A stretch of DNA of 64,000 nt from Patescibacteria group bacterium (GTDB lineage Bacteria; Patescibacteriota; Dojkabacteria; J137), in contig CAUJCN010000002.1 of the NCBI GenBank assembly GCA_963169855.1, positions 267,288-331,287 on the forward strand, written 5' to 3'. This document shows positions 1 through 64,000 of this stretch, piece after piece; positions within the stretch are counted from its first letter, which is position 1, and each line of letters opens with the position of its first letter. Made by a program: the position numbers and the translations under genes. The notes under the pieces were generated by a model. That model searched no databases. It had not been told where the DNA came from and saw nothing but the letters and a program-made list of their open reading frames with translations.

Positions 1-678
1 TGGCAACTCCTGACTAAAGTCGTCAATATAACCTTTCCCAAAACATAGTACACCTACTGCAGTACCCTTTCTAATAATAGGTATCGATACTCCATTTCTA
101 AAACCCACTATCTTCTGCACAATGTTGCAAAATGTTACGCTTGCTGATGGGACAACAAAATCTGAAAGTCTTTCAGAATAGAATTCTTTGTTTTCTTTAA
201 TACTTCTGATACATAAGTTGGTTGTATTACAGTCCAAGGAAACATTGTATTCGCTATAAGGTTTCTCAAGAATTTTGGAGATTGCATCGAAATACCAACT
301 TTTTGTAAAAGTTTGAGCATACAATTTACCATTTTTTACTACAGCAATAAAAGCGGAAAGAAGTTTAAGTTCAAACACAATATCGTTAACAGCTTTTTGC
401 AAAATTTCATCAAAATCCGAAGAATTATAAAGTTCTTTAGAAATCTTAAGTAATTTCTCAACTTGAGGCGGTTGGATTCCAAACAAACTATTTGATTCAA
501 AATACGTCAACTCGAGTGCACTCACAATCTTCATCAACGTCTCCTTCGTCGGATTAACCTCCCCACTCTCAATTCTAGAAATACTTCCAGGAGAAGCTTC
601 GATATCCAATTCCAAATCGAACTGACTTTTGCCAGCTCGTTTTCTAAAATTTTTTATCTTTTGCCCTATTGAGTTCAT
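1..678 (-). CDS. XRE-family helix-turn-helix transcriptional regulator with C-terminal sensor (GAF-like) domain, 5' complete and 3' truncated by the window edge (paralog A)
   Basis: ATG at 676-678 (minus). Translation 'MNSIGQKIKNFRKRAGKSQFDLELDIEASPGSISRIESGEVNPTKETLMKIV...' is a canonical XRE HTH and runs open to position 1. It is about 60% identical along its whole length to the downstream ORF 675..1418. Its start ATG overlaps the stop TGA of that ORF (ATGA). The track ORF 135..332 is in another frame. Confidence 0.7.
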   Translation of the reverse strand, partial: MNSIGQKIKNFRKRAGKSQFDLELDIEASPGSISRIESGEVNPTKETLMKIVSALELTYFESNSLFGIQPPQVEKLLKISKELYNSSDFDEILQKAVNDIVFELKLLSAFIAVVKNGKLYAQTFTKSWYFDAISKILEKPYSEYNVSLDCNTTNLCIRSIKENKEFYSERLSDFVVPSASVTFCNIVQKIVGFRNGVSIPIIRKGTAVGVLCFGKGYIDDFSQELP

Positions 679-1418
679 ATTTTTAGTGTTGAATATTTAT
701 AACCTAAAACTTTAGTAAACTCTCTTAATACTTCTCTTTCAGTTTGAAAGTCATCCTTTACATTCTTTGTAAATAAAATGGTTCCTAATATTTTGTTTTG
801 ACCTGGAATCGGAAAGCAGATGTTAGCTTTATTTCCAGTGAAAGTTGCCAATGTTCTCGAAACTGAAACACTTAGTGGTGGACATGCAAAATCTTCTAGT
901 TTGTCTGACAACAATTCTTTTCCTTCGCGAATAACCTTGTACATAGAATTCTTCTTAAATTCCTCAGACTCGAACCTAAATCTAAGATTTTTGAAATCTG
1001 TCCCGATTATTCCATTAATTATGGGGGTGTACCACTGACTCGTCAAAGCTTTCGCTTTTATAAATTCTCCATCGATTAAACATACTATAATAGCGAGAAG
1101 ATTTAGTTCTTTAATAAACATAGAAGTTGCTTTATTAAGCAGGTCTTCGGAATCACCTGCGACAATAAGTTCATTGATGTTTTCTAAAACATTTACAGAA
1201 AACTTGTTTCCAATGTTGAAAAGACTCGATTGCTCAAGTTCATTTAGGTTTAAACATTCTACTATCTTCATCAGCGTCTCCTTAGTCGGATTAACCTCTC
1301 CACTCTCAATCCTAGAAATACTTCCTGGCGAAGCCTCTATATCCAATTCTAAATCAAACTGACTCTTGCCAGCTCTTTTTCTAAAATTTTTAATCTTTTG
1401 TCCTAAACTATTGTCCAT
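675..1418 (-). CDS. XRE-family HTH transcriptional regulator with C-terminal sensor domain (paralog B)
   Basis: 247 aa. The N-terminus 'KIKNFRKRAGKSQFDLELDIEASPGSISRIESGEVNPTKETLMKIVECL' is an HTH_3/XRE motif. The C-terminal ~170 aa is alpha/beta, GAF-like. DNA-level similarity to 480-678 is visible, e.g. 'ggattaacctc(c/t)ccactctcaat(t/c)ctagaaatacttcc'. Confidence 0.75.
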   Translation of the reverse strand: MDNSLGQKIKNFRKRAGKSQFDLELDIEASPGSISRIESGEVNPTKETLMKIVECLNLNELEQSSLFNIGNKFSVNVLENINELIVAGDSEDLLNKATSMFIKELNLLAIIVCLIDGEFIKAKALTSQWYTPIINGIIGTDFKNLRFRFESEEFKKNSMYKVIREGKELLSDKLEDFACPPLSVSVSRTLATFTGNKANICFPIPGQNKILGTILFTKNVKDDFQTEREVLREFTKVLGYKYSTLKI

Positions 1419-1484
1419 ATATCTCGACAGATGTGCCAGATTATAACCCGAAGTTGCTTATAATCATTGTATTGGAGTACAAAT

Positions 1485-2555
1485 TTATCTGTCACGCTCA
1501 ACTATATAGTCCGCTAAAGCTAATAGAAACTTAACCGAAGGATGATTATTATCGTAGTTATTCAAAAGTGAAGACTTTGCTTCTTCGCAGTATCTTTTTG
1601 CTAGCTGGCTTGAATACTCTCTCGATCCACAGTTATCTAGCAATACTTTTACTGTTTCCAAGTCTTGCAAAGTTACGTTTTGGTTTCCTAATAGCTTGTG
1701 AAGCACTTTTCTAGATTCCCAATCAGCGTTAGTTTCTGCATGTACCATCAAAATTGTTCTTTTTCCTTCTTTCAAGTCGGAAATCACTGGTTTACCTAAA
1801 GCTTCTTCATCTCCGTAAATTCCTAGAATGTCATCCACGATCTGATAAGTAATTCCGCATGGAATGGCGAAACCTCCTAATGATTCAATCTGGCTATCCT
1901 CCGCATCGGCAAAAATAGCTCCTAACATCATAGGATTTTCGAAAGTATAATTTCCTGTTTTATATCTATAGATTTTTAAAACGTCTTCTTCCTTCAGCTT
2001 ATCGTAAAAACCTCCCCAAATATCCAGAAATTGTCCATATCCCGTATTTATTATGTGTCTTTGTAAATGGGTTAGTGCTGATTTAATTATTTTAGGATCA
2101 AAAGAAGTTTCTAGAATGAGCTTAATTGCCATGTGAGAAACAATGTCTCCAGCGTTAACGGCTAGTGCATTTCCAAAATGAGTCCACTCTTCTCTCTTTT
2201 TTCCTGAAAGCGTTGAAGTAGTAGCGTAAATATCATTTAGAGTGTGATTATTATGTCTCGTATCAGCTTTATCCATCATGTCATCATGAATAAGCAGATA
2301 AAGGTGAACAAGTTCTATTGCAGCTGCAACTTTATAGATATCTTCGTTTTCTTCGTTAGTGAATAATTTGTATGTAGTATAGACCAGAGCACCTCTTAAG
2401 CCTTTTCCACCATGCGCTATTGTCAGTAGATGCTGGAACAAATCTTTCAATTCTGGGGATATTTTTGATGCAACAATCTGTTCTTCGCGTAAAGTTTCTA
2501 AGACAATTTCTTCCACTTTGCTTGATACAGCCTTTAATTGTTGCTTTACATCCAT
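1485..2555 (-). CDS. polyprenyl diphosphate synthase (trans-isoprenyl diphosphate synthase, FPP/GGPP synthase family)
   Basis: 356 aa. It carries both aspartate-rich motifs: 'LLIHDDMMDKAD' (FARM) and 'YQIVDDILGIYGDEEALGKP' (SARM). Confidence 0.85.
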   Translation of the reverse strand: MDVKQQLKAVSSKVEEIVLETLREEQIVASKISPELKDLFQHLLTIAHGGKGLRGALVYTTYKLFTNEENEDIYKVAAAIELVHLYLLIHDDMMDKADTRHNNHTLNDIYATTSTLSGKKREEWTHFGNALAVNAGDIVSHMAIKLILETSFDPKIIKSALTHLQRHIINTGYGQFLDIWGGFYDKLKEEDVLKIYRYKTGNYTFENPMMLGAIFADAEDSQIESLGGFAIPCGITYQIVDDILGIYGDEEALGKPVISDLKEGKRTILMVHAETNADWESRKVLHKLLGNQNVTLQDLETVKVLLDNCGSREYSSQLAKRYCEEAKSSLLNNYDNNHPSVKFLLALADYIVERDR

Positions 2556-2690
2556 GTCAGTTAGTATCAGTTGTCACAAATTACTAACAGATTATACACT
2601 AAATTCGAAGCGATTTGAAGCCTATTTACTATATATTTGATATATAGATATCTACGAAGGAAATGATTAAGCTAGGCAGATCTGACAATA

Positions 2691-3764
2691 TCAATATGGC
2701 ACATAGCCCTCTGGATCCACAGCATATCCATTCTTAAAAAGAGAAATATGTAGGTGAATTCCAGTACTGTTTCCCGAAGTCCCCATCATCATCAATGCTT
2801 GACCTTGCTGAACTCTATCCCCTGCTTTAACCCAGAACTGCCCATCCCCGTGGTAGTAGTGACTTACAATTCCTCCTCCATGATCCACTTTTACATGATA
2901 GCCTTCTCCAAAATTTCCCCATCCAGCATAGATCACGACTCCATTTGCGATAGCAGAAATTGGACACGGTGGGTATCGAGAAATATCAATCCCATTATGA
3001 TAAGAAGTATACCCTCTTTGGTACGTATAGCCTGCACAATCAGGGTGAATTAAGGGATTAGAAAATACACCTCTTGGGATATCGATGTCTCCGACATTAT
3101 CTGTTCCTCTTAAGTTTCCGTTGGGAATAAATAACTTCTGTCCAACATTCAAGTTATACGGCTCTACCAGACTGTTTAGCTCGATTACATTGAATCTATT
3201 AGCTTCGTCGTTCGCCAAACTTGTGATCGAAATAATACTGTCTAACGAATCTCCTGGCTTAACTTCGTACAGAACTCCATTAATTTCTGGTATGGTCAAA
3301 ACCATTCCTATTTCTACTTGATTTGTAAATGGACTTAAAACATCCCCGCTTGCCCAACGAATCGTATCCATCGATACGCCGTGAGTTGCAGCGATAGATT
3401 CTAGAGTGTCACCAGGCTTTACGGTGTACTTTTCTGTTGTGATATTTATTCCTCTTTCTGCGTTAAGCAGAACAGTTTCGATTGAAGCACCTTGGTAAAG
3501 AAGATCGCTCGTTGAACCTAAAGAATTCCCATATTCAGCAGAAGATCCACTGACAACATTAATTCTATAAACGAATCCATATACAGCAACAACCATTGTT
3601 GTCATTAAGATTCCTAAGTGAATAATATTTTTGTATAGATTACTTCTTCCCCAAAATAGTCTGCTCACGAATCTGGATTGAACATTGTAGACACGTCTGT
3701 TTATGTTTTCCAGATTGTCTTTCCTCAGAGCACCCGAAAAAAGACCGGGCTGACTATTTGCCAT
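2691..3764 (-). CDS. LysM-domain peptidoglycan hydrolase, M23 family metallopeptidase
   Basis: N-terminal TM segment. Two LysM motifs: 'YTVKPGDTLESIAATHGVSMDTIRWAS' and 'YEVKPGDSLDSIISI'. C-terminal M23 signature 'YHNGIDIS...HGGGIVSHYYHGDG...GTSGNSTGIHLHISL'. Ends with a TGA stop. Confidence 0.85.
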   Translation of the reverse strand: MANSQPGLFSGALRKDNLENINRRVYNVQSRFVSRLFWGRSNLYKNIIHLGILMTTMVVAVYGFVYRINVVSGSSAEYGNSLGSTSDLLYQGASIETVLLNAERGINITTEKYTVKPGDTLESIAATHGVSMDTIRWASGDVLSPFTNQVEIGMVLTIPEINGVLYEVKPGDSLDSIISITSLANDEANRFNVIELNSLVEPYNLNVGQKLFIPNGNLRGTDNVGDIDIPRGVFSNPLIHPDCAGYTYQRGYTSYHNGIDISRYPPCPISAIANGVVIYAGWGNFGEGYHVKVDHGGGIVSHYYHGDGQFWVKAGDRVQQGQALMMMGTSGNSTGIHLHISLFKNGYAVDPEGYVPY

Positions 3765-3778
3765 AGGATTACGCTAAA

Positions 3779-4357
3779 TTAGAAGCTAACTTTTACGTTT
3801 TCCCTTTCCTCAGCGTTTGTTATTTCGAAGAATTTTCTAGATTTAATTCCGAAAATTCCTGCAATAAAACTGTTTGGGAAAACCACGATCATTCTGTTCA
3901 AATCTCTTACCGCTCCGTTGTAATATCTTCTTGCTGACTCTAATTCATCTTCAATTTGTTGAAGTGAAGTTTGCAAAGCCATAAAGTTCTGATTTGATTT
4001 TAGTTCAGGATAATTTTCTGCAACTGCGAACAGAGTTTTAAGAGTTGATCTTAATTCTCCTTCCATCTTTCCAAGTTCTTCTGGATCAGCAGAATTGTTC
4101 ATCATTCCTGATCTTAATGCTGCAACTTTTTCAAAAATTTCTTTTTCTTGAGAAGCATATCCTTTAACAGTTTCTACAAGATTTGGAATAAGATCGAATC
4201 TCTTTTTTAGTTGAACATCGATTCCACTCCAAGCTTCATCTACTAATACTTCCTGAGACTTTAATTTGTTGTAAACCGATAGAACATAAAGTGCTAATCC
4301 AACTGCAATTGCACCCAAAACACATAAACAAACTAGAATGATTATTCCTGCTCCCAT
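3779..4357 (-). CDS. lemA: LemA family membrane protein
   Basis: 192 aa. N-terminal TM then 'YNKLKSQEVLVDEAWSGIDVQLKKRFDLIPNLVETVKGYASQEKEIFEKVAALRS', typical of LemA. Confidence 0.8.
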   Translation of the reverse strand: MGAGIIILVCLCVLGAIAVGLALYVLSVYNKLKSQEVLVDEAWSGIDVQLKKRFDLIPNLVETVKGYASQEKEIFEKVAALRSGMMNNSADPEELGKMEGELRSTLKTLFAVAENYPELKSNQNFMALQTSLQQIEDELESARRYYNGAVRDLNRMIVVFPNSFIAGIFGIKSRKFFEITNAEERENVKVSF

Positions 4358-4423
4358 ATTTTTGAAGTTAATATTAATTATTAAGTAAATTATATTGGAG
4401 TTGTTGTGAATAGTAAAGAGAGA

Positions 4424-5749
4424 TTATACTTCGATCAGTTCACCGCCACCTTCATCTTCGTCACCTTCGTCGTATGTGTAAAGCCAGAATGGCGAAGTGA
4501 AGTGACCTTGATCTACGAATCTAAATAATCTGAAGCATGAATATCTCATCAAACCAAGTTTTAAAAGCGAGAAATCTACTTCATCTGCATCTTCCGTCAT
4601 AAATAATAACTCATCCTGATAATCCTCGAACTTTAGTTCCCTGAGAATTTCTATAATGTCAGGGAGTTCGTATTCCAAAATACTTTCAATTCTCATCAAT
4701 CTTAAATATTTTCTAAATTCTGTTTCATCCGTCATTGTATATTTCTCCTCTGGAATCAAGTTAATTCCGTAGTATTCAAAAGTTGACATTAGCCACTGAA
4801 TTTCTTCGGAGTCTAATGTTAAGCCAATGTTCATCATATCTATGTAAGCTTCTGCTTCTGCTAAATTAATATCTAAAGCTACAGCTATAAACATCTGAAC
4901 TGAAAATTGGAAATCCGACAACGCCGCATCGATTGCCAAGCAGTCTCTTTGTTCACCAACTTCCATTGCTTCGATTTCGTTTACATTACCATCTTTATCA
5001 AAGAAACTTAGATAAATTCTTCTTTGGCTAAGAAGAGTGGAAGCTGCACTCATAAGCTGAACTTTCTTTAGCTTAGCGAAAGATGGCATAATCTTTTCCA
5101 CAGGTAATTTTAGTTGGGTTCTATTGGTCACGGTTTTAATGATACTGCCAAGAGTTCCTTCTCCCATCTTTAGAGCAAAATCTCTTGCATCGTAATGATT
5201 TATTTCAGAAACAGGAATTTCCATTTCCTCCACAACAACTACTTCATCATTGTCATTATCGATTTGATCCTCAGGATCAACTACGTCTGCATAGAGTTCT
5301 TGAAACCAATCCCTCATTTTTTGGAAATATTTTTTCTTATGCACTTCAGGTCCAATAATTCTTTCTTTTCGCGAACTATTTTTTCCAAAAATAAATCCAA
5401 GGTCTTCTACTCTTTCAAGAATTATTTCGAAATGTGCAGCAGAAACTGTTAGTTTACCTTCAAAAAGATATTTGATAACTCTAGTGATGACTTCGTTCTG
5501 ACATTCGATCAATCTTCTTGCAGTGTCTTGTATTTCGAAAGGTGGTAAACCTTCTAATTGCAATGTATTTCTGTAAAGATCAATTTCTTTGTTTTTATCT
5601 CTTAGTACCAGTCCTAAATCTACTGGCGGATTATTTAGAGTCTCGTTGTAAAGATCTTCAAAGTACGAAAAGAAAATTGCTTCGTTATTAAACTCTGAAG
5701 GGAGATTTAATTTTGAATATTCTGGCTCTCCAAAGAAATCAATATTCAT
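4424..5749 (-). CDS. hypothetical protein, highly acidic
   Basis: 441 aa ORF with D/E-rich tracts ('DQIDNDNDEVVVVEEME', C-terminal 'DEGDEDEGGGELIEV'). No recognisable motif. It overlaps the upstream ORF by 11 nt, so they are probably co-transcribed. Confidence 0.5.
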   Translation of the reverse strand: MNIDFFGEPEYSKLNLPSEFNNEAIFFSYFEDLYNETLNNPPVDLGLVLRDKNKEIDLYRNTLQLEGLPPFEIQDTARRLIECQNEVITRVIKYLFEGKLTVSAAHFEIILERVEDLGFIFGKNSSRKERIIGPEVHKKKYFQKMRDWFQELYADVVDPEDQIDNDNDEVVVVEEMEIPVSEINHYDARDFALKMGEGTLGSIIKTVTNRTQLKLPVEKIMPSFAKLKKVQLMSAASTLLSQRRIYLSFFDKDGNVNEIEAMEVGEQRDCLAIDAALSDFQFSVQMFIAVALDINLAEAEAYIDMMNIGLTLDSEEIQWLMSTFEYYGINLIPEEKYTMTDETEFRKYLRLMRIESILEYELPDIIEILRELKFEDYQDELLFMTEDADEVDFSLLKLGLMRYSCFRLFRFVDQGHFTSPFWLYTYDEGDEDEGGGELIEV

Positions 5750-6890
5750 AAAGTTGATCTTCAGAATAGGCTACTGGATAAAGATCTAATCTCATTTCTG
5801 TAGAATATAAATTAGGATCTGTAAATCCAAACTCTTCTAATCTTGATATCAAGTAATCAGGTCTAGATTCGCCGTCTTCAACAATGCATTTAGACATTAC
5901 AGCGTGTATAAAAAGATTAAAATAATTGATGTGTATAGTATTTTTTGTGAAAAGCTGTTGAAGAATTTCAAAGCAGTATTCTTCATCCAACTGAGTAAGT
6001 TCCATAATCCAATTGACTAATTGATCTCTTAATTCGCCAATAGAAACTACCAGGTCGTCATAAGTTACAATTGGATCTTCATCATCGACTGTCTCGTTGT
6101 ATTCTACAAAACTGTACATAACTCCGTCTCTAATGCTTTCGATTTCCAATAGTATATGTTGCATAGAAATAACTTGAGCCAACTCATCCACAGGGTCTGG
6201 TAAATGCCAGTTAGTGACCAAATCTGCAAGACCTGTGCTTTCCATGCCAAAGCGAGCAATCCCCGTTCCTTCTGGATCAAGTTCATTGGATGCAGTTATA
6301 TACGTATTAACAATATTTGATAAATTTGATGGAGTTGCAAAGGCCATAAGAAACTTTCCATACTCTTCAGCTTCAAAATCATGTTCGTTGTCGAAATCGT
6401 GTTCACCATCATAGTCCGGTTCTGAGTACGCTTCTAATGTAATATCTACAGTATCCATATCAAAATAATCGTCATCATCTTCTGATTCATCCCCTTCTTG
6501 AGCAACGTTATTTTTTTCTTGAATCACGATGCCAAGTGTAGATGTCAACAAAGCTATGCATGCTTCGCGATGGACCTTGAAGTCGAACTTATTTGAGTAT
6601 TTCCAAAGGTACTTTTCTAAGTGAAGAATAAATGAATAGTCTGGAAATTTATAAGATTCTCTTGCGACCAAAAAAGCTGCTGCTATCTTTAGCTTCAATC
6701 TGTCTTCTTCGCTATTCGAAAGGAAATATTTACTTTGAAGGTCTTCTATAGTTTTTTGACATTCTTGAGGATATCTTCGCCAGACTACTTCTAAAAATCT
6801 ACATATATTCTCACCAATATCACTCTCAATCCCATTAAACATAGGGTCCATATCGGTTACTGGAATATAGTATCTTCTTTCTTGTTGCAT
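5739..6890 (-). CDS. hypothetical protein, acidic
   Basis: 383 aa ORF with an acidic stretch 'EGDESEDDDDYFDMD...EPDYDGEHDFDNEHDFEAEEY'. No recognisable domain. Confidence 0.5.
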   Translation of the reverse strand: MQQERRYYIPVTDMDPMFNGIESDIGENICRFLEVVWRRYPQECQKTIEDLQSKYFLSNSEEDRLKLKIAAAFLVARESYKFPDYSFILHLEKYLWKYSNKFDFKVHREACIALLTSTLGIVIQEKNNVAQEGDESEDDDDYFDMDTVDITLEAYSEPDYDGEHDFDNEHDFEAEEYGKFLMAFATPSNLSNIVNTYITASNELDPEGTGIARFGMESTGLADLVTNWHLPDPVDELAQVISMQHILLEIESIRDGVMYSFVEYNETVDDEDPIVTYDDLVVSIGELRDQLVNWIMELTQLDEEYCFEILQQLFTKNTIHINYFNLFIHAVMSKCIVEDGESRPDYLISRLEEFGFTDPNLYSTEMRLDLYPVAYSEDQLYEY

Positions 6891-7103
6891 TTGGCACCTT
6901 AAACTAGTGACGATTATATACTACAAAACTGAAAGGTGGAAGGAAAAGAAGTAGGTTTATGGAAAGTTGATAAGTCTGGGTTCTAGCTCAAATTCTTTAC
7001 CTCCTTATCCCCCACTTAATTCTTCACCTTTTACTTAATACCTATTCCTATTTAGCGATTCACACTATATAATCTGAGTAATATTTTATTTACATTATCT
7101 AAT

Positions 7104-8513
7104 ATGGAAAGAACATTTGTGGCAGACACTCTGCAAAAAATCGGCGAAACAGTTACCTTGATGGGTTGGGTGGATAATGTAAGAGATATGGGAAAGTTCG
7201 GATTTATTGATTTGAGAGATAAAACAGGTAAAATTCAGTGTTTTGTTGGAAGCAAAGATGATATTCAAAAAGTAACAGTCGAAAGCGTTGTGGAAATTAC
7301 TGGATTAGTGAAAGCTAGACCAGAAAAAATGGTAAATGCCAAGGTTGCTACAGGAACTATCGAACTTGAAACTCAATCTTTAACTTTGTTAAACAGAGCT
7401 GAAGCTCTTCCAATCCCAGTTGCAGGAGATGGTTACGATATTAACGAAGAATCCAGACTTAAATATAGATATTTGGACTTGAGAAGAGAAAGATTATCAA
7501 AGGTTTTAAGAACAAGGTCTGCTTTGGTTAGGGAATTCAGAGAATATTTATACAAGGATGGATTCACAGAAGTGGAAACTCCAATTCTTACAGCATCTAC
7601 AAAAGAAGGATCAAGAGACTTTGTGGTGCCTTCGAGAATGAATCCAGGAAAGTTCTACGCTTTGCCACAAAGCCCTCAACAATACAAGCAGCTTTTAATG
7701 ACTGCTGGAGTTGATAGATATTTCCAAATTGCTAGATGTATTAGAGACGAAAACTTAAGAGCAGACAGAGGTTTCGAACATACACAATTAGATGTCGAAA
7801 TGAGTTTTGTAAACCAAGAAGAAATCATGACTGAGATTGAAAACTTGATTAAAACTTCAATTCAGAAAATGGGAGGTAAGCTTAAAGATCAAGTTTTCCC
7901 AAGAGTTACATACGCAGAATCAATGGAAAAGTACGGAGCAGACAAATTCGACTTAAGAACAGAAGAAGAAAAGGCAGAAGGTGTATTGGCTTTTGCTTGG
8001 GTTGTAAGTTTCCCATTCTTTAAAAAAGTGGACAAAGAAGACGCAGCTGAAGTAGCAGACGGAAAGAGCGGATGGACATTCACACATAATCCATTCAGTT
8101 CTCCAATTCCAGAACATATCGACTGGCACTTAAAAGGCGAAAACGTTGAACAAATTGTTACTGCTCAATACGACTTAGTGTGTAACGGATTCGAAGTAGG
8201 AGGAGGAAGCATTAGAGCTCACAACCCTGAAGTTTTAAGATCAACCTACAAAATCATGGGTTACACAGACGAAATGATCGAAAAAGGAATTGGCCATATG
8301 CTTGAAGCATTTAAATACGGAACTCCACCACATGGAGGAATCGGTTTAGGAATTGATAGATTAGTAATGTTACTTTGTGGAGAAGCTTCTCTAAAAGAAA
8401 CGATTGCATTCCCAATGTCTTACACAGGACGAACTGCTGTTATGAACGGACCTTCGGAACTTGATCCAAATTTCTTAAAGGAGCTAGGATTAGAAGTTAT
8501 AAAGAAGAATTAG
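7104..8513 (+). CDS. aspS: aspartate--tRNA ligase (bacterial-type class IIb, lacking the GAD insertion domain)
   Basis: 469 aa. Motif 2 'QSPQQYKQLLMTAGVDRYFQIARCIRDENLRADRGFEHTQLDVEMSF'. Motif 3 'GTPPHGGIGLGIDRLVMLL'. N-terminal OB-fold 'FIDLRDKTGKIQCF'. It is about 120 aa shorter than E. coli AspRS. Confidence 0.88.
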   Translation: MERTFVADTLQKIGETVTLMGWVDNVRDMGKFGFIDLRDKTGKIQCFVGSKDDIQKVTVESVVEITGLVKARPEKMVNAKVATGTIELETQSLTLLNRAEALPIPVAGDGYDINEESRLKYRYLDLRRERLSKVLRTRSALVREFREYLYKDGFTEVETPILTASTKEGSRDFVVPSRMNPGKFYALPQSPQQYKQLLMTAGVDRYFQIARCIRDENLRADRGFEHTQLDVEMSFVNQEEIMTEIENLIKTSIQKMGGKLKDQVFPRVTYAESMEKYGADKFDLRTEEEKAEGVLAFAWVVSFPFFKKVDKEDAAEVADGKSGWTFTHNPFSSPIPEHIDWHLKGENVEQIVTAQYDLVCNGFEVGGGSIRAHNPEVLRSTYKIMGYTDEMIEKGIGHMLEAFKYGTPPHGGIGLGIDRLVMLLCGEASLKETIAFPMSYTGRTAVMNGPSELDPNFLKELGLEVIKKN

Positions 8514-8541
8514 ATAGTATTTTCTTGTCTGATTTTTTGGG

Positions 8542-8570
8542 TACAGTCCAATCGGACTGTACTTTTTTTA
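8542..8570 (+). terminator. rho-independent terminator after aspS
   Basis: Hairpin 'tacagtcc-aatc-ggactgta' followed by 'cttttttta'. Confidence 0.7.
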
Positions 8571-8649
8571 TATAAATTGCGACTGCAAATCAATTCCTCT
8601 ACTTCAAAATCTGTTTAATTAGCTAGAAATATCTTACTGAAGCGGAACT

Positions 8650-9135
8650 CTACAACGACGAAAAGCTTTCCCACCTCCCTTTCACAATTTTCTGAAAATC
8701 TTTTACCGTCATACCTACAGATTTTGTTCTTGTTCCACAGTTGAAGGAGACGTTTTCATTCTCTAGTATAGAATTTTCGTAGAAAGTCTCGATACCTAAA
8801 AGAAATCCAAAAGGAGGAATCCCTCCAATTATTAGACCGTACTTTTCTAAAATAATTTCTGGTTTTTCGAAAGAAAAACTATCACCCAAAAGCTTCTTCA
8901 TTTTTTTTGAATCTAATTTCATATCTCCAGGCAATACAGCCATATAGTTTTTCTTCTCTTTTGAAGTTACTAGAATCAATGCTTTTGCACCTTCGTGAAT
9001 GGATGTTCCACGAACTCTTGCAGCGTCTTCGCTGGTTGGAGTTGGTTCGTGTTCGATAAAGTTGTAGAGAATAGAATTATCTTTTAAAAATTTCTGAATT
9101 GAATCAGCTATTTGATCGCCATTGTGCATATGCAA
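8650..9135 (-). CDS. YbaK/ProX-type aminoacyl-tRNA deacylase domain protein
   Basis: 161 aa. 'GAKALILVTSKEKKNYMAVLPGDMKLDSKKMKKLLG' and 'GGIPPFGF' match the YbaK/ProRS-editing (tRNA_edit) family. Confidence 0.55.
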   Translation of the reverse strand: MHMHNGDQIADSIQKFLKDNSILYNFIEHEPTPTSEDAARVRGTSIHEGAKALILVTSKEKKNYMAVLPGDMKLDSKKMKKLLGDSFSFEKPEIILEKYGLIIGGIPPFGFLLGIETFYENSILENENVSFNCGTRTKSVGMTVKDFQKIVKGRWESFSSL

Positions 9136-9239
9136 GTAAATTCTAAATACAGATTTGAAGTTTAGTCTATATCTTTCGCTAGATAATATTACTACAAAAA
9201 TCGAAGAGTTGTTTTTTAATCTTTTTATCTTTTAATTTT

Positions 9240-9779
9240 TCAATTTATCGAAGTTACCGCCACAAAAGACATAATTGCAACTCCAAATCCTACGATCAAT
9301 TGTGGAATCGTATGTTTTTCTGATTTGTATCTTGCGTATGCAATTGGGATTAATGTGAATGGGAATAGGATTGGGTGTGCGGATGTGGTTATCAGACCAA
9401 CTGTCATGTAGGCAATATGAGCACTTGCTTTGTATTTCATTGCGATTGCCATTACTAAAAGTCCAACTGTAGCTAAAAGAATTATAGATACAGCAGAAAT
9501 AGTATGTTCACTTTTTGCCGAAACTAGAAGTGCTACTAAGTATAAACTTAAAGCTGTGAGATTCAAGTATCGAATCACTCTTGATTTCGCAATATTGAAA
9601 GAAAAGTGATTTGGATCTTTGGCATATATCCATAACAGAATCGATGAACCGAGAATTAATATACCAGCAACCAGTTGCAATCTCCCTACTGTTTCTTCTC
9701 GTCTCAGAACCTCTAGCATAACTATTGCCAGAACAATTCTTGGGTTAGAAATAAAACTTACTAAGTCGAATTTTTTCAT
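9240..9779 (-). CDS. integral membrane protein (about 5 TM helices), function unknown
   Basis: 179 aa. Hydrophobic helices throughout; no catalytic motif recognised. Confidence 0.5.
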   Translation of the reverse strand: MKKFDLVSFISNPRIVLAIVMLEVLRREETVGRLQLVAGILILGSSILLWIYAKDPNHFSFNIAKSRVIRYLNLTALSLYLVALLVSAKSEHTISAVSIILLATVGLLVMAIAMKYKASAHIAYMTVGLITTSAHPILFPFTLIPIAYARYKSEKHTIPQLIVGFGVAIMSFVAVTSIN

Positions 9780-10002
9780 ATATTACTATTATGAATTCTT
9801 TGAATTGATTTTATTATGCTAAAAGGAAACTCGCATTGTAGTGCAATACAAATTTTCAGCTTTTTGGAATTTGCTTTTACAGAGTACAGCAAAAATTATT
9901 CTATGACAACAAGAAACGATGACAGATGACATTAACTGTACTGCTCAGGAAAAGCGTTTATATACAAATTGAATTGGAAAAATTTATCTGAAGCCGTCAA
10001 CA

Positions 10003-10494
10003 CTATTCGGCATAGTATTCACAGTAGCGATTAAAGTTCTTTGCAAGTTGCTCCACTTGCTTCAGCTCAAACCACAAATTGTAGTTTGATTTCAAGGCAA
10101 TAAAGAATTCGCGGAAATATTCTCTGCTAAGAAATCTCAGATCTTTAGATCTAGCAAAATTATGACAGCATTTTAATAATGAAGTTTTGACAACTATAAC
10201 AGGACTTGAACAAATATGACCAATCTCTAGATCTTGAAAGGAGGAAATTTCAACGATTTCTTTTTGATAATCATCCTGAGATTCTGATTCGTTTATAGGT
10301 AAATCCATTAGAAGGGAAAGTTCAGTTGCTAAAGAAGTCTTACCAGCGCCCATCAACCCAAGGATAAATATCTTTGTAGATTCTTTGTTTGCGAATTCTC
10401 TTAAGTTATAGCTACTAAATTTGTAGATCATATTGCATAGTCGCATGTTTTTATCTTTTAGACATTGTAATGCGACACAATTTTGTACCATCAA
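10003..10494 (-). CDS. P-loop NTPase, small kinase-like (shikimate-kinase/AAA_18-like fold)
   Basis: 163 aa. Walker A 'GLMGAGKTSLATELS'. The size is typical of small nucleotide/shikimate kinases; the substrate is unknown. Confidence 0.4.
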   Translation of the reverse strand: MMVQNCVALQCLKDKNMRLCNMIYKFSSYNLREFANKESTKIFILGLMGAGKTSLATELSLLMDLPINESESQDDYQKEIVEISSFQDLEIGHICSSPVIVVKTSLLKCCHNFARSKDLRFLSREYFREFFIALKSNYNLWFELKQVEQLAKNFNRYCEYYAE

Positions 10495-10572
10495 TTTATA
10501 TCGCTTTGTGTTTTATGTCAATTGTAGTCACTCACGCATGCTGATATAATTTTTTTTAATTACTATACAACT

Positions 10573-11994
10573 ATGACCTATCAGGAATTTACTCTAAAAC
10601 TTAAATCGCGAAAGAAACTTATTATTATTTCGTCTTTTATTGTCATACTGATAGTTCTTATAACTATTCTGATCGTACTTTCAAATAGACCAAATACTGC
10701 AATTATAGAAGATCCAGCTTATACATTAAAAGTAGAAGGTCTAGGTGCAGACATAACTGTAAAAAACTCTGAGAACGAAATTACAACAGATTCAGAATTT
10801 GAAGTCCAAACTGAAAATACTGTTGAGACAACCACCGAAGGTTTTGCAAAAATCAGTCTATCAGAGAATTCTTATGTAATTTTGGATGTAGATTCTAAAA
10901 TAGAAACTGAATTTACTCAAAATGGTTCAGGAGATACATTTGTGGCATTAAAGCTAATCAAAGGAAGAGTCTTCGGAAACTTGGATGATGACTATCTAGA
11001 AATCAATACTGCTAACACTTCTACAGAAGCTAGAAGTTCTGCATTCGACTGCAAAATTCTACTGACTAATTCAACCATTTGTAACAATTATGACGGTGCA
11101 ATTTTCGTCACAGTTGGTAAAAGCACTCAAAGTATTCAGCTACAAAAAGAAAAGACGATTACTGTAATCGGAAGTGAAGAAGAGATTAAAGATTTAGATG
11201 ATTCTACAACAAACTATTGGACCACATTAATTAGCTGCTTAGCTAGTTTTCCTAGTGAATCTGTTCAAAATACTTGCATCACAACTGCATTAAATGATGT
11301 GAATGACGTTGCAGAAGAGCCAGAAGAAACTGAGGAAGAAGAGGAGGAACCAACACCGGAACCAGTAGTAACTTTTGATTCGACAATAACTTCCGAAATT
11401 GAGACTAAACACGAAATAACTGTTCTGCTAACTTGTAGATTTAATGCTGTAAACGGCGAAGATCCAATGGACTTCAAAGTTGGAATATCCAATACAACCA
11501 ATTCCTCGAGTGTTACAAACTGGACAGAATTCATGGGAAACAAAACTCAGTTTATTATTACTGACAGACCTAGTCCAGAGACTCTTTACTGCCATCTTAA
11601 TAAGACTGGAACTAATGCTTACAAAGTTTCAAATTCATCTTTATATGAAAGAAAGGTAACTCTTACTCTAAATACTTCAAGTGGGGGCACATTTTCTGGA
11701 AACTTCAGTGGTGAAATAAAGTCGGAAATGTATCCTTACACTTATTTAAGAGTAAAATATTCGATCCAAAGACAGTCTGATAATATGTATCTTTCTTCTA
11801 ATGGAGTAGATTGGATTCCAACAGAGTACGTCTTCGTATTAGATCCAGATGATTCAGCTACAGGAATTGGTTCGTTTATTACCCCATCCTATACTATTGA
11901 TTCTGGAACAACTCTAACAATCAAAGCTACTGTTGGTACAAATAGTACCGATATATTCGACACGAAAATAGTTTCTGGGGTAACAGTCCCTTAG
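10573..11994 (+). CDS. membrane-anchored extracellular protein with FecR-like domain and acidic linker
   Basis: 473 aa. N-terminal TM 'LIIISSFIVILIVLITILIVL'. 'ISLSENSYVILDVDSKIETEF...ALKLIKGRVFGNL' resembles a FecR domain. Acidic linker 'EEPEETEEEEEEPTPEP'. The C-terminal half is Ser/Thr/Asn-rich. Confidence 0.5.
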   Translation: MTYQEFTLKLKSRKKLIIISSFIVILIVLITILIVLSNRPNTAIIEDPAYTLKVEGLGADITVKNSENEITTDSEFEVQTENTVETTTEGFAKISLSENSYVILDVDSKIETEFTQNGSGDTFVALKLIKGRVFGNLDDDYLEINTANTSTEARSSAFDCKILLTNSTICNNYDGAIFVTVGKSTQSIQLQKEKTITVIGSEEEIKDLDDSTTNYWTTLISCLASFPSESVQNTCITTALNDVNDVAEEPEETEEEEEEPTPEPVVTFDSTITSEIETKHEITVLLTCRFNAVNGEDPMDFKVGISNTTNSSSVTNWTEFMGNKTQFIITDRPSPETLYCHLNKTGTNAYKVSNSSLYERKVTLTLNTSSGGTFSGNFSGEIKSEMYPYTYLRVKYSIQRQSDNMYLSSNGVDWIPTEYVFVLDPDDSATGIGSFITPSYTIDSGTTLTIKATVGTNSTDIFDTKIVSGVTVP

Positions 11995-11997
11995 CTA

Positions 11998-12459
11998 CTA
12001 AAGAACTGATTCTAGAGTGGTTAGGAGCGGTTTTAAACCATGCTTCTGGTAAAAGTTCATGGCTGATTTGTTGTCGGTGTAGGTTTGAACTCTAAGAACT
12101 TTCGCTGATCTCTCTTTACATTCAGATTTAACTTTTTCTATTAGTAGATTTCCAACTCCATTACCTCTGAATCCTTCTTTGACATAAGTATTCTCGATAA
12201 CACAAATCGGATTAACAGTTCTAACGGCATGATTATCTACGTAAGCTAAGATATAGCCGATAATTTTTTCATCTCTTTCTGCAATGTAGAAAATACTGTT
12301 TTCATGAGTTAATCTTTTAGTAAAATAATCCTGGCCAGGCTGGGAGAATGGCCAGTTCTCGTCATAAGCGTAAGAAAAAGCTTTCTCAAAAATAAAAAGG
12401 TCTTTGTTCATTTGGAGTATCTCCTGGAAATCTTGAAGTTGGGCCTTTCTGATAATCAT
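11998..12459 (-). CDS. GNAT family N-acetyltransferase
   Basis: Acetyl-CoA-binding motif 'VKEGFRGNGVGNLLIEKVKSECKERSAKVLRVQTYTDNKSAMNFYQKHGLK'. The track ORF starts with TTG at 12486. The first ATG (MIIRKAQLQ...) is at 12459. Confidence 0.75.
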   Translation of the reverse strand: MIIRKAQLQDFQEILQMNKDLFIFEKAFSYAYDENWPFSQPGQDYFTKRLTHENSIFYIAERDEKIIGYILAYVDNHAVRTVNPICVIENTYVKEGFRGNGVGNLLIEKVKSECKERSAKVLRVQTYTDNKSAMNFYQKHGLKPLLTTLESVL

Positions 12460-12483
12460 AAAGATTGAATTTAAGCCTAATAA

Positions 12484-12503
12484 CAAATACTGCGGGAGGG
12501 AGT
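12484..12503 (-). repeat. 19-nt direct duplicate of the 3' end of the adjacent tRNA-Leu(UAA)
   Basis: 'aaatactgcgggagggagt' at 12485-12503 equals 12591-12609, which is the acceptor 3' strand plus T-stem of the tRNA. It lies 90 bp beyond the tRNA 3' end. Confidence 0.6.
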
Positions 12504-12593
12504 TCCCCCTTCGCTCCGCTTCGGAGGACAGGCTTCTCCTCCATTAATATTATGCAATTATTCTTTAGGAAGTTTCAAGTTCTGAAGATAAAA

Positions 12594-12677
12594 TACTGCG
12601 GGAGGGAGTCGAACCCTCACGACCTTGACGGCCAGCGGATTTTAAGTCCGCCGTGTATACCATTCCACCACCGCAGC
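12594..12677 (-). tRNA. tRNA-Leu (anticodon UAA), type II with long variable arm
   Basis: Reverse complement reads GCTGCGG-TG-GTGGAATGGTATACAC-G-GCGGA-CTTAAAA-TCCGC-long variable arm-GAGGGTTCGACTCCCTC-CCGCAGT-A. Seven-bp acceptor stem, U33, anticodon TAA. No CCA is encoded. Confidence 0.8.
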
Positions 12678-12733
12678 ATTTTGAACGAAAGTAAATTTCG
12701 TAAGGAGATTATATCGCAAATTTAGGAATTGGA

Positions 12734-13786
12734 CTACTTTTCTCTGAATTTATATCCAGTCGGATTACTCTCTCCTACTTGAATTTTATAGGTGTGGAAT
12801 CGCATTGTTTTGTGAGAAATCTTAACTTCATAATCACCAAAGGGAATTGGTTTATCAAACACAAATTTGCCATCAACAGAAGTCTCAACTCTTACCGCTA
12901 CACGACCATCGACAAGGAAATCAACAATCGCACCTTCCACAGGTTGATTTTTTTTAGTTACAACTATTCCTGCCAAAAGCTTTCCTGCAGCGTTAGACTT
13001 CATGTGCTGTAACTGATTATTTACAGTAGCAGTTGTTTGATATTTTGTATCGTTCACAATGAGTTTAACTTCCATGAATAGTTCGTTAATCTGATCTGTT
13101 ATTTCTTTTTCTTTCTGAGGATCTTTTCCAGAATACTTAGAAAGTTCGAATTTAAGTCTCTGCATTTCTCTTTTATAGTCCTCTATTGAGTTATACCTAG
13201 GTTTATCTAAAGATTTAACCTGCTGTTGAACAACCCTTGACTGAGTTTTTGGAGATTCATATTCTTCGACCTTTCTTTCTGTGTTAATTACTTCCTTTCC
13301 AAAGACATCTTCGTAAACTGCATTAACATTTTCTCTGGTTTGGTCTAAAGAGTCTTTTTCCTCTACTTCCTGCTGAGCCATAGCTGACCCAAAAAGCTTT
13401 TCAAGAGGTAATTTATCCAGGTCAATCATCTTCTTATCTAAAGCTGCGTCTATATTTTTATCATCCTTTAGATTCTTAGTTTTCGGTGTGTAAAGAACTT
13501 CTGGAGTAACTTTTTGTTTTTTCCAAACATATCTCGGTGAAATGAAGATAGCCCGAATGTATCCCATCACCTGCTTTTCGAAGCCCGGAACAAACGCCGC
13601 AAATACTCCTAATGCAAGTGCAGCCAATACCAGTGGTAGTTTGACCAAAAAGTTAATATTGATAAAGAAAATACCAACAGCTAGAAGTCCTCCAAGAAGG
13701 ATTCTAATGAATTGTTTTAGAGTAAAAGCTCCAAAAAGCTTAAACTCCGTACTTAAGAAATTTTGTGGTACTGGATGCGGTTCCAT
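12734..13786 (-). CDS. membrane protein with PrgI-like N-terminal region and C-terminal carboxypeptidase-regulatory-like beta-sandwich domain
   Basis: 350 aa. 'PQNFLSTEFKLFGAFTLKQFIRILLGG' followed by two TM helices resembles PrgI-family proteins. The C-terminus 'GIVVTKKNQPVEGAIVDFLVDGRVAVRVETSVDGKFVFDKPIPFGDYEVKI' is CarboxypepD_reg-like. The middle is a coiled-coil. Confidence 0.4.
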   Translation of the reverse strand: MEPHPVPQNFLSTEFKLFGAFTLKQFIRILLGGLLAVGIFFININFLVKLPLVLAALALGVFAAFVPGFEKQVMGYIRAIFISPRYVWKKQKVTPEVLYTPKTKNLKDDKNIDAALDKKMIDLDKLPLEKLFGSAMAQQEVEEKDSLDQTRENVNAVYEDVFGKEVINTERKVEEYESPKTQSRVVQQQVKSLDKPRYNSIEDYKREMQRLKFELSKYSGKDPQKEKEITDQINELFMEVKLIVNDTKYQTTATVNNQLQHMKSNAAGKLLAGIVVTKKNQPVEGAIVDFLVDGRVAVRVETSVDGKFVFDKPIPFGDYEVKISHKTMRFHTYKIQVGESNPTGYKFREK

Positions 13787-13817
13787 TCATATATCTTACA
13801 ACCTATGGAGTTTAGTC

Positions 13818-14066
13818 TCAAGGGATAAGATAAGGCTGAATTCTAGAAACATCAGTTCCGTGCTGATCTCTATAGGTTTGAGACATATCTGTTCCGCATT
13901 CGTAAACATTTCCACCAGAATGAGTTGTCTGAAGGGAAGTTACATCATACCGATTACCAAATATAGTGATTATGCATTGTTCAGAATTCTGATTGGAATT
14001 CAACGCTAGGATTGCTATCACACCTATTATTACGATTACGGGAAGTGTTACCAAAATTTTGTTCAT
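13818..14066 (-). CDS. small secreted/membrane-anchored protein
   Basis: 82 aa. N-terminal signal/TM 'ILVTLPVIVIIGVIAILAL'. Confidence 0.4.
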   Translation of the reverse strand: MNKILVTLPVIVIIGVIAILALNSNQNSEQCIITIFGNRYDVTSLQTTHSGGNVYECGTDMSQTYRDQHGTDVSRIQPYLIP

Positions 14067-14157
14067 ACATTAAACTAAAAGTTTATTCTAATTATACGTA
14101 CAAATGCAAAAAAAATTACCCGCCTGAGCGGGTAATTAATCCAAAGTTTCTATTTTA

Positions 14158-14508
14158 CTATTCTGCTTTTGCCTTTGTTACTTTCTTAGCTACTTGTTTT
14201 GCTTTAACAGGCTTCTTTTCTGCTACTTCAGCTGTAACTTCTGATTGCTTTTCTAAAACATCAACATATTTCTGTGTTCTCTTGTATCCTGTCATTCTTC
14301 TGAATGAAACAAAACCTGGAACTTTAGCAAAAATTGTGAAGTCCTTTCCCATTGCTGTGTTTGTACCAACGTGGAACTGAGAACCCCTCTGTCTTAAGAT
14401 AATTTCTCCTGATTTAACATACTCGCCACCGTATTTCTTGATGCCAAGTCTTTTACCAGCTACATTTACATTTCTTTTAACGGAACCAACGGACGCGGAA
14501 TGTGCCAT
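14158..14508 (-). CDS. rpmA: 50S ribosomal protein L27
   Basis: 'MAHSASVGSVKRNVNVAGKRLGIKKYGGEYVKSGEIILRQRGSQFHVGTNTAMGKDFTIFAKVPGFV' matches the L27 consensus (AHKKG...RLGVK..GG..V..G.I..RQRGT.FH.G.N...G.D.TLFA). It carries a lysine-rich C-terminal extension. Confidence 0.9.
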   Translation of the reverse strand: MAHSASVGSVKRNVNVAGKRLGIKKYGGEYVKSGEIILRQRGSQFHVGTNTAMGKDFTIFAKVPGFVSFRRMTGYKRTQKYVDVLEKQSEVTAEVAEKKPVKAKQVAKKVTKAKAE

Positions 14509-14525
14509 ATTCTAAAAAATTATAT

Positions 14526-14843
14526 TTATTTAATACTTACTACTTTAATTAAAGTAACGTTATTTCTTTTTCCTCTTGTTCTTCTGTATCTTGATTTTGC
14601 CTTATATACTCTACTTACTACTTTCTTTCCTAATTCCTGTGCTAGTACTTCAACTTCTACAGTTGCTTTATCAAGATAAGGCTTTCCAAATTCTACTTTG
14701 TCTCCTTCAGAAACAGATAAAACCTTGTCTAGCTTCATTTTTCCAACTTCTGCGATAAATTTCGGAAGTCTGTATGATTGACCTTCTACTAAAGAGAATT
14801 GTCTACCATTTAATTCGATTACTGCTGTTTTGCTCATAAACAT
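14526..14843 (-). CDS. rplU: 50S ribosomal protein L21
   Basis: 'AVIELNGRQFSLVEGQSYRLPK...GDKVEFGKPYLDKATVEVEVLAQELGKKVVSRVYKAKSRYRRTRGKRNNVTLIKV' follows the L21 pattern. It is immediately upstream of rpmA. Confidence 0.88.
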   Translation of the reverse strand: MFMSKTAVIELNGRQFSLVEGQSYRLPKFIAEVGKMKLDKVLSVSEGDKVEFGKPYLDKATVEVEVLAQELGKKVVSRVYKAKSRYRRTRGKRNNVTLIKVVSIK

Positions 14844-14925
14844 TGTCTAAAATTGCTTTTGAATAATACTATAAACTCGCCTTTGTGGCAAGTCCTAACT
14901 GGCCTTTTAGGACTTATTGAGAGAT

Positions 14926-16680
14926 TTAAAGTTCTAAAGATTTGCTAGAAATTTTCTCTTTAACATAAGCCACAAACTCATCAGGAGACATATTAATGTT
15001 ATCTCCAGTTCGCTTTCTGATTGCTAGGTTGCCAGATTCGATTTCTTTATCTCCAAGCACGATCATGTAAGGAGTTCGATCCCCTTGAGCTTTTCTGATC
15101 TTGTTTCCAAGAGTTTCAGCTTCTATGTTTAGATTTACTCTAATACCAGCTTCTCTGAACTTTTTCTGAAGTTCTTTTGCGTAGTCTCCGTGTTTATCTG
15201 GAGAAATCGCTAGAATTGCCACTTGAGAAGGATGCATCCAAACTGGAAAGTTTCCACCAAAGTGTTCAATTAGGAATCCGATGAATCTTTCGTGTGTTCC
15301 TAGTGGTGCTCTATGAAGAACTACAGGAGTTTTTTCCTGACCGTCTTTATCGATATACTTTAGATCGAATTTCTTTGGCATGTATAAGTCCAACTGATTT
15401 GTTGAAGCTGTAAACATTCTTCCAATTGATGATTTGATTTGAAAGTCCATTTTTGGTCCGTAGAATGCTGCTCCATCATGAACAATTTTGAAAGGAACAC
15501 CTGATTTTTCCATAGCTTCGATTGTCATTTTTTCTGCTAATTCCCAATCTGATTCTTCTCCATGATATTTATCCATTTTTTCTGGATTTCTTAGGGCTAA
15601 TTCCATTTCATACTCAGTAATTCCTAGCATCTTGTAGTAATACTCGTGAAGTTTAATTACATTAATAAATTCTTCCACCGCCTGATCCATTGCACAATAA
15701 ATATGTGCATCGTTCATGTCCATACCTCGAACTCTCATTAATCCGAAAAGACTTCCTGAATCTTCGTATCTATGACACAATCCGTATTCACAAACTCTTA
15801 GTGGAAGTTCTTTGTAACTTCTTGGACTGGAAGAGAAAACTTTATGATGAAAAGGACAGTTCATCGGTTTTAGATAGTAGTTCTCTTCTTCGATTACGAT
15901 TGGAGCGTACATGCTGTCCTTGTACAAAGGTAAATGACCAGATGTGAAAAACAAATTCTCTTTTGTGATTACAGGTGTTGTAACTCTTTGATAATCCCAT
16001 TCCGCTTCAGTTTTCTTTGCCCAACCTTCAAGCTCTTCCTTAATGATATTTCCGTTTGGAAGCCAGATTGGTAATCCTTGTCCGATTTCTTCTTCAAAAT
16101 GGAATAACTGCATTTCCTTTCCGATTTTTCTATGATCTCTTTTTTTAGCTTCTTCAAGCATATTCAAATACTCATCTAGTTCTTCCTGAGTTGGGAACGC
16201 TGTTGCGTAGATTCGAGTCAACATTTTGTTTTTCTCGCTTCCTCGCCAATATGCACCAGCTAAAGATAAGATTTTAAATGCTTTAATTTCTTTTGAAGGT
16301 TGTTCTACATGACCTCCTTCACAAAGATCTGAGTAATTACCAGATTTGTAGTAAGTTATAGTTTCTCCATTTTGAGAGAATTCGTTTATAAGTTCAGTTT
16401 TGTATTCGTTATCTTTGTAGTCTTCAAGAGCCTGTTCTTTAGAAACTTCGATTCTTTCGAATCCTTTCCAAGTCTGAACAATAGACTTCATTTTCTTCTC
16501 GATTGCTGGGAAATCTTCTTCTGAAAGTTTTACGTCTCCAAAATCAAAGTCGAAGTAGAATCCATTCTCAATTGCTGGACCGATAGTTTTCTTTGCATTA
16601 GGCCATAACTCCAATACTGCGGCTGCTAACAAATGAGCTGCGCTATGTCTCAAATGATTTAAATATTCTTCATTTTTCAT
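14926..16680 (-). CDS. thrS: threonine--tRNA ligase (lacking N-terminal TGS domain)
   Basis: 584 aa. It starts in the second additional domain ('HLRHSAAHLLAAAVLELWP', '...CEGGHV'), followed by the class II catalytic core and the C-terminal anticodon-binding domain. Confidence 0.88.
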   Translation of the reverse strand: MKNEEYLNHLRHSAAHLLAAAVLELWPNAKKTIGPAIENGFYFDFDFGDVKLSEEDFPAIEKKMKSIVQTWKGFERIEVSKEQALEDYKDNEYKTELINEFSQNGETITYYKSGNYSDLCEGGHVEQPSKEIKAFKILSLAGAYWRGSEKNKMLTRIYATAFPTQEELDEYLNMLEEAKKRDHRKIGKEMQLFHFEEEIGQGLPIWLPNGNIIKEELEGWAKKTEAEWDYQRVTTPVITKENLFFTSGHLPLYKDSMYAPIVIEEENYYLKPMNCPFHHKVFSSSPRSYKELPLRVCEYGLCHRYEDSGSLFGLMRVRGMDMNDAHIYCAMDQAVEEFINVIKLHEYYYKMLGITEYEMELALRNPEKMDKYHGEESDWELAEKMTIEAMEKSGVPFKIVHDGAAFYGPKMDFQIKSSIGRMFTASTNQLDLYMPKKFDLKYIDKDGQEKTPVVLHRAPLGTHERFIGFLIEHFGGNFPVWMHPSQVAILAISPDKHGDYAKELQKKFREAGIRVNLNIEAETLGNKIRKAQGDRTPYMIVLGDKEIESGNLAIRKRTGDNINMSPDEFVAYVKEKISSKSLEL

Positions 16681-16854
16681 ATTACTTAGGTTTAAGGTAT
16701 AAGGTTTTAATTGATTATATAATTATTTATAGGAATAGAAAATGTGTGTGCGATTAGAAACCCCTAAGGGTCGTTGCGAAGAATGTTGTGAAGCTTTTCT
16801 GGTCTTTCATTGATAGTTATTATAAACTATCAGTAATGTTTACGGAAGGATAGT

Positions 16855-17781
16855 TTGAAGTTTTCAACTATAAACTACAGTAGGTATCTCTACAATATGA
16901 ATAAGGATTTTACGTCACAACTAGATAAAATAGCGGAGCTTTTCAATTTAGGAGAGATTATCGTTGCGTCTGAACAAATTGATAGTATTACGAACATTAA
17001 CTACCTCGTTACGACTGACAAAGGTCAATTTGTTGTTAAGTTCTTAGTAAGTGAAACCGCAGCTAGTGTTATAAATTCAGTTGTGATCAGGGAAAAGCTG
17101 AAAACAGTTGAGATTCCCACGTCAGAATTCGTAAGTAGCAAATTTGATTTGTATACAGAGATTGTAGATGGTAATGAGGTTTGTGTTTCTAAGAGAATAC
17201 TGGGACAAGTTATTGAACCTACAACTCAAAGTTTTTGCCACGAATGCGGAACTTTATTAGCCAAATTTCATAATACAATTGATGTTTTGACTGAGCCTGC
17301 TGAAGGTTGGATGAATCCAATTCCTACACAAACACCAGAGCAAAATCCGGAACTGTCAGCTAAAGCTTTAGCTTTTATAGATGAAAATAGCGATATTTAT
17401 TCGGAAAATCTTCCCAAAGGAATAATACATGGGGATTTCCACGAAGGAAACATTCTTGTAGATACTAACGATAAAATCGTTGCTCTGTTGGATTTTGACG
17501 AGACTGAGGAAAATCTTTTGTTAGTTGATATTGTCCGAACAATTTTGGACCTAGCCGATCCAGACGAAAAAAGTGCTATTAATATGAAATTTGCGAAAGC
17601 GTTATTGAACGGATATCAAAAAGTTAGAAAATTAACAAAAGCTGAGAAAGATTACGCTCCGAGAGCTATGAAATACGCTGCAGGAAAATGTGCTTTGTGG
17701 ATGTTAGCAAGAAATTTTGAAGACGAAGCTTTACGTTACCTTACAATTGCAGAAAAATATTCTGGCAAACTTCCACTTTAA
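16855..17781 (+). CDS. phosphotransferase enzyme family protein (APH/homoserine-kinase-II-like)
   Basis: 308 aa. Catalytic 'GIIHGDFHEGNILVDTNDKIVALLDFDETEEN' corresponds to the HGDxxxxN...D motif of the kinase-like fold. Confidence 0.65.
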   Translation: MKFSTINYSRYLYNMNKDFTSQLDKIAELFNLGEIIVASEQIDSITNINYLVTTDKGQFVVKFLVSETAASVINSVVIREKLKTVEIPTSEFVSSKFDLYTEIVDGNEVCVSKRILGQVIEPTTQSFCHECGTLLAKFHNTIDVLTEPAEGWMNPIPTQTPEQNPELSAKALAFIDENSDIYSENLPKGIIHGDFHEGNILVDTNDKIVALLDFDETEENLLLVDIVRTILDLADPDEKSAINMKFAKALLNGYQKVRKLTKAEKDYAPRAMKYAAGKCALWMLARNFEDEALRYLTIAEKYSGKLPL

Positions 17782-17838
17782 CAACCCCTTGAATAGTTGT
17801 ACTTTCAATTAGGTCATATTAGAATCATATAAGAAGAC

Positions 17839-18618
17839 TTGCGAACTTCGAATTTATTATTTCGAACTTTATTAATTATGCACATCGAAGAAGACAATAC
17901 TAATTTAGGATTACAAACAAAAGCTAAAGAAGGACAAGAACTCTACTCAACTTTACATGGTAAAAAATACGCTAGATTCCCAGTTAAAACCCATTTGATT
18001 GTAATAGACGAAGACTTAGATGCAGTTATAGAAAAATACGCAATTCCTGAATACAAAGAAGGTGACATATTCTGCATTACTTCAAAAGTAATCAGTATTA
18101 CAAAAGGATTTTATGTAAAAGAAAGTGAGTTGAAAGTTACTTGGCTAGCAAAATTTTTAGTAAGATTCGTAAAAAAAACTCCAAATGATCCGGGATTTGC
18201 TTTACCACAAAAGATTCAAGTTGCTATGAACGAAGTTGGAATTCCAAGATTCATTTTCGCAATGATTGGCGGAGTAATAATGAAATATATTTTCAGAAAA
18301 CCTGGATATTTCTATATTCTTGCTGGACATAATATCGCAGCGATTGATGGATTCGTTCCACACATGTACCCCGAGCCGCTAAGAGGATATGGTTTCTTAG
18401 CCCCTAAAAATCCAGATGGTATCTGCGATGAACTTGAAGCAAAACACAAAATGCCTACTGCGATGTTGGATGGAAACAATGTAGAAAATATTGTTCTAGG
18501 GATGAGCAAAGGTGTTTCTGATAGATTTTCCAAAGAAGAATTACTTCAGATCCTAAAAGGAAATCCCCAAGGGCAAAGTGGAAATACACCAATTTTACTT
18601 TTGAGAGAAGTTGAATAA
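17839..18618 (+). CDS. CofE-like (F420-0:gamma-glutamyl ligase family) protein
   Basis: 'HLIVIDEDLDAVIEKYAIPEYKEGDIFCITSKVISITKG' resembles the F420_ligase family. The real start is probably the internal Met (MHIEEDN...). Confidence 0.4.
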   Translation: MRTSNLLFRTLLIMHIEEDNTNLGLQTKAKEGQELYSTLHGKKYARFPVKTHLIVIDEDLDAVIEKYAIPEYKEGDIFCITSKVISITKGFYVKESELKVTWLAKFLVRFVKKTPNDPGFALPQKIQVAMNEVGIPRFIFAMIGGVIMKYIFRKPGYFYILAGHNIAAIDGFVPHMYPEPLRGYGFLAPKNPDGICDELEAKHKMPTAMLDGNNVENIVLGMSKGVSDRFSKEELLQILKGNPQGQSGNTPILLLREVE

Positions 18619-19164
18619 TTTGATTAAATCGTTGGGTAATTCATCTCGATTTTCGATCGTGACTTCGATTAGTTTTACATCTGGATGTTGTTTGAATTCT
18701 AAACTCCATGGTTCATCATCGAAAACTATTGATGCCAGAATATCTATGTCAGAATCGAAAAGATTTCTGACCTCTTTTAGAAATTCTGAGGAAAACGACT
18801 GCATTCTTCCTATTTCATCAATTACAACAAGAGCTTTTGTTCCTTTAGCTTTTTGAAGTTCGGGAATCAAGAATTCGTTAATGGTATCAATATCAACTTT
18901 GTTTCCATTTCCCACAACAATATTTGATAAAACTTGAGTTTTGTGAGCAATTGTTTGAGATCGTCCATCAAGAGTTGTAGCTAGAAACCCTTGATTATTG
19001 CCTTGCTCATCTTTAATTCTAGTTACAACAAAACCATGCTTCTCTCCATGATAGAGTTCTAGAAACTTTTGAAGCACAGTACTTTTTCCTATTCCGGGCT
19101 TTGCAGTTAATAGAACTTTCATATTAGTTTCTTCTAGGAACTCCAAGAATATCTTTAACATCAT
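18595..19164 (-). CDS. THEP1-like nucleoside-triphosphatase (P-loop NTPase)
   Basis: Walker A 'KVLLTAKPGIGKSTVLQKF'. Walker B 'ALVVIDEIGRM'. Size and motifs fit the NTPase_1/THEP1 family. It overlaps the ftsI stop region, so it is probably the last gene of the dcw operon. Confidence 0.6.
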   Translation of the reverse strand: MMLKIFLEFLEETNMKVLLTAKPGIGKSTVLQKFLELYHGEKHGFVVTRIKDEQGNNQGFLATTLDGRSQTIAHKTQVLSNIVVGNGNKVDIDTINEFLIPELQKAKGTKALVVIDEIGRMQSFSSEFLKEVRNLFDSDIDILASIVFDDEPWSLEFKQHPDVKLIEVTIENRDELPNDLIKLFNFSQK

Positions 19165-20896
19165 TGAACATTTCTAGCCACAAAGGTCTTACGTTATAGA
19201 AGGCAAGTAAATCTCCTGCAGGAATCTGAGGTTTTTCTAACATTACTAACATGGCAAAAGTTCTTTCTTCTGATTGATCGTATCCAACGAAAGATGCATT
19301 AATGTTGTTTGAATATGCTCCATTTTCTACAACCAAAGCAGTTCCAGACTTAACTCCTAAATTGTACTGACTGATAGCAGATGTATAAGGTTCATAGCTC
19401 ACAAGACTCTTTTCGTAGTTAATTCCCATCATGTAACCCATAATGTCAGCAGTATCTTTAGAAACAACTCTCTCTACAACTACTGGTTTATATTCCTGAA
19501 CATTCCCATCTGCATCAACAATTTTATCTACAATTCTTGGTCTAACTCTAACACCTTGATTTGCTAAAGCTGCAACATACTCAACACCTTGAATAGCGTT
19601 AATTTGGTAACCGTGGCCGTATGAATATGCGGCAACATCTCCCAAGTTCCATTCTTCAGGTTTTTTTAGAATTCCGTATGAGTCCCCTGACCCTAAGTCT
19701 ATTCCACTTGCTTTACCTATTCCAAACCCAGAAAGATATTGATAAAAACTACCTTTACTCATTAACTTTGAAATATGATAGAAACAAATGTTGTCTGATT
19801 TGTTAAAGCAGTCCTTCGCCATTAATGCACCTTGAGGTTTCTTATCCCAGGTACACAAAGGAGCTAAGTCTGTAGAAATTTCTTCGCAACCATTGTGTCC
19901 TTCTGGTTGAATAATCGTTTCGGGAGTTATTAATTTTTGATCTATCGCTGCAGCTAAAGTAATAATTTTTCCAATAGAACCTGCTTCGTAAGGTCTAGTA
20001 ATGGCAGAGTTTCCAAATTCTCCTTGCCTTCTATCGTTGGGATCGTAATCTGGATAATTTGCTAAAGCTTTAATTGCTCCTGTTTTAGGATCCATAATTA
20101 CTACAATTCCAGACAAAGCTTGGTACTGCTCTACCCCAGCTTTGATTCTTGCTTCAGCTTTTTCTTGAAGTTTTTTATCAATCGTTAAGTAAATTGAGCT
20201 TCCATTTTTCGGCTCAATTGTTGGAAGAAGTGCTGCTGTAATTGTTTGCCCAATAGCATCTCTTTCACTTTGCAAGAATCCATTTTGAGGATTTAAAACT
20301 CCATTGTAATATTCTTCAACTCCACCAACGCCATACAGTTCTTCAGATTTCTTGTTTGTTAGGCCAATAACGTGTGAGGCTAATTTCCCTTCTGGATAAA
20401 ATCTTTTTGAAGTCAAAATATAGTCCCAACCTGTAAGTTTCTGATTGTTATCTGCGTTCTTTCTTAAATCCTTTAAATTTTGATAAGTTTCAAAATTAAC
20501 ATTCTTAGCAATTGGAATCCATCGTATCTTATTACCATAATATGTATCGATCTTTCCACTGATTTCGTTTTGAGGAATATTTAATGCGATTGAAAATTTT
20601 TCCAAAAGTTCAGCTCTTGTTTGATTACCCCTGGTCTCAGCAATCACAAGATCATCCATATAAATGTAGATATCAAATGAAGGTTCTGAGTAGGCTAATG
20701 TTGATCCGTCACTGGAATAAATAGTCCCTCTGTAACTTTTAAGTTCGAAGGTTGCTGCTCTTCCTTTCGCATAATCAATAAATTTGGAAGCCTCAGCAAC
20801 TTGCCATCTTAAGGAGAAAACAATACTTATAATAAACAGCACAACTAATATTGTATGGATAAACTTAATTTTCCCACTAATGTTGTCTTTGTTCAT
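19124..20896 (-). CDS. ftsI: penicillin-binding protein 2 / FtsI-type transpeptidase
   Basis: 590 aa. N-terminal TM. PBP dimerisation domain. Transpeptidase motifs 'SIGK' (SxxK), 'SDN'-like and 'KSG'. Its position after ftsL is conserved. Confidence 0.85.
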   Translation of the reverse strand: MNKDNISGKIKFIHTILVVLFIISIVFSLRWQVAEASKFIDYAKGRAATFELKSYRGTIYSSDGSTLAYSEPSFDIYIYMDDLVIAETRGNQTRAELLEKFSIALNIPQNEISGKIDTYYGNKIRWIPIAKNVNFETYQNLKDLRKNADNNQKLTGWDYILTSKRFYPEGKLASHVIGLTNKKSEELYGVGGVEEYYNGVLNPQNGFLQSERDAIGQTITAALLPTIEPKNGSSIYLTIDKKLQEKAEARIKAGVEQYQALSGIVVIMDPKTGAIKALANYPDYDPNDRRQGEFGNSAITRPYEAGSIGKIITLAAAIDQKLITPETIIQPEGHNGCEEISTDLAPLCTWDKKPQGALMAKDCFNKSDNICFYHISKLMSKGSFYQYLSGFGIGKASGIDLGSGDSYGILKKPEEWNLGDVAAYSYGHGYQINAIQGVEYVAALANQGVRVRPRIVDKIVDADGNVQEYKPVVVERVVSKDTADIMGYMMGINYEKSLVSYEPYTSAISQYNLGVKSGTALVVENGAYSNNINASFVGYDQSEERTFAMLVMLEKPQIPAGDLLAFYNVRPLWLEMFNDVKDILGVPRRN

Positions 20897-21183
20897 AGTG
20901 TTGCCACCTGCTCAGAAGAATCCAGAAGATAATTAACAGTCTTTTCTTGTAATTGATATTTTGCAGAAACGCCTAGACTTCCATTAACGGTCTTCTCCTT
21001 GTTAATTTCTGAAACTAGCATTTCGTTTTCTAATCTTAGTCTATCCTTCTGAATTCTAATACTATCTATCTCTTGTGATTTAGTTCCTAAGAATGAGGTT
21101 ACAAGAATCTGAGACAAGAAGAATCCTATTCCTAGGATTGCATTAAGAACAATTACGTTTTTATTTAGAACTTTGAAGTTCAT
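20893..21183 (-). CDS. ftsL: cell division protein FtsL-like
   Basis: 96 aa. Single TM plus coiled coil ('RIQKDRLRLENEMLVSEINKEK'). Sits between rsmH and ftsI. Confidence 0.6.
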   Translation of the reverse strand: MNFKVLNKNVIVLNAILGIGFFLSQILVTSFLGTKSQEIDSIRIQKDRLRLENEMLVSEINKEKTVNGSLGVSAKYQLQEKTVNYLLDSSEQVATL

Positions 21184-22073
21184 CCAATAAATTCATAACA
21201 AAATAGTTTAGCGCTTCTTGAACTTAGATTTTCAAGCAACTCTTCCACAGTTGGTCTTACTTCTTTTGCAATTTCTCTAAACTTTGAATTTCCATTGAAG
21301 AAACTTTTCAAAATTGCTTCCTCCCCAGAATGAAAAGTGATTATGCATACTCTTCCATTTACATTCATTACCTTCTGCAAATCCTGAAATGCTAGTTTTA
21401 AGTTGTACATTTCGTTATTAACAGCTATTCTTAGAGCTTGATAAACTTTAGAGAACATTCCCATTCTCTTTGATTTTTCTCTCGCGTTATCAAATCTAAA
21501 GGTTTTATCGATCAATTTGTTTAGATCATCAACTTTAGTAAATAGTTTTCTCTTTCTCTCGATTTTGATGCCTTCAACTAGTTTCTTTAAATTGCTTCCA
21601 CGGATATCTGCGTATTCTGTAAACAGTTTTTCTAACTCTTTCGCTCCTAGTCCATTTAACAAATCTTTAGCCATAATTCCATAAGTCATGTCTAACCTCA
21701 TGTCTAGTTCCGCATCTTTGTTTAGGTAAGATAGCCCTTCCATTCGATCAAGCTGATCCATAGACCAGCCTAAATCAAAGAGAATTCCATCTACTTTTTC
21801 AATACCTGTCTCTTCAATTACCCTCTCGAGATTAGAAAAGTTAGCATTTCGTGCATAAATACGAACGTTTTTAATCTCTTGAGTTCCTTTTGTAAAATCT
21901 TCTATGTGCTTACTATCAATATCTAATGCAAGTAGTGTTCCTTTCTTAAGTTGCTCTACTATTGCTAAAGAGTGTCCTCCCTCGCCTAATGTGCAATCAA
22001 CATAAGTTCCGCCTTCCTTTATCGCTAAAAATTCTATTGATTCTTTTTTTAAAACTGGTATATGCTTTTTCAC
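21180..22073 (-). CDS. rsmH: 16S rRNA (cytosine1402-N4)-methyltransferase RsmH/MraW
   Basis: 'HIPVLKKESIEFLAIKEGGTYVDCTLGEGGHSLAI' matches the MraW N-terminus. Confidence 0.88.
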   Translation of the reverse strand: MKKHIPVLKKESIEFLAIKEGGTYVDCTLGEGGHSLAIVEQLKKGTLLALDIDSKHIEDFTKGTQEIKNVRIYARNANFSNLERVIEETGIEKVDGILFDLGWSMDQLDRMEGLSYLNKDAELDMRLDMTYGIMAKDLLNGLGAKELEKLFTEYADIRGSNLKKLVEGIKIERKRKLFTKVDDLNKLIDKTFRFDNAREKSKRMGMFSKVYQALRIAVNNEMYNLKLAFQDLQKVMNVNGRVCIITFHSGEEAILKSFFNGNSKFREIAKEVRPTVEELLENLSSRSAKLFCYEFIG

Positions 22074-22486
22074 AATCTTTCCGCTAGATCACTAACGTTA
22101 TCTTTTAATAAATCTAATTTTTTGTTCCACTGTTCTTCAGACCAAATTTCTGCCCACTCTCCTACTCCTATAAATACTGCTGTATTTGCTATGTGAGCAA
22201 AGTTTAATAGACTATCAGGAATAACAAATCTTCCTTGAGAATCCATTTCTACTTCTACAGCTCCTCCTAACAAAAATCTTTTTGTATCTCTTACACTCAA
22301 ATTTAACAACGACTTAGAATTTACTTCTTCTATAAGCCTTGTCCATCTTAAGTCGTCTACTAGAATTAAACATCCTTCGTATCCTCGAGTAACAACAATC
22401 TTTCCAATTAGTTCTTCACGAATCTTTTTTGGAACAGCGATTCTATTTTTTTCACCTACTTGAGATGAATACTCACCTAGCAACAT
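22070..22486 (-). CDS. mraZ: transcriptional regulator MraZ
   Basis: 'MLLGEYSSQVGEKNRIAVPKKIREEL' followed by a second SpoVT-AbrB-like repeat. It is the first gene of the dcw cluster. Confidence 0.88.
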   Translation of the reverse strand: MLLGEYSSQVGEKNRIAVPKKIREELIGKIVVTRGYEGCLILVDDLRWTRLIEEVNSKSLLNLSVRDTKRFLLGGAVEVEMDSQGRFVIPDSLLNFAHIANTAVFIGVGEWAEIWSEEQWNKKLDLLKDNVSDLAERL

Positions 22487-22651
22487 TCGTGGATTAAGTT
22501 AAAACAGTTAAAAGTGCAATCTTTTGTGTTTCACCACTTTTCACCACTTATTGCCAGTTTATGTGAAAAGCGTAAACGTGTCAAGAATATTAGCACGAAA
22601 ATATGATATAAATTGAAGAATTTTGAATGAAAAGTGGGGCGTGGTTTTAGA

Positions 22652-24598
22652 CTATAAAGTCCAAGTCGAAAGATTTCTAAATCTTGACTCTAAAGAGTTA
22701 ACATCTTTTAGATCCATGTTATCGATTCTTTTATTAGCGTAGTAAATGAATTCAGGATGATACAGGAATACAACAGGTGCATCGTCTGCTAACAACGCTT
22801 GAAATTCCAAGTAGCTATCTTTTCTTCTTTCTCTATCTTCTCTAGGATCCAACTTCCTTGCAGTTTCCAATATATTATCTACTTTCGAAACTCTTATCAC
22901 TGTCCTATTTCCATTGGCGTCTTCTCCAACTTGAACAGTTTCAACGCTTCCTTTATATCCTGATAAGTTTAATCCTGGAGTTTTTTCCTGACTGCTATGG
23001 AACAGTTCGTACCTATCTGGATCGATAAAAGTGTTCATTCCGTATAGAATTACATCGAAAAGCCTTGGTGACAAATATTGGTTGTTAATCTCTTCCAATG
23101 ACCAACCTGCAGGTGCATTTGCTCCATTTTGTTGACCCGGAATCTCCCTTCTATCGATCACAACTTTTACCCCTATTTGTTCTAGATCTCTTTGAATGCT
23201 TCTTCCAACATTTACTCTATCAAAACTATCCACGAAGAAAAGATTAAACGACATTAATTCTCCCGCTGAATTTGTTCTATATTCATCTCCATTTCTAAAT
23301 TTCCAATCAGTTGCATCTAAAAGTTCCGAAGCCTTTGCTTTATTGTAAGTTGCCCAACCCGCTGCAGGATTAAAGAATTCAGACTTGGAGGAAATTGGAC
23401 CTAGAGCCTCCTCTCCTGCTCCCTGCAGAGCATTCTCTACTAATTCTTGCCTATTAATTGCGTAAGAAATCGCTTTTCTAACATTAGTATCCAGCAAGAA
23501 ACTCGGACCAATTGAAGTTCCATCCGGTTTTTTCCTCAAATTAAAATACAACCCCCAGAATTGATTTACCAAAACTGGGCTGTTAAATTGCTTAATATTG
23601 TTAAATCTATCTATATCTTGATTGTACTGAGTGGTGGACGCTGCAAATGTATGAATAGCTCCAGTTTCTAACGCGACTATAGCTTCTTCGAAAGTTTTAA
23701 ACATTCTGAATTGGATTTTTGAGAATGTCATTGTTTCTGGCTGATAGTAATTTTGATTGAAATCCAATGTAACAACGCTGCTATCAATAGATGCAAATCT
23801 ATATTTTCCTGTCCCTACTGGTTCTCTGAACAAGCTTGGCTGAGCTGTATCAATTACTGCAATTGTGATATCTCGTGCTCGGTGTTCTGGAATTATTTTG
23901 ACAGAGATCAGCTCCAAGAAGTTGGACAAAATTGGGTTGTCGCTTGTTTGATTACATGAAGTTCCATCTGCAGTTCCTCTAGTACAAATTCTAATCGTAT
24001 AATCGTCAACGATTTCCCACCTCATCTGCTTGATAGCTTTAATATATGCTTCATCTCTATTTTCAATCGAAGATAATAACTCTAAAGTTCTAGCAACATC
24101 TTTTGATGTAAAAGGAATTCCATCATGCCACCTGACGTTTTTTCTTAAATTAAACTGATAGTCAGCTCCTTCTCTAAATCTAATGACTTCTTCAGCTAGA
24201 ACATTGGTGATCTTAGGTGTCCAAGTTCCTTCCTCAGGCTGGTCGTATTCGAATCTTATTAATGGCTCGTAGACAAGTTCTGTAATATCTCTTTCTAGTT
24301 GAACTCCTGATGGAATAAGTGGATTAATTCTATTAAGTTTTTGTAGTGCTCCGTTAGAGTCAGAACCCATAATAACTCCTTCTACTAAGAATGTATTATC
24401 AGATCTAACAACAGTAAATGAGAATCCTCCAGCGATAACAACAATAAGTATTGCTGAAATCACATGAGATTTTGGAGAAAATTTTTTATAGAAGGCTTCG
24501 AATCGATTAAAATATACAACAAGGTAGTCTGGATAATTCCACACCAATTCTCTGATCGAATATAGAGTTTTTTCTATTCTTGATAGTATTTTAACCAT
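22652..24598 (-). CDS. ABC transporter substrate-binding protein, family 5 (peptide/nickel-type)
   Basis: 648 aa. N-terminal TM anchor. SBP_bac_5-like body. Confidence 0.65.
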   Translation of the reverse strand: MVKILSRIEKTLYSIRELVWNYPDYLVVYFNRFEAFYKKFSPKSHVISAILIVVIAGGFSFTVVRSDNTFLVEGVIMGSDSNGALQKLNRINPLIPSGVQLERDITELVYEPLIRFEYDQPEEGTWTPKITNVLAEEVIRFREGADYQFNLRKNVRWHDGIPFTSKDVARTLELLSSIENRDEAYIKAIKQMRWEIVDDYTIRICTRGTADGTSCNQTSDNPILSNFLELISVKIIPEHRARDITIAVIDTAQPSLFREPVGTGKYRFASIDSSVVTLDFNQNYYQPETMTFSKIQFRMFKTFEEAIVALETGAIHTFAASTTQYNQDIDRFNNIKQFNSPVLVNQFWGLYFNLRKKPDGTSIGPSFLLDTNVRKAISYAINRQELVENALQGAGEEALGPISSKSEFFNPAAGWATYNKAKASELLDATDWKFRNGDEYRTNSAGELMSFNLFFVDSFDRVNVGRSIQRDLEQIGVKVVIDRREIPGQQNGANAPAGWSLEEINNQYLSPRLFDVILYGMNTFIDPDRYELFHSSQEKTPGLNLSGYKGSVETVQVGEDANGNRTVIRVSKVDNILETARKLDPREDRERRKDSYLEFQALLADDAPVVFLYHPEFIYYANKRIDNMDLKDVNSLESRFRNLSTWTL

Positions 24599-24824
24599 TT
24601 GTTAATGCGATCGCTATTGCAAGTGCGGCAAATAGAAATCCCAAAACTAAAGTAGAATTGTAAAGTAATGCTTCTAAACCTCTTCGAGATCTGTAGGATT
24701 CTCCTCCTGAAGTTCCCCCGAAAACTGTTCCAAGCCCTCCGTTTCTATTCTGCATTAAAATGCTGATGGAAAGAAGGAAAGCAACTACTGCTTCTGCGTA
24801 TTTAAATATAGTATTAATATCCAT
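24591..24824 (-). CDS. secG: preprotein translocase subunit SecG
   Basis: 77 aa with two TM helices. 'LLSISILMQNRNGGLGTVFGGTSGGESYRSRRG' matches the SecG consensus. Confidence 0.75.
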   Translation of the reverse strand: MDINTIFKYAEAVVAFLLSISILMQNRNGGLGTVFGGTSGGESYRSRRGLEALLYNSTLVLGFLFAALAIAIALTNG

Positions 24825-24895
24825 GAATTTATTTGTAACTTCTCAGATTTTAACTGAAAAAACCTAAAATGACCACTTTATATCGGTCACCAAAT

Positions 24896-24906
24896 TTGAG
24901 TATAAA
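24896..24906 (+). promoter_or_regulatory. candidate -10 element (TG-n2-TATAAA) upstream of the giant surface protein gene
   Basis: 'ttgagTATAAAt' lies about 75 nt upstream of the TTG at 24982. Weak prediction. Confidence 0.2.
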
Positions 24907-24981
24907 TTAAATACAAAAAGTCCTTGAAATGATTTTTAAAATCTATATGATATCTATTAGGTTAATTTTTGCACTTTTAAC

Positions 24982-25377
24982 TTGGAAAAGCACTACAACG
25001 AAAAAACTAAACGTTCATGGGTTCTATGGACACTTGTAATTATAATTTTAGGCATCTTAGCTTTCTTCCTTTTACGACCAAATAACGTAATCATCAAAGG
25101 TAAAATCTTACCTAATCAGCAAGGGAATTTCACGTCTGGATATTATGATTTTAGGATTAAAGTCGAAAGCAAAGATGTAGAGAAAGAGCAAAAAACTTAT
25201 TTTGTTTCTGATCATTCAGATATTTCTGTAGACTCGCAAGGAAGGTTCGAAATTTCTCAAGAGATTCCACGAGGAATAGATAAATCTGTAGCTGCTGATC
25301 TGATTGTTTGTTACTCCTCTACAGCAACAAATAGACCAGATGGAATTACTCGTGATACCGAAAGTGTTGATACCTGA
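24982..25377 (+). CDS. signal-anchor ORF, probably the N-terminus of the giant surface protein, separated from it by one in-frame TGA
   Basis: TTG start. 'KTKRSWVLWTLVIIILGILAFFLL' is a positively charged n-region plus hydrophobic core. It ends at TGA 25375-25377, and the next codon (25378) opens the 2499-aa ORF in the same frame. Confidence 0.5.
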   Translation: MEKHYNEKTKRSWVLWTLVIIILGILAFFLLRPNNVIIKGKILPNQQGNFTSGYYDFRIKVESKDVEKEQKTYFVSDHSDISVDSQGRFEISQEIPRGIDKSVAADLIVCYSSTATNRPDGITRDTESVDT

Positions 25378-28300
25378 TTGAATTCAGAACCAGAAATTTA
25401 CGATACTAATCTTTGTGCTATTGATTTTAGTTCTACAGCTCCAAACAATCTACTTACAGAAATAATAGGTGTAAGACAAGTTTTGGTTTCTGGAGTTTGT
25501 AATGGCGTAAATCAGGATGCGCCTGCAGGACCGGATGAGGATGAACAGACTCTATCATTTAATCCATTAACAAACACTTTATCAATTTTGAATGGAAATT
25601 CTGTAGTTATTCCTTTAGGAACAGGTACCACTGTTCAAAATAATTCATACCCTACAAATATTTCAAATCCAATTTCTGGATTAACTCAAGTAAATACTGG
25701 TAACGGATTGATGGGAGGCCCAATTACTTCTTCAGGGACAATCGAAGTTGATGCGCCAACTTGTGCTGGAACAGATAAACTTCAATGGAATGGAACAGCC
25801 TTTGTATGTTCTCCTGATATTATGGGGGGTGGAGTAAACAGCGTTACTGCAAGTGGACCAATTCTATCTTCAGGAGGAACTACCCCAAATATTAGTTTAG
25901 CCGCTTGTCCTGCTGGACAGTCTTATGTACACGATGGATCGAACTGGGTTTGTCAGGCTGCACCTACTGCGATAACTGTACAAAACGGGCTAACCGATAT
26001 AGGAGGTGGAATTGTCGAACTTGGTGGTTCGAACCCACTACTACATGACACTGATATTATAAGTGATGGAAATAACTTGAACTTTACAGGAACAGGAAGA
26101 TTTGGAATTGGAACAAATACACCAGAATTTAAGCTTGATATAGATAACGATGGAGTAAATGGTGGTGGAATAATTGCCAGGGGAACTTTCGGAAGTGGAG
26201 CAACTTTAACAACAAACGGTGCTGGGGAAAGATTGATTTGGGATCCTGCAACAGGAGCATTCAGAGCAGGTGGTGTTTCGGGAAATCAATGGGATTTAGC
26301 AAACATCGGGATATACTCTTTTGCTGCAGGACAAGATAATTTAGTCTCTGGAAGTCATTCAGCTGCTTTTGGCTCTGGAAACAATGTTGCTGGGAACAAC
26401 TCTTTTGCCTCTGGAACAGCTAACTCTGTCCTTTCAAACTTTTCTAACGTATTCGGTTTAGCTAACACAGTCAATGGTGCATTTGCCACAGCTATGGGAT
26501 TATCTTCGAGTGCAACAGGAACTGCAGCCTTTGCATCTGGATCTAGTGCAGCTGCAACAGGGAATAATTCGGTCGCTATCGGAACATCTGTTAGTGCTAC
26601 TGCACAGTCCGCGATTGCAATGGGTGCTAACTCAACTGCATCAGGTCAAAGCAGTACTGCAATCGGATTCTTTAATAACGTCTCTGGTTTTAACTCAACT
26701 GCTGTAGGATTCAACAATCAATTAAACTCGGACAATGGATTTGCATTTGGATATCAAAATACTCAGGCAGCCGCTATAGGTGATGCATACCTTTTTGGTC
26801 TAGCAAACACAGCTAACTCAGGAACTGCTGTTCTTGTTGGTACTAACAACGTGGCAAACGGTGGTACGTCAGTTGTAGCAGGATTTCAGAACACTACTAA
26901 TGGTCAGTTTTCAAATATTTTTGGTAGATTATCTACAACGACTGGAGATTTTTCTAGCGCTTTCGGAACAGGATTAACTTCTCAAGGATATTCTCAAACT
27001 GTTTTAGGAAGATACAATGTAGCCTCAGGTACACAGGGTTCATTAGTCCAAACTGACGAAGGTTTAGTTTTTGGAAATGGTACTTCTCTAGGAAACGAAA
27101 GTAATGCATTCAGTATTAGCTGGCAAGGAAGAACGACAATGTATGGAACTTCCGCAATTGTTCCAGTTTCTCCTGCTGCAGCAGGATCAATCTACTTTGA
27201 TGCAAACACAAATACTTTCCAATGTTCAGAAAATGGTGGCGCATACTTTGACTGTTTTGGTGGATCTGCAGCTGGTGTTACCGATATTAACGGAGAGTCC
27301 GGTTCGATTACATTAAGTGGTGATTCTCCTATCACAGTTGGGAACGTTGGACCTGCTTTTAGTGTAGGGTTGGCTCCTTGTGCTTCTAACCAAACTTATG
27401 TATATGTAGCGGGTAATTGGCTATGTTCTGATGAAAATCTTTTGTATTATGATGAATCAAATAATGTCCCTGGTGTAGAGGCTGCGGCAACAGGAACTAA
27501 TGCAGTCGCCATTGGAGACAGTGCTACTGCAGGCGGTAACTTTTCTACTGCAATTGGTTGGGCTACATCTGCAAATGGTTTTAGATCACAGGCTTATGGA
27601 ATGGCTAATACTGCTGGAGCTACAGCTACAAACTCACAATTGTTTGGGTTTAATAACAATATCGATACCTTCGATACTGTCTCGGTTGGTTGGAGCAATA
27701 CATCTACCAATGGAGGCGAACTCAATATTTTTGGTAGAAACAATACTGTGAACGGGGCTGATTCTACTGTAGTTGGTTATAACAATACGACTACATTTGG
27801 ATTCTCTGAACAGTATTTATATGGAAGTAATCTTACTTCTTCTGCTGACAATACACATGTTTTTGGAAATGGAATAACAAATAATGTTGCTAACTCTTTG
27901 ATGGTTGGACCAAACTCTTCAAATATTCTTTCTATGCTGTCTACAGGAGAAATGGGATTTGGAAATATCGATCCTACAAGTAGAGTTGATATTTCTGGAG
28001 CTCTTACAATGAGAGGTATGCCTGCACCAGGCTTATCACCTTTAGGACAAGGTCGAATATACTTTGATTCTACAGCTAATGAATTCTTATGTTCAGAAAA
28101 TAATGGTGCATATTTTGACTGTTTTGGCGCTGCAGCTGGTGTTACTTCTGTAACTGCTGGTTTAGGAATGGTTAATTCTGGAACAGCTAGTGATCCTATA
28201 CTGGATGTTCAGGCTGTTAATGCAGTAAGAATCGATGCTACTAACGATGCAGTTATGTTTGGAGGACCCGTTAACTCTGGCTTAGCTCCTTTAATTGAAA

Positions 28301-31300
28301 ATACTCAGGTTCCCCAAGCTGGATTTAGTTTAGCGTTCTTAGGAAATACAGCTGGAGACATGTTTGGAATTGGAACTAACTCGACAGGAACGAACCTAAA
28401 TGAAAGGCTGGATGTAGTTGGTAACATAGAAAACATAGCTGATGTTTCATTAAATCCTGAGTTTATTACAACAACTGCCACAGCAAGCAGTCCAACTTCT
28501 ATTCAAGTAGTTGGGAATAGAGCTTATGTTACTAACCAATCTTCAAGTAACATTCAGGCATTTGATGTTTCTGATCCAAGTACTCCAACCTCAGAATACA
28601 TTATTGGAACAAACTCACAGTCACTCAATTTTATAGCTTCTTCTGGAAGATATATTTATGGAGCAGGCCGAACATCGGGGGTTTTCCAGGTAATTGATAC
28701 ATACAATAACGGCGTAGCCTTTAATACAGTCAAGGGAACTCTAGTATTTACAGGATTTCAAATTACAGGTATAGCTCAATCTGGAAACAATGTAATAGTG
28801 ATTTTAGACGATTTAGCTGCTGGGAATAACGACTTTTTAGCTATAGTTGATGTTTCTAACCCTTCATACCCAAGAGAGACTGGAAGAATTGCATTTGGAG
28901 TAAACACCAACCCAAATGCCGTTGATGTCCAAGGTGGAATTGCTTATGTAGCTTTGAGTAGCCCTACAAACCAAGTACGAGCTGTTGATGTAAATGTTAC
29001 AGAAGCTCCTACACTTTACCCAGTCTACAGTGCGCCTATCTGTAATGCATCGAATACAATCAAGGTTTATGGTAAATTTGCATTTGTTGGTTGCGTTGGA
29101 TCTGCGCAAATTTCAATCATTGATATTAGTAACCCTAATGTTGCAGCTCCCGCAACAGTTGCAACTATTAACGCAGGAGGACCAGTTTCTGAAGTAGAAG
29201 TTTCAGGAAGATACTTATTTGCTACTGTTGCTGGAATTGATGAGTTAAGAATGTGGGACATAAGATTACCTTCTTCTCCAACATTGATTGGAAATGTTTC
29301 AACCGGGGGAACAACACCTAGTTCACTTGATGTCTCTGGAAGGCATGTATATGTGACAAACCAAGTAACCAACACAATGGCCGTTATTGATATTCACGGT
29401 ATAGAAACAACTAGCATTCTTGCTCACAGTGTTGAAAGTGGGCAATTAAATGTGGATGGTGAAACTAATTTATTTGGGAGAGTTAACATTGCGAGCAACG
29501 CTTCAGTTGGATCAAACCTACATGTCGGTGGAGATGTTGGAGTCACAGGAAACATTTCGACACTAATAAATGGATCTATGACTCCTTCGCGTATAGGAAA
29601 TTTAGACTTAGCTCCCGGTAACAACACTGACTTTGTTTTAAATGGGAATTATGCTTACATTATAGATCAGACAGGAAGTGCTCTTCGTGTAATCAATATC
29701 AGTAATCCTGCATTGCCTGTTGCTGTTGGAGTTCCTATATCAACTGGCTTAGGTAGTTCTCCAAGAAGTATTGCAATGGCTGGAAGATATGCTTACACAG
29801 CAAACGATAACTCCTCTATTACGATATTTGACATCACTAACCCTAGTGCACCTGTTTTGATATCAACTTTTGCTATACCAACCACTACTGGACTCAGAGA
29901 GATAATTGCAACAGATAGATATCTTTACGCTACAGGATTAACCAGCAATGCTGTGTTTGCAATAGATGTTTCTAACCCACGAGCTCCTCGTATTGTTTCG
30001 ACTGTCACAGTCTGTACTGATCCTACTAACTTGGCAATGCAGGAAAAATATCTTGTAGTGGGTTGTTCTCAGGCAATTGCTGATAATGTACAAATATGGG
30101 ACTACTCCAACATATTATCGCCATCATTTGTTAGCTCAATAAGCGTTGCAGCTCCCGGTCCATTAGCTGTAGTCGATTTAGATATTCAAGGTAATTTTAT
30201 CTATACTGTAACTACAAATGGAATACAAATTCATAATATATCTACTATAACTACTCCTGTTACCGACTTTGCTTCTGGAACTTTTTTTGGTGGAGCTCCA
30301 GTTGTAATGAGCTCCGTTTTAGCAAACGGTAGATACGTTTACGCTACAATGGGAAATGGACCTGCAGGAAATGCTGTTTGGTTTGCAGTAGATATAACAA
30401 GTTCTGTACTTCCTCGAATTGTTTCAGCTACATTCTCAACTACAGCTATGCATAACAGAGCTTTGATTGTTCGAGGTAAGAACGTGTACACTGTTAATAA
30501 CAATCCACTCAGCAACTCAATTGAAATCTTTGACGTTAATGGAGTTGAGACTTCCACTCTTGTTGCACACAGTGCACAGGCTGGGCAGCTCGTTGTTCAA
30601 AATGATGCAAGCATTGTGGGAAATCTAACAGTTGCTGGTGGAACAACTTTTGCGGGAAATGTAGGAGTAAACGGGGATGCAACTATTAATGGGCAGCTAA
30701 ATGTAACAGGAAGAAATCCAGTATCAGTTGGTCTTACGAATGTCGGAATGTCTCCATCGGCCGTTACTACATCAGGAAGATATCTCTACATGGGAAGTTT
30801 CACTGGAGGAAGAATTTTTGATATAAGTGACCCTACAGCTCCAATTTTACTCAGCTCACCTGCTATGCCAACAACTTCGAGGGCAATTATTCAGGGTCAC
30901 TATATTTACACCTCATTTGGAACGACTTTTACACTATCATCAATCGCAAATCCGAATACCCCTGTAGTTCTATCGAATCTGACTTTGTCTGTCGCTAACA
31001 GGGCTTTTGATATCCAAGGTAAATATGCCTACATGATGAAGTCTAATGGTGAAATGGATATTATTGATATTTCATCAACACAAACAATGAATATAATCTC
31101 TTCTACTATGATAAGTCCTGGAACTATGAATGACATTAAAGTTAGAGGAAGATATGTATATATTACCCACCCAACTTCAACATCGCTGATTATCTATGAT
31201 ATTAGCAACCCTTTAGCCCCAGTATCTGTTGGAAGTGTAGTTCTACCAAGCGTAGGAAATAGGATTGCATTACGGGAATCATACGCATATGTAACACATA

Positions 31301-32877
31301 CTAATGGATTCTACACAGTCGACATTACTAATCCAGCAACTCCTACTTTAGTACATACTGTCGCGGGCTTAGGAGGAGCTCCAGTAACTCCAGAAATCAG
31401 TGGAAAAAACCTGTATCTATTCGGAACAACTGGTGTTGGATTAAGAGTTTACGACATATCTAGTCCTGCTGTACCACAGTTTGTCGGAACAACTTCAACA
31501 GGATTTCAAATCCCTTCAGGAAAGATTCAAGGAAGATATGCCTATGCTTCTGACACAACAAACACCGCACTTCGGGTATTAGATCTTGGTGGAGCTTACG
31601 TTCAGCAGTTAGAAGCTAGCGGAGTTGAAACCGATAGTGTTGTGGCAAGAGGAGATGTTACTGCAAATAGCGGTATATTTAAGAACGGAATTAGTGTAAG
31701 TAACTCAATGAATGTACTAGGTGATTCAAATGTTAGAGGGAAACTAACAGTTGGATTAAATAATGCTGGTCCGGCTTCCGGAGTATTCCAAGAAGGATCT
31801 GGATACGCATTCTCTGTAATGGCTGGACCAAACCCAGTATCTACAGAAAACGCGATTGCCGCGTTTACAAACCTAAACCCAGCCAACTCTTTGAACAATA
31901 CCGTAATGAGACTAAGCATGGGAGCTACTCCTACTGGAGGAAACACAAACCCAAGATTTATTAGATTCTTTGCAGGATTATCTACAGGAGACACAGGAGG
32001 AACTGCAGTTGGAAGTATTAGTTTGAATGGTGCTTCCGGAGTATCATTTAATACATCTGGAGCTGACTTTGGAGAATACTATACAATCGTTGACGATGCA
32101 CAGGTTGGGGAAATTGTAGCTGTAACAAGAGATGGAAACCGAAGAGGAGTAAAAGGAGAAAAGATCCTAGGAGTTGTTTCTGATACTGCAGGTTTCGTTG
32201 GAAACAGTATCGAATATACTTCTGAAGGAGAAATTCCAGCTGATCGAAAGATTGTAGGATTGTTAGGACAAATGAAAGTTAAAGTAAACGGCGAGTCTGG
32301 AGCAATTGAAGCAGGAGACTTTGTAGCACTATCCTCTACTGCTGGAGTTGGAATGAAAGCTACTGCAAACGGAATGGTATTAGGGAAAGCTATGGAATCA
32401 TCAACTTGCGATACAGCTGGGTGCGAAAGCACAATTATGATTGCTGTACAGCCAACTTGGTATGTTCCAGAATTAGAGGGATTATTAATGGGAGAATCGA
32501 ATGGTGACTCTGAAGAATCAGATACACCTATATCATCTATTTCTATGGAACAAATTGTAAGTTACTTAACCGAAAATACCTTAGAAATTTTAAAGACAAA
32601 CAACTTAACTGTAAACTCAAGATTCAATTTAAACGGCAGTCTTTACCTTAGTGGAAACAATACTGGAAGAACTGTAATTCCTGTTGGTCAAACATCTGTT
32701 ACAGTTAACTTTGCTTCGGTGTTCGAAGGTTTGCCAAATGTTGTATTAACTCAGAACAGCTTTATTGAGGGAAAGTACAGAGTAACTAATGTAACAAATA
32801 CTGGATTTACAATTGAACTAGAAAATATACAGGTTTCTGATGTAGAATTTACGTGGTTAGGTTATGGTACATTATGA
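25378..32877 (+). CDS. giant cell-surface protein: Hep_Hag (YadA-head-like) repeats + three LVIVD beta-propeller blocks + phage-tail-fibre-like intramolecular chaperone domain + H-type-lectin-like C-terminus
   Basis: 2499-aa uninterrupted ORF, Gly/Ser/Thr/Asn-rich.
- Hep_Hag-like 'NSVAIGTSVSATAQSAIAMGANSTASGQSSTAIGFFNNVSGFNSTAVGFNN', seen twice.
- Duplicated module '(S/R)IYFD..TN.F.CSENGGAYFDCFG' at 27185-27265 and 28056-28133.
- More than 20 LVIVD-type blades, e.g. 'GRYAYTANDNSSITIFDITNPSAPVLIST'.
- Three homologous spacer modules, e.g. 'HGIETTSILAHSVESGQLNVDG', 'NGVETSTLVAHSAQAGQLVVQ' and 'GGAYVQQLEASGVETDSVVARG'.
- C-terminal 'GADFGEYYTIVDDAQVGEIVAVTRDGNRRGVKGEKILGVVSDTAGFVGNS' is Peptidase_S74/G2-like.
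- C-terminal 'FASVFEGLPNVVLTQ...YRVTNVTNTGFTIELEN...FTWLGYG' is H_lectin-like. Confidence 0.85.
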   Translation: MNSEPEIYDTNLCAIDFSSTAPNNLLTEIIGVRQVLVSGVCNGVNQDAPAGPDEDEQTLSFNPLTNTLSILNGNSVVIPLGTGTTVQNNSYPTNISNPISGLTQVNTGNGLMGGPITSSGTIEVDAPTCAGTDKLQWNGTAFVCSPDIMGGGVNSVTASGPILSSGGTTPNISLAACPAGQSYVHDGSNWVCQAAPTAITVQNGLTDIGGGIVELGGSNPLLHDTDIISDGNNLNFTGTGRFGIGTNTPEFKLDIDNDGVNGGGIIARGTFGSGATLTTNGAGERLIWDPATGAFRAGGVSGNQWDLANIGIYSFAAGQDNLVSGSHSAAFGSGNNVAGNNSFASGTANSVLSNFSNVFGLANTVNGAFATAMGLSSSATGTAAFASGSSAAATGNNSVAIGTSVSATAQSAIAMGANSTASGQSSTAIGFFNNVSGFNSTAVGFNNQLNSDNGFAFGYQNTQAAAIGDAYLFGLANTANSGTAVLVGTNNVANGGTSVVAGFQNTTNGQFSNIFGRLSTTTGDFSSAFGTGLTSQGYSQTVLGRYNVASGTQGSLVQTDEGLVFGNGTSLGNESNAFSISWQGRTTMYGTSAIVPVSPAAAGSIYFDANTNTFQCSENGGAYFDCFGGSAAGVTDINGESGSITLSGDSPITVGNVGPAFSVGLAPCASNQTYVYVAGNWLCSDENLLYYDESNNVPGVEAAATGTNAVAIGDSATAGGNFSTAIGWATSANGFRSQAYGMANTAGATATNSQLFGFNNNIDTFDTVSVGWSNTSTNGGELNIFGRNNTVNGADSTVVGYNNTTTFGFSEQYLYGSNLTSSADNTHVFGNGITNNVANSLMVGPNSSNILSMLSTGEMGFGNIDPTSRVDISGALTMRGMPAPGLSPLGQGRIYFDSTANEFLCSENNGAYFDCFGAAAGVTSVTAGLGMVNSGTASDPILDVQAVNAVRIDATNDAVMFGGPVNSGLAPLIENTQVPQAGFSLAFLGNTAGDMFGIGTNSTGTNLNERLDVVGNIENIADVSLNPEFITTTATASSPTSIQVVGNRAYVTNQSSSNIQAFDVSDPSTPTSEYIIGTNSQSLNFIASSGRYIYGAGRTSGVFQVIDTYNNGVAFNTVKGTLVFTGFQITGIAQSGNNVIVILDDLAAGNNDFLAIVDVSNPSYPRETGRIAFGVNTNPNAVDVQGGIAYVALSSPTNQVRAVDVNVTEAPTLYPVYSAPICNASNTIKVYGKFAFVGCVGSAQISIIDISNPNVAAPATVATINAGGPVSEVEVSGRYLFATVAGIDELRMWDIRLPSSPTLIGNVSTGGTTPSSLDVSGRHVYVTNQVTNTMAVIDIHGIETTSILAHSVESGQLNVDGETNLFGRVNIASNASVGSNLHVGGDVGVTGNISTLINGSMTPSRIGNLDLAPGNNTDFVLNGNYAYIIDQTGSALRVINISNPALPVAVGVPISTGLGSSPRSIAMAGRYAYTANDNSSITIFDITNPSAPVLISTFAIPTTTGLREIIATDRYLYATGLTSNAVFAIDVSNPRAPRIVSTVTVCTDPTNLAMQEKYLVVGCSQAIADNVQIWDYSNILSPSFVSSISVAAPGPLAVVDLDIQGNFIYTVTTNGIQIHNISTITTPVTDFASGTFFGGAPVVMSSVLANGRYVYATMGNGPAGNAVWFAVDITSSVLPRIVSATFSTTAMHNRALIVRGKNVYTVNNNPLSNSIEIFDVNGVETSTLVAHSAQAGQLVVQNDASIVGNLTVAGGTTFAGNVGVNGDATINGQLNVTGRNPVSVGLTNVGMSPSAVTTSGRYLYMGSFTGGRIFDISDPTAPILLSSPAMPTTSRAIIQGHYIYTSFGTTFTLSSIANPNTPVVLSNLTLSVANRAFDIQGKYAYMMKSNGEMDIIDISSTQTMNIISSTMISPGTMNDIKVRGRYVYITHPTSTSLIIYDISNPLAPVSVGSVVLPSVGNRIALRESYAYVTHTNGFYTVDITNPATPTLVHTVAGLGGAPVTPEISGKNLYLFGTTGVGLRVYDISSPAVPQFVGTTSTGFQIPSGKIQGRYAYASDTTNTALRVLDLGGAYVQQLEASGVETDSVVARGDVTANSGIFKNGISVSNSMNVLGDSNVRGKLTVGLNNAGPASGVFQEGSGYAFSVMAGPNPVSTENAIAAFTNLNPANSLNNTVMRLSMGATPTGGNTNPRFIRFFAGLSTGDTGGTAVGSISLNGASGVSFNTSGADFGEYYTIVDDAQVGEIVAVTRDGNRRGVKGEKILGVVSDTAGFVGNSIEYTSEGEIPADRKIVGLLGQMKVKVNGESGAIEAGDFVALSSTAGVGMKATANGMVLGKAMESSTCDTAGCESTIMIAVQPTWYVPELEGLLMGESNGDSEESDTPISSISMEQIVSYLTENTLEILKTNNLTVNSRFNLNGSLYLSGNNTGRTVIPVGQTSVTVNFASVFEGLPNVVLTQNSFIEGKYRVTNVTNTGFTIELENIQVSDVEFTWLGYGTL

Positions 32878-33560
32878 ACAAAACTCCAACGCTTACATTA
32901 AACTCAAAAAAGCCTTCATCGATGCCTCCATCAAAAGGTTCAAGAAATCTTAATCAAATTAGAAACTTGTTCATTTTGGTTTTAGTTTTTATTCTTGGAG
33001 GAGCAACTATTTATTTTTACCTGAACTCAAGAAGTACAGGAAATGGAAACCTATCTGATTCTGAAATTCAGGTAATAAAAGAGAAGCTTACAAAGAATAT
33101 TATTGTCGAAGGAATTGAAAATTATGATGTTGGTTTGATTAAAGATATTGAAGCTCTCAAAGAAAGTAATCCACTGTTTTTTAAGAATGCGGAAAATGGT
33201 GATGCATTGATAGTATCTACTACACAAGCAATTATTTTTCGACCTGGTAACGAAATGATTATTAATGTTGGTCCAATTACAGATGATAGATCAAAAGTTA
33301 GAATAGAACTTAGAGCTACTTCGGATTCTGCAAACTTAGACGTAATTGAAAGAACAATTGAAGAATCAAATTCAAACTTTATAGTTGTAGGAAAATCAAC
33401 AACTACCACTACAGGAATAACCCCTGGGATTGTTCTTCAGTCTTACTTCGACGATGCTGGAATTAATCAACTTTCTTCTATATTGAATTTACAAATCAAG
33501 GATTCACTGCCTCAAGAAGAAACAAACTTCTCTAGTGCAGATATTTTGATTTATCTATAA
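32874..33560 (+). CDS. membrane-anchored protein translationally coupled to the giant surface protein gene
   Basis: ATG 32874 overlaps the TGA stop 32875-32877 (ATGA). 'MNKTPTLTLNSKKPSS...IRNLFILVLVFILGGATIYFYL' is a signal anchor followed by an extracytoplasmic domain. The track ORF starts 21 nt earlier, inside the giant ORF. Confidence 0.55.
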   Translation: MNKTPTLTLNSKKPSSMPPSKGSRNLNQIRNLFILVLVFILGGATIYFYLNSRSTGNGNLSDSEIQVIKEKLTKNIIVEGIENYDVGLIKDIEALKESNPLFFKNAENGDALIVSTTQAIIFRPGNEMIINVGPITDDRSKVRIELRATSDSANLDVIERTIEESNSNFIVVGKSTTTTTGITPGIVLQSYFDDAGINQLSSILNLQIKDSLPQEETNFSSADILIYL

Positions 33561-33561
33561 A

Positions 33562-34017
33562 CTACACTTGAATACCGTAAGCCAATTTTAATTCTACTGG
33601 TAGATTGTAATCTGCTATCCAGACTCTTCTGTCTCTTTTTTCGATTTTTACAGGTAATTTTAGAGGTTCTGGTGTACCAAATTTAAATAGTGTTGCGTAT
33701 CTTTTCCCTGACATTCTTTTAGTAACTCTTTCAACATGAGCTTCATCTACCATCCCTATTTCTTCCATAACATTCAAAAAAATATCTCTAATTTGATCAG
33801 GATGTATGATTTCAAGAAATTCTACTTCTGTGACTGGAATTCTGCCAACAACTGGACCTCCGGTTTCTTTAATGTAAATATAATCTCCAGCATTCAATTT
33901 TTTATAAGGAGCAATTCTGTTATAACTCCATTTAATATCTAAAGTTTTCTCTCCGTTCATCATAAGATCTATGTAATCTCTGCTTCGATTTCTGGAATAA
34001 ATTGCTAAATGATTCAT
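33562..34017 (-). CDS. ASCH (PUA-like) domain protein
   Basis: 151 aa. 'DLMMNGEKTLDIKWSY...LNAGDYIYIKETGGPVVGRIPVTEVE' resembles the ASCH beta-barrel (GxKxxExR-like motif). Confidence 0.45.
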   Translation of the reverse strand: MNHLAIYSRNRSRDYIDLMMNGEKTLDIKWSYNRIAPYKKLNAGDYIYIKETGGPVVGRIPVTEVEFLEIIHPDQIRDIFLNVMEEIGMVDEAHVERVTKRMSGKRYATLFKFGTPEPLKLPVKIEKRDRRVWIADYNLPVELKLAYGIQV

Positions 34018-34018
34018 A

Positions 34019-34264
34019 CTATTTGAACTTAATATTATCTTGTATTATTTTAATTCTTTCGTGCAACTCTTGCATACGAATTGAAAAATCTACTGCAGAT
34101 CTATTTTCTACGCTTATACTAGCCATTGCATTCCCTATTTGACATGACTTATGAATATCGTGACCTTCTAATAAACCTGAAACAAATCCCGATCTCCACA
34201 TATCTCCTGCTCCAGTTGGGTCCACAACTCTTGTATTGAAAGCAGAATTTCCATCGTATTAGTC
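34019..34264 (-). pseudogene. remnant of a PfkB-family carbohydrate kinase (C-terminal ~80 codons only)
   Basis: Contains PfkB signature 2, '...NSAFNTRVVDPTGAGDMWRSGFVSGLLEGHD...' (DTxGAGD). Only about 33 nt separate it from the next gene, so the N-terminal ~220 aa of a normal PfkB kinase are absent. Confidence 0.55.
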
Positions 34265-34837
34265 TTCAAAAATACGTCTGTACTCTTTTGCAACCAATCT
34301 TCTCATTAACTCGGCTTTGCTTATATCAAGTTCTTCACAAAGTTGTTCTAGTTGTTTTAGAGTTGTTGATCTTAAAATAATGTTGAATCTTTTTTTTGGA
34401 GGTTCAAGATTTTCTATGTATTTTTCCAATACGAGTGCCAAATCTTTTACTGTCTTATAGGTTTTTACTGTAATCATATCTTCACCATATGAAAGCAAGT
34501 TATCTGGGAAATTTTTATACTCTTCTTCTCTTATGACACAAATGACAGGAACTTTATTTTCCAATGCCATTATTGTTTGCAAGAAAACAGTCCTCGATTT
34601 TTCAGAGAACTCCGCTACAATAAAATCAACAGATCTTATAAGTTTATTTGTCCCATCTACAAGTGTTTTCATTTTTGCTTCGAGATCGCTTTGCTCCATT
34701 GGATAATTATCAACTAACCACGGCTGATACATTTCTAATCCCATACCTCTTAAAGTAGAAGCAATAGTTTTGTATGTATCGATATTTCTATCTAGGTTTT
34801 TAATTGTAGCTACTAAAGCAACCTTATTTGGTCTCAT
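34259..34837 (-). CDS. nucleoside 2-deoxyribosyltransferase-like domain fused to C-terminal ribbon-helix-helix (CopG/Arc-like) domain
   Basis: 192 aa. The N-terminus 'KVALVATIKN...LVDGTNKLIRSVDFIVAEFSEKSRTVFLQTIMALENKVPVICV' resembles the NDT/flavodoxin-like nucleotide-binding fold. The C-terminus 'FNIILRSTTLKQLEQLCEELDISKAELMRRLVAKEY' is an RHH motif. Confidence 0.4.
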   Translation of the reverse strand: MRPNKVALVATIKNLDRNIDTYKTIASTLRGMGLEMYQPWLVDNYPMEQSDLEAKMKTLVDGTNKLIRSVDFIVAEFSEKSRTVFLQTIMALENKVPVICVIREEEYKNFPDNLLSYGEDMITVKTYKTVKDLALVLEKYIENLEPPKKRFNIILRSTTLKQLEQLCEELDISKAELMRRLVAKEYRRIFED

Positions 34838-35645
34838 CTTTATAAAAGTAATTAAATATTAGATAGTTATAGAGTCTATGTGGAAGAAATCTTTTAGCCC
34901 ATAAGATTCTTCTGTCTCTTTTCTGAAAAAAGTAGTTATCTCTTGGATTATTCATTAACCAGATTAACTCTCTAGCAGCTTGCTCTGAAGTAACATAATC
35001 CTTAAAAAAGAATCTAAAACGTCTTTTCCAAGATTCATATAAAGTTGAGTAAGCTGTTTGTGCAATGTTACCACTTTCCTTAATATTTTTTCCAAAACTG
35101 CTATAAACACTTCCTGGCGAAAATATACTGATTTGAATTCCGAAACCTCTTACTTCATTTCTTAGTACGTTACTTATCTTATCCAAAGCACTTTTCGTTG
35201 CTGCGTAAAATCCCAGAGTTGGTGTATCGACAACTGATCCAATCGAACTCACATTAATAATATGTCCGCTATTACTTTCTCTCATTGAAGGTAGTACTTT
35301 TTGAATTAGCTGAATGGGTGCAATAACATTAACGCTTAATTGCGACTGCATTTCAGCAAGATCCATATCCTCTACAGTACTACGAAAGGCAAAACCTGCA
35401 TTGTTTATTAAAATATCTATTTTGTTATAATCTTTTAATACTTTATCTAGATTTTTAGAAGCTCCAACAATATCATTCAGGTCGATTTCAAAGAATTTAT
35501 AATTCTTTACTGAAAATTCTTTTATATTGTTCCTTCCTATTCCTAGAAATAAGTAGTCAGAAAATTGCGAACACGCAATCCTTATGAAAGATTCACCTAT
35601 TCCACTACTTACTCCTGTTATTAATACAACTTTTGAGTAACTCAT
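34824..35645 (-). CDS. short-chain dehydrogenase/reductase (SDR)
   Basis: 'VVLITGVSSGIGES' (TGxxxGIG) and 'YAATKSAL' (YxxxK). Confidence 0.8.
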   Translation of the reverse strand: MSYSKVVLITGVSSGIGESFIRIACSQFSDYLFLGIGRNNIKEFSVKNYKFFEIDLNDIVGASKNLDKVLKDYNKIDILINNAGFAFRSTVEDMDLAEMQSQLSVNVIAPIQLIQKVLPSMRESNSGHIINVSSIGSVVDTPTLGFYAATKSALDKISNVLRNEVRGFGIQISIFSPGSVYSSFGKNIKESGNIAQTAYSTLYESWKRRFRFFFKDYVTSEQAARELIWLMNNPRDNYFFQKRDRRILWAKRFLPHRLYNYLIFNYFYKDETK

Positions 35646-36574
35646 AAACTTTTAGCTAGATCGTAAAGTATTCCACTTGAAATATTATTATTACTTGGAA
35701 CAATTATTCTACAATTTAGATACTCTGAAATCTGAAATATATTCATTAAGGCTTTATCAGCCGCCCACATATAGTATGGTTCTTTTTCATACATTGGCAT
35801 TCTATCTTCGTAGGAAAGTGCGATAATCTTATCGTACAAAGGTCTTAGCTTTGCTACATCTATTGAGTAAGGATGATCTCCTTGCAATCCTTCTCTATCT
35901 TCCAAATCCACATTCATAGTTTCTAGAAATTCAATAATGTTTGTAGTTCCATAAACAATCACCTTTGGGTTTCTTTTAGATTCACCTAAACCTTTTAGTT
36001 CCGTTCTAACATAGTCAATCGCTGTTTGTAATTCTTCTGCAGCAGGATGATGACTTTCTGAAAATTCTTCCTGCATAAAATAGGTTCCGCTTTTGAATAA
36101 GTATGTTTCGTGAATCTTGGTATTTTCTCCTATTACAACTTGAACACTTCCTCCTCCAATATCTGCTACAGCTATCTCTTGATCTGGAAAGTCTTTAGAA
36201 ACAGATTCAAATAAAAGTCTTGCTTCATCTTTTTGAGATAGTACTTCTAATTTAATTCCAGTAGATTCTTCTATTCTATTTAAAACTTCTTCAGAATTAG
36301 TGGCTTTTCTAATCGCTTCAGTAGTAACTGCTAAATACTTCTCTACTTTATATTCAGTCATTTTGTCTTTGAACATGTTCAAAGCTTCTATTGTTTTAAG
36401 GATTGATTTCTCGATAATCATGTTATTCGTTTTAGGTAAATCTCTACCCATTACGGTTAATTGTTTATCTTTGTACAGCACTTTAGAATTAAAGTTTTCA
36501 TCGAATTCTCGAATTTCGAATTTCGATTTTAGAGTCCCAACATCAATGACTGCGACAATTTTTTTAGATTCCAT
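35642..36574 (-). CDS. Ppx/GppA family phosphatase (exopolyphosphatase / pppGpp phosphohydrolase-like)
   Basis: 310 aa with an actin-like ATPase fold: 'VAVIDVGTLKSKFEI' (phosphate 1) and 'IAVADIGGGSVQVV' (phosphate 2). Confidence 0.6.
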   Translation of the reverse strand: MESKKIVAVIDVGTLKSKFEIREFDENFNSKVLYKDKQLTVMGRDLPKTNNMIIEKSILKTIEALNMFKDKMTEYKVEKYLAVTTEAIRKATNSEEVLNRIEESTGIKLEVLSQKDEARLLFESVSKDFPDQEIAVADIGGGSVQVVIGENTKIHETYLFKSGTYFMQEEFSESHHPAAEELQTAIDYVRTELKGLGESKRNPKVIVYGTTNIIEFLETMNVDLEDREGLQGDHPYSIDVAKLRPLYDKIIALSYEDRMPMYEKEPYYMWAADKALMNIFQISEYLNCRIIVPSNNNISSGILYDLAKSL

Positions 36575-37865
36575 AGAGCATTCTTTTTAATAAATAAAAT
36601 CTTTTCCCTATATCCGCGTTTAGATTTGAACCATAAACAGCATTCAAAACTACATCAGGAAATAGATTGAAAGTTATTCTAAAATCTAACCCTCGGTCGA
36701 TGGTAATTACTTCAAACTTTGTATTGCTGAATTTTATTAATTTCAAAGCACTATTCAAATTTTCCAATCTATTGGGATTCTCTTTGGATTGAAGACATAA
36801 AACAACCTGATCTCCTATATAGTTCTCCCATTCCAGAACATCCTCAATAATATCTCTGACATCAAGACCAAAATATAGAGAGCTTCTTTTAAGGAATTCT
36901 TTGTCAAACTGTTCGTAATTGTCTCTATTTATATGCAGAAAAACTGATGAATTTTCCGGTATATCAGATTTTATTTCTGCCTGAATTTCTTGGAATCCAG
37001 TTAATGTAGAAGCAAAAATATGAACCTGTACGGGAATATGAGAATTGTACTCATTTAAATACTTTAGTACAGATTTCGTTGTATTTAAGTCTGTTTTTGG
37101 ACCAATTACACCTTCAGAAATATCAACATGTACAAGATCTACTCCACTTTGAAGAGCTTCATTTAAAGATTCGCGGTTTTTTTGATTAATGTCTAATGCT
37201 ACAAATCCAATTCCATTTACAACAGGTTTATCCGTATATCCTAACTTATGTACTAATTGTTTTAATTTTGTATAATTTATATTCTCAGTCTTACTTGCAT
37301 TGTCTGATTTGACAGAAGACTGAACATCAAAACCAATTACATTTAACTCTAGATAATTATCAATATTTTTAGCTCCAATTCCTCCAGCTAAAAATATTTT
37401 ATTTGAATCTATTTTTTGTAAAAGACTCATAGCATTTTCTTTACCAATTTCTAATCCTGTTCCACCCATAAATGATTTATCAAGGATTACATAATCTGCA
37501 TCATCTGATATAGTAAAACCTAATGATTGTGTAGATACGACTTGGAAAATTATTAATCCTTGCTCGAATTCTGTTCGCAGTGCCCTTATTTGTGGGTACG
37601 AATCTTCATAGTGTAGCTGTACACCATCAAACTCAAACTCCTTCACCAGTTTCTTAATTACAGAAATATCTCTTTCTTTTGTTACCAAAATAGATTTAGA
37701 TTCTTTATAGTAATTTTTAAGTTCTTTTGTGCAAGCTTTAATTTGATGCATTCTTAAAAAATCATTGTCAGAGATAAGGTGATAACCTAAAAATGGCACC
37801 TGCATTCTACCTAGCGTCCTAGTTTCATATATATTTTTAACATTACATACTTTTAATTTTTTCAT
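36564..37865 (-). CDS. two-TIM-barrel fusion protein: phosphoribosylanthranilate-isomerase-like N-half + ribulose-phosphate-3-epimerase-like C-half
   Basis: 433 aa. The N-half 'DGVQLHYED...DYVILDKSFMGGTGLEIGKE...FLAGGIGAKNIDNYL...GFDVQSSVKS' resembles TrpF. The C-half 'GVDLVHVDISEGVIGPKTDLNTTKSVLKYLNEYNSHIPVQVHIF' resembles RPE. Confidence 0.4.
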   Translation of the reverse strand: MKKLKVCNVKNIYETRTLGRMQVPFLGYHLISDNDFLRMHQIKACTKELKNYYKESKSILVTKERDISVIKKLVKEFEFDGVQLHYEDSYPQIRALRTEFEQGLIIFQVVSTQSLGFTISDDADYVILDKSFMGGTGLEIGKENAMSLLQKIDSNKIFLAGGIGAKNIDNYLELNVIGFDVQSSVKSDNASKTENINYTKLKQLVHKLGYTDKPVVNGIGFVALDINQKNRESLNEALQSGVDLVHVDISEGVIGPKTDLNTTKSVLKYLNEYNSHIPVQVHIFASTLTGFQEIQAEIKSDIPENSSVFLHINRDNYEQFDKEFLKRSSLYFGLDVRDIIEDVLEWENYIGDQVVLCLQSKENPNRLENLNSALKLIKFSNTKFEVITIDRGLDFRITFNLFPDVVLNAVYGSNLNADIGKRFYLLKRMLYGI

Positions 37866-38551
37866 TCAAAAATATTAATATTTAAGAAGTTAGCATCGTA
37901 TTTAGCTTTAAAGAAAACAGCGTTGATATTATCGGAAAACTCTCTATCAATCAGGTCATCGTCTCCTATGTAACTTACAGATTTGAATTTAGTTTTCCCA
38001 GTACTTTTTAATAACTGATCAAAAGCAAATCGATTCGGTTTATCTACCAATACTCTATTCTTATACATATCTTCTTCTCCAATAATTATTTCGAAAAAGT
38101 TAATTAATCCTGTTTTATACAAATACGCTGAAATGATTGTTTTCCTTGATGATGAAATTATTGCCAAAACATTTTCAGTATCTTCAACCAAAGTTTCTAG
38201 AAAATCAATAATTCCATTTCCCAATCTTGCAACTGCGTTTTCAGTCTTATCTTTAAGAATTGATGTGATAGTATGGCTTTCTTTTATATCCATAATTCCT
38301 TTAGCGATACTATTAATATCGGTTGTGTTAAAGTAACTTATAAGACTCTCGAAATCTTCTCTGCTTCTTGTTATTCCAGATTGGATTCTTCTATAGCTAT
38401 CGAATCTTTCTTTAAGACCTTCTTCATAAGGAAGAAATGCATTAAGTCCTCCGTGGATATTTAATTGTTTCATTGTCTTTTCCCAACCTTGTCGGTGGTA
38501 GTCAGAACTTTTTGCGATTGTTCCATCAAAATCGAATATTATTAGGTTCAT
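37862..38551 (-). CDS. HAD-superfamily hydrolase (phosphatase)
   Basis: 'MNLIIFDFDGTIAKS' is HAD motif I (DxDGT). 'SYIGDDDLID' is a motif-IV-like element. Confidence 0.75.
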   Translation of the reverse strand: MNLIIFDFDGTIAKSSDYHRQGWEKTMKQLNIHGGLNAFLPYEEGLKERFDSYRRIQSGITRSREDFESLISYFNTTDINSIAKGIMDIKESHTITSILKDKTENAVARLGNGIIDFLETLVEDTENVLAIISSSRKTIISAYLYKTGLINFFEIIIGEEDMYKNRVLVDKPNRFAFDQLLKSTGKTKFKSVSYIGDDDLIDREFSDNINAVFFKAKYDANFLNINIFE

Positions 38552-39855
38552 ATATCTAAAATAACTGAGTCTGAATAAGCATTGGTCATTAACTTCTCAA
38601 TTCTTCTTTTCATTTTGTCGAATGTTCCGTGTTTATTTGTATAACTGTCTTTAGTATATGTACTTACATAATCTGATAAATATCCGAACAAACTATTTGC
38701 TGCCACCAAAGGATTTATTCCTCCATGATCTTTCCTTGTTAGATGATGATACCTATGACTAACCTTGAAGGTGTTACATGCAAGAAAAATTTCTTCAATA
38801 TTTTTAGGTAAGAAATTTACCAGGATATCTACGGTTCTACCAGTTGATATCGAGTCGTCAAGAATCAGTACTCCAGTTGAAGATTTCAAATGTCCTCCCT
38901 GAAAAAATGGAGAAATAGAGTACTTAATACTGTCTACATATCTACTTCCTGTATTTGAGTAATTCGATAGGTTCAAAGTTATAAAGTTAAGTTGCGATTT
39001 TCCTACAAATTCACGATACGCATTTATAATAAATGGTAGTTCTATCCCTCCGTACTCTACGCCAACCATTAGTGTGTCAGGACGAATAAATTCATTAGAA
39101 ACTTTTTTCGCTAGGTGAATCATTTTTGCAAAGTTATCCGCTTCTCTGCTCTTTCTAATTAGTTTATGTTGAATCTTTTTATTTCTTTCTACAGAAGGTA
39201 GTCTTTTAGATGTATATTCATAAACCGCTTCAATAACAGAAATAAAGTTTTCAATTCCATCTGGTAAATAAATTTTTTTAGTCAAATATGTTTTTGTAAA
39301 CGAGAATTCTATAACTCCAATTAGAGACAAAAGTTTATTATATTCATTCACTGATAAAGATTCTTCATCTATATAACCCAATTCTCTTGAGATTTGGTTT
39401 AATGCATAAAGCGAAATAAACAAGTAATTTTTTAGATTGTCCAAAAATCCTAGGTACAATATAAAGTTTTCATCTATACTAACTGACTTTAAAGTGTTTA
39501 TGTAACTTTTTAATGAGTCGAATACTTTCTCAAGCTTGATTTGATTTGCTTCTTTAACCATACCAATATAGTATTCTAAGCCCCGCAATAAGTACTTTTT
39601 ACCCAATTGAATAGTTCTATTTTTATACTTCAGACCGAAGAAGAAATCTTTAAGCACTGTATCTCCTATATACTGTAACTCTCTTTCCTGAATAACAAAT
39701 GCACCGCTGTCATAAACAAAAGAAGGGGTCTTTATTGAGTCACTTGCGGATGAGATTGAGCTTTCGATTGTTGAGTAGCGCTCTTTATAACTACTCCAAC
39801 ATACTTCAACAATTTCTGAAGGTATGTTTATTTTATGTCCTCTGATGTTTTTCAT
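38548..39855 (-). CDS. protein with C-terminal type-I phosphoribosyltransferase domain and uncharacterised ~280-aa N-terminal domain
   Basis: PRTase PRPP-binding motif 'GVLILDDSISTGRTVD' preceded by 'LMVGVEYGGIELPFI'. The N-terminal domain has no recognised motif. Confidence 0.55.
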   Translation of the reverse strand: MKNIRGHKINIPSEIVEVCWSSYKERYSTIESSISSASDSIKTPSFVYDSGAFVIQERELQYIGDTVLKDFFFGLKYKNRTIQLGKKYLLRGLEYYIGMVKEANQIKLEKVFDSLKSYINTLKSVSIDENFILYLGFLDNLKNYLFISLYALNQISRELGYIDEESLSVNEYNKLLSLIGVIEFSFTKTYLTKKIYLPDGIENFISVIEAVYEYTSKRLPSVERNKKIQHKLIRKSREADNFAKMIHLAKKVSNEFIRPDTLMVGVEYGGIELPFIINAYREFVGKSQLNFITLNLSNYSNTGSRYVDSIKYSISPFFQGGHLKSSTGVLILDDSISTGRTVDILVNFLPKNIEEIFLACNTFKVSHRYHHLTRKDHGGINPLVAANSLFGYLSDYVSTYTKDSYTNKHGTFDKMKRRIEKLMTNAYSDSVILDI

Positions 39856-39974
39856 AGGAAATATACCTTCTTATACATTTTTTGTATAAAATTTTTTATG
39901 TATTATACATGCTTTAGAAATATATGCAATACGCAAATCCTTTAAATACTGCAATTTTCGTAAATTTGGAAGAT

Positions 39975-40847
39975 TTATAAGTTGTTAGTCAAAATGTGAA
40001 GATTTTGCACAGATTGAATTACTTGGTTCGAACCAATATCAAATTCTACCCAGAAGTTTAAAACCATAACTTCTTTCACTATCTGAAAAAGCACCAAAAG
40101 CTCTTCAATATGCGAAACATTAAACAAAGTTTTCAGCTGAGAAAGCAAATCAGATTCATAAATTCCTATTTGACCAAAGTTTTTAAAAAATTGAGCAAAA
40201 TCTATGACACCTATCGAATTTACAGCATTAGCCCAATCAATTATCCTAATATCATTACCGTTGAATAAAATATTCTGATTTTCAAGATCATTATGATCTA
40301 GCACTGTAGGGAAGTTTTTGGTTTTTAAAGATTCAAATTTTCTCAGAATCCACTTCTCTTTTTGAAAAAGAGATTCAAGATTTATTTCTTCTCCATAATT
40401 CTTTAGATTTTTCAGAGGATTTTGTAACATCCAAACAATGTGTTCATCAAACTTAACGGTTTTACTTTTTAAATTGTCCTTAAAGTATTTGTACTTGTTG
40501 ACAATCCAATTGAATAACAAATTCTTAGTGTGTTCTGAATAGTATTCAGGCTCCCAAAAACCCTTACAGAACTCTATTATTAACACATTCTCATCTCCAA
40601 AGATAAACGCAGGAGTATTTAAATTATTATGACTTAGATACTTTTGATAAATTTCTACTTCTCTTTTTTGCCAACCATGAAAAAACTTAGCTATGAATTC
40701 TTGTTCTGGTATTGAGACCTTAAATGTATCAGCTGTCTTGCTAGTTTCCTGTCTGGAAAGACTAGTATTTAAAGGATTAATGTTGAATGGAATTCTTCTC
40801 TCCGTAGATAACTTCGTTAAATAGGAAAGGAATTTATCTGACTCCAT
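39975..40847 (-). CDS. kinase-like fold phosphotransferase (APH/choline-kinase family)
   Basis: 'VLDHNDLENQNILFNGNDIRIIDWANA' corresponds to the HxDxxxxN...IDxE catalytic and Mg loops. Confidence 0.6.
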   Translation of the reverse strand: MESDKFLSYLTKLSTERRIPFNINPLNTSLSRQETSKTADTFKVSIPEQEFIAKFFHGWQKREVEIYQKYLSHNNLNTPAFIFGDENVLIIEFCKGFWEPEYYSEHTKNLLFNWIVNKYKYFKDNLKSKTVKFDEHIVWMLQNPLKNLKNYGEEINLESLFQKEKWILRKFESLKTKNFPTVLDHNDLENQNILFNGNDIRIIDWANAVNSIGVIDFAQFFKNFGQIGIYESDLLSQLKTLFNVSHIEELLVLFQIVKEVMVLNFWVEFDIGSNQVIQSVQNLHILTNNL

Positions 40848-41679
40848 ATTTTTTCAATATTCTCCCGATCGGAGTTTCTCCAGCTACAGATAAATTTGTG
40901 TACTTTTCAATTAATTCATCGTACCAAGTCTGCTCTTCCCACTCTTCCACACCAGTATATTTGTTTTTTAAATATTCCAGATTACTTATGATTACATCGT
41001 AACCAGCATCGTTGCAAACTCCTGCTTCTCCATATAATCTTGTGTAATTTACTAATACTAATGGAACATGAACTATTCCTTCAGGAAAATTTCGAGCAAG
41101 CTGCAAACTATAATCGTAATCTTCAAAAAGAGATAAGCCTGTATCCCATCTTGCTTTACTTTGAGCTGTCTTTTTTAGAACCATTCCGTTGGGATCTCCT
41201 TCAAATGTATGATTCCATAGATTTGAACTATTAGGATCAGCTTTATATGAAGATTCTTCTTTTAGTAATCGAGGGATTTCATTTTCTAGGATCATAATGC
41301 TAAAGTTCATATTAGGATAAGCAATTACAGCTCTAGAATCTGATCTTAGTTTGTTTACCATTATGCTTAACCAGTTAGTCAAAACTGTATTGTCACTATC
41401 TAAATAAGAAATGTATTCTCCTGTTGCATGTTCTAATCCAAATTGCCTGGCACCGGCTGCTCCCTTTGACCCCTTATTTGTAAGATATTTAATTCGAGTA
41501 TCAATAACGAATTCTCTCATTAATTTACGAGTATCGTCTGTAGAATTATCATCAACTATAAGAAGCTCCCAATTAGTATAAGTTTGTTGTTGGACACTAA
41601 GAATTGATTTCCAAATAGAAAATGCTCTATTAAATGTAGGCATTATTATCGAAACCTTTTCATCAATTGAATCTGCCAT
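40834..41679 (-). CDS. glycosyltransferase family 2
   Basis: 'VSIIMPTFNRAFSIWKSILSVQQQTYTNWELLIVDDNSTDDT' (GT-A with DxD). Also 'YLDSDN'. Confidence 0.8.
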   Translation of the reverse strand: MADSIDEKVSIIMPTFNRAFSIWKSILSVQQQTYTNWELLIVDDNSTDDTRKLMREFVIDTRIKYLTNKGSKGAAGARQFGLEHATGEYISYLDSDNTVLTNWLSIMVNKLRSDSRAVIAYPNMNFSIMILENEIPRLLKEESSYKADPNSSNLWNHTFEGDPNGMVLKKTAQSKARWDTGLSLFEDYDYSLQLARNFPEGIVHVPLVLVNYTRLYGEAGVCNDAGYDVIISNLEYLKNKYTGVEEWEEQTWYDELIEKYTNLSVAGETPIGRILKKYGVR

Positions 41680-41721
41680 TTTTAATTTTAATCACCCTAA
41701 TTATACATTAATTGTATAAAA

Positions 41722-42420
41722 TCACATTTCTAATATTTGGATATTTCTTGGATAATATAGGTCAACGTATTTTCTTATAGGAATTCCCCTATTTTCAATT
41801 TCCTCAAGATCTGAATCATTTAGTAGACCATAAAGCGCTTCTGCGATCTCAGAATCAGAATCTGCTGTATGAACTAAATTTCTAATAAGAAGAGGTACCG
41901 TATTAGAGTATTCTTCTTCTGTCATACTTTTCAATTCCTCTTTGTCATAATATGGTAAAGGATCCATAAAAGCGCCTCGCAATCCCGTAGGGACAACTCT
42001 CACATTTCCACTATTATCTTTTTGTAAAGGCAAGCCTTTTAAGCTTTTAAGCACTTCATCTAGCTCTCTTTTAGATGAATCTGATTTTATGAGAAAGAAC
42101 ATTAAAGGGCCGTTATATTCTGCCATCATTATTGGATATTGGCGTTTTCCTCGAAACTCTCTATAAAAAATGTCTAGGATACTATTTGAATTGTAAGGAG
42201 GACTCGAAATATCTCTAAAAAAACTTTTTACTATAGTTACTTTGTTTAATTTATCCTTTATTAATTTGGGAATTTCAAGGGTTTGTAATAATACAGCATT
42301 GTTTCCGCTTAATAGACTTTCTACAACAGGAACCAAACCTTGAGATAATGCGTCTGGTTTTAAGATCATCAATCCGTAACTTTCCTCTTTTTCTTGTTCT
42401 AACTTAAGGTTTTGATCCAT
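41722..42420 (-). CDS. nucleoside-diphosphate-kinase-like protein
   Basis: 'GLMILKPDALSQGLVPVVESLL' resembles the NDK N-terminus (IKPDG..RGLVGEII). 'NLVHTADSDSEIAEAL' resembles the catalytic-His region NIIHGSDSVESAEKEI. At 232 aa it is longer than a canonical NDK. Confidence 0.4.
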   Translation of the reverse strand: MDQNLKLEQEKEESYGLMILKPDALSQGLVPVVESLLSGNNAVLLQTLEIPKLIKDKLNKVTIVKSFFRDISSPPYNSNSILDIFYREFRGKRQYPIMMAEYNGPLMFFLIKSDSSKRELDEVLKSLKGLPLQKDNSGNVRVVPTGLRGAFMDPLPYYDKEELKSMTEEEYSNTVPLLIRNLVHTADSDSEIAEALYGLLNDSDLEEIENRGIPIRKYVDLYYPRNIQILEM

Positions 42421-42550
42421 TTTATTTGGTCCTAAATATTAGCATACATATTTTACATAGAGGAATTGATTTATTTATAATAACCACAAGGTTTTTTGAC
42501 GTTTTCTCGATCTGAGTTATAATTCCTATATATCTGTTATTAAATAGGAT

Positions 42551-42958
42551 ATGAAAAAAGTAGGTAAAATCACTTATATTGCAGATTCGAAGTTTGCAAT
42601 TGCAGAAACTACAGAATTTTTAATTCTTGGTTCCGAGGTATTGGTTTGCAACGAAATCAACACTGGCGGAGAAAACGCATTCAAAATTCCAAAAGGAAAG
42701 TTGAAAGTTGTAATGCTTCAAGATGAAAACAAGTATTTGTTATCAGTAGTTTCTAAAGATAAAGCTGAAGATTCATCTGATAATCAAAGTTTAGCAAGAA
42801 CACTAAGCATTTTTGCTTCTCTATTTCCAAACAATGCTGGCGAGGTAGAAATTCCAACTGGAGAACTTGCTGATTACAGTGCGCAATTAGACGCAACAGG
42901 GAGAGAAAATATTAAGATCAATCCTAAAGTTAGCGTTGGGAACGAAATCTACTTTTAA
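42551..42958 (+). CDS. hypothetical protein
   Basis: 135-aa ORF. No motif. Its stop overlaps the start of the next ORF (ATGA at 42955-42958). Confidence 0.4.
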   Translation: MKKVGKITYIADSKFAIAETTEFLILGSEVLVCNEINTGGENAFKIPKGKLKVVMLQDENKYLLSVVSKDKAEDSSDNQSLARTLSIFASLFPNNAGEVEIPTGELADYSAQLDATGRENIKINPKVSVGNEIYF

Positions 42959-43587
42959 TGGATTTAGATATAAAGTTTCTTCCACAAGTTGAGTACTTTT
43001 TCTCAGAACTAGGAGAAACGCTCATACTATCTCTGAGTTTAATCACTTACAAACACAAGGTGAATATTCTTGGTGTAACTGTTGATTTAGAGGGCGAAAA
43101 ATTCAAAATTGCCGAATCAATCAGCTACATAAGACGCTACATCGATCCAAAGACATCAGCAAATTTGAACTTTAGAATTGGGATCTCAGATAAATCTGGA
43201 ACTATAGGAAGCTTGATTCAGGAATTTAAAGCGAAAATACTTTCAGAAAGTTCAAAAATTATTCTCAACAACCAAATTTCAGACGAAATAAAATCGAATC
43301 TGTATCTTCTGAAAGACGAATACAAAGATAAAATTCTTTCTCAAACCAAATTGATATCTGACAATATCCGAGGAAGGTTTAAAATTGATTACGATCCAAT
43401 AAAAGGATTTTTCGACAAATTTAATAAGGAAAGCATCTTTATAGAAAAGTCTTTTGTGATTCCAAACCGTGATTCAGTTGAGTTGAATGTAGACAACTTT
43501 TTGATGAATATTCTTTCTGAAATAATCTTCCAGCCAGCGAAATCCGAAAGCGTGTATCAGCATCTCACAATCCAAGTAACTAAATAG
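42958..43587 (+). CDS. hypothetical protein
   Basis: 209-aa ORF coupled to the previous one. No motif recognised. Confidence 0.4.
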   Translation: MDLDIKFLPQVEYFFSELGETLILSLSLITYKHKVNILGVTVDLEGEKFKIAESISYIRRYIDPKTSANLNFRIGISDKSGTIGSLIQEFKAKILSESSKIILNNQISDEIKSNLYLLKDEYKDKILSQTKLISDNIRGRFKIDYDPIKGFFDKFNKESIFIEKSFVIPNRDSVELNVDNFLMNILSEIIFQPAKSESVYQHLTIQVTK

Positions 43588-43589
43588 TA

Positions 43590-43613
43590 AGAGGACGGTT
43601 TTACCCGTCCTCT
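43590..43613. terminator. perfect 9-bp stem hairpin between convergent genes
   Basis: 'agaggacgg-ttttac-ccgtcctct'. The flanks are not strongly T-rich. Confidence 0.4.
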
Positions 43614-43694
43614 AGAAAAGGTCTTTGATCTAAAAATTGAAAAAAGAAGAATATATTAAGTAGTAATAATGCTATTTCATTATCGTGGAGATGA

Positions 43695-44027
43695 TTAGTA
43701 ACCTGCGTTTATGTCCTCCGCAAGCACTGATGCGATTGCCACTGCAACAACCCATATCACTACAATCCCCACCGCTGCCGCAAATATTGGCAGTAGGAAA
43801 AAGTAGTAAAGAGCGATAATGTTGAGGTGCAGGACAAACTTTATGAACTGTAGCGACTCCACGGTCACGCCGAGAGCCACAGACTGCAAGACGACTAGCA
43901 AGTTGATGCCCAAGAACAAGATGAGAGGGTTCTTGATGGGTTTGGAAAAAAATCTTCCAACCCACGCAGGTATGAAACCCCACAACCATTCGAGGATATC
44001 CAGCAAAACCATCAGCTTGTCGTTCAT
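43695..44027 (-). CDS. small integral membrane protein (3 TM) encoded in a GC-rich islet
   Basis: 110 aa. Strong SD 'ggaggt' lies 6 nt upstream of ATG 44027. Local GC is about 48% against a ~34% background. The overlapping frame 43672..43989 (Cys/Arg/Gly-rich) is rejected because it lacks an SD. Confidence 0.55.
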   Translation of the reverse strand: MNDKLMVLLDILEWLWGFIPAWVGRFFSKPIKNPLILFLGINLLVVLQSVALGVTVESLQFIKFVLHLNIIALYYFFLLPIFAAAVGIVVIWVVAVAIASVLAEDINAGY

Positions 44028-44299
44028 GGTAACCTCCTATGCTTCTTCCGGATGAAGACAGCTTCTACCCTACCGTATAGAGAAAAAGCTGCCTTCATCT
44101 TTTCAATTTTAGATTGTTAAAGACCACTTAGTTTGCTAAGCGCAGATAGCTTTTGGAGCATATCTATTGGTACATCTGGTGGCTTTTCAGCACACAAAAT
44201 GTATATACTAATTATATCATATTTGTTGCCGAATTTAAGTGTCAATAGTAATTCTTTGCCTCCATTTTCTTGACCAGATAAGGCTGCACTCAATATAAT

Positions 44300-44641
44300 A
44301 TGTTACTAAATTTTAATAACAGAACTATGGAACAGTTAGCAGAAAGCATCTTAAATACAATCACAAGTAGTGGTGTTGAATTCACATCTACGATAACTAG
44401 AACTGGTGATACTTTCGAGGTAACACTTACATGCACAGATGGTTTGCATGTAATTTTCGAAGGCATGGGCGAACCTCAAAGAGAAATTACAATCTCTTTT
44501 AATGAGTTGAGAATAATAAACAACAAAGCTACTTTTGCTCTTGAACACACTTCTCCGTTTGGAAAAGTAATTACATTTGTTCAAGTTGTTGGATTAGATA
44601 CAGAAAATCCTGAAGTTGTTTTTGCTCCAACTGAAGTTTAA
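44300..44641 (+). CDS. hypothetical small protein
   Basis: 113-aa ORF. No motif. Confidence 0.35.
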   Translation: MLLNFNNRTMEQLAESILNTITSSGVEFTSTITRTGDTFEVTLTCTDGLHVIFEGMGEPQREITISFNELRIINNKATFALEHTSPFGKVITFVQVVGLDTENPEVVFAPTEV

Positions 44642-44651
44642 GAAAATTATA

Positions 44652-45125
44652 CTAGTGGAAGGAAATTTCTCTTCCTTCCGATCTTTCTATCAAAGCTTCA
44701 AGTTTTGGACCGACTTTTCTTTTGAAAGCTTCATAAGTTGGAGAAGCACCTAATGTTTGATCAAATGGAATGTTTGGGACAGACTCTGCAGAAATACTAA
44801 ACAAGAAATCCCTCATATTGGGATTGTTAGTTATCATTAGATTTGCGATCCAACCGCCTTTATAAAATTTTCCTTTATCGCCTGGGTGTCTAAGCTCTAC
44901 TCCAAAGACAGATGCAAACTCTGAAGCATCACCTTCGTAAAGTATGTGCTGGTCTAAGAAAGCAATATCAAATCCAAAAGGATCTTCAAGAAGGGAAAAT
45001 TCATGCGAGCTTCTAACTTGAGTAACATTTAAATCGCGCTGAGGAACACTAAGTAGTTCGGACAGATACCTTTGAATCAACAAAGGTTTAATCTCTCCGT
45101 CTTCAACTATTAACACTTTTATCAT
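44652..45125 (-). CDS. hypothetical protein with degenerate receiver-like N-terminus
   Basis: 157 aa. 'MIKVLIVEDGEI...FDIAFLDQHI' recalls the start of a REC domain, but the rest does not match. Confidence 0.35.
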   Translation of the reverse strand: MIKVLIVEDGEIKPLLIQRYLSELLSVPQRDLNVTQVRSSHEFSLLEDPFGFDIAFLDQHILYEGDASEFASVFGVELRHPGDKGKFYKGGWIANLMITNNPNMRDFLFSISAESVPNIPFDQTLGASPTYEAFKRKVGPKLEALIERSEGREISFH

Positions 45126-45143
45126 TGCCTATGTTTTAAATAC

Positions 45144-45201
45144 TACCGACAGGACTCGAACCTGCACAGAATTGCTCCCACTACCACCTCAATCCTTGTA
45201 A
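45144..45201 (-). pseudogene. tRNA 3'-fragment (anticodon-loop-to-3'-end homolog of tRNA-Leu), abutting the 3' end of tRNA-Leu(GAG)
   Basis: Minus strand reads 'ATTGAGGT-GGTAG-TGGGAGCAATTCTG-TGCAGGTTCGAGTCCTGT-CGGTAGTA'. Its T-arm (18 nt) is identical to that of the adjacent tRNA. It is too short (61 nt from the preceding tRNA end) to be a complete tRNA. Confidence 0.5.
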
Positions 45202-45287
45202 TGCTGCGAACAGGACTCGAACCTGCACAGGATTTAATTCCCACAACGACCTCAACGTTGCGCGTATACCAGTTCCGCCATCGCAGC
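45202..45287 (-). tRNA. tRNA-Leu (anticodon GAG), type II
   Basis: Minus strand reads GCTGCGA-TG-GCG-GAACTGGTATA-CGC-G-CAACG-TTGAGGT-CGTTG-(17-nt variable arm)-GCAGGTTCGAGTCCTGT-TCGCAGC-A. Seven-bp acceptor stem, U33, anticodon GAG. No CCA is encoded. Confidence 0.7.
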
Positions 45288-45483
45288 ATTACAAGGACAG
45301 GGTCCGCTTGTATGCCACTTCTCTACCTGTCTCTGACAGGCGCCACGGCAGCATAGATCTATAATGAATTATACTATATGCCAATACAAATCTAAGCATT
45401 TTACTTAACCCTTCTGTAAAAGGGCTTTAAAAATTCACTCAAATACTGTAAAATCCATATGCTTACTTAAGTGAAGGATTGGC

Positions 45484-45560
45484 GGAGTGGTAGCTCAACT
45501 GGTTAGAGCATTCGCCTGTCACGCGAAAGGTTGAGGGTTCGAGTCCCTTCCATTCCGCCA
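45484..45560 (+). tRNA. tRNA-Asp (anticodon GUC), CCA encoded
   Basis: GGAGTGG-TA-GCTC-AACTGGTTA-GAGC-A-TTCGC-CTGTCAC-GCGAA-AGGTT-GAGGGTTCGAGTCCCTT-CCATTCC-G-CCA. Classic D-arm, anticodon GTC. Confidence 0.8.
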
Positions 45561-45591
45561 ATTCTTTACTAGATTGTATTCTCAGAAGAAT

Positions 45592-46845
45592 TTAAATTTC
45601 AGCAGTTGCATTAATCTTGTTTACAAGCCTTATCACAGTTTCTGTTGTAAGCTGATCTATATCGTAATCATCGGCAACTCCCATAGCTTTTGGATTTAAA
45701 CTCGGACCTGAATTAGCTTCGAGGAAGTACCAAGTTCCATCTACATGTTGCATGAAATCAATTCCCAAAATTGGATACATGTATCTTAATCTATGCGCTA
45801 CTTTTTTAACCACCTCTCTTACTAGTTCTGGAACTCTAGGTTCTTTTAAATCGATGCCATGAGCAGTCAATACAGATTGATAATTAAGATTTTGAAAGTT
45901 ATCCGTCTCTTCTGGATTTATATACATGCTTTCGATGATTGTAACTTCACCGCCCTGGATTCTGTTGGACAAGAACTTCCTTCTTGGAATGTAAAGTGGA
46001 CTTCGAGGATCGTGAAGTCTTTTGGACATTTCTGCGCTATTATCTGATCCCCAACTCACAGTTTTCCATTCTGTTTCTGTATCTTCAAATTCCTGATACT
46101 TTGTTGCATGAATTTGCCCATAGTGCACATCTCCGAGAACATCAACAACAACTCTAAGAGTTGTATTAAACCGATCTGCAGGACCTTCAATATATTCTTC
46201 CACTCTTGTAACCTCCCTAATCGTTGTACTATCCAAAGCTTCTTTAGGTTTAAGTCCACCTCTTTCAACTTCATCTCGATATATTTTCATTGTTTTTTGA
46301 TTAAGCCACATATGATCTCCCATTGTTACTCCATCCCACTTGCTCATTGCAGAGATTATACTTTCTCGCTTTTTCGCCACTAACTCTAGCAATTCAGGAT
46401 GCCGAGGATCTGTATAACTTGTTAAAGTTTGGCCAAGAGAATCCCAAATTAAATATCTCATCATTTCTTCGTATGATTTCACTACTACTTTTCCATATCC
46501 ACCATTTGCATTTACATTCTTAAGAATAATTGGCTTTTGTGGAAATAGGCCGGGATTTAGAATAAGTTTCTGCAGATCATAAGTTTTTGGCATCTGGACA
46601 CCCAGCTCTTTAATAGCTATACAAAGATCTCTGTGATGTTCTCCTAGTCTTTCTGATCCGTAAGCATTAAGAACATCACTGTGAAACCCAAATTCTCCAA
46701 AAGTGGACTCTGCCTTACCATCCTGTACTCGATGTACAACATTTAAACCCATTGAAGATCTTGTTTGCGCAAAATATCTGTCTGGACTTTGCTTTAATTC
46801 ATCAGTAGGTTTTACTTTTTCAGCTTGCGCATTAAAAATAACCAT
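45592..46845 (-). CDS. ATP-grasp-like domain protein
   Basis: 417 aa. C-terminal 'YPILGIDFMQHVDGTWYFLEANSGPSLNP' resembles the ATP-grasp catalytic loop (RimK/GshB-like). The rest is uncharacterised. Confidence 0.4.
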   Translation of the reverse strand: MVIFNAQAEKVKPTDELKQSPDRYFAQTRSSMGLNVVHRVQDGKAESTFGEFGFHSDVLNAYGSERLGEHHRDLCIAIKELGVQMPKTYDLQKLILNPGLFPQKPIILKNVNANGGYGKVVVKSYEEMMRYLIWDSLGQTLTSYTDPRHPELLELVAKKRESIISAMSKWDGVTMGDHMWLNQKTMKIYRDEVERGGLKPKEALDSTTIREVTRVEEYIEGPADRFNTTLRVVVDVLGDVHYGQIHATKYQEFEDTETEWKTVSWGSDNSAEMSKRLHDPRSPLYIPRRKFLSNRIQGGEVTIIESMYINPEETDNFQNLNYQSVLTAHGIDLKEPRVPELVREVVKKVAHRLRYMYPILGIDFMQHVDGTWYFLEANSGPSLNPKAMGVADDYDIDQLTTETVIRLVNKINATAEI

Positions 46846-46970
46846 ATAGCTTTCAATATATCGTGATTATAGCATGCTCAGTAATTAGTATGATTGTTTT
46901 AGTTTCAATACTTGCTCAAACCATCTCAATCCGCTAACATCTATTTAGTAATACTTTTAAAGATTCTCAT

Positions 46971-57273: not shown

Positions 57274-58854
57274 TTAGTTTTCGAAAACGTTTTTGCTTCT
57301 AACGTCGTAATGCAATCGGATTCCTACCAAAATCATCAATCCTGCAATAAATACAACAATTACTGATGTAGGGTTATCGATTGCAGTGCCAGGTAGATCA
57401 CCTCCGACATCTCCTGTTGTAGACCCTGAAGTTTCTTCTTCATCTATTCCTCCCGTCGGATTAACAGCTGCTAGGTTTACAACAAACTCTCTTACTCCAG
57501 TGTCTGTTGCTTGTGCACCGTTATGCTTTCTGATTGTCCAACAATATTTTGTGTTGTTAGTCACATTTAAGTTAAATGTTCCTGATGGTCCTCCATCTAC
57601 TGTTCCAATTCTTGCATACGGACCAGAATTACTTGTATTTGTCGGGCAAGATTCTGTAACTCCAACAGTTGTTGATCTAACTCTAAATTGATTGTTTTGA
57701 TTTTCACAGCCTTCACCAAAAGATCCGTTTCTTTCCCAGGACAGGGTTACTGTAGCAGTATTAATTACTGCTCCGTTACCTGGTGAAATTAATTTAGCTT
57801 TTGTTGGTGCTGTAGTAGTGCAACCTGTGCTGGATTGCCCTGTAGTTGCGTTGGTTTGCCCGGTAGTATCTGTTGTCTGGCCAGCAGTTCCCGTAGCAGT
57901 TGTTCCTCCAGTTTGTGTCGCTCCTCCCGTTTGTGTTGTCCCTCCAGTCTGAGTTGTTCCACCTGTCTGTGTTGTGCTTCCCGCTTGGCAAGTTCCGGAA
58001 ACACAAGATAAATTTGAACAACAAGAATTACTTGCTCCACAAGATTGCCCTTGAGTTGCACATTGAGAGGCCGTTGTACAAGAACCACCTGGGTCTACTA
58101 CATTGCCGTTGTTACACAGGCATCTGCATAAATTTGCTCCAGACAATGTAATTTGACTACTACCAGTAGGACAGGATTGAGCGGTATCACAAACTATAGG
58201 GCTGCAGGTATTGTTGCTACAAGAAAGGTTCGCATTACAAGAATTCCCTGTACAGCATGTCTGGCCTTGAGCTCCACATTGAGTGGTTGGTGGAAAACAT
58301 ATACCACCATTTAAAGTATAGCCTTCACAACAACCCATCAGATCTGCAGGATTACCTGGATTATTGCATTTGTACAACAGTTTGGTACTTGGTCCGCAGT
58401 AATCACTACCATCTTGTATAGTTACATCCGGCACACCAGGAACTGTGCAGCGATTACTTTGGGTAGCTGCTGTCCAGTTACATACTCCTGATAATGTTCT
58501 TGCTGATGAATCGCAAGAAGACGGAACTGCCGTGTAGTCCTCACAACTAAAAGTAAAACAGTAACTAGGTGCATCGGACTTTCTAATGCATGCAAAAAAT
58601 GGAGATCCTGCACCGGTTCCAGCACAACAAGCACCAGTCGAAAATCGAAAGATTATAGGATTACACCCTGATTCAGTTAAACCCACAGAACATGTACTAG
58701 ATAGCTCGCTGTAAGTGGGATTACAAGTTCCCGCTCCTGCTAAACTATCATCTGGAGATTGGTTGTTAATAAGTTGAAAAGAAAAGTATAGAGAAAGTCC
58801 ACCAAGAACTGTAATGGCGATTAAAAGAATATATACGAGTGACTTTCTGTTCAT
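57274..58854 (-). CDS. Cys-rich cell-surface protein with FN3-like domain and C-terminal LPGTA sorting-signal-like motif (paralog 2)
   Basis: 526 aa. Same N-terminal signal anchor ('VLGGLSLYFSFQLINNQSPDDS' vs 'VLGGLALFLAVQLNNNQAPDDS'). Cys-rich. 'TQTGGT' x4 repeat. The conserved domain is about 75% identical to paralog 1. C-terminus 'LPGTAIDNPTSVIVVFIAGLMILVGIRLHYDVRSKNVFEN'. Confidence 0.75.
   Translation of the reverse strand: MNRKSLVYILLIAITVLGGLSLYFSFQLINNQSPDDSLAGAGTCNPTYSELSSTCSVGLTESGCNPIIFRFSTGACCAGTGAGSPFFACIRKSDAPSYCFTFSCEDYTAVPSSCDSSARTLSGVCNWTAATQSNRCTVPGVPDVTIQDGSDYCGPSTKLLYKCNNPGNPADLMGCCEGYTLNGGICFPPTTQCGAQGQTCCTGNSCNANLSCSNNTCSPIVCDTAQSCPTGSSQITLSGANLCRCLCNNGNVVDPGGSCTTASQCATQGQSCGASNSCCSNLSCVSGTCQAGSTTQTGGTTQTGGTTQTGGATQTGGTTATGTAGQTTDTTGQTNATTGQSSTGCTTTAPTKAKLISPGNGAVINTATVTLSWERNGSFGEGCENQNNQFRVRSTTVGVTESCPTNTSNSGPYARIGTVDGGPSGTFNLNVTNNTKYCWTIRKHNGAQATDTGVREFVVNLAAVNPTGGIDEEETSGSTTGDVGGDLPGTAIDNPTSVIVVFIAGLMILVGIRLHYDVRSKNVFEN
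57894..57965. repeat. 18-bp tandem repeat x4 within a coding region
   Basis: 'cc(a/c)gt(t/c)tg(t/a)gt(c/t)g...' units encode (GGTTQT)4 in paralog 2. Confidence 0.6.
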
Positions 58855-59616
58855 TTAAAAATTTGGCTTTAGAATATGATTTATACTCCTATCTTCCAAT
58901 AACCTTTCCAAATCTCTTATAAAGTATTCTCCAACTTGTAAAGTTCCTCCTAACTTCCTTCTTTTTATTTCTTCAATTTCCTCCTGTTTATATCCTTGCA
59001 AAGTTTGTAGCGAATATTTACCCGTGTATTCTGGAAACATAATTAGAAATGCAATCGCCTCGTGAAGCAAAGCTTTTGCCTTTTTCCCCTCTGCCTTTTT
59101 ATTAATGTAAATACAAGGTTCGCCTCTATCATTTACTAATATCGATGCTACGTTTCCCTCCCTAAGAAAATCCTCATCTGTTTTCGTTTCAACCACCGTA
59201 AAATTCTTTTCGATATAACTAACTAATTGTTCTTGCTGCTCAAGGTCGAACCCATTACCCATAATACTTACAATTGTAGCCATACATGGGTTGTTGGCAG
59301 CAAGAGCCAAGAATTCCCCTAATGCCGTAACCAAAAAATATTGATCTTTTGGGTCGTCCATATGTAAGGGCGTATCTGGTAACTTGTAGTTGACTGCATA
59401 CAAAATGGGTACTGGCTCTCCGTTGGGCCGAATCTTATTCAGTAAGTTGAACAATACATCATAAAGTTCTGCGACATTTTGAGGAATTGGGTTTAACCTG
59501 TCGCGATTCAGTAGGCTTCTGTCTTTAGTAATTATTAGGTCAAAGATTTGCTCATCATTAAATATTCTTTCTCTGTGCAGAAACTCTTGGCCTACTAGTT
59601 CGTTCCAATTTATCAT
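58855..59616 (-). CDS. hypothetical protein
   Basis: 254-266 aa. ATG at 59616 avoids overlap with fbaB; the track start is 59655. No motif. It is immediately upstream (on the same strand) of paralog 2. Confidence 0.45.
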   Translation of the reverse strand: MINWNELVGQEFLHRERIFNDEQIFDLIITKDRSLLNRDRLNPIPQNVAELYDVLFNLLNKIRPNGEPVPILYAVNYKLPDTPLHMDDPKDQYFLVTALGEFLALAANNPCMATIVSIMGNGFDLEQQEQLVSYIEKNFTVVETKTDEDFLREGNVASILVNDRGEPCIYINKKAEGKKAKALLHEAIAFLIMFPEYTGKYSLQTLQGYKQEEIEEIKRRKLGGTLQVGEYFIRDLERLLEDRSINHILKPNF

Positions 59617-59617
59617 A

Positions 59618-60649
59618 TCATTGTAAGCTCCTATCCAAATAAACGTTTTGCACATCGTGGAGAATTTTCACACCTTCGCCAAAACTTTTTTGAAATGCTT
59701 TTCTACCCATAATTAAACCTGAGCCTCCCGCTCTTTTGTTAATAATAGCTGTTTCTATAGCGCTGTTTCTATCATCTTTTTCTGAGGGACCTCCACTACT
59801 CAACATTGGAAGTTTTCCACCTAGACAATTTAGAACTTGGAATCTAACCATAGCGACAGGATTTTTTGAATAAAGCTCGCTCAAGTTTTCTGAAGAAAGT
59901 TTTCCATAAATTGTTTCATCATTTTTTAACGCTTCAAATCCACCAACCATTGTTGGAATTTTTTGTTTTATAATATCTGCTTGCAAAGTTGCACCTAAAT
60001 AATTTGCTTGTGCTGTAAAGTCTAAAGAAGTGTTCAATTTAGAATCAAACTTATCATCTAATCTTACATAGCACCAAAGAACAGTAAACATTCCTAAAGT
60101 ATGTGCAAGTTCGAATGCTTCACTGACTTCGTAAATTTCTTGTCTTGAATTTTCTGAACCAAAGTAAATAGTCGCCCCAACTCCAACTGCTCCCATATCA
60201 AAAGCATTCTTTACTGTTCCAAACATCGATTGCTTTTGCATTCCTGGAGTTAAAGATTCGTTGTGATTAATTTTTACAATAAACGGAATTCTTTCTGCGT
60301 ATTTTTTCGAAACAAGTCCTAAATTTCCAAGTGTAGAAGCAACTGCACTACAACCTCCTTCGATAGCAAGTTTTACTATATTCTCTGGATCAAAAAATAT
60401 TGGATTCTTACTGAAAGCATTTCCGGCTGAATGCTCTACTCCTTGATCTACAGGTAGAATCGAAAGATAGCCTGTATCTTTTAATCTTCCGGAAGAAAAA
60501 AGCCAATCTAAGTTTTCAATCACTTTCTGGCCACGATTGCTGTTTTTGAAAACCTCCATGAAGTATCTTTTATCCCTACGAAAAGAAACCACTCCTTCGT
60601 GGGGGAAGTCCATACTCATCAACTCTTTAAAACGGTTTTCGGATATCAT
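59618..60649 (-). CDS. fbaB: fructose-bisphosphate aldolase, class I (FbaB/DhnA, archaeal type)
   Basis: 343 aa, colinear with E. coli FbaB: 'TGYLSILPVDQGVEHSAG', 'YFDPENIVKLAIEGGCSAVAST', 'RIPFIVKINHNESL', 'AVGVGATIYFGSENSRQEI', 'INKRAGGSGLIMGRKAFQKS'. Confidence 0.88.
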   Translation of the reverse strand: MISENRFKELMSMDFPHEGVVSFRRDKRYFMEVFKNSNRGQKVIENLDWLFSSGRLKDTGYLSILPVDQGVEHSAGNAFSKNPIFFDPENIVKLAIEGGCSAVASTLGNLGLVSKKYAERIPFIVKINHNESLTPGMQKQSMFGTVKNAFDMGAVGVGATIYFGSENSRQEIYEVSEAFELAHTLGMFTVLWCYVRLDDKFDSKLNTSLDFTAQANYLGATLQADIIKQKIPTMVGGFEALKNDETIYGKLSSENLSELYSKNPVAMVRFQVLNCLGGKLPMLSSGGPSEKDDRNSAIETAIINKRAGGSGLIMGRKAFQKSFGEGVKILHDVQNVYLDRSLQ

Positions 60650-60813
60650 TAGATAATTGTATCACTTAATAAAGACTATTAAAATTTTGAAGTCTGAAGA
60701 TCGAAATTAGAAATTTGAAGACAGAAGACTAAAACGGATAACTAAGAACCGATTTACCGAATATCCAAGTTCACCCTAGAAAAGAACAAATCCAGATTTA
60801 TCGTGAGAGCTAA

Positions 60814-62343
60814 TTACTCCTGCTCTACTATCAAGCTTTCGCCTGTCATTACTTCAGGTTTATCAAGCCCCATTAAATCCAGAACTGTTGGTGCAATGTC
60901 CTGAAGACTATCTCTTCTGTGAAGTTTGCAACTCAAATCTGAAACTAGAATAAACGGAACATTTGCTGTTGTATGCTGTGTATGCGGTTGATTATTTTCG
61001 TAGTCCCACATTCTGTCTGAATTTCCATGATCTGCAGTGATAATTAAAGAAAAGTTCTCTAATTTGCTTCTTAAAGATTCGTAAATTTTTCCCAAACAAT
61101 AGTCTATGGATTCTGCGGAAATAACTGCAGCTTCGTAATTACCCGTATGACCAACCATATCTGGACTGGATAAGTTTGCAATTACAAAATCGTATTTATC
61201 ACTTTCGATTGCTTCGATAATGTGTTGAGTAATCTCGAAATTTCTCATGCTTGGTTCAAAGTTGTAGTGTGGTTTTACAAACCTGTTAGATTGAATCATC
61301 TTCCAGTCTTCTTTTGGAAACTCTGATTCTTTTTCTCCGTTCAAAAAGAAAGTCAAATGAGGATATTTTTCCGTTTCTGTAATATGTAATTGAGTTTTTC
61401 CTGATTTAGAAATAGTTTCTGCTAAAGTATGGTCAATCTTTTCTCTTGGGAATGCTACTGCGACATCTTTGAATTCCTCACTCACGGAAATAAATGTTGT
61501 TACATGTAAATTCTCGATTTTTTCGTCTATAACTCTTTTGACTATCTGATAAAGTCTGTCTGTTCGGTAGTGAAAGAAAATTACAGAATCTCCAGCTTTA
61601 ATCTTTCCTTGTGGATCTGTAACATATTGAGTAAAGAATTCATCGGTGATATTTTGATTATATTCATAGTTTAAAACCGCAACCCAATCTGTAAATGGTT
61701 TTCCATCTCCATTTATTAGTAACTGAGCAGCCAAATCTGTCTTTTCCCAATCTCTATCTCGATCCAAAAATGCTCTTCCTTGAATTGTTGCAATACTAAT
61801 GTTTAGACTTTCATGATTTGCAATATGTTCATCCAACTGCATAAAATATTTATCTGCAGATTTTGGTGGGACATCTCTTCCATCTGTAAACAAGTGCAGG
61901 AAAATATTATTTTTGAAATTTTCTCTATCAAGCATTTCTAGCAAAGCAAAAACATGATTCATTGAAGAATGAATTCCTCCATCACTTAGAATTCCAACTA
62001 AATGAATATCTCCACTAAATTGGTTTGCATGATCAACAGAACCTAAAAGTTGTCGATTTGAATAAAATGTTTCTTCTTTAATCGCTTCATTAATTTTTGG
62101 TAAATCTTGAAGAATTACTCTCCCCGCTCCTAAAGTCATATGGTTTACTTCTGAAGTTCCAAATTGACCTTCTGGAAGTCCTACTGCAAGTCCATCAGAT
62201 TTTAATCTTGTGTTTGGGAATTCTCGAACTAGCCTATCGTAGTTTGGTTTAAAAGCATTATCGATTGCATTAAATTTATCTGGTTCTGATAATCCCCATC
62301 CATCCATAACTATCAGTACAACTTTTTTATTTTTTCTTTTCAT
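60814..62343 (-). CDS. gpmI: 2,3-bisphosphoglycerate-independent phosphoglycerate mutase
   Basis: 509 aa. 'VVLIVMDGWGLSEP' is the N-terminal metal/Ser site of iPGM. The length is typical. Confidence 0.85.
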   Translation of the reverse strand: MKRKNKKVVLIVMDGWGLSEPDKFNAIDNAFKPNYDRLVREFPNTRLKSDGLAVGLPEGQFGTSEVNHMTLGAGRVILQDLPKINEAIKEETFYSNRQLLGSVDHANQFSGDIHLVGILSDGGIHSSMNHVFALLEMLDRENFKNNIFLHLFTDGRDVPPKSADKYFMQLDEHIANHESLNISIATIQGRAFLDRDRDWEKTDLAAQLLINGDGKPFTDWVAVLNYEYNQNITDEFFTQYVTDPQGKIKAGDSVIFFHYRTDRLYQIVKRVIDEKIENLHVTTFISVSEEFKDVAVAFPREKIDHTLAETISKSGKTQLHITETEKYPHLTFFLNGEKESEFPKEDWKMIQSNRFVKPHYNFEPSMRNFEITQHIIEAIESDKYDFVIANLSSPDMVGHTGNYEAAVISAESIDYCLGKIYESLRSKLENFSLIITADHGNSDRMWDYENNQPHTQHTTANVPFILVSDLSCKLHRRDSLQDIAPTVLDLMGLDKPEVMTGESLIVEQE

Positions 62344-62453
62344 ATTTATCTTGTAAGCTAATTATTATATCAGGTTTTTAAGAGCATGAGCCTGCTTTAA
62401 CCAATTGCACCATAGATCTTTTATCTTTAGTCCTTTTCTGATAATCTTTATGT

Positions 62454-63545
62454 ATGAAGAAAATTGGAATTGTAAATGGTGGTGGAGATACTCAAGCAAT
62501 GAATGCAGTAATTGCATCTATCGTTCGTACAGGTGTTAATAGAGATTACAAGTTTTTAGGATTTATCAAAGGTTGGGAAGGGCTTTTAGACAATGAGTAC
62601 ATTCCACTTGAAGTTAAAGACGTAAGAGGTATAAGTCATATTGGCGGAACAATTTTACAAACTACAAATAAAGGGAGATTTGCTGCAAAAGAAGGTGATG
62701 GACAAACACGAAAAATTCCCCAAGATTTAATTAATCTAGCAAAAAAGAATGCTGCCATGTTGGGCGTAGAAGCTTTCATTGTTATTGGTGGCGATGGAAC
62801 TTTATCAGGAGCTCAGCAACTTGTGGATCAGGGAATAAAATTAATTGGAGTTCCAAAAACTATCGATAATGATCTATCGATTGTAGATAAAACTTTCGGC
62901 TTTAGTACAGCAGTCGATATTGTTGTAGAAGCATTAGATAGAATCCATACTACTGCACTAAGTCATAACAGAGTTTTCTTTGTCGAAACTATGGGAAGAT
63001 ATGCCGGATGGATCGCACTTCATGCTGGATTAGCTGGAGCTGCTAATGCAATTTTAATTCCAGAATTACAATTTGATTATAAAAATTTAGTGAACTTTCT
63101 TTCTTGGAGAAAAAGAATAGGAAAAAACTACTCTATTGTTGTTGTGGCTGAAGGATCGAGAGCTGTTAATGAAGATTTTGTTACTAATCCAGAATTTACT
63201 GCAGCTGAAAATAGACTTGGTGGAATTTCTTACGAGATTATGAAAAGAATTGAAAGAATGTCTCCTGGTGAATTCGAAATGAGAAACGTTATTCTTGGTC
63301 ATACACAACGAGGTGGAACACCAAATGCAGAAGATAGAATTCTTGCAAAAGTGTACGGAACAAGTGCTATTGATGCACTAGACGCTGAACGATTTGGGCA
63401 CATGGTTGCGTTAGTTGATGGAGAAATGCGAACAGTTCCAATTACCGATGTCGTTTCAAGTTTAAAACTAGTTACAGATGAAGACCTAAGTTTGCAAACA
63501 GCAAGAAAACTGGGAATCTATTTTGGCGAAGAGTTTAATTCTTAA
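62454..63545 (+). CDS. pfkA: 6-phosphofructokinase (PfkA family)
   Basis: 'KIGIVNGGGDTQAMNAVI', 'GGDGTLSGA', 'GVPKTIDNDL', 'MGRYAGWIALHAG'. It has Gly in GGDG but Lys in 'PKTIDND', a mixed ATP/PPi-type signature. Confidence 0.85.
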   Translation: MKKIGIVNGGGDTQAMNAVIASIVRTGVNRDYKFLGFIKGWEGLLDNEYIPLEVKDVRGISHIGGTILQTTNKGRFAAKEGDGQTRKIPQDLINLAKKNAAMLGVEAFIVIGGDGTLSGAQQLVDQGIKLIGVPKTIDNDLSIVDKTFGFSTAVDIVVEALDRIHTTALSHNRVFFVETMGRYAGWIALHAGLAGAANAILIPELQFDYKNLVNFLSWRKRIGKNYSIVVVAEGSRAVNEDFVTNPEFTAAENRLGGISYEIMKRIERMSPGEFEMRNVILGHTQRGGTPNAEDRILAKVYGTSAIDALDAERFGHMVALVDGEMRTVPITDVVSSLKLVTDEDLSLQTARKLGIYFGEEFNS

Positions 63546-63555
63546 TAATTAATTT

Positions 63556-63834
63556 ATGGAAAATACCAACATTACTGATCAAGACAAACTATCACAAGCA
63601 AAGAAAAGAGCAAAAGATAAAGTAGATTTCATTTCTCATTTTCTTATTTTTGTTGTTATAAACGCTATTCTTATTGTAATCAACCTACTCACATCACCAA
63701 ATTCTCTTTGGTTTGTGTTCCCATTTTTTGGTTGGGGAATTGGTTTAGTAGTTCATTTTTTTGGAGTTTTTGTTTTTGATGGATTTCTTCAGAACTTAGA
63801 GAAGAAATTTGTTGAACAAGAAATGAGAAAATAA
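63556..63834 (+). CDS. 2TM domain-containing small membrane protein
   Basis: 92 aa. 'KKRAKDKVDFISHFLIFVVINAILIVINLLTSPNSLWFVFPFFGWGIGLVVHFF' is typical of the 2TM family. Confidence 0.55.
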   Translation: MENTNITDQDKLSQAKKRAKDKVDFISHFLIFVVINAILIVINLLTSPNSLWFVFPFFGWGIGLVVHFFGVFVFDGFLQNLEKKFVEQEMRK

Positions 63835-63903
63835 ATTTCATTCCTAGACACTTTCAAATAAAACTTATACAATGACTGTCGCCAGTTATTAATGCCGTTT
63901 TAT

Positions 63904-64000
63904 GGAAGAAATGCCTCAAAAATTTTATCAGATACCTGAACATCGAAAGATTGTTTTAGAATATACTGACTGGCTAATAGAAACTAAGTATCTTCGTAAC
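63904..64000 (+). CDS. hypothetical protein, 3' truncated by the window edge
   Basis: The ORF 'MEEMPQKFYQIPEHRKIVLEYTDWLIETKYLRN' runs off the end of the window. Confidence 0.3.

What the first reader, a model, noticed from the sequence alone, without database searches (positions are those of the whole stretch)
45139..45360. tRNA-Leu(GAG) flanked by a 9-bp inverted repeat, a tRNA 3'-fragment and an upstream segment able to complete that fragment's acceptor stem
Leader 'CCTTGTAAT' and trailer 'TTACAAGG' are perfectly complementary. Together with the discriminator they would extend the acceptor stem of tRNA-Leu(GAG) into a ~16-bp helix.

Immediately 3' lies a 58-nt tRNA fragment with an identical T-arm but a different acceptor 3' strand ('CGGTAGT').

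Upstream of the tRNA, 'GCTGCCG' (plus strand 45344-45350) can pair 7/7, including two G-U pairs, with that orphan 3' strand. It is followed by a perfect hairpin 'CCTGTC-AGA-GACAGG'.

Possible readings:
- A remnant of a site-specific recombination event into a tRNA gene (att-like partial duplication).
- A disrupted ancestral tRNA into which tRNA-Leu(GAG) was inserted.
- A processing helix for the tRNA precursor.
Basis: seen in the sequence. Interest (0 to 1): 0.5.

Follow-up and report, generated by a model that had tools for sequence, protein, structure and literature searches.

The report
tRNA gene nested inside older tRNA
A complete leucine tRNA gene sits inside the broken anticodon loop of an older leucine tRNA gene with the same anticodon, in a small-genome (CPR/Patescibacteria) bacterium. 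It is clamped by a perfect 17-base-pair stem, which gives a snapshot of how an essential tRNA gene was replaced where it stood.

Summary
On the minus strand, tRNA-Leu(GAG) (45202-45287) is flanked by perfect 10-nt inverted repeats. Together with the acceptor stem these make a 17-bp helix. A 52-nt tRNA 3' half (45141-45192) follows, and a decayed tRNA 5' half (45292-45352) precedes.

Three related genomes (IMPDH about 81% identical, Dojkabacteria-like CPR) carry one intact tRNA-Leu(GAG) at the syntenic spot, behind the same promoter. Its body matches the window's outer 3' half at 44 of 45 positions. So a resident gene was split at its anticodon loop by a second, different, complete tRNA-Leu(GAG).

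The outer halves are relics. They do not form a recognisable tRNA even when joined, and no ribozyme or integrase lies nearby.

The helix is not peculiar to this locus. The neighbouring tRNA-Asp has a 13-14-bp leader-trailer helix that sequesters its CCA end and is kept in the relatives. In 689 other tRNA contexts, helices of 8 bp or more occurred only in CPR genomes.

One of those, a Saccharibacteria tRNA-Val, has the same nested layout.

How the inner gene was inserted, and which enzyme handles the helix, remain inferred. I rate it a new variant of a known kind, of moderate interest.

The parts
45368..45373 (-). -10-like TATAAT box, about 15 nt upstream of the outer 5' half. It is the presumed promoter of the whole unit.
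   Evidence: Read from the sequence. Relatives have TGTATAAT at the equivalent place upstream of their single tRNA-Leu(GAG). The consensus scan did not call it, because the -35 element is weak.
45292..45352 (-). Outer (resident) tRNA-Leu(GAG) 5' half, decayed. It holds the acceptor strand GCTGCCG (45346-45352), TGGCG, an inserted hairpin, the D-loop-like GAAGTGGCATA, and the anticodon-stem strand plus loop start CTGTCC-TTG (45292-45300).
   Evidence: It aligns to the 5' 35 nt of the relatives' tRNA with 32 matches, 3 mismatches and 26 gap columns in about four insertions. A 14-nt block is 86% identical to the inner 5' end (D3). Rfam finds nothing here.
45326..45340 (-). Perfect hairpin CCTGTC-AGA-GACAGG. 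It is part of a roughly 19-nt insertion in the D-arm region of the outer 5' half.
   Evidence: Seen (it is predicted in the minimum-free-energy fold). It is absent from the relatives' tRNA.
45288..45297 (-). Left arm of the inverted repeat (TCCTTGTAAT), the 5' leader of the inner tRNA. Its first six bases (TCCTTG) are the resident gene's own anticodon-stem end and loop start.
   Evidence: I2: 17-nt arms, 100% complementary. Compare CTGCC-TTG in the relatives.
45202..45287 (-). Inner, intact tRNA-Leu(GAG). It is class II, has A73 and no encoded CCA. It is the presumed functional gene.
   Evidence: ARAGORN. Rfam RF00005 at 51.7 bits, E = 1.3e-9. D-, anticodon- and T-arm sequences identical to a Patescibacteria tRNA-Leu(GAG) in L098; D-loop, acceptor stem and variable arm differ. 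The acceptor stem GCUGCGA is 6 of 7 identical to this genome's tRNA-Leu(UAA).
45193..45201 (-). Right arm of the inverted repeat (TTACAAGGA), the 3' trailer of the inner tRNA. Together with A73 (45202) it pairs with the leader.
45141..45192 (-). Outer (resident) tRNA-Leu(GAG) 3' half: anticodon loop TTGAGGT, GGTAG, variable arm, T-arm, acceptor strand CGGTAGT and A73.
   Evidence: The body is 44 of 45 identical, without gaps, to the relatives' tRNA (46 of 52 when the acceptor strand and A73 are included). Rfam gives a 5'-truncated tRNA hit at 13 bits, E = 1.4.
44652..45125 (-). Orphan 157-aa ORF that starts 15 nt after the outer 3' half. No terminator-like site lies in between, so it is probably co-transcribed.
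45470..45570 (+). Comparator: the divergently transcribed tRNA-Asp (45484-45560). Its leader (45470-45483) pairs with the discriminator, the CCA and the trailer (45557-45570), giving 14 contiguous pairs.
   Evidence: (I1).

Best explanation
This is an in-place replacement of a tRNA gene.

The lineage's resident tRNA-Leu(GAG) gene was interrupted in its anticodon loop, at or next to TTG (positions 32-34). The interrupting DNA is about 105 bp and is nothing more than a second, complete, sequence-divergent tRNA-Leu(GAG) gene with a few flanking bases.

The inner gene is now the working one. I infer that it is transcribed from the resident gene's promoter as a precursor of about 230 nt: old 5' half, then inner tRNA, then old 3' half, probably running on into the next ORF.

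The two old halves are relics. The 5' half has taken up about four insertions, including a hairpin. Joining the halves does not give a recognisable tRNA.

The perfect 10-bp leader-trailer pairing extends the inner acceptor stem to 17 bp. I read it as an RNA-level clamp with two roles (inferred). It lets the inner tRNA fold apart from the homologous outer halves. It also offers a double-stranded handle that must be cut or unwound (by an RNase III-type enzyme or a helicase) before RNase P and a 3' nuclease plus the CCA-adding enzyme can finish the ends.

The left arm of the helix contains the resident gene's own anticodon-stem and loop bases (TCCTTG). The right arm (CAAGGA) must therefore have been copied from it or selected to match it after, or during, the insertion.

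A cognate insert is what one expects to survive in a genome that has one copy of each tRNA gene, because any other insert into this gene would be lethal (inference).

Shown: the anatomy, the orthology of the outer gene, the non-viability of the outer gene, and similar helices and a second nested case in CPR bacteria. Inferred: the transcription unit, the processing role, and the insertion mechanism.
For: Anatomy.

Orthology of the outer gene:
- L123, L198 and L200 share flanking genes with the window: the CcdA-like and thioredoxin-like genes, IMPDH, and (in L123 and L200) the 209/136-aa pair.
- Each carries one tRNA-Leu(GAG) divergent from tRNA-Asp.
- Its 3' body is 44 of 45 identical to the window's outer fragment. 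The inner gene differs in the anticodon stem, variable arm and acceptor stem.
- The promoter and spacer upstream are homologous.

The outer acceptor strands differ from the relatives' but co-vary with each other, with three double changes. They therefore come from one once-functional gene.

The outer gene is dead. ARAGORN rejects the joined halves until about four insertions are removed by hand. Rfam is sub-threshold or silent on the halves.

There is no group I intron or other Rfam family here. No integrase, transposase or phage-like protein was found within about 10 kb.

Fold: the minimum-free-energy structure of the 233-nt precursor shows the nested layout, at -87.6 kcal/mol with z = -3.96.

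The helix is a lineage feature. The tRNA-Asp helix is 95% paired across four genomes, against 37-56% for shifted registers. It includes G-U pairs, which work only in sense RNA, and one G-U to C-G double change. Sequence just outside the arms is not conserved.

Background: of 689 tRNA contexts, helices of 8 bp or more occur only in CPR genomes.

Second nested case: the Saccharibacteria tRNA-Val(UAC) in L083 has an old 5' part, a hairpin, a 15-bp inverted repeat, an inner tRNA and an old 3' part.

Known biochemistry: leader-RCCA pairing inhibits bacterial RNase P until it is unwound (PMC9433436).
Against: Only one lineage of relatives was available, and their three tRNA-Leu genes are identical to each other. 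The ancestral state therefore rests on one outgroup.

The outer 3' half is almost pristine while the 5' half is riddled with insertions. That asymmetry is unexpected if both have simply been decaying, and it could mean the 3' half still does something.

No mechanism that inserts a bare tRNA gene is known. The junctions show only an ambiguous 3-nt TTG repeat.

All three Leu acceptor stems in this genome begin GCUGC. The inner gene is therefore not obviously foreign, and an intragenomic duplication route cannot be excluded.

The covariation support for the tRNA-Asp helix is not statistically significant (248 of 500 shuffles do as well).

There are no expression data. I could not see the rest of the genome, so I do not know whether there is a second tRNA-Leu(GAG), an RNase P RNA or an RNase III gene.
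Confidence: 0.68

Rival explanations
1. Scar of a site-specific integration. A mobile element with a tyrosine integrase recombined in the anticodon loop of the resident tRNA-Leu(GAG), bringing its own tRNA sequence. The element was later lost by deletion, leaving the complete gene beside a displaced 3' half.
For: The 3' fragment starts exactly in the anticodon loop, which is a classical crossover sublocation for integrases (my own knowledge: Williams 2002). Partial tRNA copies made by element integration are common in prokaryotes (PMC9897764). This lineage has other short elements bounded by repeats of tRNA 3' ends. One lies at window 12485-12538. Another is an insertion/deletion polymorphism of about 155-160 bp next to tRNA-Asp in the relatives. 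The neighbourhood is gene-variable between relatives.
Against: Integration gives a host 5' part fused to an element 3' part, then the element, then the host 3' part. It leaves no orphan 5' half. Here a separate 5' half lies upstream, and the inner gene is internally coherent rather than chimeric. Only 9 nt separate the gene from the fragment. The seven-base loop is not shared at the left junction (TTGTAAT against TTGAGGT). No integrase was found within about 10 kb.
Confidence: 0.1
2. No insertion occurred. Tandem duplication or triplication of tRNA-Leu(GAG) was followed by deletions that removed the 3' part of the upstream copy and the 5' part of the downstream copy. The middle copy then diverged or underwent gene conversion.
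For: Partial cognate copies, colinear with an intact tRNA and a short distance away, are frequent in Patescibacteria loci. Some sit in tandem units (L134, L139, L147, L149, L155). All the Leu acceptor stems of this genome start GCUGC, which is consistent with an intragenomic origin.
Against: This needs two independent deletions, each ending in the same anticodon loop. The outer halves belong together, since their acceptor strands co-vary, and they match the relatives' gene. The middle copy differs in the anticodon stem, variable arm and acceptor stem. The relatives show a single copy.
Confidence: 0.1
3. The arrangement is functional as a whole. The inner tRNA acts like an intron that RNase P and RNase Z excise. 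The outer halves then persist as a joined or two-piece tRNA-like RNA. For example, the 3' half could serve as a natural external guide sequence for RNase P, or as a structured 5' UTR of the next ORF.
For: The outer acceptor strands still pair 7 of 7. The outer T-arm and variable arm are intact and 44 of 45 identical to a working orthologue, far better kept than the 5' half. The predicted fold keeps the outer acceptor and T-arm. No terminator lies before the ORF. Patescibacteria do tolerate interrupted tRNA genes, with group I introns in anticodon loops (PMC13011429).
Against: The joined halves are not a recognisable tRNA. There is no ribozyme. The helix has no bulge-helix-bulge motif, and no bacterial tRNA ligation pathway for RNase P/Z products is known (my own knowledge). 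The excess conservation of the 3' half rests on few sites.
Confidence: 0.05
4. The inner tRNA with its inverted repeats is a miniature mobile cassette (MITE-like, or moved as single-stranded DNA). It targets the anticodon loop of its cognate gene and replaces the function it destroys.
For: It has 10-bp perfect terminal inverted repeats. A possible 3-bp TTG duplication lies at the junctions. A second, independent nested cognate pair with a 15-bp inverted repeat exists in a Saccharibacteria genome. The trailer is complementary to the target's own anticodon-stem and loop bases, which could act as a guide.
Against: No other copy of the repeat pair exists in the 64-kb window. The TTG repeat is not placed symmetrically relative to the inverted repeats. 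No transposase was seen. The inverted repeats of the two cases are unrelated in sequence. tRNA-Asp has a similar helix without being nested.
Confidence: 0.05

Closest known systems
Partial tRNA genes left by integration of mobile elements into tRNA genes (att duplications), as reviewed in PMC9897764
   Same: A tRNA 3' fragment lies in direct orientation next to a complete cognate gene. The fragment starts at a classical crossover place, the anticodon loop. The neighbourhood varies in gene content.
   Different: There is no element and no integrase, and the gap is 9 nt instead of kilobases. A matching orphan 5' half lies on the other side, so the complete gene is nested rather than reconstituted. 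The fragment is the older, divergent gene and not a repeat.
Group I introns in anticodon loops of Patescibacteria tRNA genes (PMC13011429)
   Same: The phylum is the same. The place of interruption, the anticodon loop, is the same. The general tolerance of interrupted tRNA genes is shared.
   Different: The insert is a tRNA of 86 nt plus 19 nt of flanks, not a ribozyme, and Rfam finds no intron. The exons no longer encode a valid tRNA.
Archaeal disrupted tRNA genes: split, permuted or multi-intron genes with bulge-helix-bulge motifs (my own knowledge; review PMC4090602 listed)
   Same: tRNA halves lie on either side of an intervening sequence. A leader-trailer helix brings the ends together.
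   Different: The organism is bacterial (bacterial-type AspRS, ThrRS and PBP2). The helix is continuous, without the 3-nt bulges. The halves are decayed.
Processing stems of bacterial rRNA precursors cut by RNase III (textbook knowledge)
   Same: A long perfect helix formed by 5' leader and 3' trailer encloses a mature stable RNA. The proposed role is endonucleolytic release.
   Different: This encloses a tRNA and is 17 bp, which is short for RNase III. No cleavage data exist. Bacterial tRNAs normally avoid such pairing, because it slows RNase P (PMC9433436).
tRNA gene turnover by duplication and anticodon or isoacceptor remoulding (my own knowledge)
   Same: One tRNA gene takes over the role of another that has the same decoding function.
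   Different: Here the replacement sits physically inside the gene it replaces.

Membership tests
att-type tRNA fragment from integrase-mediated element integration | Complete and partial copies lie at opposite ends of an integrated element that encodes an integrase | tested here: not met
   Only 9 nt lie between the gene and the 3' half. Pfam and PHROGs scans of the ORFs tested within about 10 kb show no integrase or transposase.
att-type tRNA fragment from integrase-mediated element integration | The fragment is a near-identical direct repeat of the corresponding part of the complete gene | tested here: not met
   The outer 3' half against the inner gene gives 43 matches, 9 mismatches and 2 gap columns. 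It matches the relatives' gene better, at 44 of 45 in the body.
att-type tRNA fragment from integrase-mediated element integration | Only one kind of fragment is left (usually the 3' part), because the host 5' part is reused in the working gene | tested here: not met
   A separate 5' half (45292-45352) lies upstream of the complete gene.
Intron-containing bacterial tRNA gene (group I intron in the anticodon loop) | The intervening sequence folds as a group I ribozyme | tested here: not met
   No Rfam intron family appears at E up to 10 in 44000-46500, nor at gathering score in the window. The insert is itself a tRNA.
Intron-containing bacterial tRNA gene (group I intron in the anticodon loop) | The joined exons give a canonical tRNA | tested here: not met
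   ARAGORN finds no tRNA in the joined halves. Detection returns only after about four inferred insertions are removed.
Archaeal-type spliced, split or permuted tRNA | A bulge-helix-bulge motif at the exon-intron or leader-trailer junctions | tested here: not met
   The helix is 17 continuous Watson-Crick pairs with no 3-nt bulges.
Archaeal-type spliced, split or permuted tRNA | The host has a splicing endonuclease and an RNA ligase | not testable with these tools
   Only 64 kb of the genome is visible. The lineage is bacterial.
Miniature inverted-repeat transposable element | Terminal inverted repeats | tested here: met
   There are 10-nt perfect repeats beyond the acceptor stem.
Miniature inverted-repeat transposable element | A target-site duplication directly flanking the repeats, and several copies in the genome | tested here: not met
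   The TTG repeat is not symmetric to the repeats. No second CCTTGTAAT...ATTACAAGG pair exists in the window. The rest of the genome was not visible.
Leader-trailer processing helix (RNase III-type substrate) | A continuous helix formed by sequences flanking the mature RNA | tested here: met
   A comparable helix surrounds tRNA-Asp and is kept in three relatives.
Leader-trailer processing helix (RNase III-type substrate) | Pairing maintained by compensatory change | tested here: inconclusive
   In the tRNA-Asp helix, 95% of cells are paired, there is one double change and three single-side changes keep pairing. With four sequences the shuffle control is not exceeded (248 of 500). No variation is available for the Leu helix.
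Leader-trailer processing helix (RNase III-type substrate) | Cleavage within the helix in vivo or in vitro | not testable with these tools
   There are no RNA data.

The most novel reading that the evidence does not exclude
Nested cognate tRNA genes may be a recurrent, mechanistically specific event in CPR/Patescibacteria rather than a one-off accident. In this reading a tRNA gene bounded by a leader-trailer inverted repeat behaves as a self-replacing cassette. It lands in, or is copied into, the anticodon region of the resident gene with the same anticodon. The leftover 3' part (variable arm, T-arm and acceptor strand) survives because it still acts as a tRNA-like RNA, for example as a built-in external guide for RNase P.

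Two independent nested cases fit this reading: Leu(GAG) here and Val(UAC) in a Saccharibacteria genome. So do the many hairpin-bearing partial tRNA copies next to intact cognate genes in Patescibacteria loci.
Probability: 0.07. Interest if true: 0.85.

Novelty: new variant of a known kind. Interest (0 to 1): 0.5.

Why it matters
First, it captures the replacement of an essential, probably single-copy tRNA gene at its own locus in a minimal genome. It shows that tRNA gene turnover in CPR bacteria can go through a nested intermediate. I found no description of that state in four targeted literature searches.

Second, long leader-trailer helices that bury the 3' end, including an encoded CCA in tRNA-Asp, run against what is known of RNase P substrate preference. 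Their occurrence only in CPR genomes in my sample suggests a different order or set of tRNA-processing enzymes in this phylum. That is directly testable with the 233-nt precursor.

Third, for annotation, tRNA halves like these are invisible to covariance models (13 bits). They can nonetheless be mistaken for att sites or for introns.

Tried and rejected
(1) ARAGORN with intron and low-score options on the 321-nt region finds only the inner tRNA.

(2) Rfam at E up to 10 on the locus and on each flank alone shows no intron, ribozyme or sRNA family. The 3' half scores only 13 bits.

(3) The genome-contig scan with TTGAGGT-N-GGTTCGAGTCCTGT was too general. The 120 loci were still useful as background.

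(4) The viral scans were uninformative. The inner anticodon arm (CAACG/CGTTG) is widespread and points to no donor. The pattern 'tRNA-Leu(GAG) followed by a second TTGAGGT' has no match in IMG/VR.

(5) The metagenome scan with the tRNA-Asp 3' end returned 37 Patescibacteria loci. None has the tRNA-Asp helix or the Leu/Asp pair.

(6) The 417-aa neighbour is an orphan, so it is useless as a synteny anchor. IMPDH relatives at 72-74% identity have lost synteny. Homologues of the 209-aa protein gave no further Leu locus.

(7) Walking off the window ends added no tRNAs.

(8) I considered a group I intron remnant, a BHB intron and a MITE, and rejected all three (see the membership tests).

(9) I considered that the shared motif GAGAAGCCTGTCC linked the target's hairpin to the elements downstream of tRNA-Leu(UAA) and tRNA-Asp. 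There is no colinear similarity to the target.

(10) The 157-aa ORF and the relatives' 184-aa ORF are not homologous. The apparent inversion of the tRNA pair therefore cannot be bounded.
Full report
WHAT IS THERE

On the minus strand the locus reads, 5' to 3', as follows.
- A perfect TATAAT box (45373-45368).
- GCTGCCG-TGGCG (from 45352).
- A perfect hairpin, CCTGTC-AGA-GACAGG (45340-45326).
- GAAGTGGCATA, then a few more bases.
- CTGTCC-TTG (45300-45292).
- TAAT.
- A complete tRNA-Leu(GAG) (45287-45202).
- TTACAAGGA.
- TTGAGGT-GGTAG, a variable arm, a T-arm, CGGTAGT and A (45192-45141).
- After a further 15 nt, the ATG of an orphan 157-aa ORF.

ARAGORN and Rfam call only the central tRNA (51.7 bits).

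The arms 45193-45209 and 45281-45297 are 17 nt and 100% complementary. That is the 7-bp acceptor stem, the A73:U-1 pair, and nine further pairs.

The 3' fragment shares a 35-nt block (86% identical) and a 17-nt block (88%) with the inner tRNA. The upstream piece shares a 14-nt block (86%) with the inner 5' end (D1-D3).

The fragment is 52 nt, not 58.

IS IT MORE THAN CHANCE?

They come from Verrucomicrobiota, Bacteroidota, Planctomycetota, many Patescibacteria and viral contigs. For each I counted contiguous pairs (G-U allowed) running outward from -1:73.
- 683 have 3 pairs or fewer.
- The exceptions are this genome's three tRNAs (Asp 14, Leu-GAG 10, Leu-UAA 4), the relative's tRNA-Asp, a Saccharibacteria tRNA-Val (15) and a Lloydbacteria tRNA-Leu(CAG) (8).

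The 233-nt putative precursor folds at -87.6 kcal/mol, with z = -3.96 against shuffles. The minimum-free-energy structure is the nested one. It has the outer acceptor pairing, the 5' hairpin, the long inner helix and the outer T-arm.

The Rfam tRNA model gives the 3' fragment only 13 bits (E = 1.4), and gives the 5' piece nothing. The covariance model alone would therefore have dismissed the flanks. The case rests on homology.

WHOSE GENOME

The window encodes a bacterial-type AspRS (short form), ThrRS, PBP2, iPGM and many orphan proteins. Its GC content is 30-41%. The closest named IMPDH relative is from Candidatus Dojkabacteria, at 71% identity. This is a CPR/Patescibacteria bacterium. The same sequence is present in Logan assemblies of ERR106553xx and in an 817-kb NCBI contig.

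COMPARATIVE EVIDENCE

Three contigs from a related lineage are available: L123 (ENA), L198 (GCA_964650085.1) and L200 (JGI). Their IMPDH is about 81% identical. They share flanking genes with the window: the CcdA-like and thioredoxin-like genes and IMPDH on one side (in L123 and L198; L200 begins at IMPDH), and the 209/136-aa pair on the other in L123 and L200.

Between those flanks they carry the same divergent pair, tRNA-Leu(GAG) and tRNA-Asp. The tRNA-Asp promoter and spacer are recognisably homologous (CTGTAAAATCCATATGC). A TGTATAAT box lies upstream of tRNA-Leu.

They have one uninterrupted tRNA-Leu(GAG).
- From the anticodon loop to the end of the T-arm, that gene is 44 of 45 identical, without gaps, to the window's outer 3' half.
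- The window's inner gene differs from it in the anticodon stem (CAACG/CGTTG against CTGCC/GGTAG), the variable arm and the acceptor stem.
- The window's outer 5' piece aligns to the relatives' first 35 nt with 32 matches and 3 mismatches. It needs about four insertions totalling 26 nt, among them the 19-nt hairpin block.
- The outer acceptor strands differ from the relatives' (GCUGCCG/CGGUAGU against GCCGAUG/CUUCGGC) but match each other, with three double changes. They are the two sides of one gene that was functional for some time after the lineages split.

The reading 'a resident tRNA-Leu(GAG) split in its anticodon loop by a second complete tRNA-Leu(GAG)' is therefore well supported.

THE OUTER GENE IS DEAD

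Joining the halves at the TTG gives nothing that ARAGORN recognises. A tRNA-Leu(GAG) is called only after the hairpin and three further inferred insertions are removed by hand. There is no group I intron or any other Rfam family, and no bulge-helix-bulge motif. The ORFs tested within about 10 kb show no integrase, transposase or phage protein.

WHERE THE INNER GENE CAME FROM

Its D-, anticodon- and T-arm sequences are identical to a tRNA-Leu(GAG) of an unrelated Patescibacteria MAG (L098). The anticodon arm itself is widespread, so viral hits say nothing about a donor.

Its acceptor stem (GCUGCGA) is 6 of 7 identical to this genome's own tRNA-Leu(UAA) (GCUGCGG), and the outer gene also starts GCUGC. 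The inner gene is therefore adapted to this lineage. It may come from a close relative or from the same genome.

THE JUNCTIONS

The left junction is ...CTGTCC-TTG|TAAT-GCTGCGA. The right junction is ...TCGCAGC-A-TTACAAGGA|TTG-AGGT. TTG (positions 32-34 of the old anticodon loop) is present on both sides, so the exact insertion point is ambiguous within 3 nt.

The left arm of the inverted repeat (TCCTTGTAAT) begins with the old gene's own bases; the relatives have CTGCC-TTG there. The matching CAAGGA in the trailer must therefore have been copied from the leader, or selected to pair with it. Intrastrand template switching that extends a quasi-palindrome is one known way to do the former. It was not simply brought in with the insert. 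This is an inference from the sequence.

I could not identify an insertion mechanism.
- A tyrosine-integrase crossover in the anticodon loop does not predict an orphan 5' half, nor a left junction that lacks the shared 7-nt loop.
- A MITE model fails on target-site symmetry and on copy number.
- A tandem-copy-plus-deletion model needs two deletions ending in the same loop, and a divergent middle copy.

THE HELIX IS A LINEAGE FEATURE

The neighbouring tRNA-Asp (45484-45560, plus strand) has a leader (AGTGAAGGATTGGC) that pairs with the discriminator, the encoded CCA and the trailer (GCCAATTCTTTACT). That gives 14 contiguous pairs.

In the three relatives the tRNA is identical and the helix persists.
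- 95% of pair cells are paired, against 37-56% in shifted registers.
- It contains G-U pairs, which are possible only in the sense RNA.
- One position changes from G-U (window) to C-G (L198, L200), with a mismatched intermediate in L123.
- Sequence immediately outside the arms is unconserved.

With four sequences this does not beat the shuffle control (248 of 500), so it is suggestive only.

Thirty-seven Patescibacteria metagenome loci with the same tRNA-Asp 3' end lack the helix.

Pairing of the leader with the 3' RCCA is known to inhibit E. coli RNase P until it is unwound (PMC9433436). Such helices therefore imply an extra step, or a different order of processing. I propose that the Leu helix isolates the inner tRNA fold from the homologous outer halves and serves as a double-stranded processing handle. 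Neither role is shown.

A SECOND NESTED CASE, AND CONTEXT

The Saccharibacteria contig L083 carries the same layout on its minus strand.
- A tRNA-Val-like 5' part (4763-4739). It is 21 of 25 identical to the inner gene and 22 of 25 to the tRNA-Val of another Saccharibacteria contig (counted by eye from the sequences).
- An 11-bp hairpin (4738-4714).
- An anticodon-loop-like TTTACAC (within 4713-4701).
- A 15-nt leader arm (4700-4686).
- An intact tRNA-Val(UAC) (4685-4613).
- The complementary trailer arm (4613-4599).
- A 3' fragment that repeats the T-loop-to-end segment and the start of the trailer (4594-4571).

More generally, partial cognate copies lying colinear with an intact tRNA are much more frequent than in the control orientation. 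The 99th-percentile local alignment score is 20-22, against 10.5-11.5 for the control. Most of the examples are in Patescibacteria loci.

Partial tRNA genes from element integration are a known source of such fragments (PMC9897764). Group I introns in anticodon loops are known to be common in Patescibacteria (PMC13011429). The nested cognate arrangement with a clamping helix is, as far as my four searches show, not described.

VERDICT

The best reading is in-place replacement of a tRNA gene by insertion of a cognate gene into its anticodon loop, with the old halves as relics and a leader-trailer RNA helix around the new gene.

My confidence in the whole explanation is 0.68. It is higher, roughly 0.8, for the nested-insertion origin alone, and roughly 0.4 for the helix role. 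The insertion mechanism is unresolved. I class it as a new variant of a known kind, of moderate interest.

Noticed in passing
window 12485-12678 (minus strand): tRNA-Leu(UAA) (12593-12678) is followed about 90 nt downstream by a 19-nt direct repeat of its own 3' end, starting in the T-loop (ACTCCCTCCCGCAGTATTT, 12485-12503). The repeat is preceded by the motif GAGAAGCCTGTCC (12526-12538).
   Followed up: partly
L123 8601-8790; L198 11682-11870; absent in L200 (about 4741-4775): A segment of about 155-160 bp downstream of tRNA-Asp is present in two relatives and absent in a third. It holds the same 13-nt motif GAGAAGCCTGTCC, a repeat of the tRNA-Asp 3' end starting in the T-loop (interrupted by a GC-rich hairpin), and a copy of the trailer. 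It is colinear with the window element at 12485-12538. This looks like a family of miniature elements, or element remnants, tied to tRNA 3' ends.
   Followed up: partly
window 45470-45570 (plus strand): The tRNA-Asp leader pairs with the discriminator, the encoded CCA and the trailer (14 contiguous pairs). The helix is conserved, with one G-U to C-G change, in relatives L123, L198 and L200. It is absent from 37 other Patescibacteria loci with the same tRNA-Asp 3' end.
   Followed up: yes
L083 4571-4763 (minus strand): A Saccharibacteria tRNA-Val(UAC) is nested between an old tRNA-Val 5' part that carries an 11-bp hairpin and an old 3' fragment. It has a perfect 15-bp leader-trailer inverted repeat. 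The inner T-loop reads TGCGAGT, with G at position 55.
   Followed up: partly
L036 1133-1420 (plus strand): A Lloydbacteria tRNA-Leu(CAG) has an 8-bp leader-trailer helix. About 190 nt upstream lies a tRNA-Leu-like 5' two-thirds (acceptor strand, D-arm and an anticodon-like arm with loop CAGAGAT).
   Followed up: no
L147 4111-4137 and 4883-4909; L149; L155; L148; L134 about 3010-3150: In Patescibacteria tRNA arrays, intact tRNA-Leu(UAG) and tRNA-Asp genes lie next to pseudo-copies. These share the first 27 nt exactly, or the 3' three-quarters, but have the anticodon arm replaced by a stable hairpin (TCCCGAT..ATCGGGA for Leu; GGCRCGG..CCGGCC for Asp). In L134 the partial units are tandem, and each is preceded by a TATAAT box.
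   Followed up: partly
L015 4051-4122 (minus strand; Chryseolinea, Bacteroidota): tRNA-Thr-like pseudo-copies lie upstream of the intact tRNA-Thr(CGU), one of them scoring 29.9 bits with Rfam. Their anticodon arm is the hairpin TCCCGAC-CCGA-GTCGGGA, whose stem matches the Patescibacteria pseudo-tRNA-Leu hairpin at six of its seven pairs, in a different phylum.
   Followed up: no
L139 2743-2808; L147 downstream of 3402-3476: An intact tRNA-Val(UAC) and an intact tRNA-Met are each followed by a partial copy of their own 3' part (after 8 nt for tRNA-Val, about 30 nt for tRNA-Met). The tRNA-Val copy starts in the anticodon loop; the tRNA-Met copy starts in the 3' strand of the anticodon stem. Each carries a roughly 20-nt insertion beginning CCCGCC in the T-arm. 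The tRNA-Val case has the same gene-then-3'-part juxtaposition as the target.
   Followed up: no
window 44000-47500 compared with L123 5000-9500: The Leu/Asp tRNA pair is inverted relative to the conserved flanking genes between this genome and the relatives. The genes between IMPDH and the 209-aa gene also differ completely (orphan 417-aa ATP-grasp-like, 166-aa and 157-aa proteins here; GNAT, NUDIX, WbsX-like and a 184-aa protein there). This is a variable islet around the tRNAs.
   Followed up: partly
window 34000-42000: GC content is lower here (0.30-0.32) than in the rest of the window (0.34-0.42). The cluster encodes Ppx/GppA, PRAI-like, HAD, kinase-like and GT2 glycosyltransferase proteins.
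   Followed up: no
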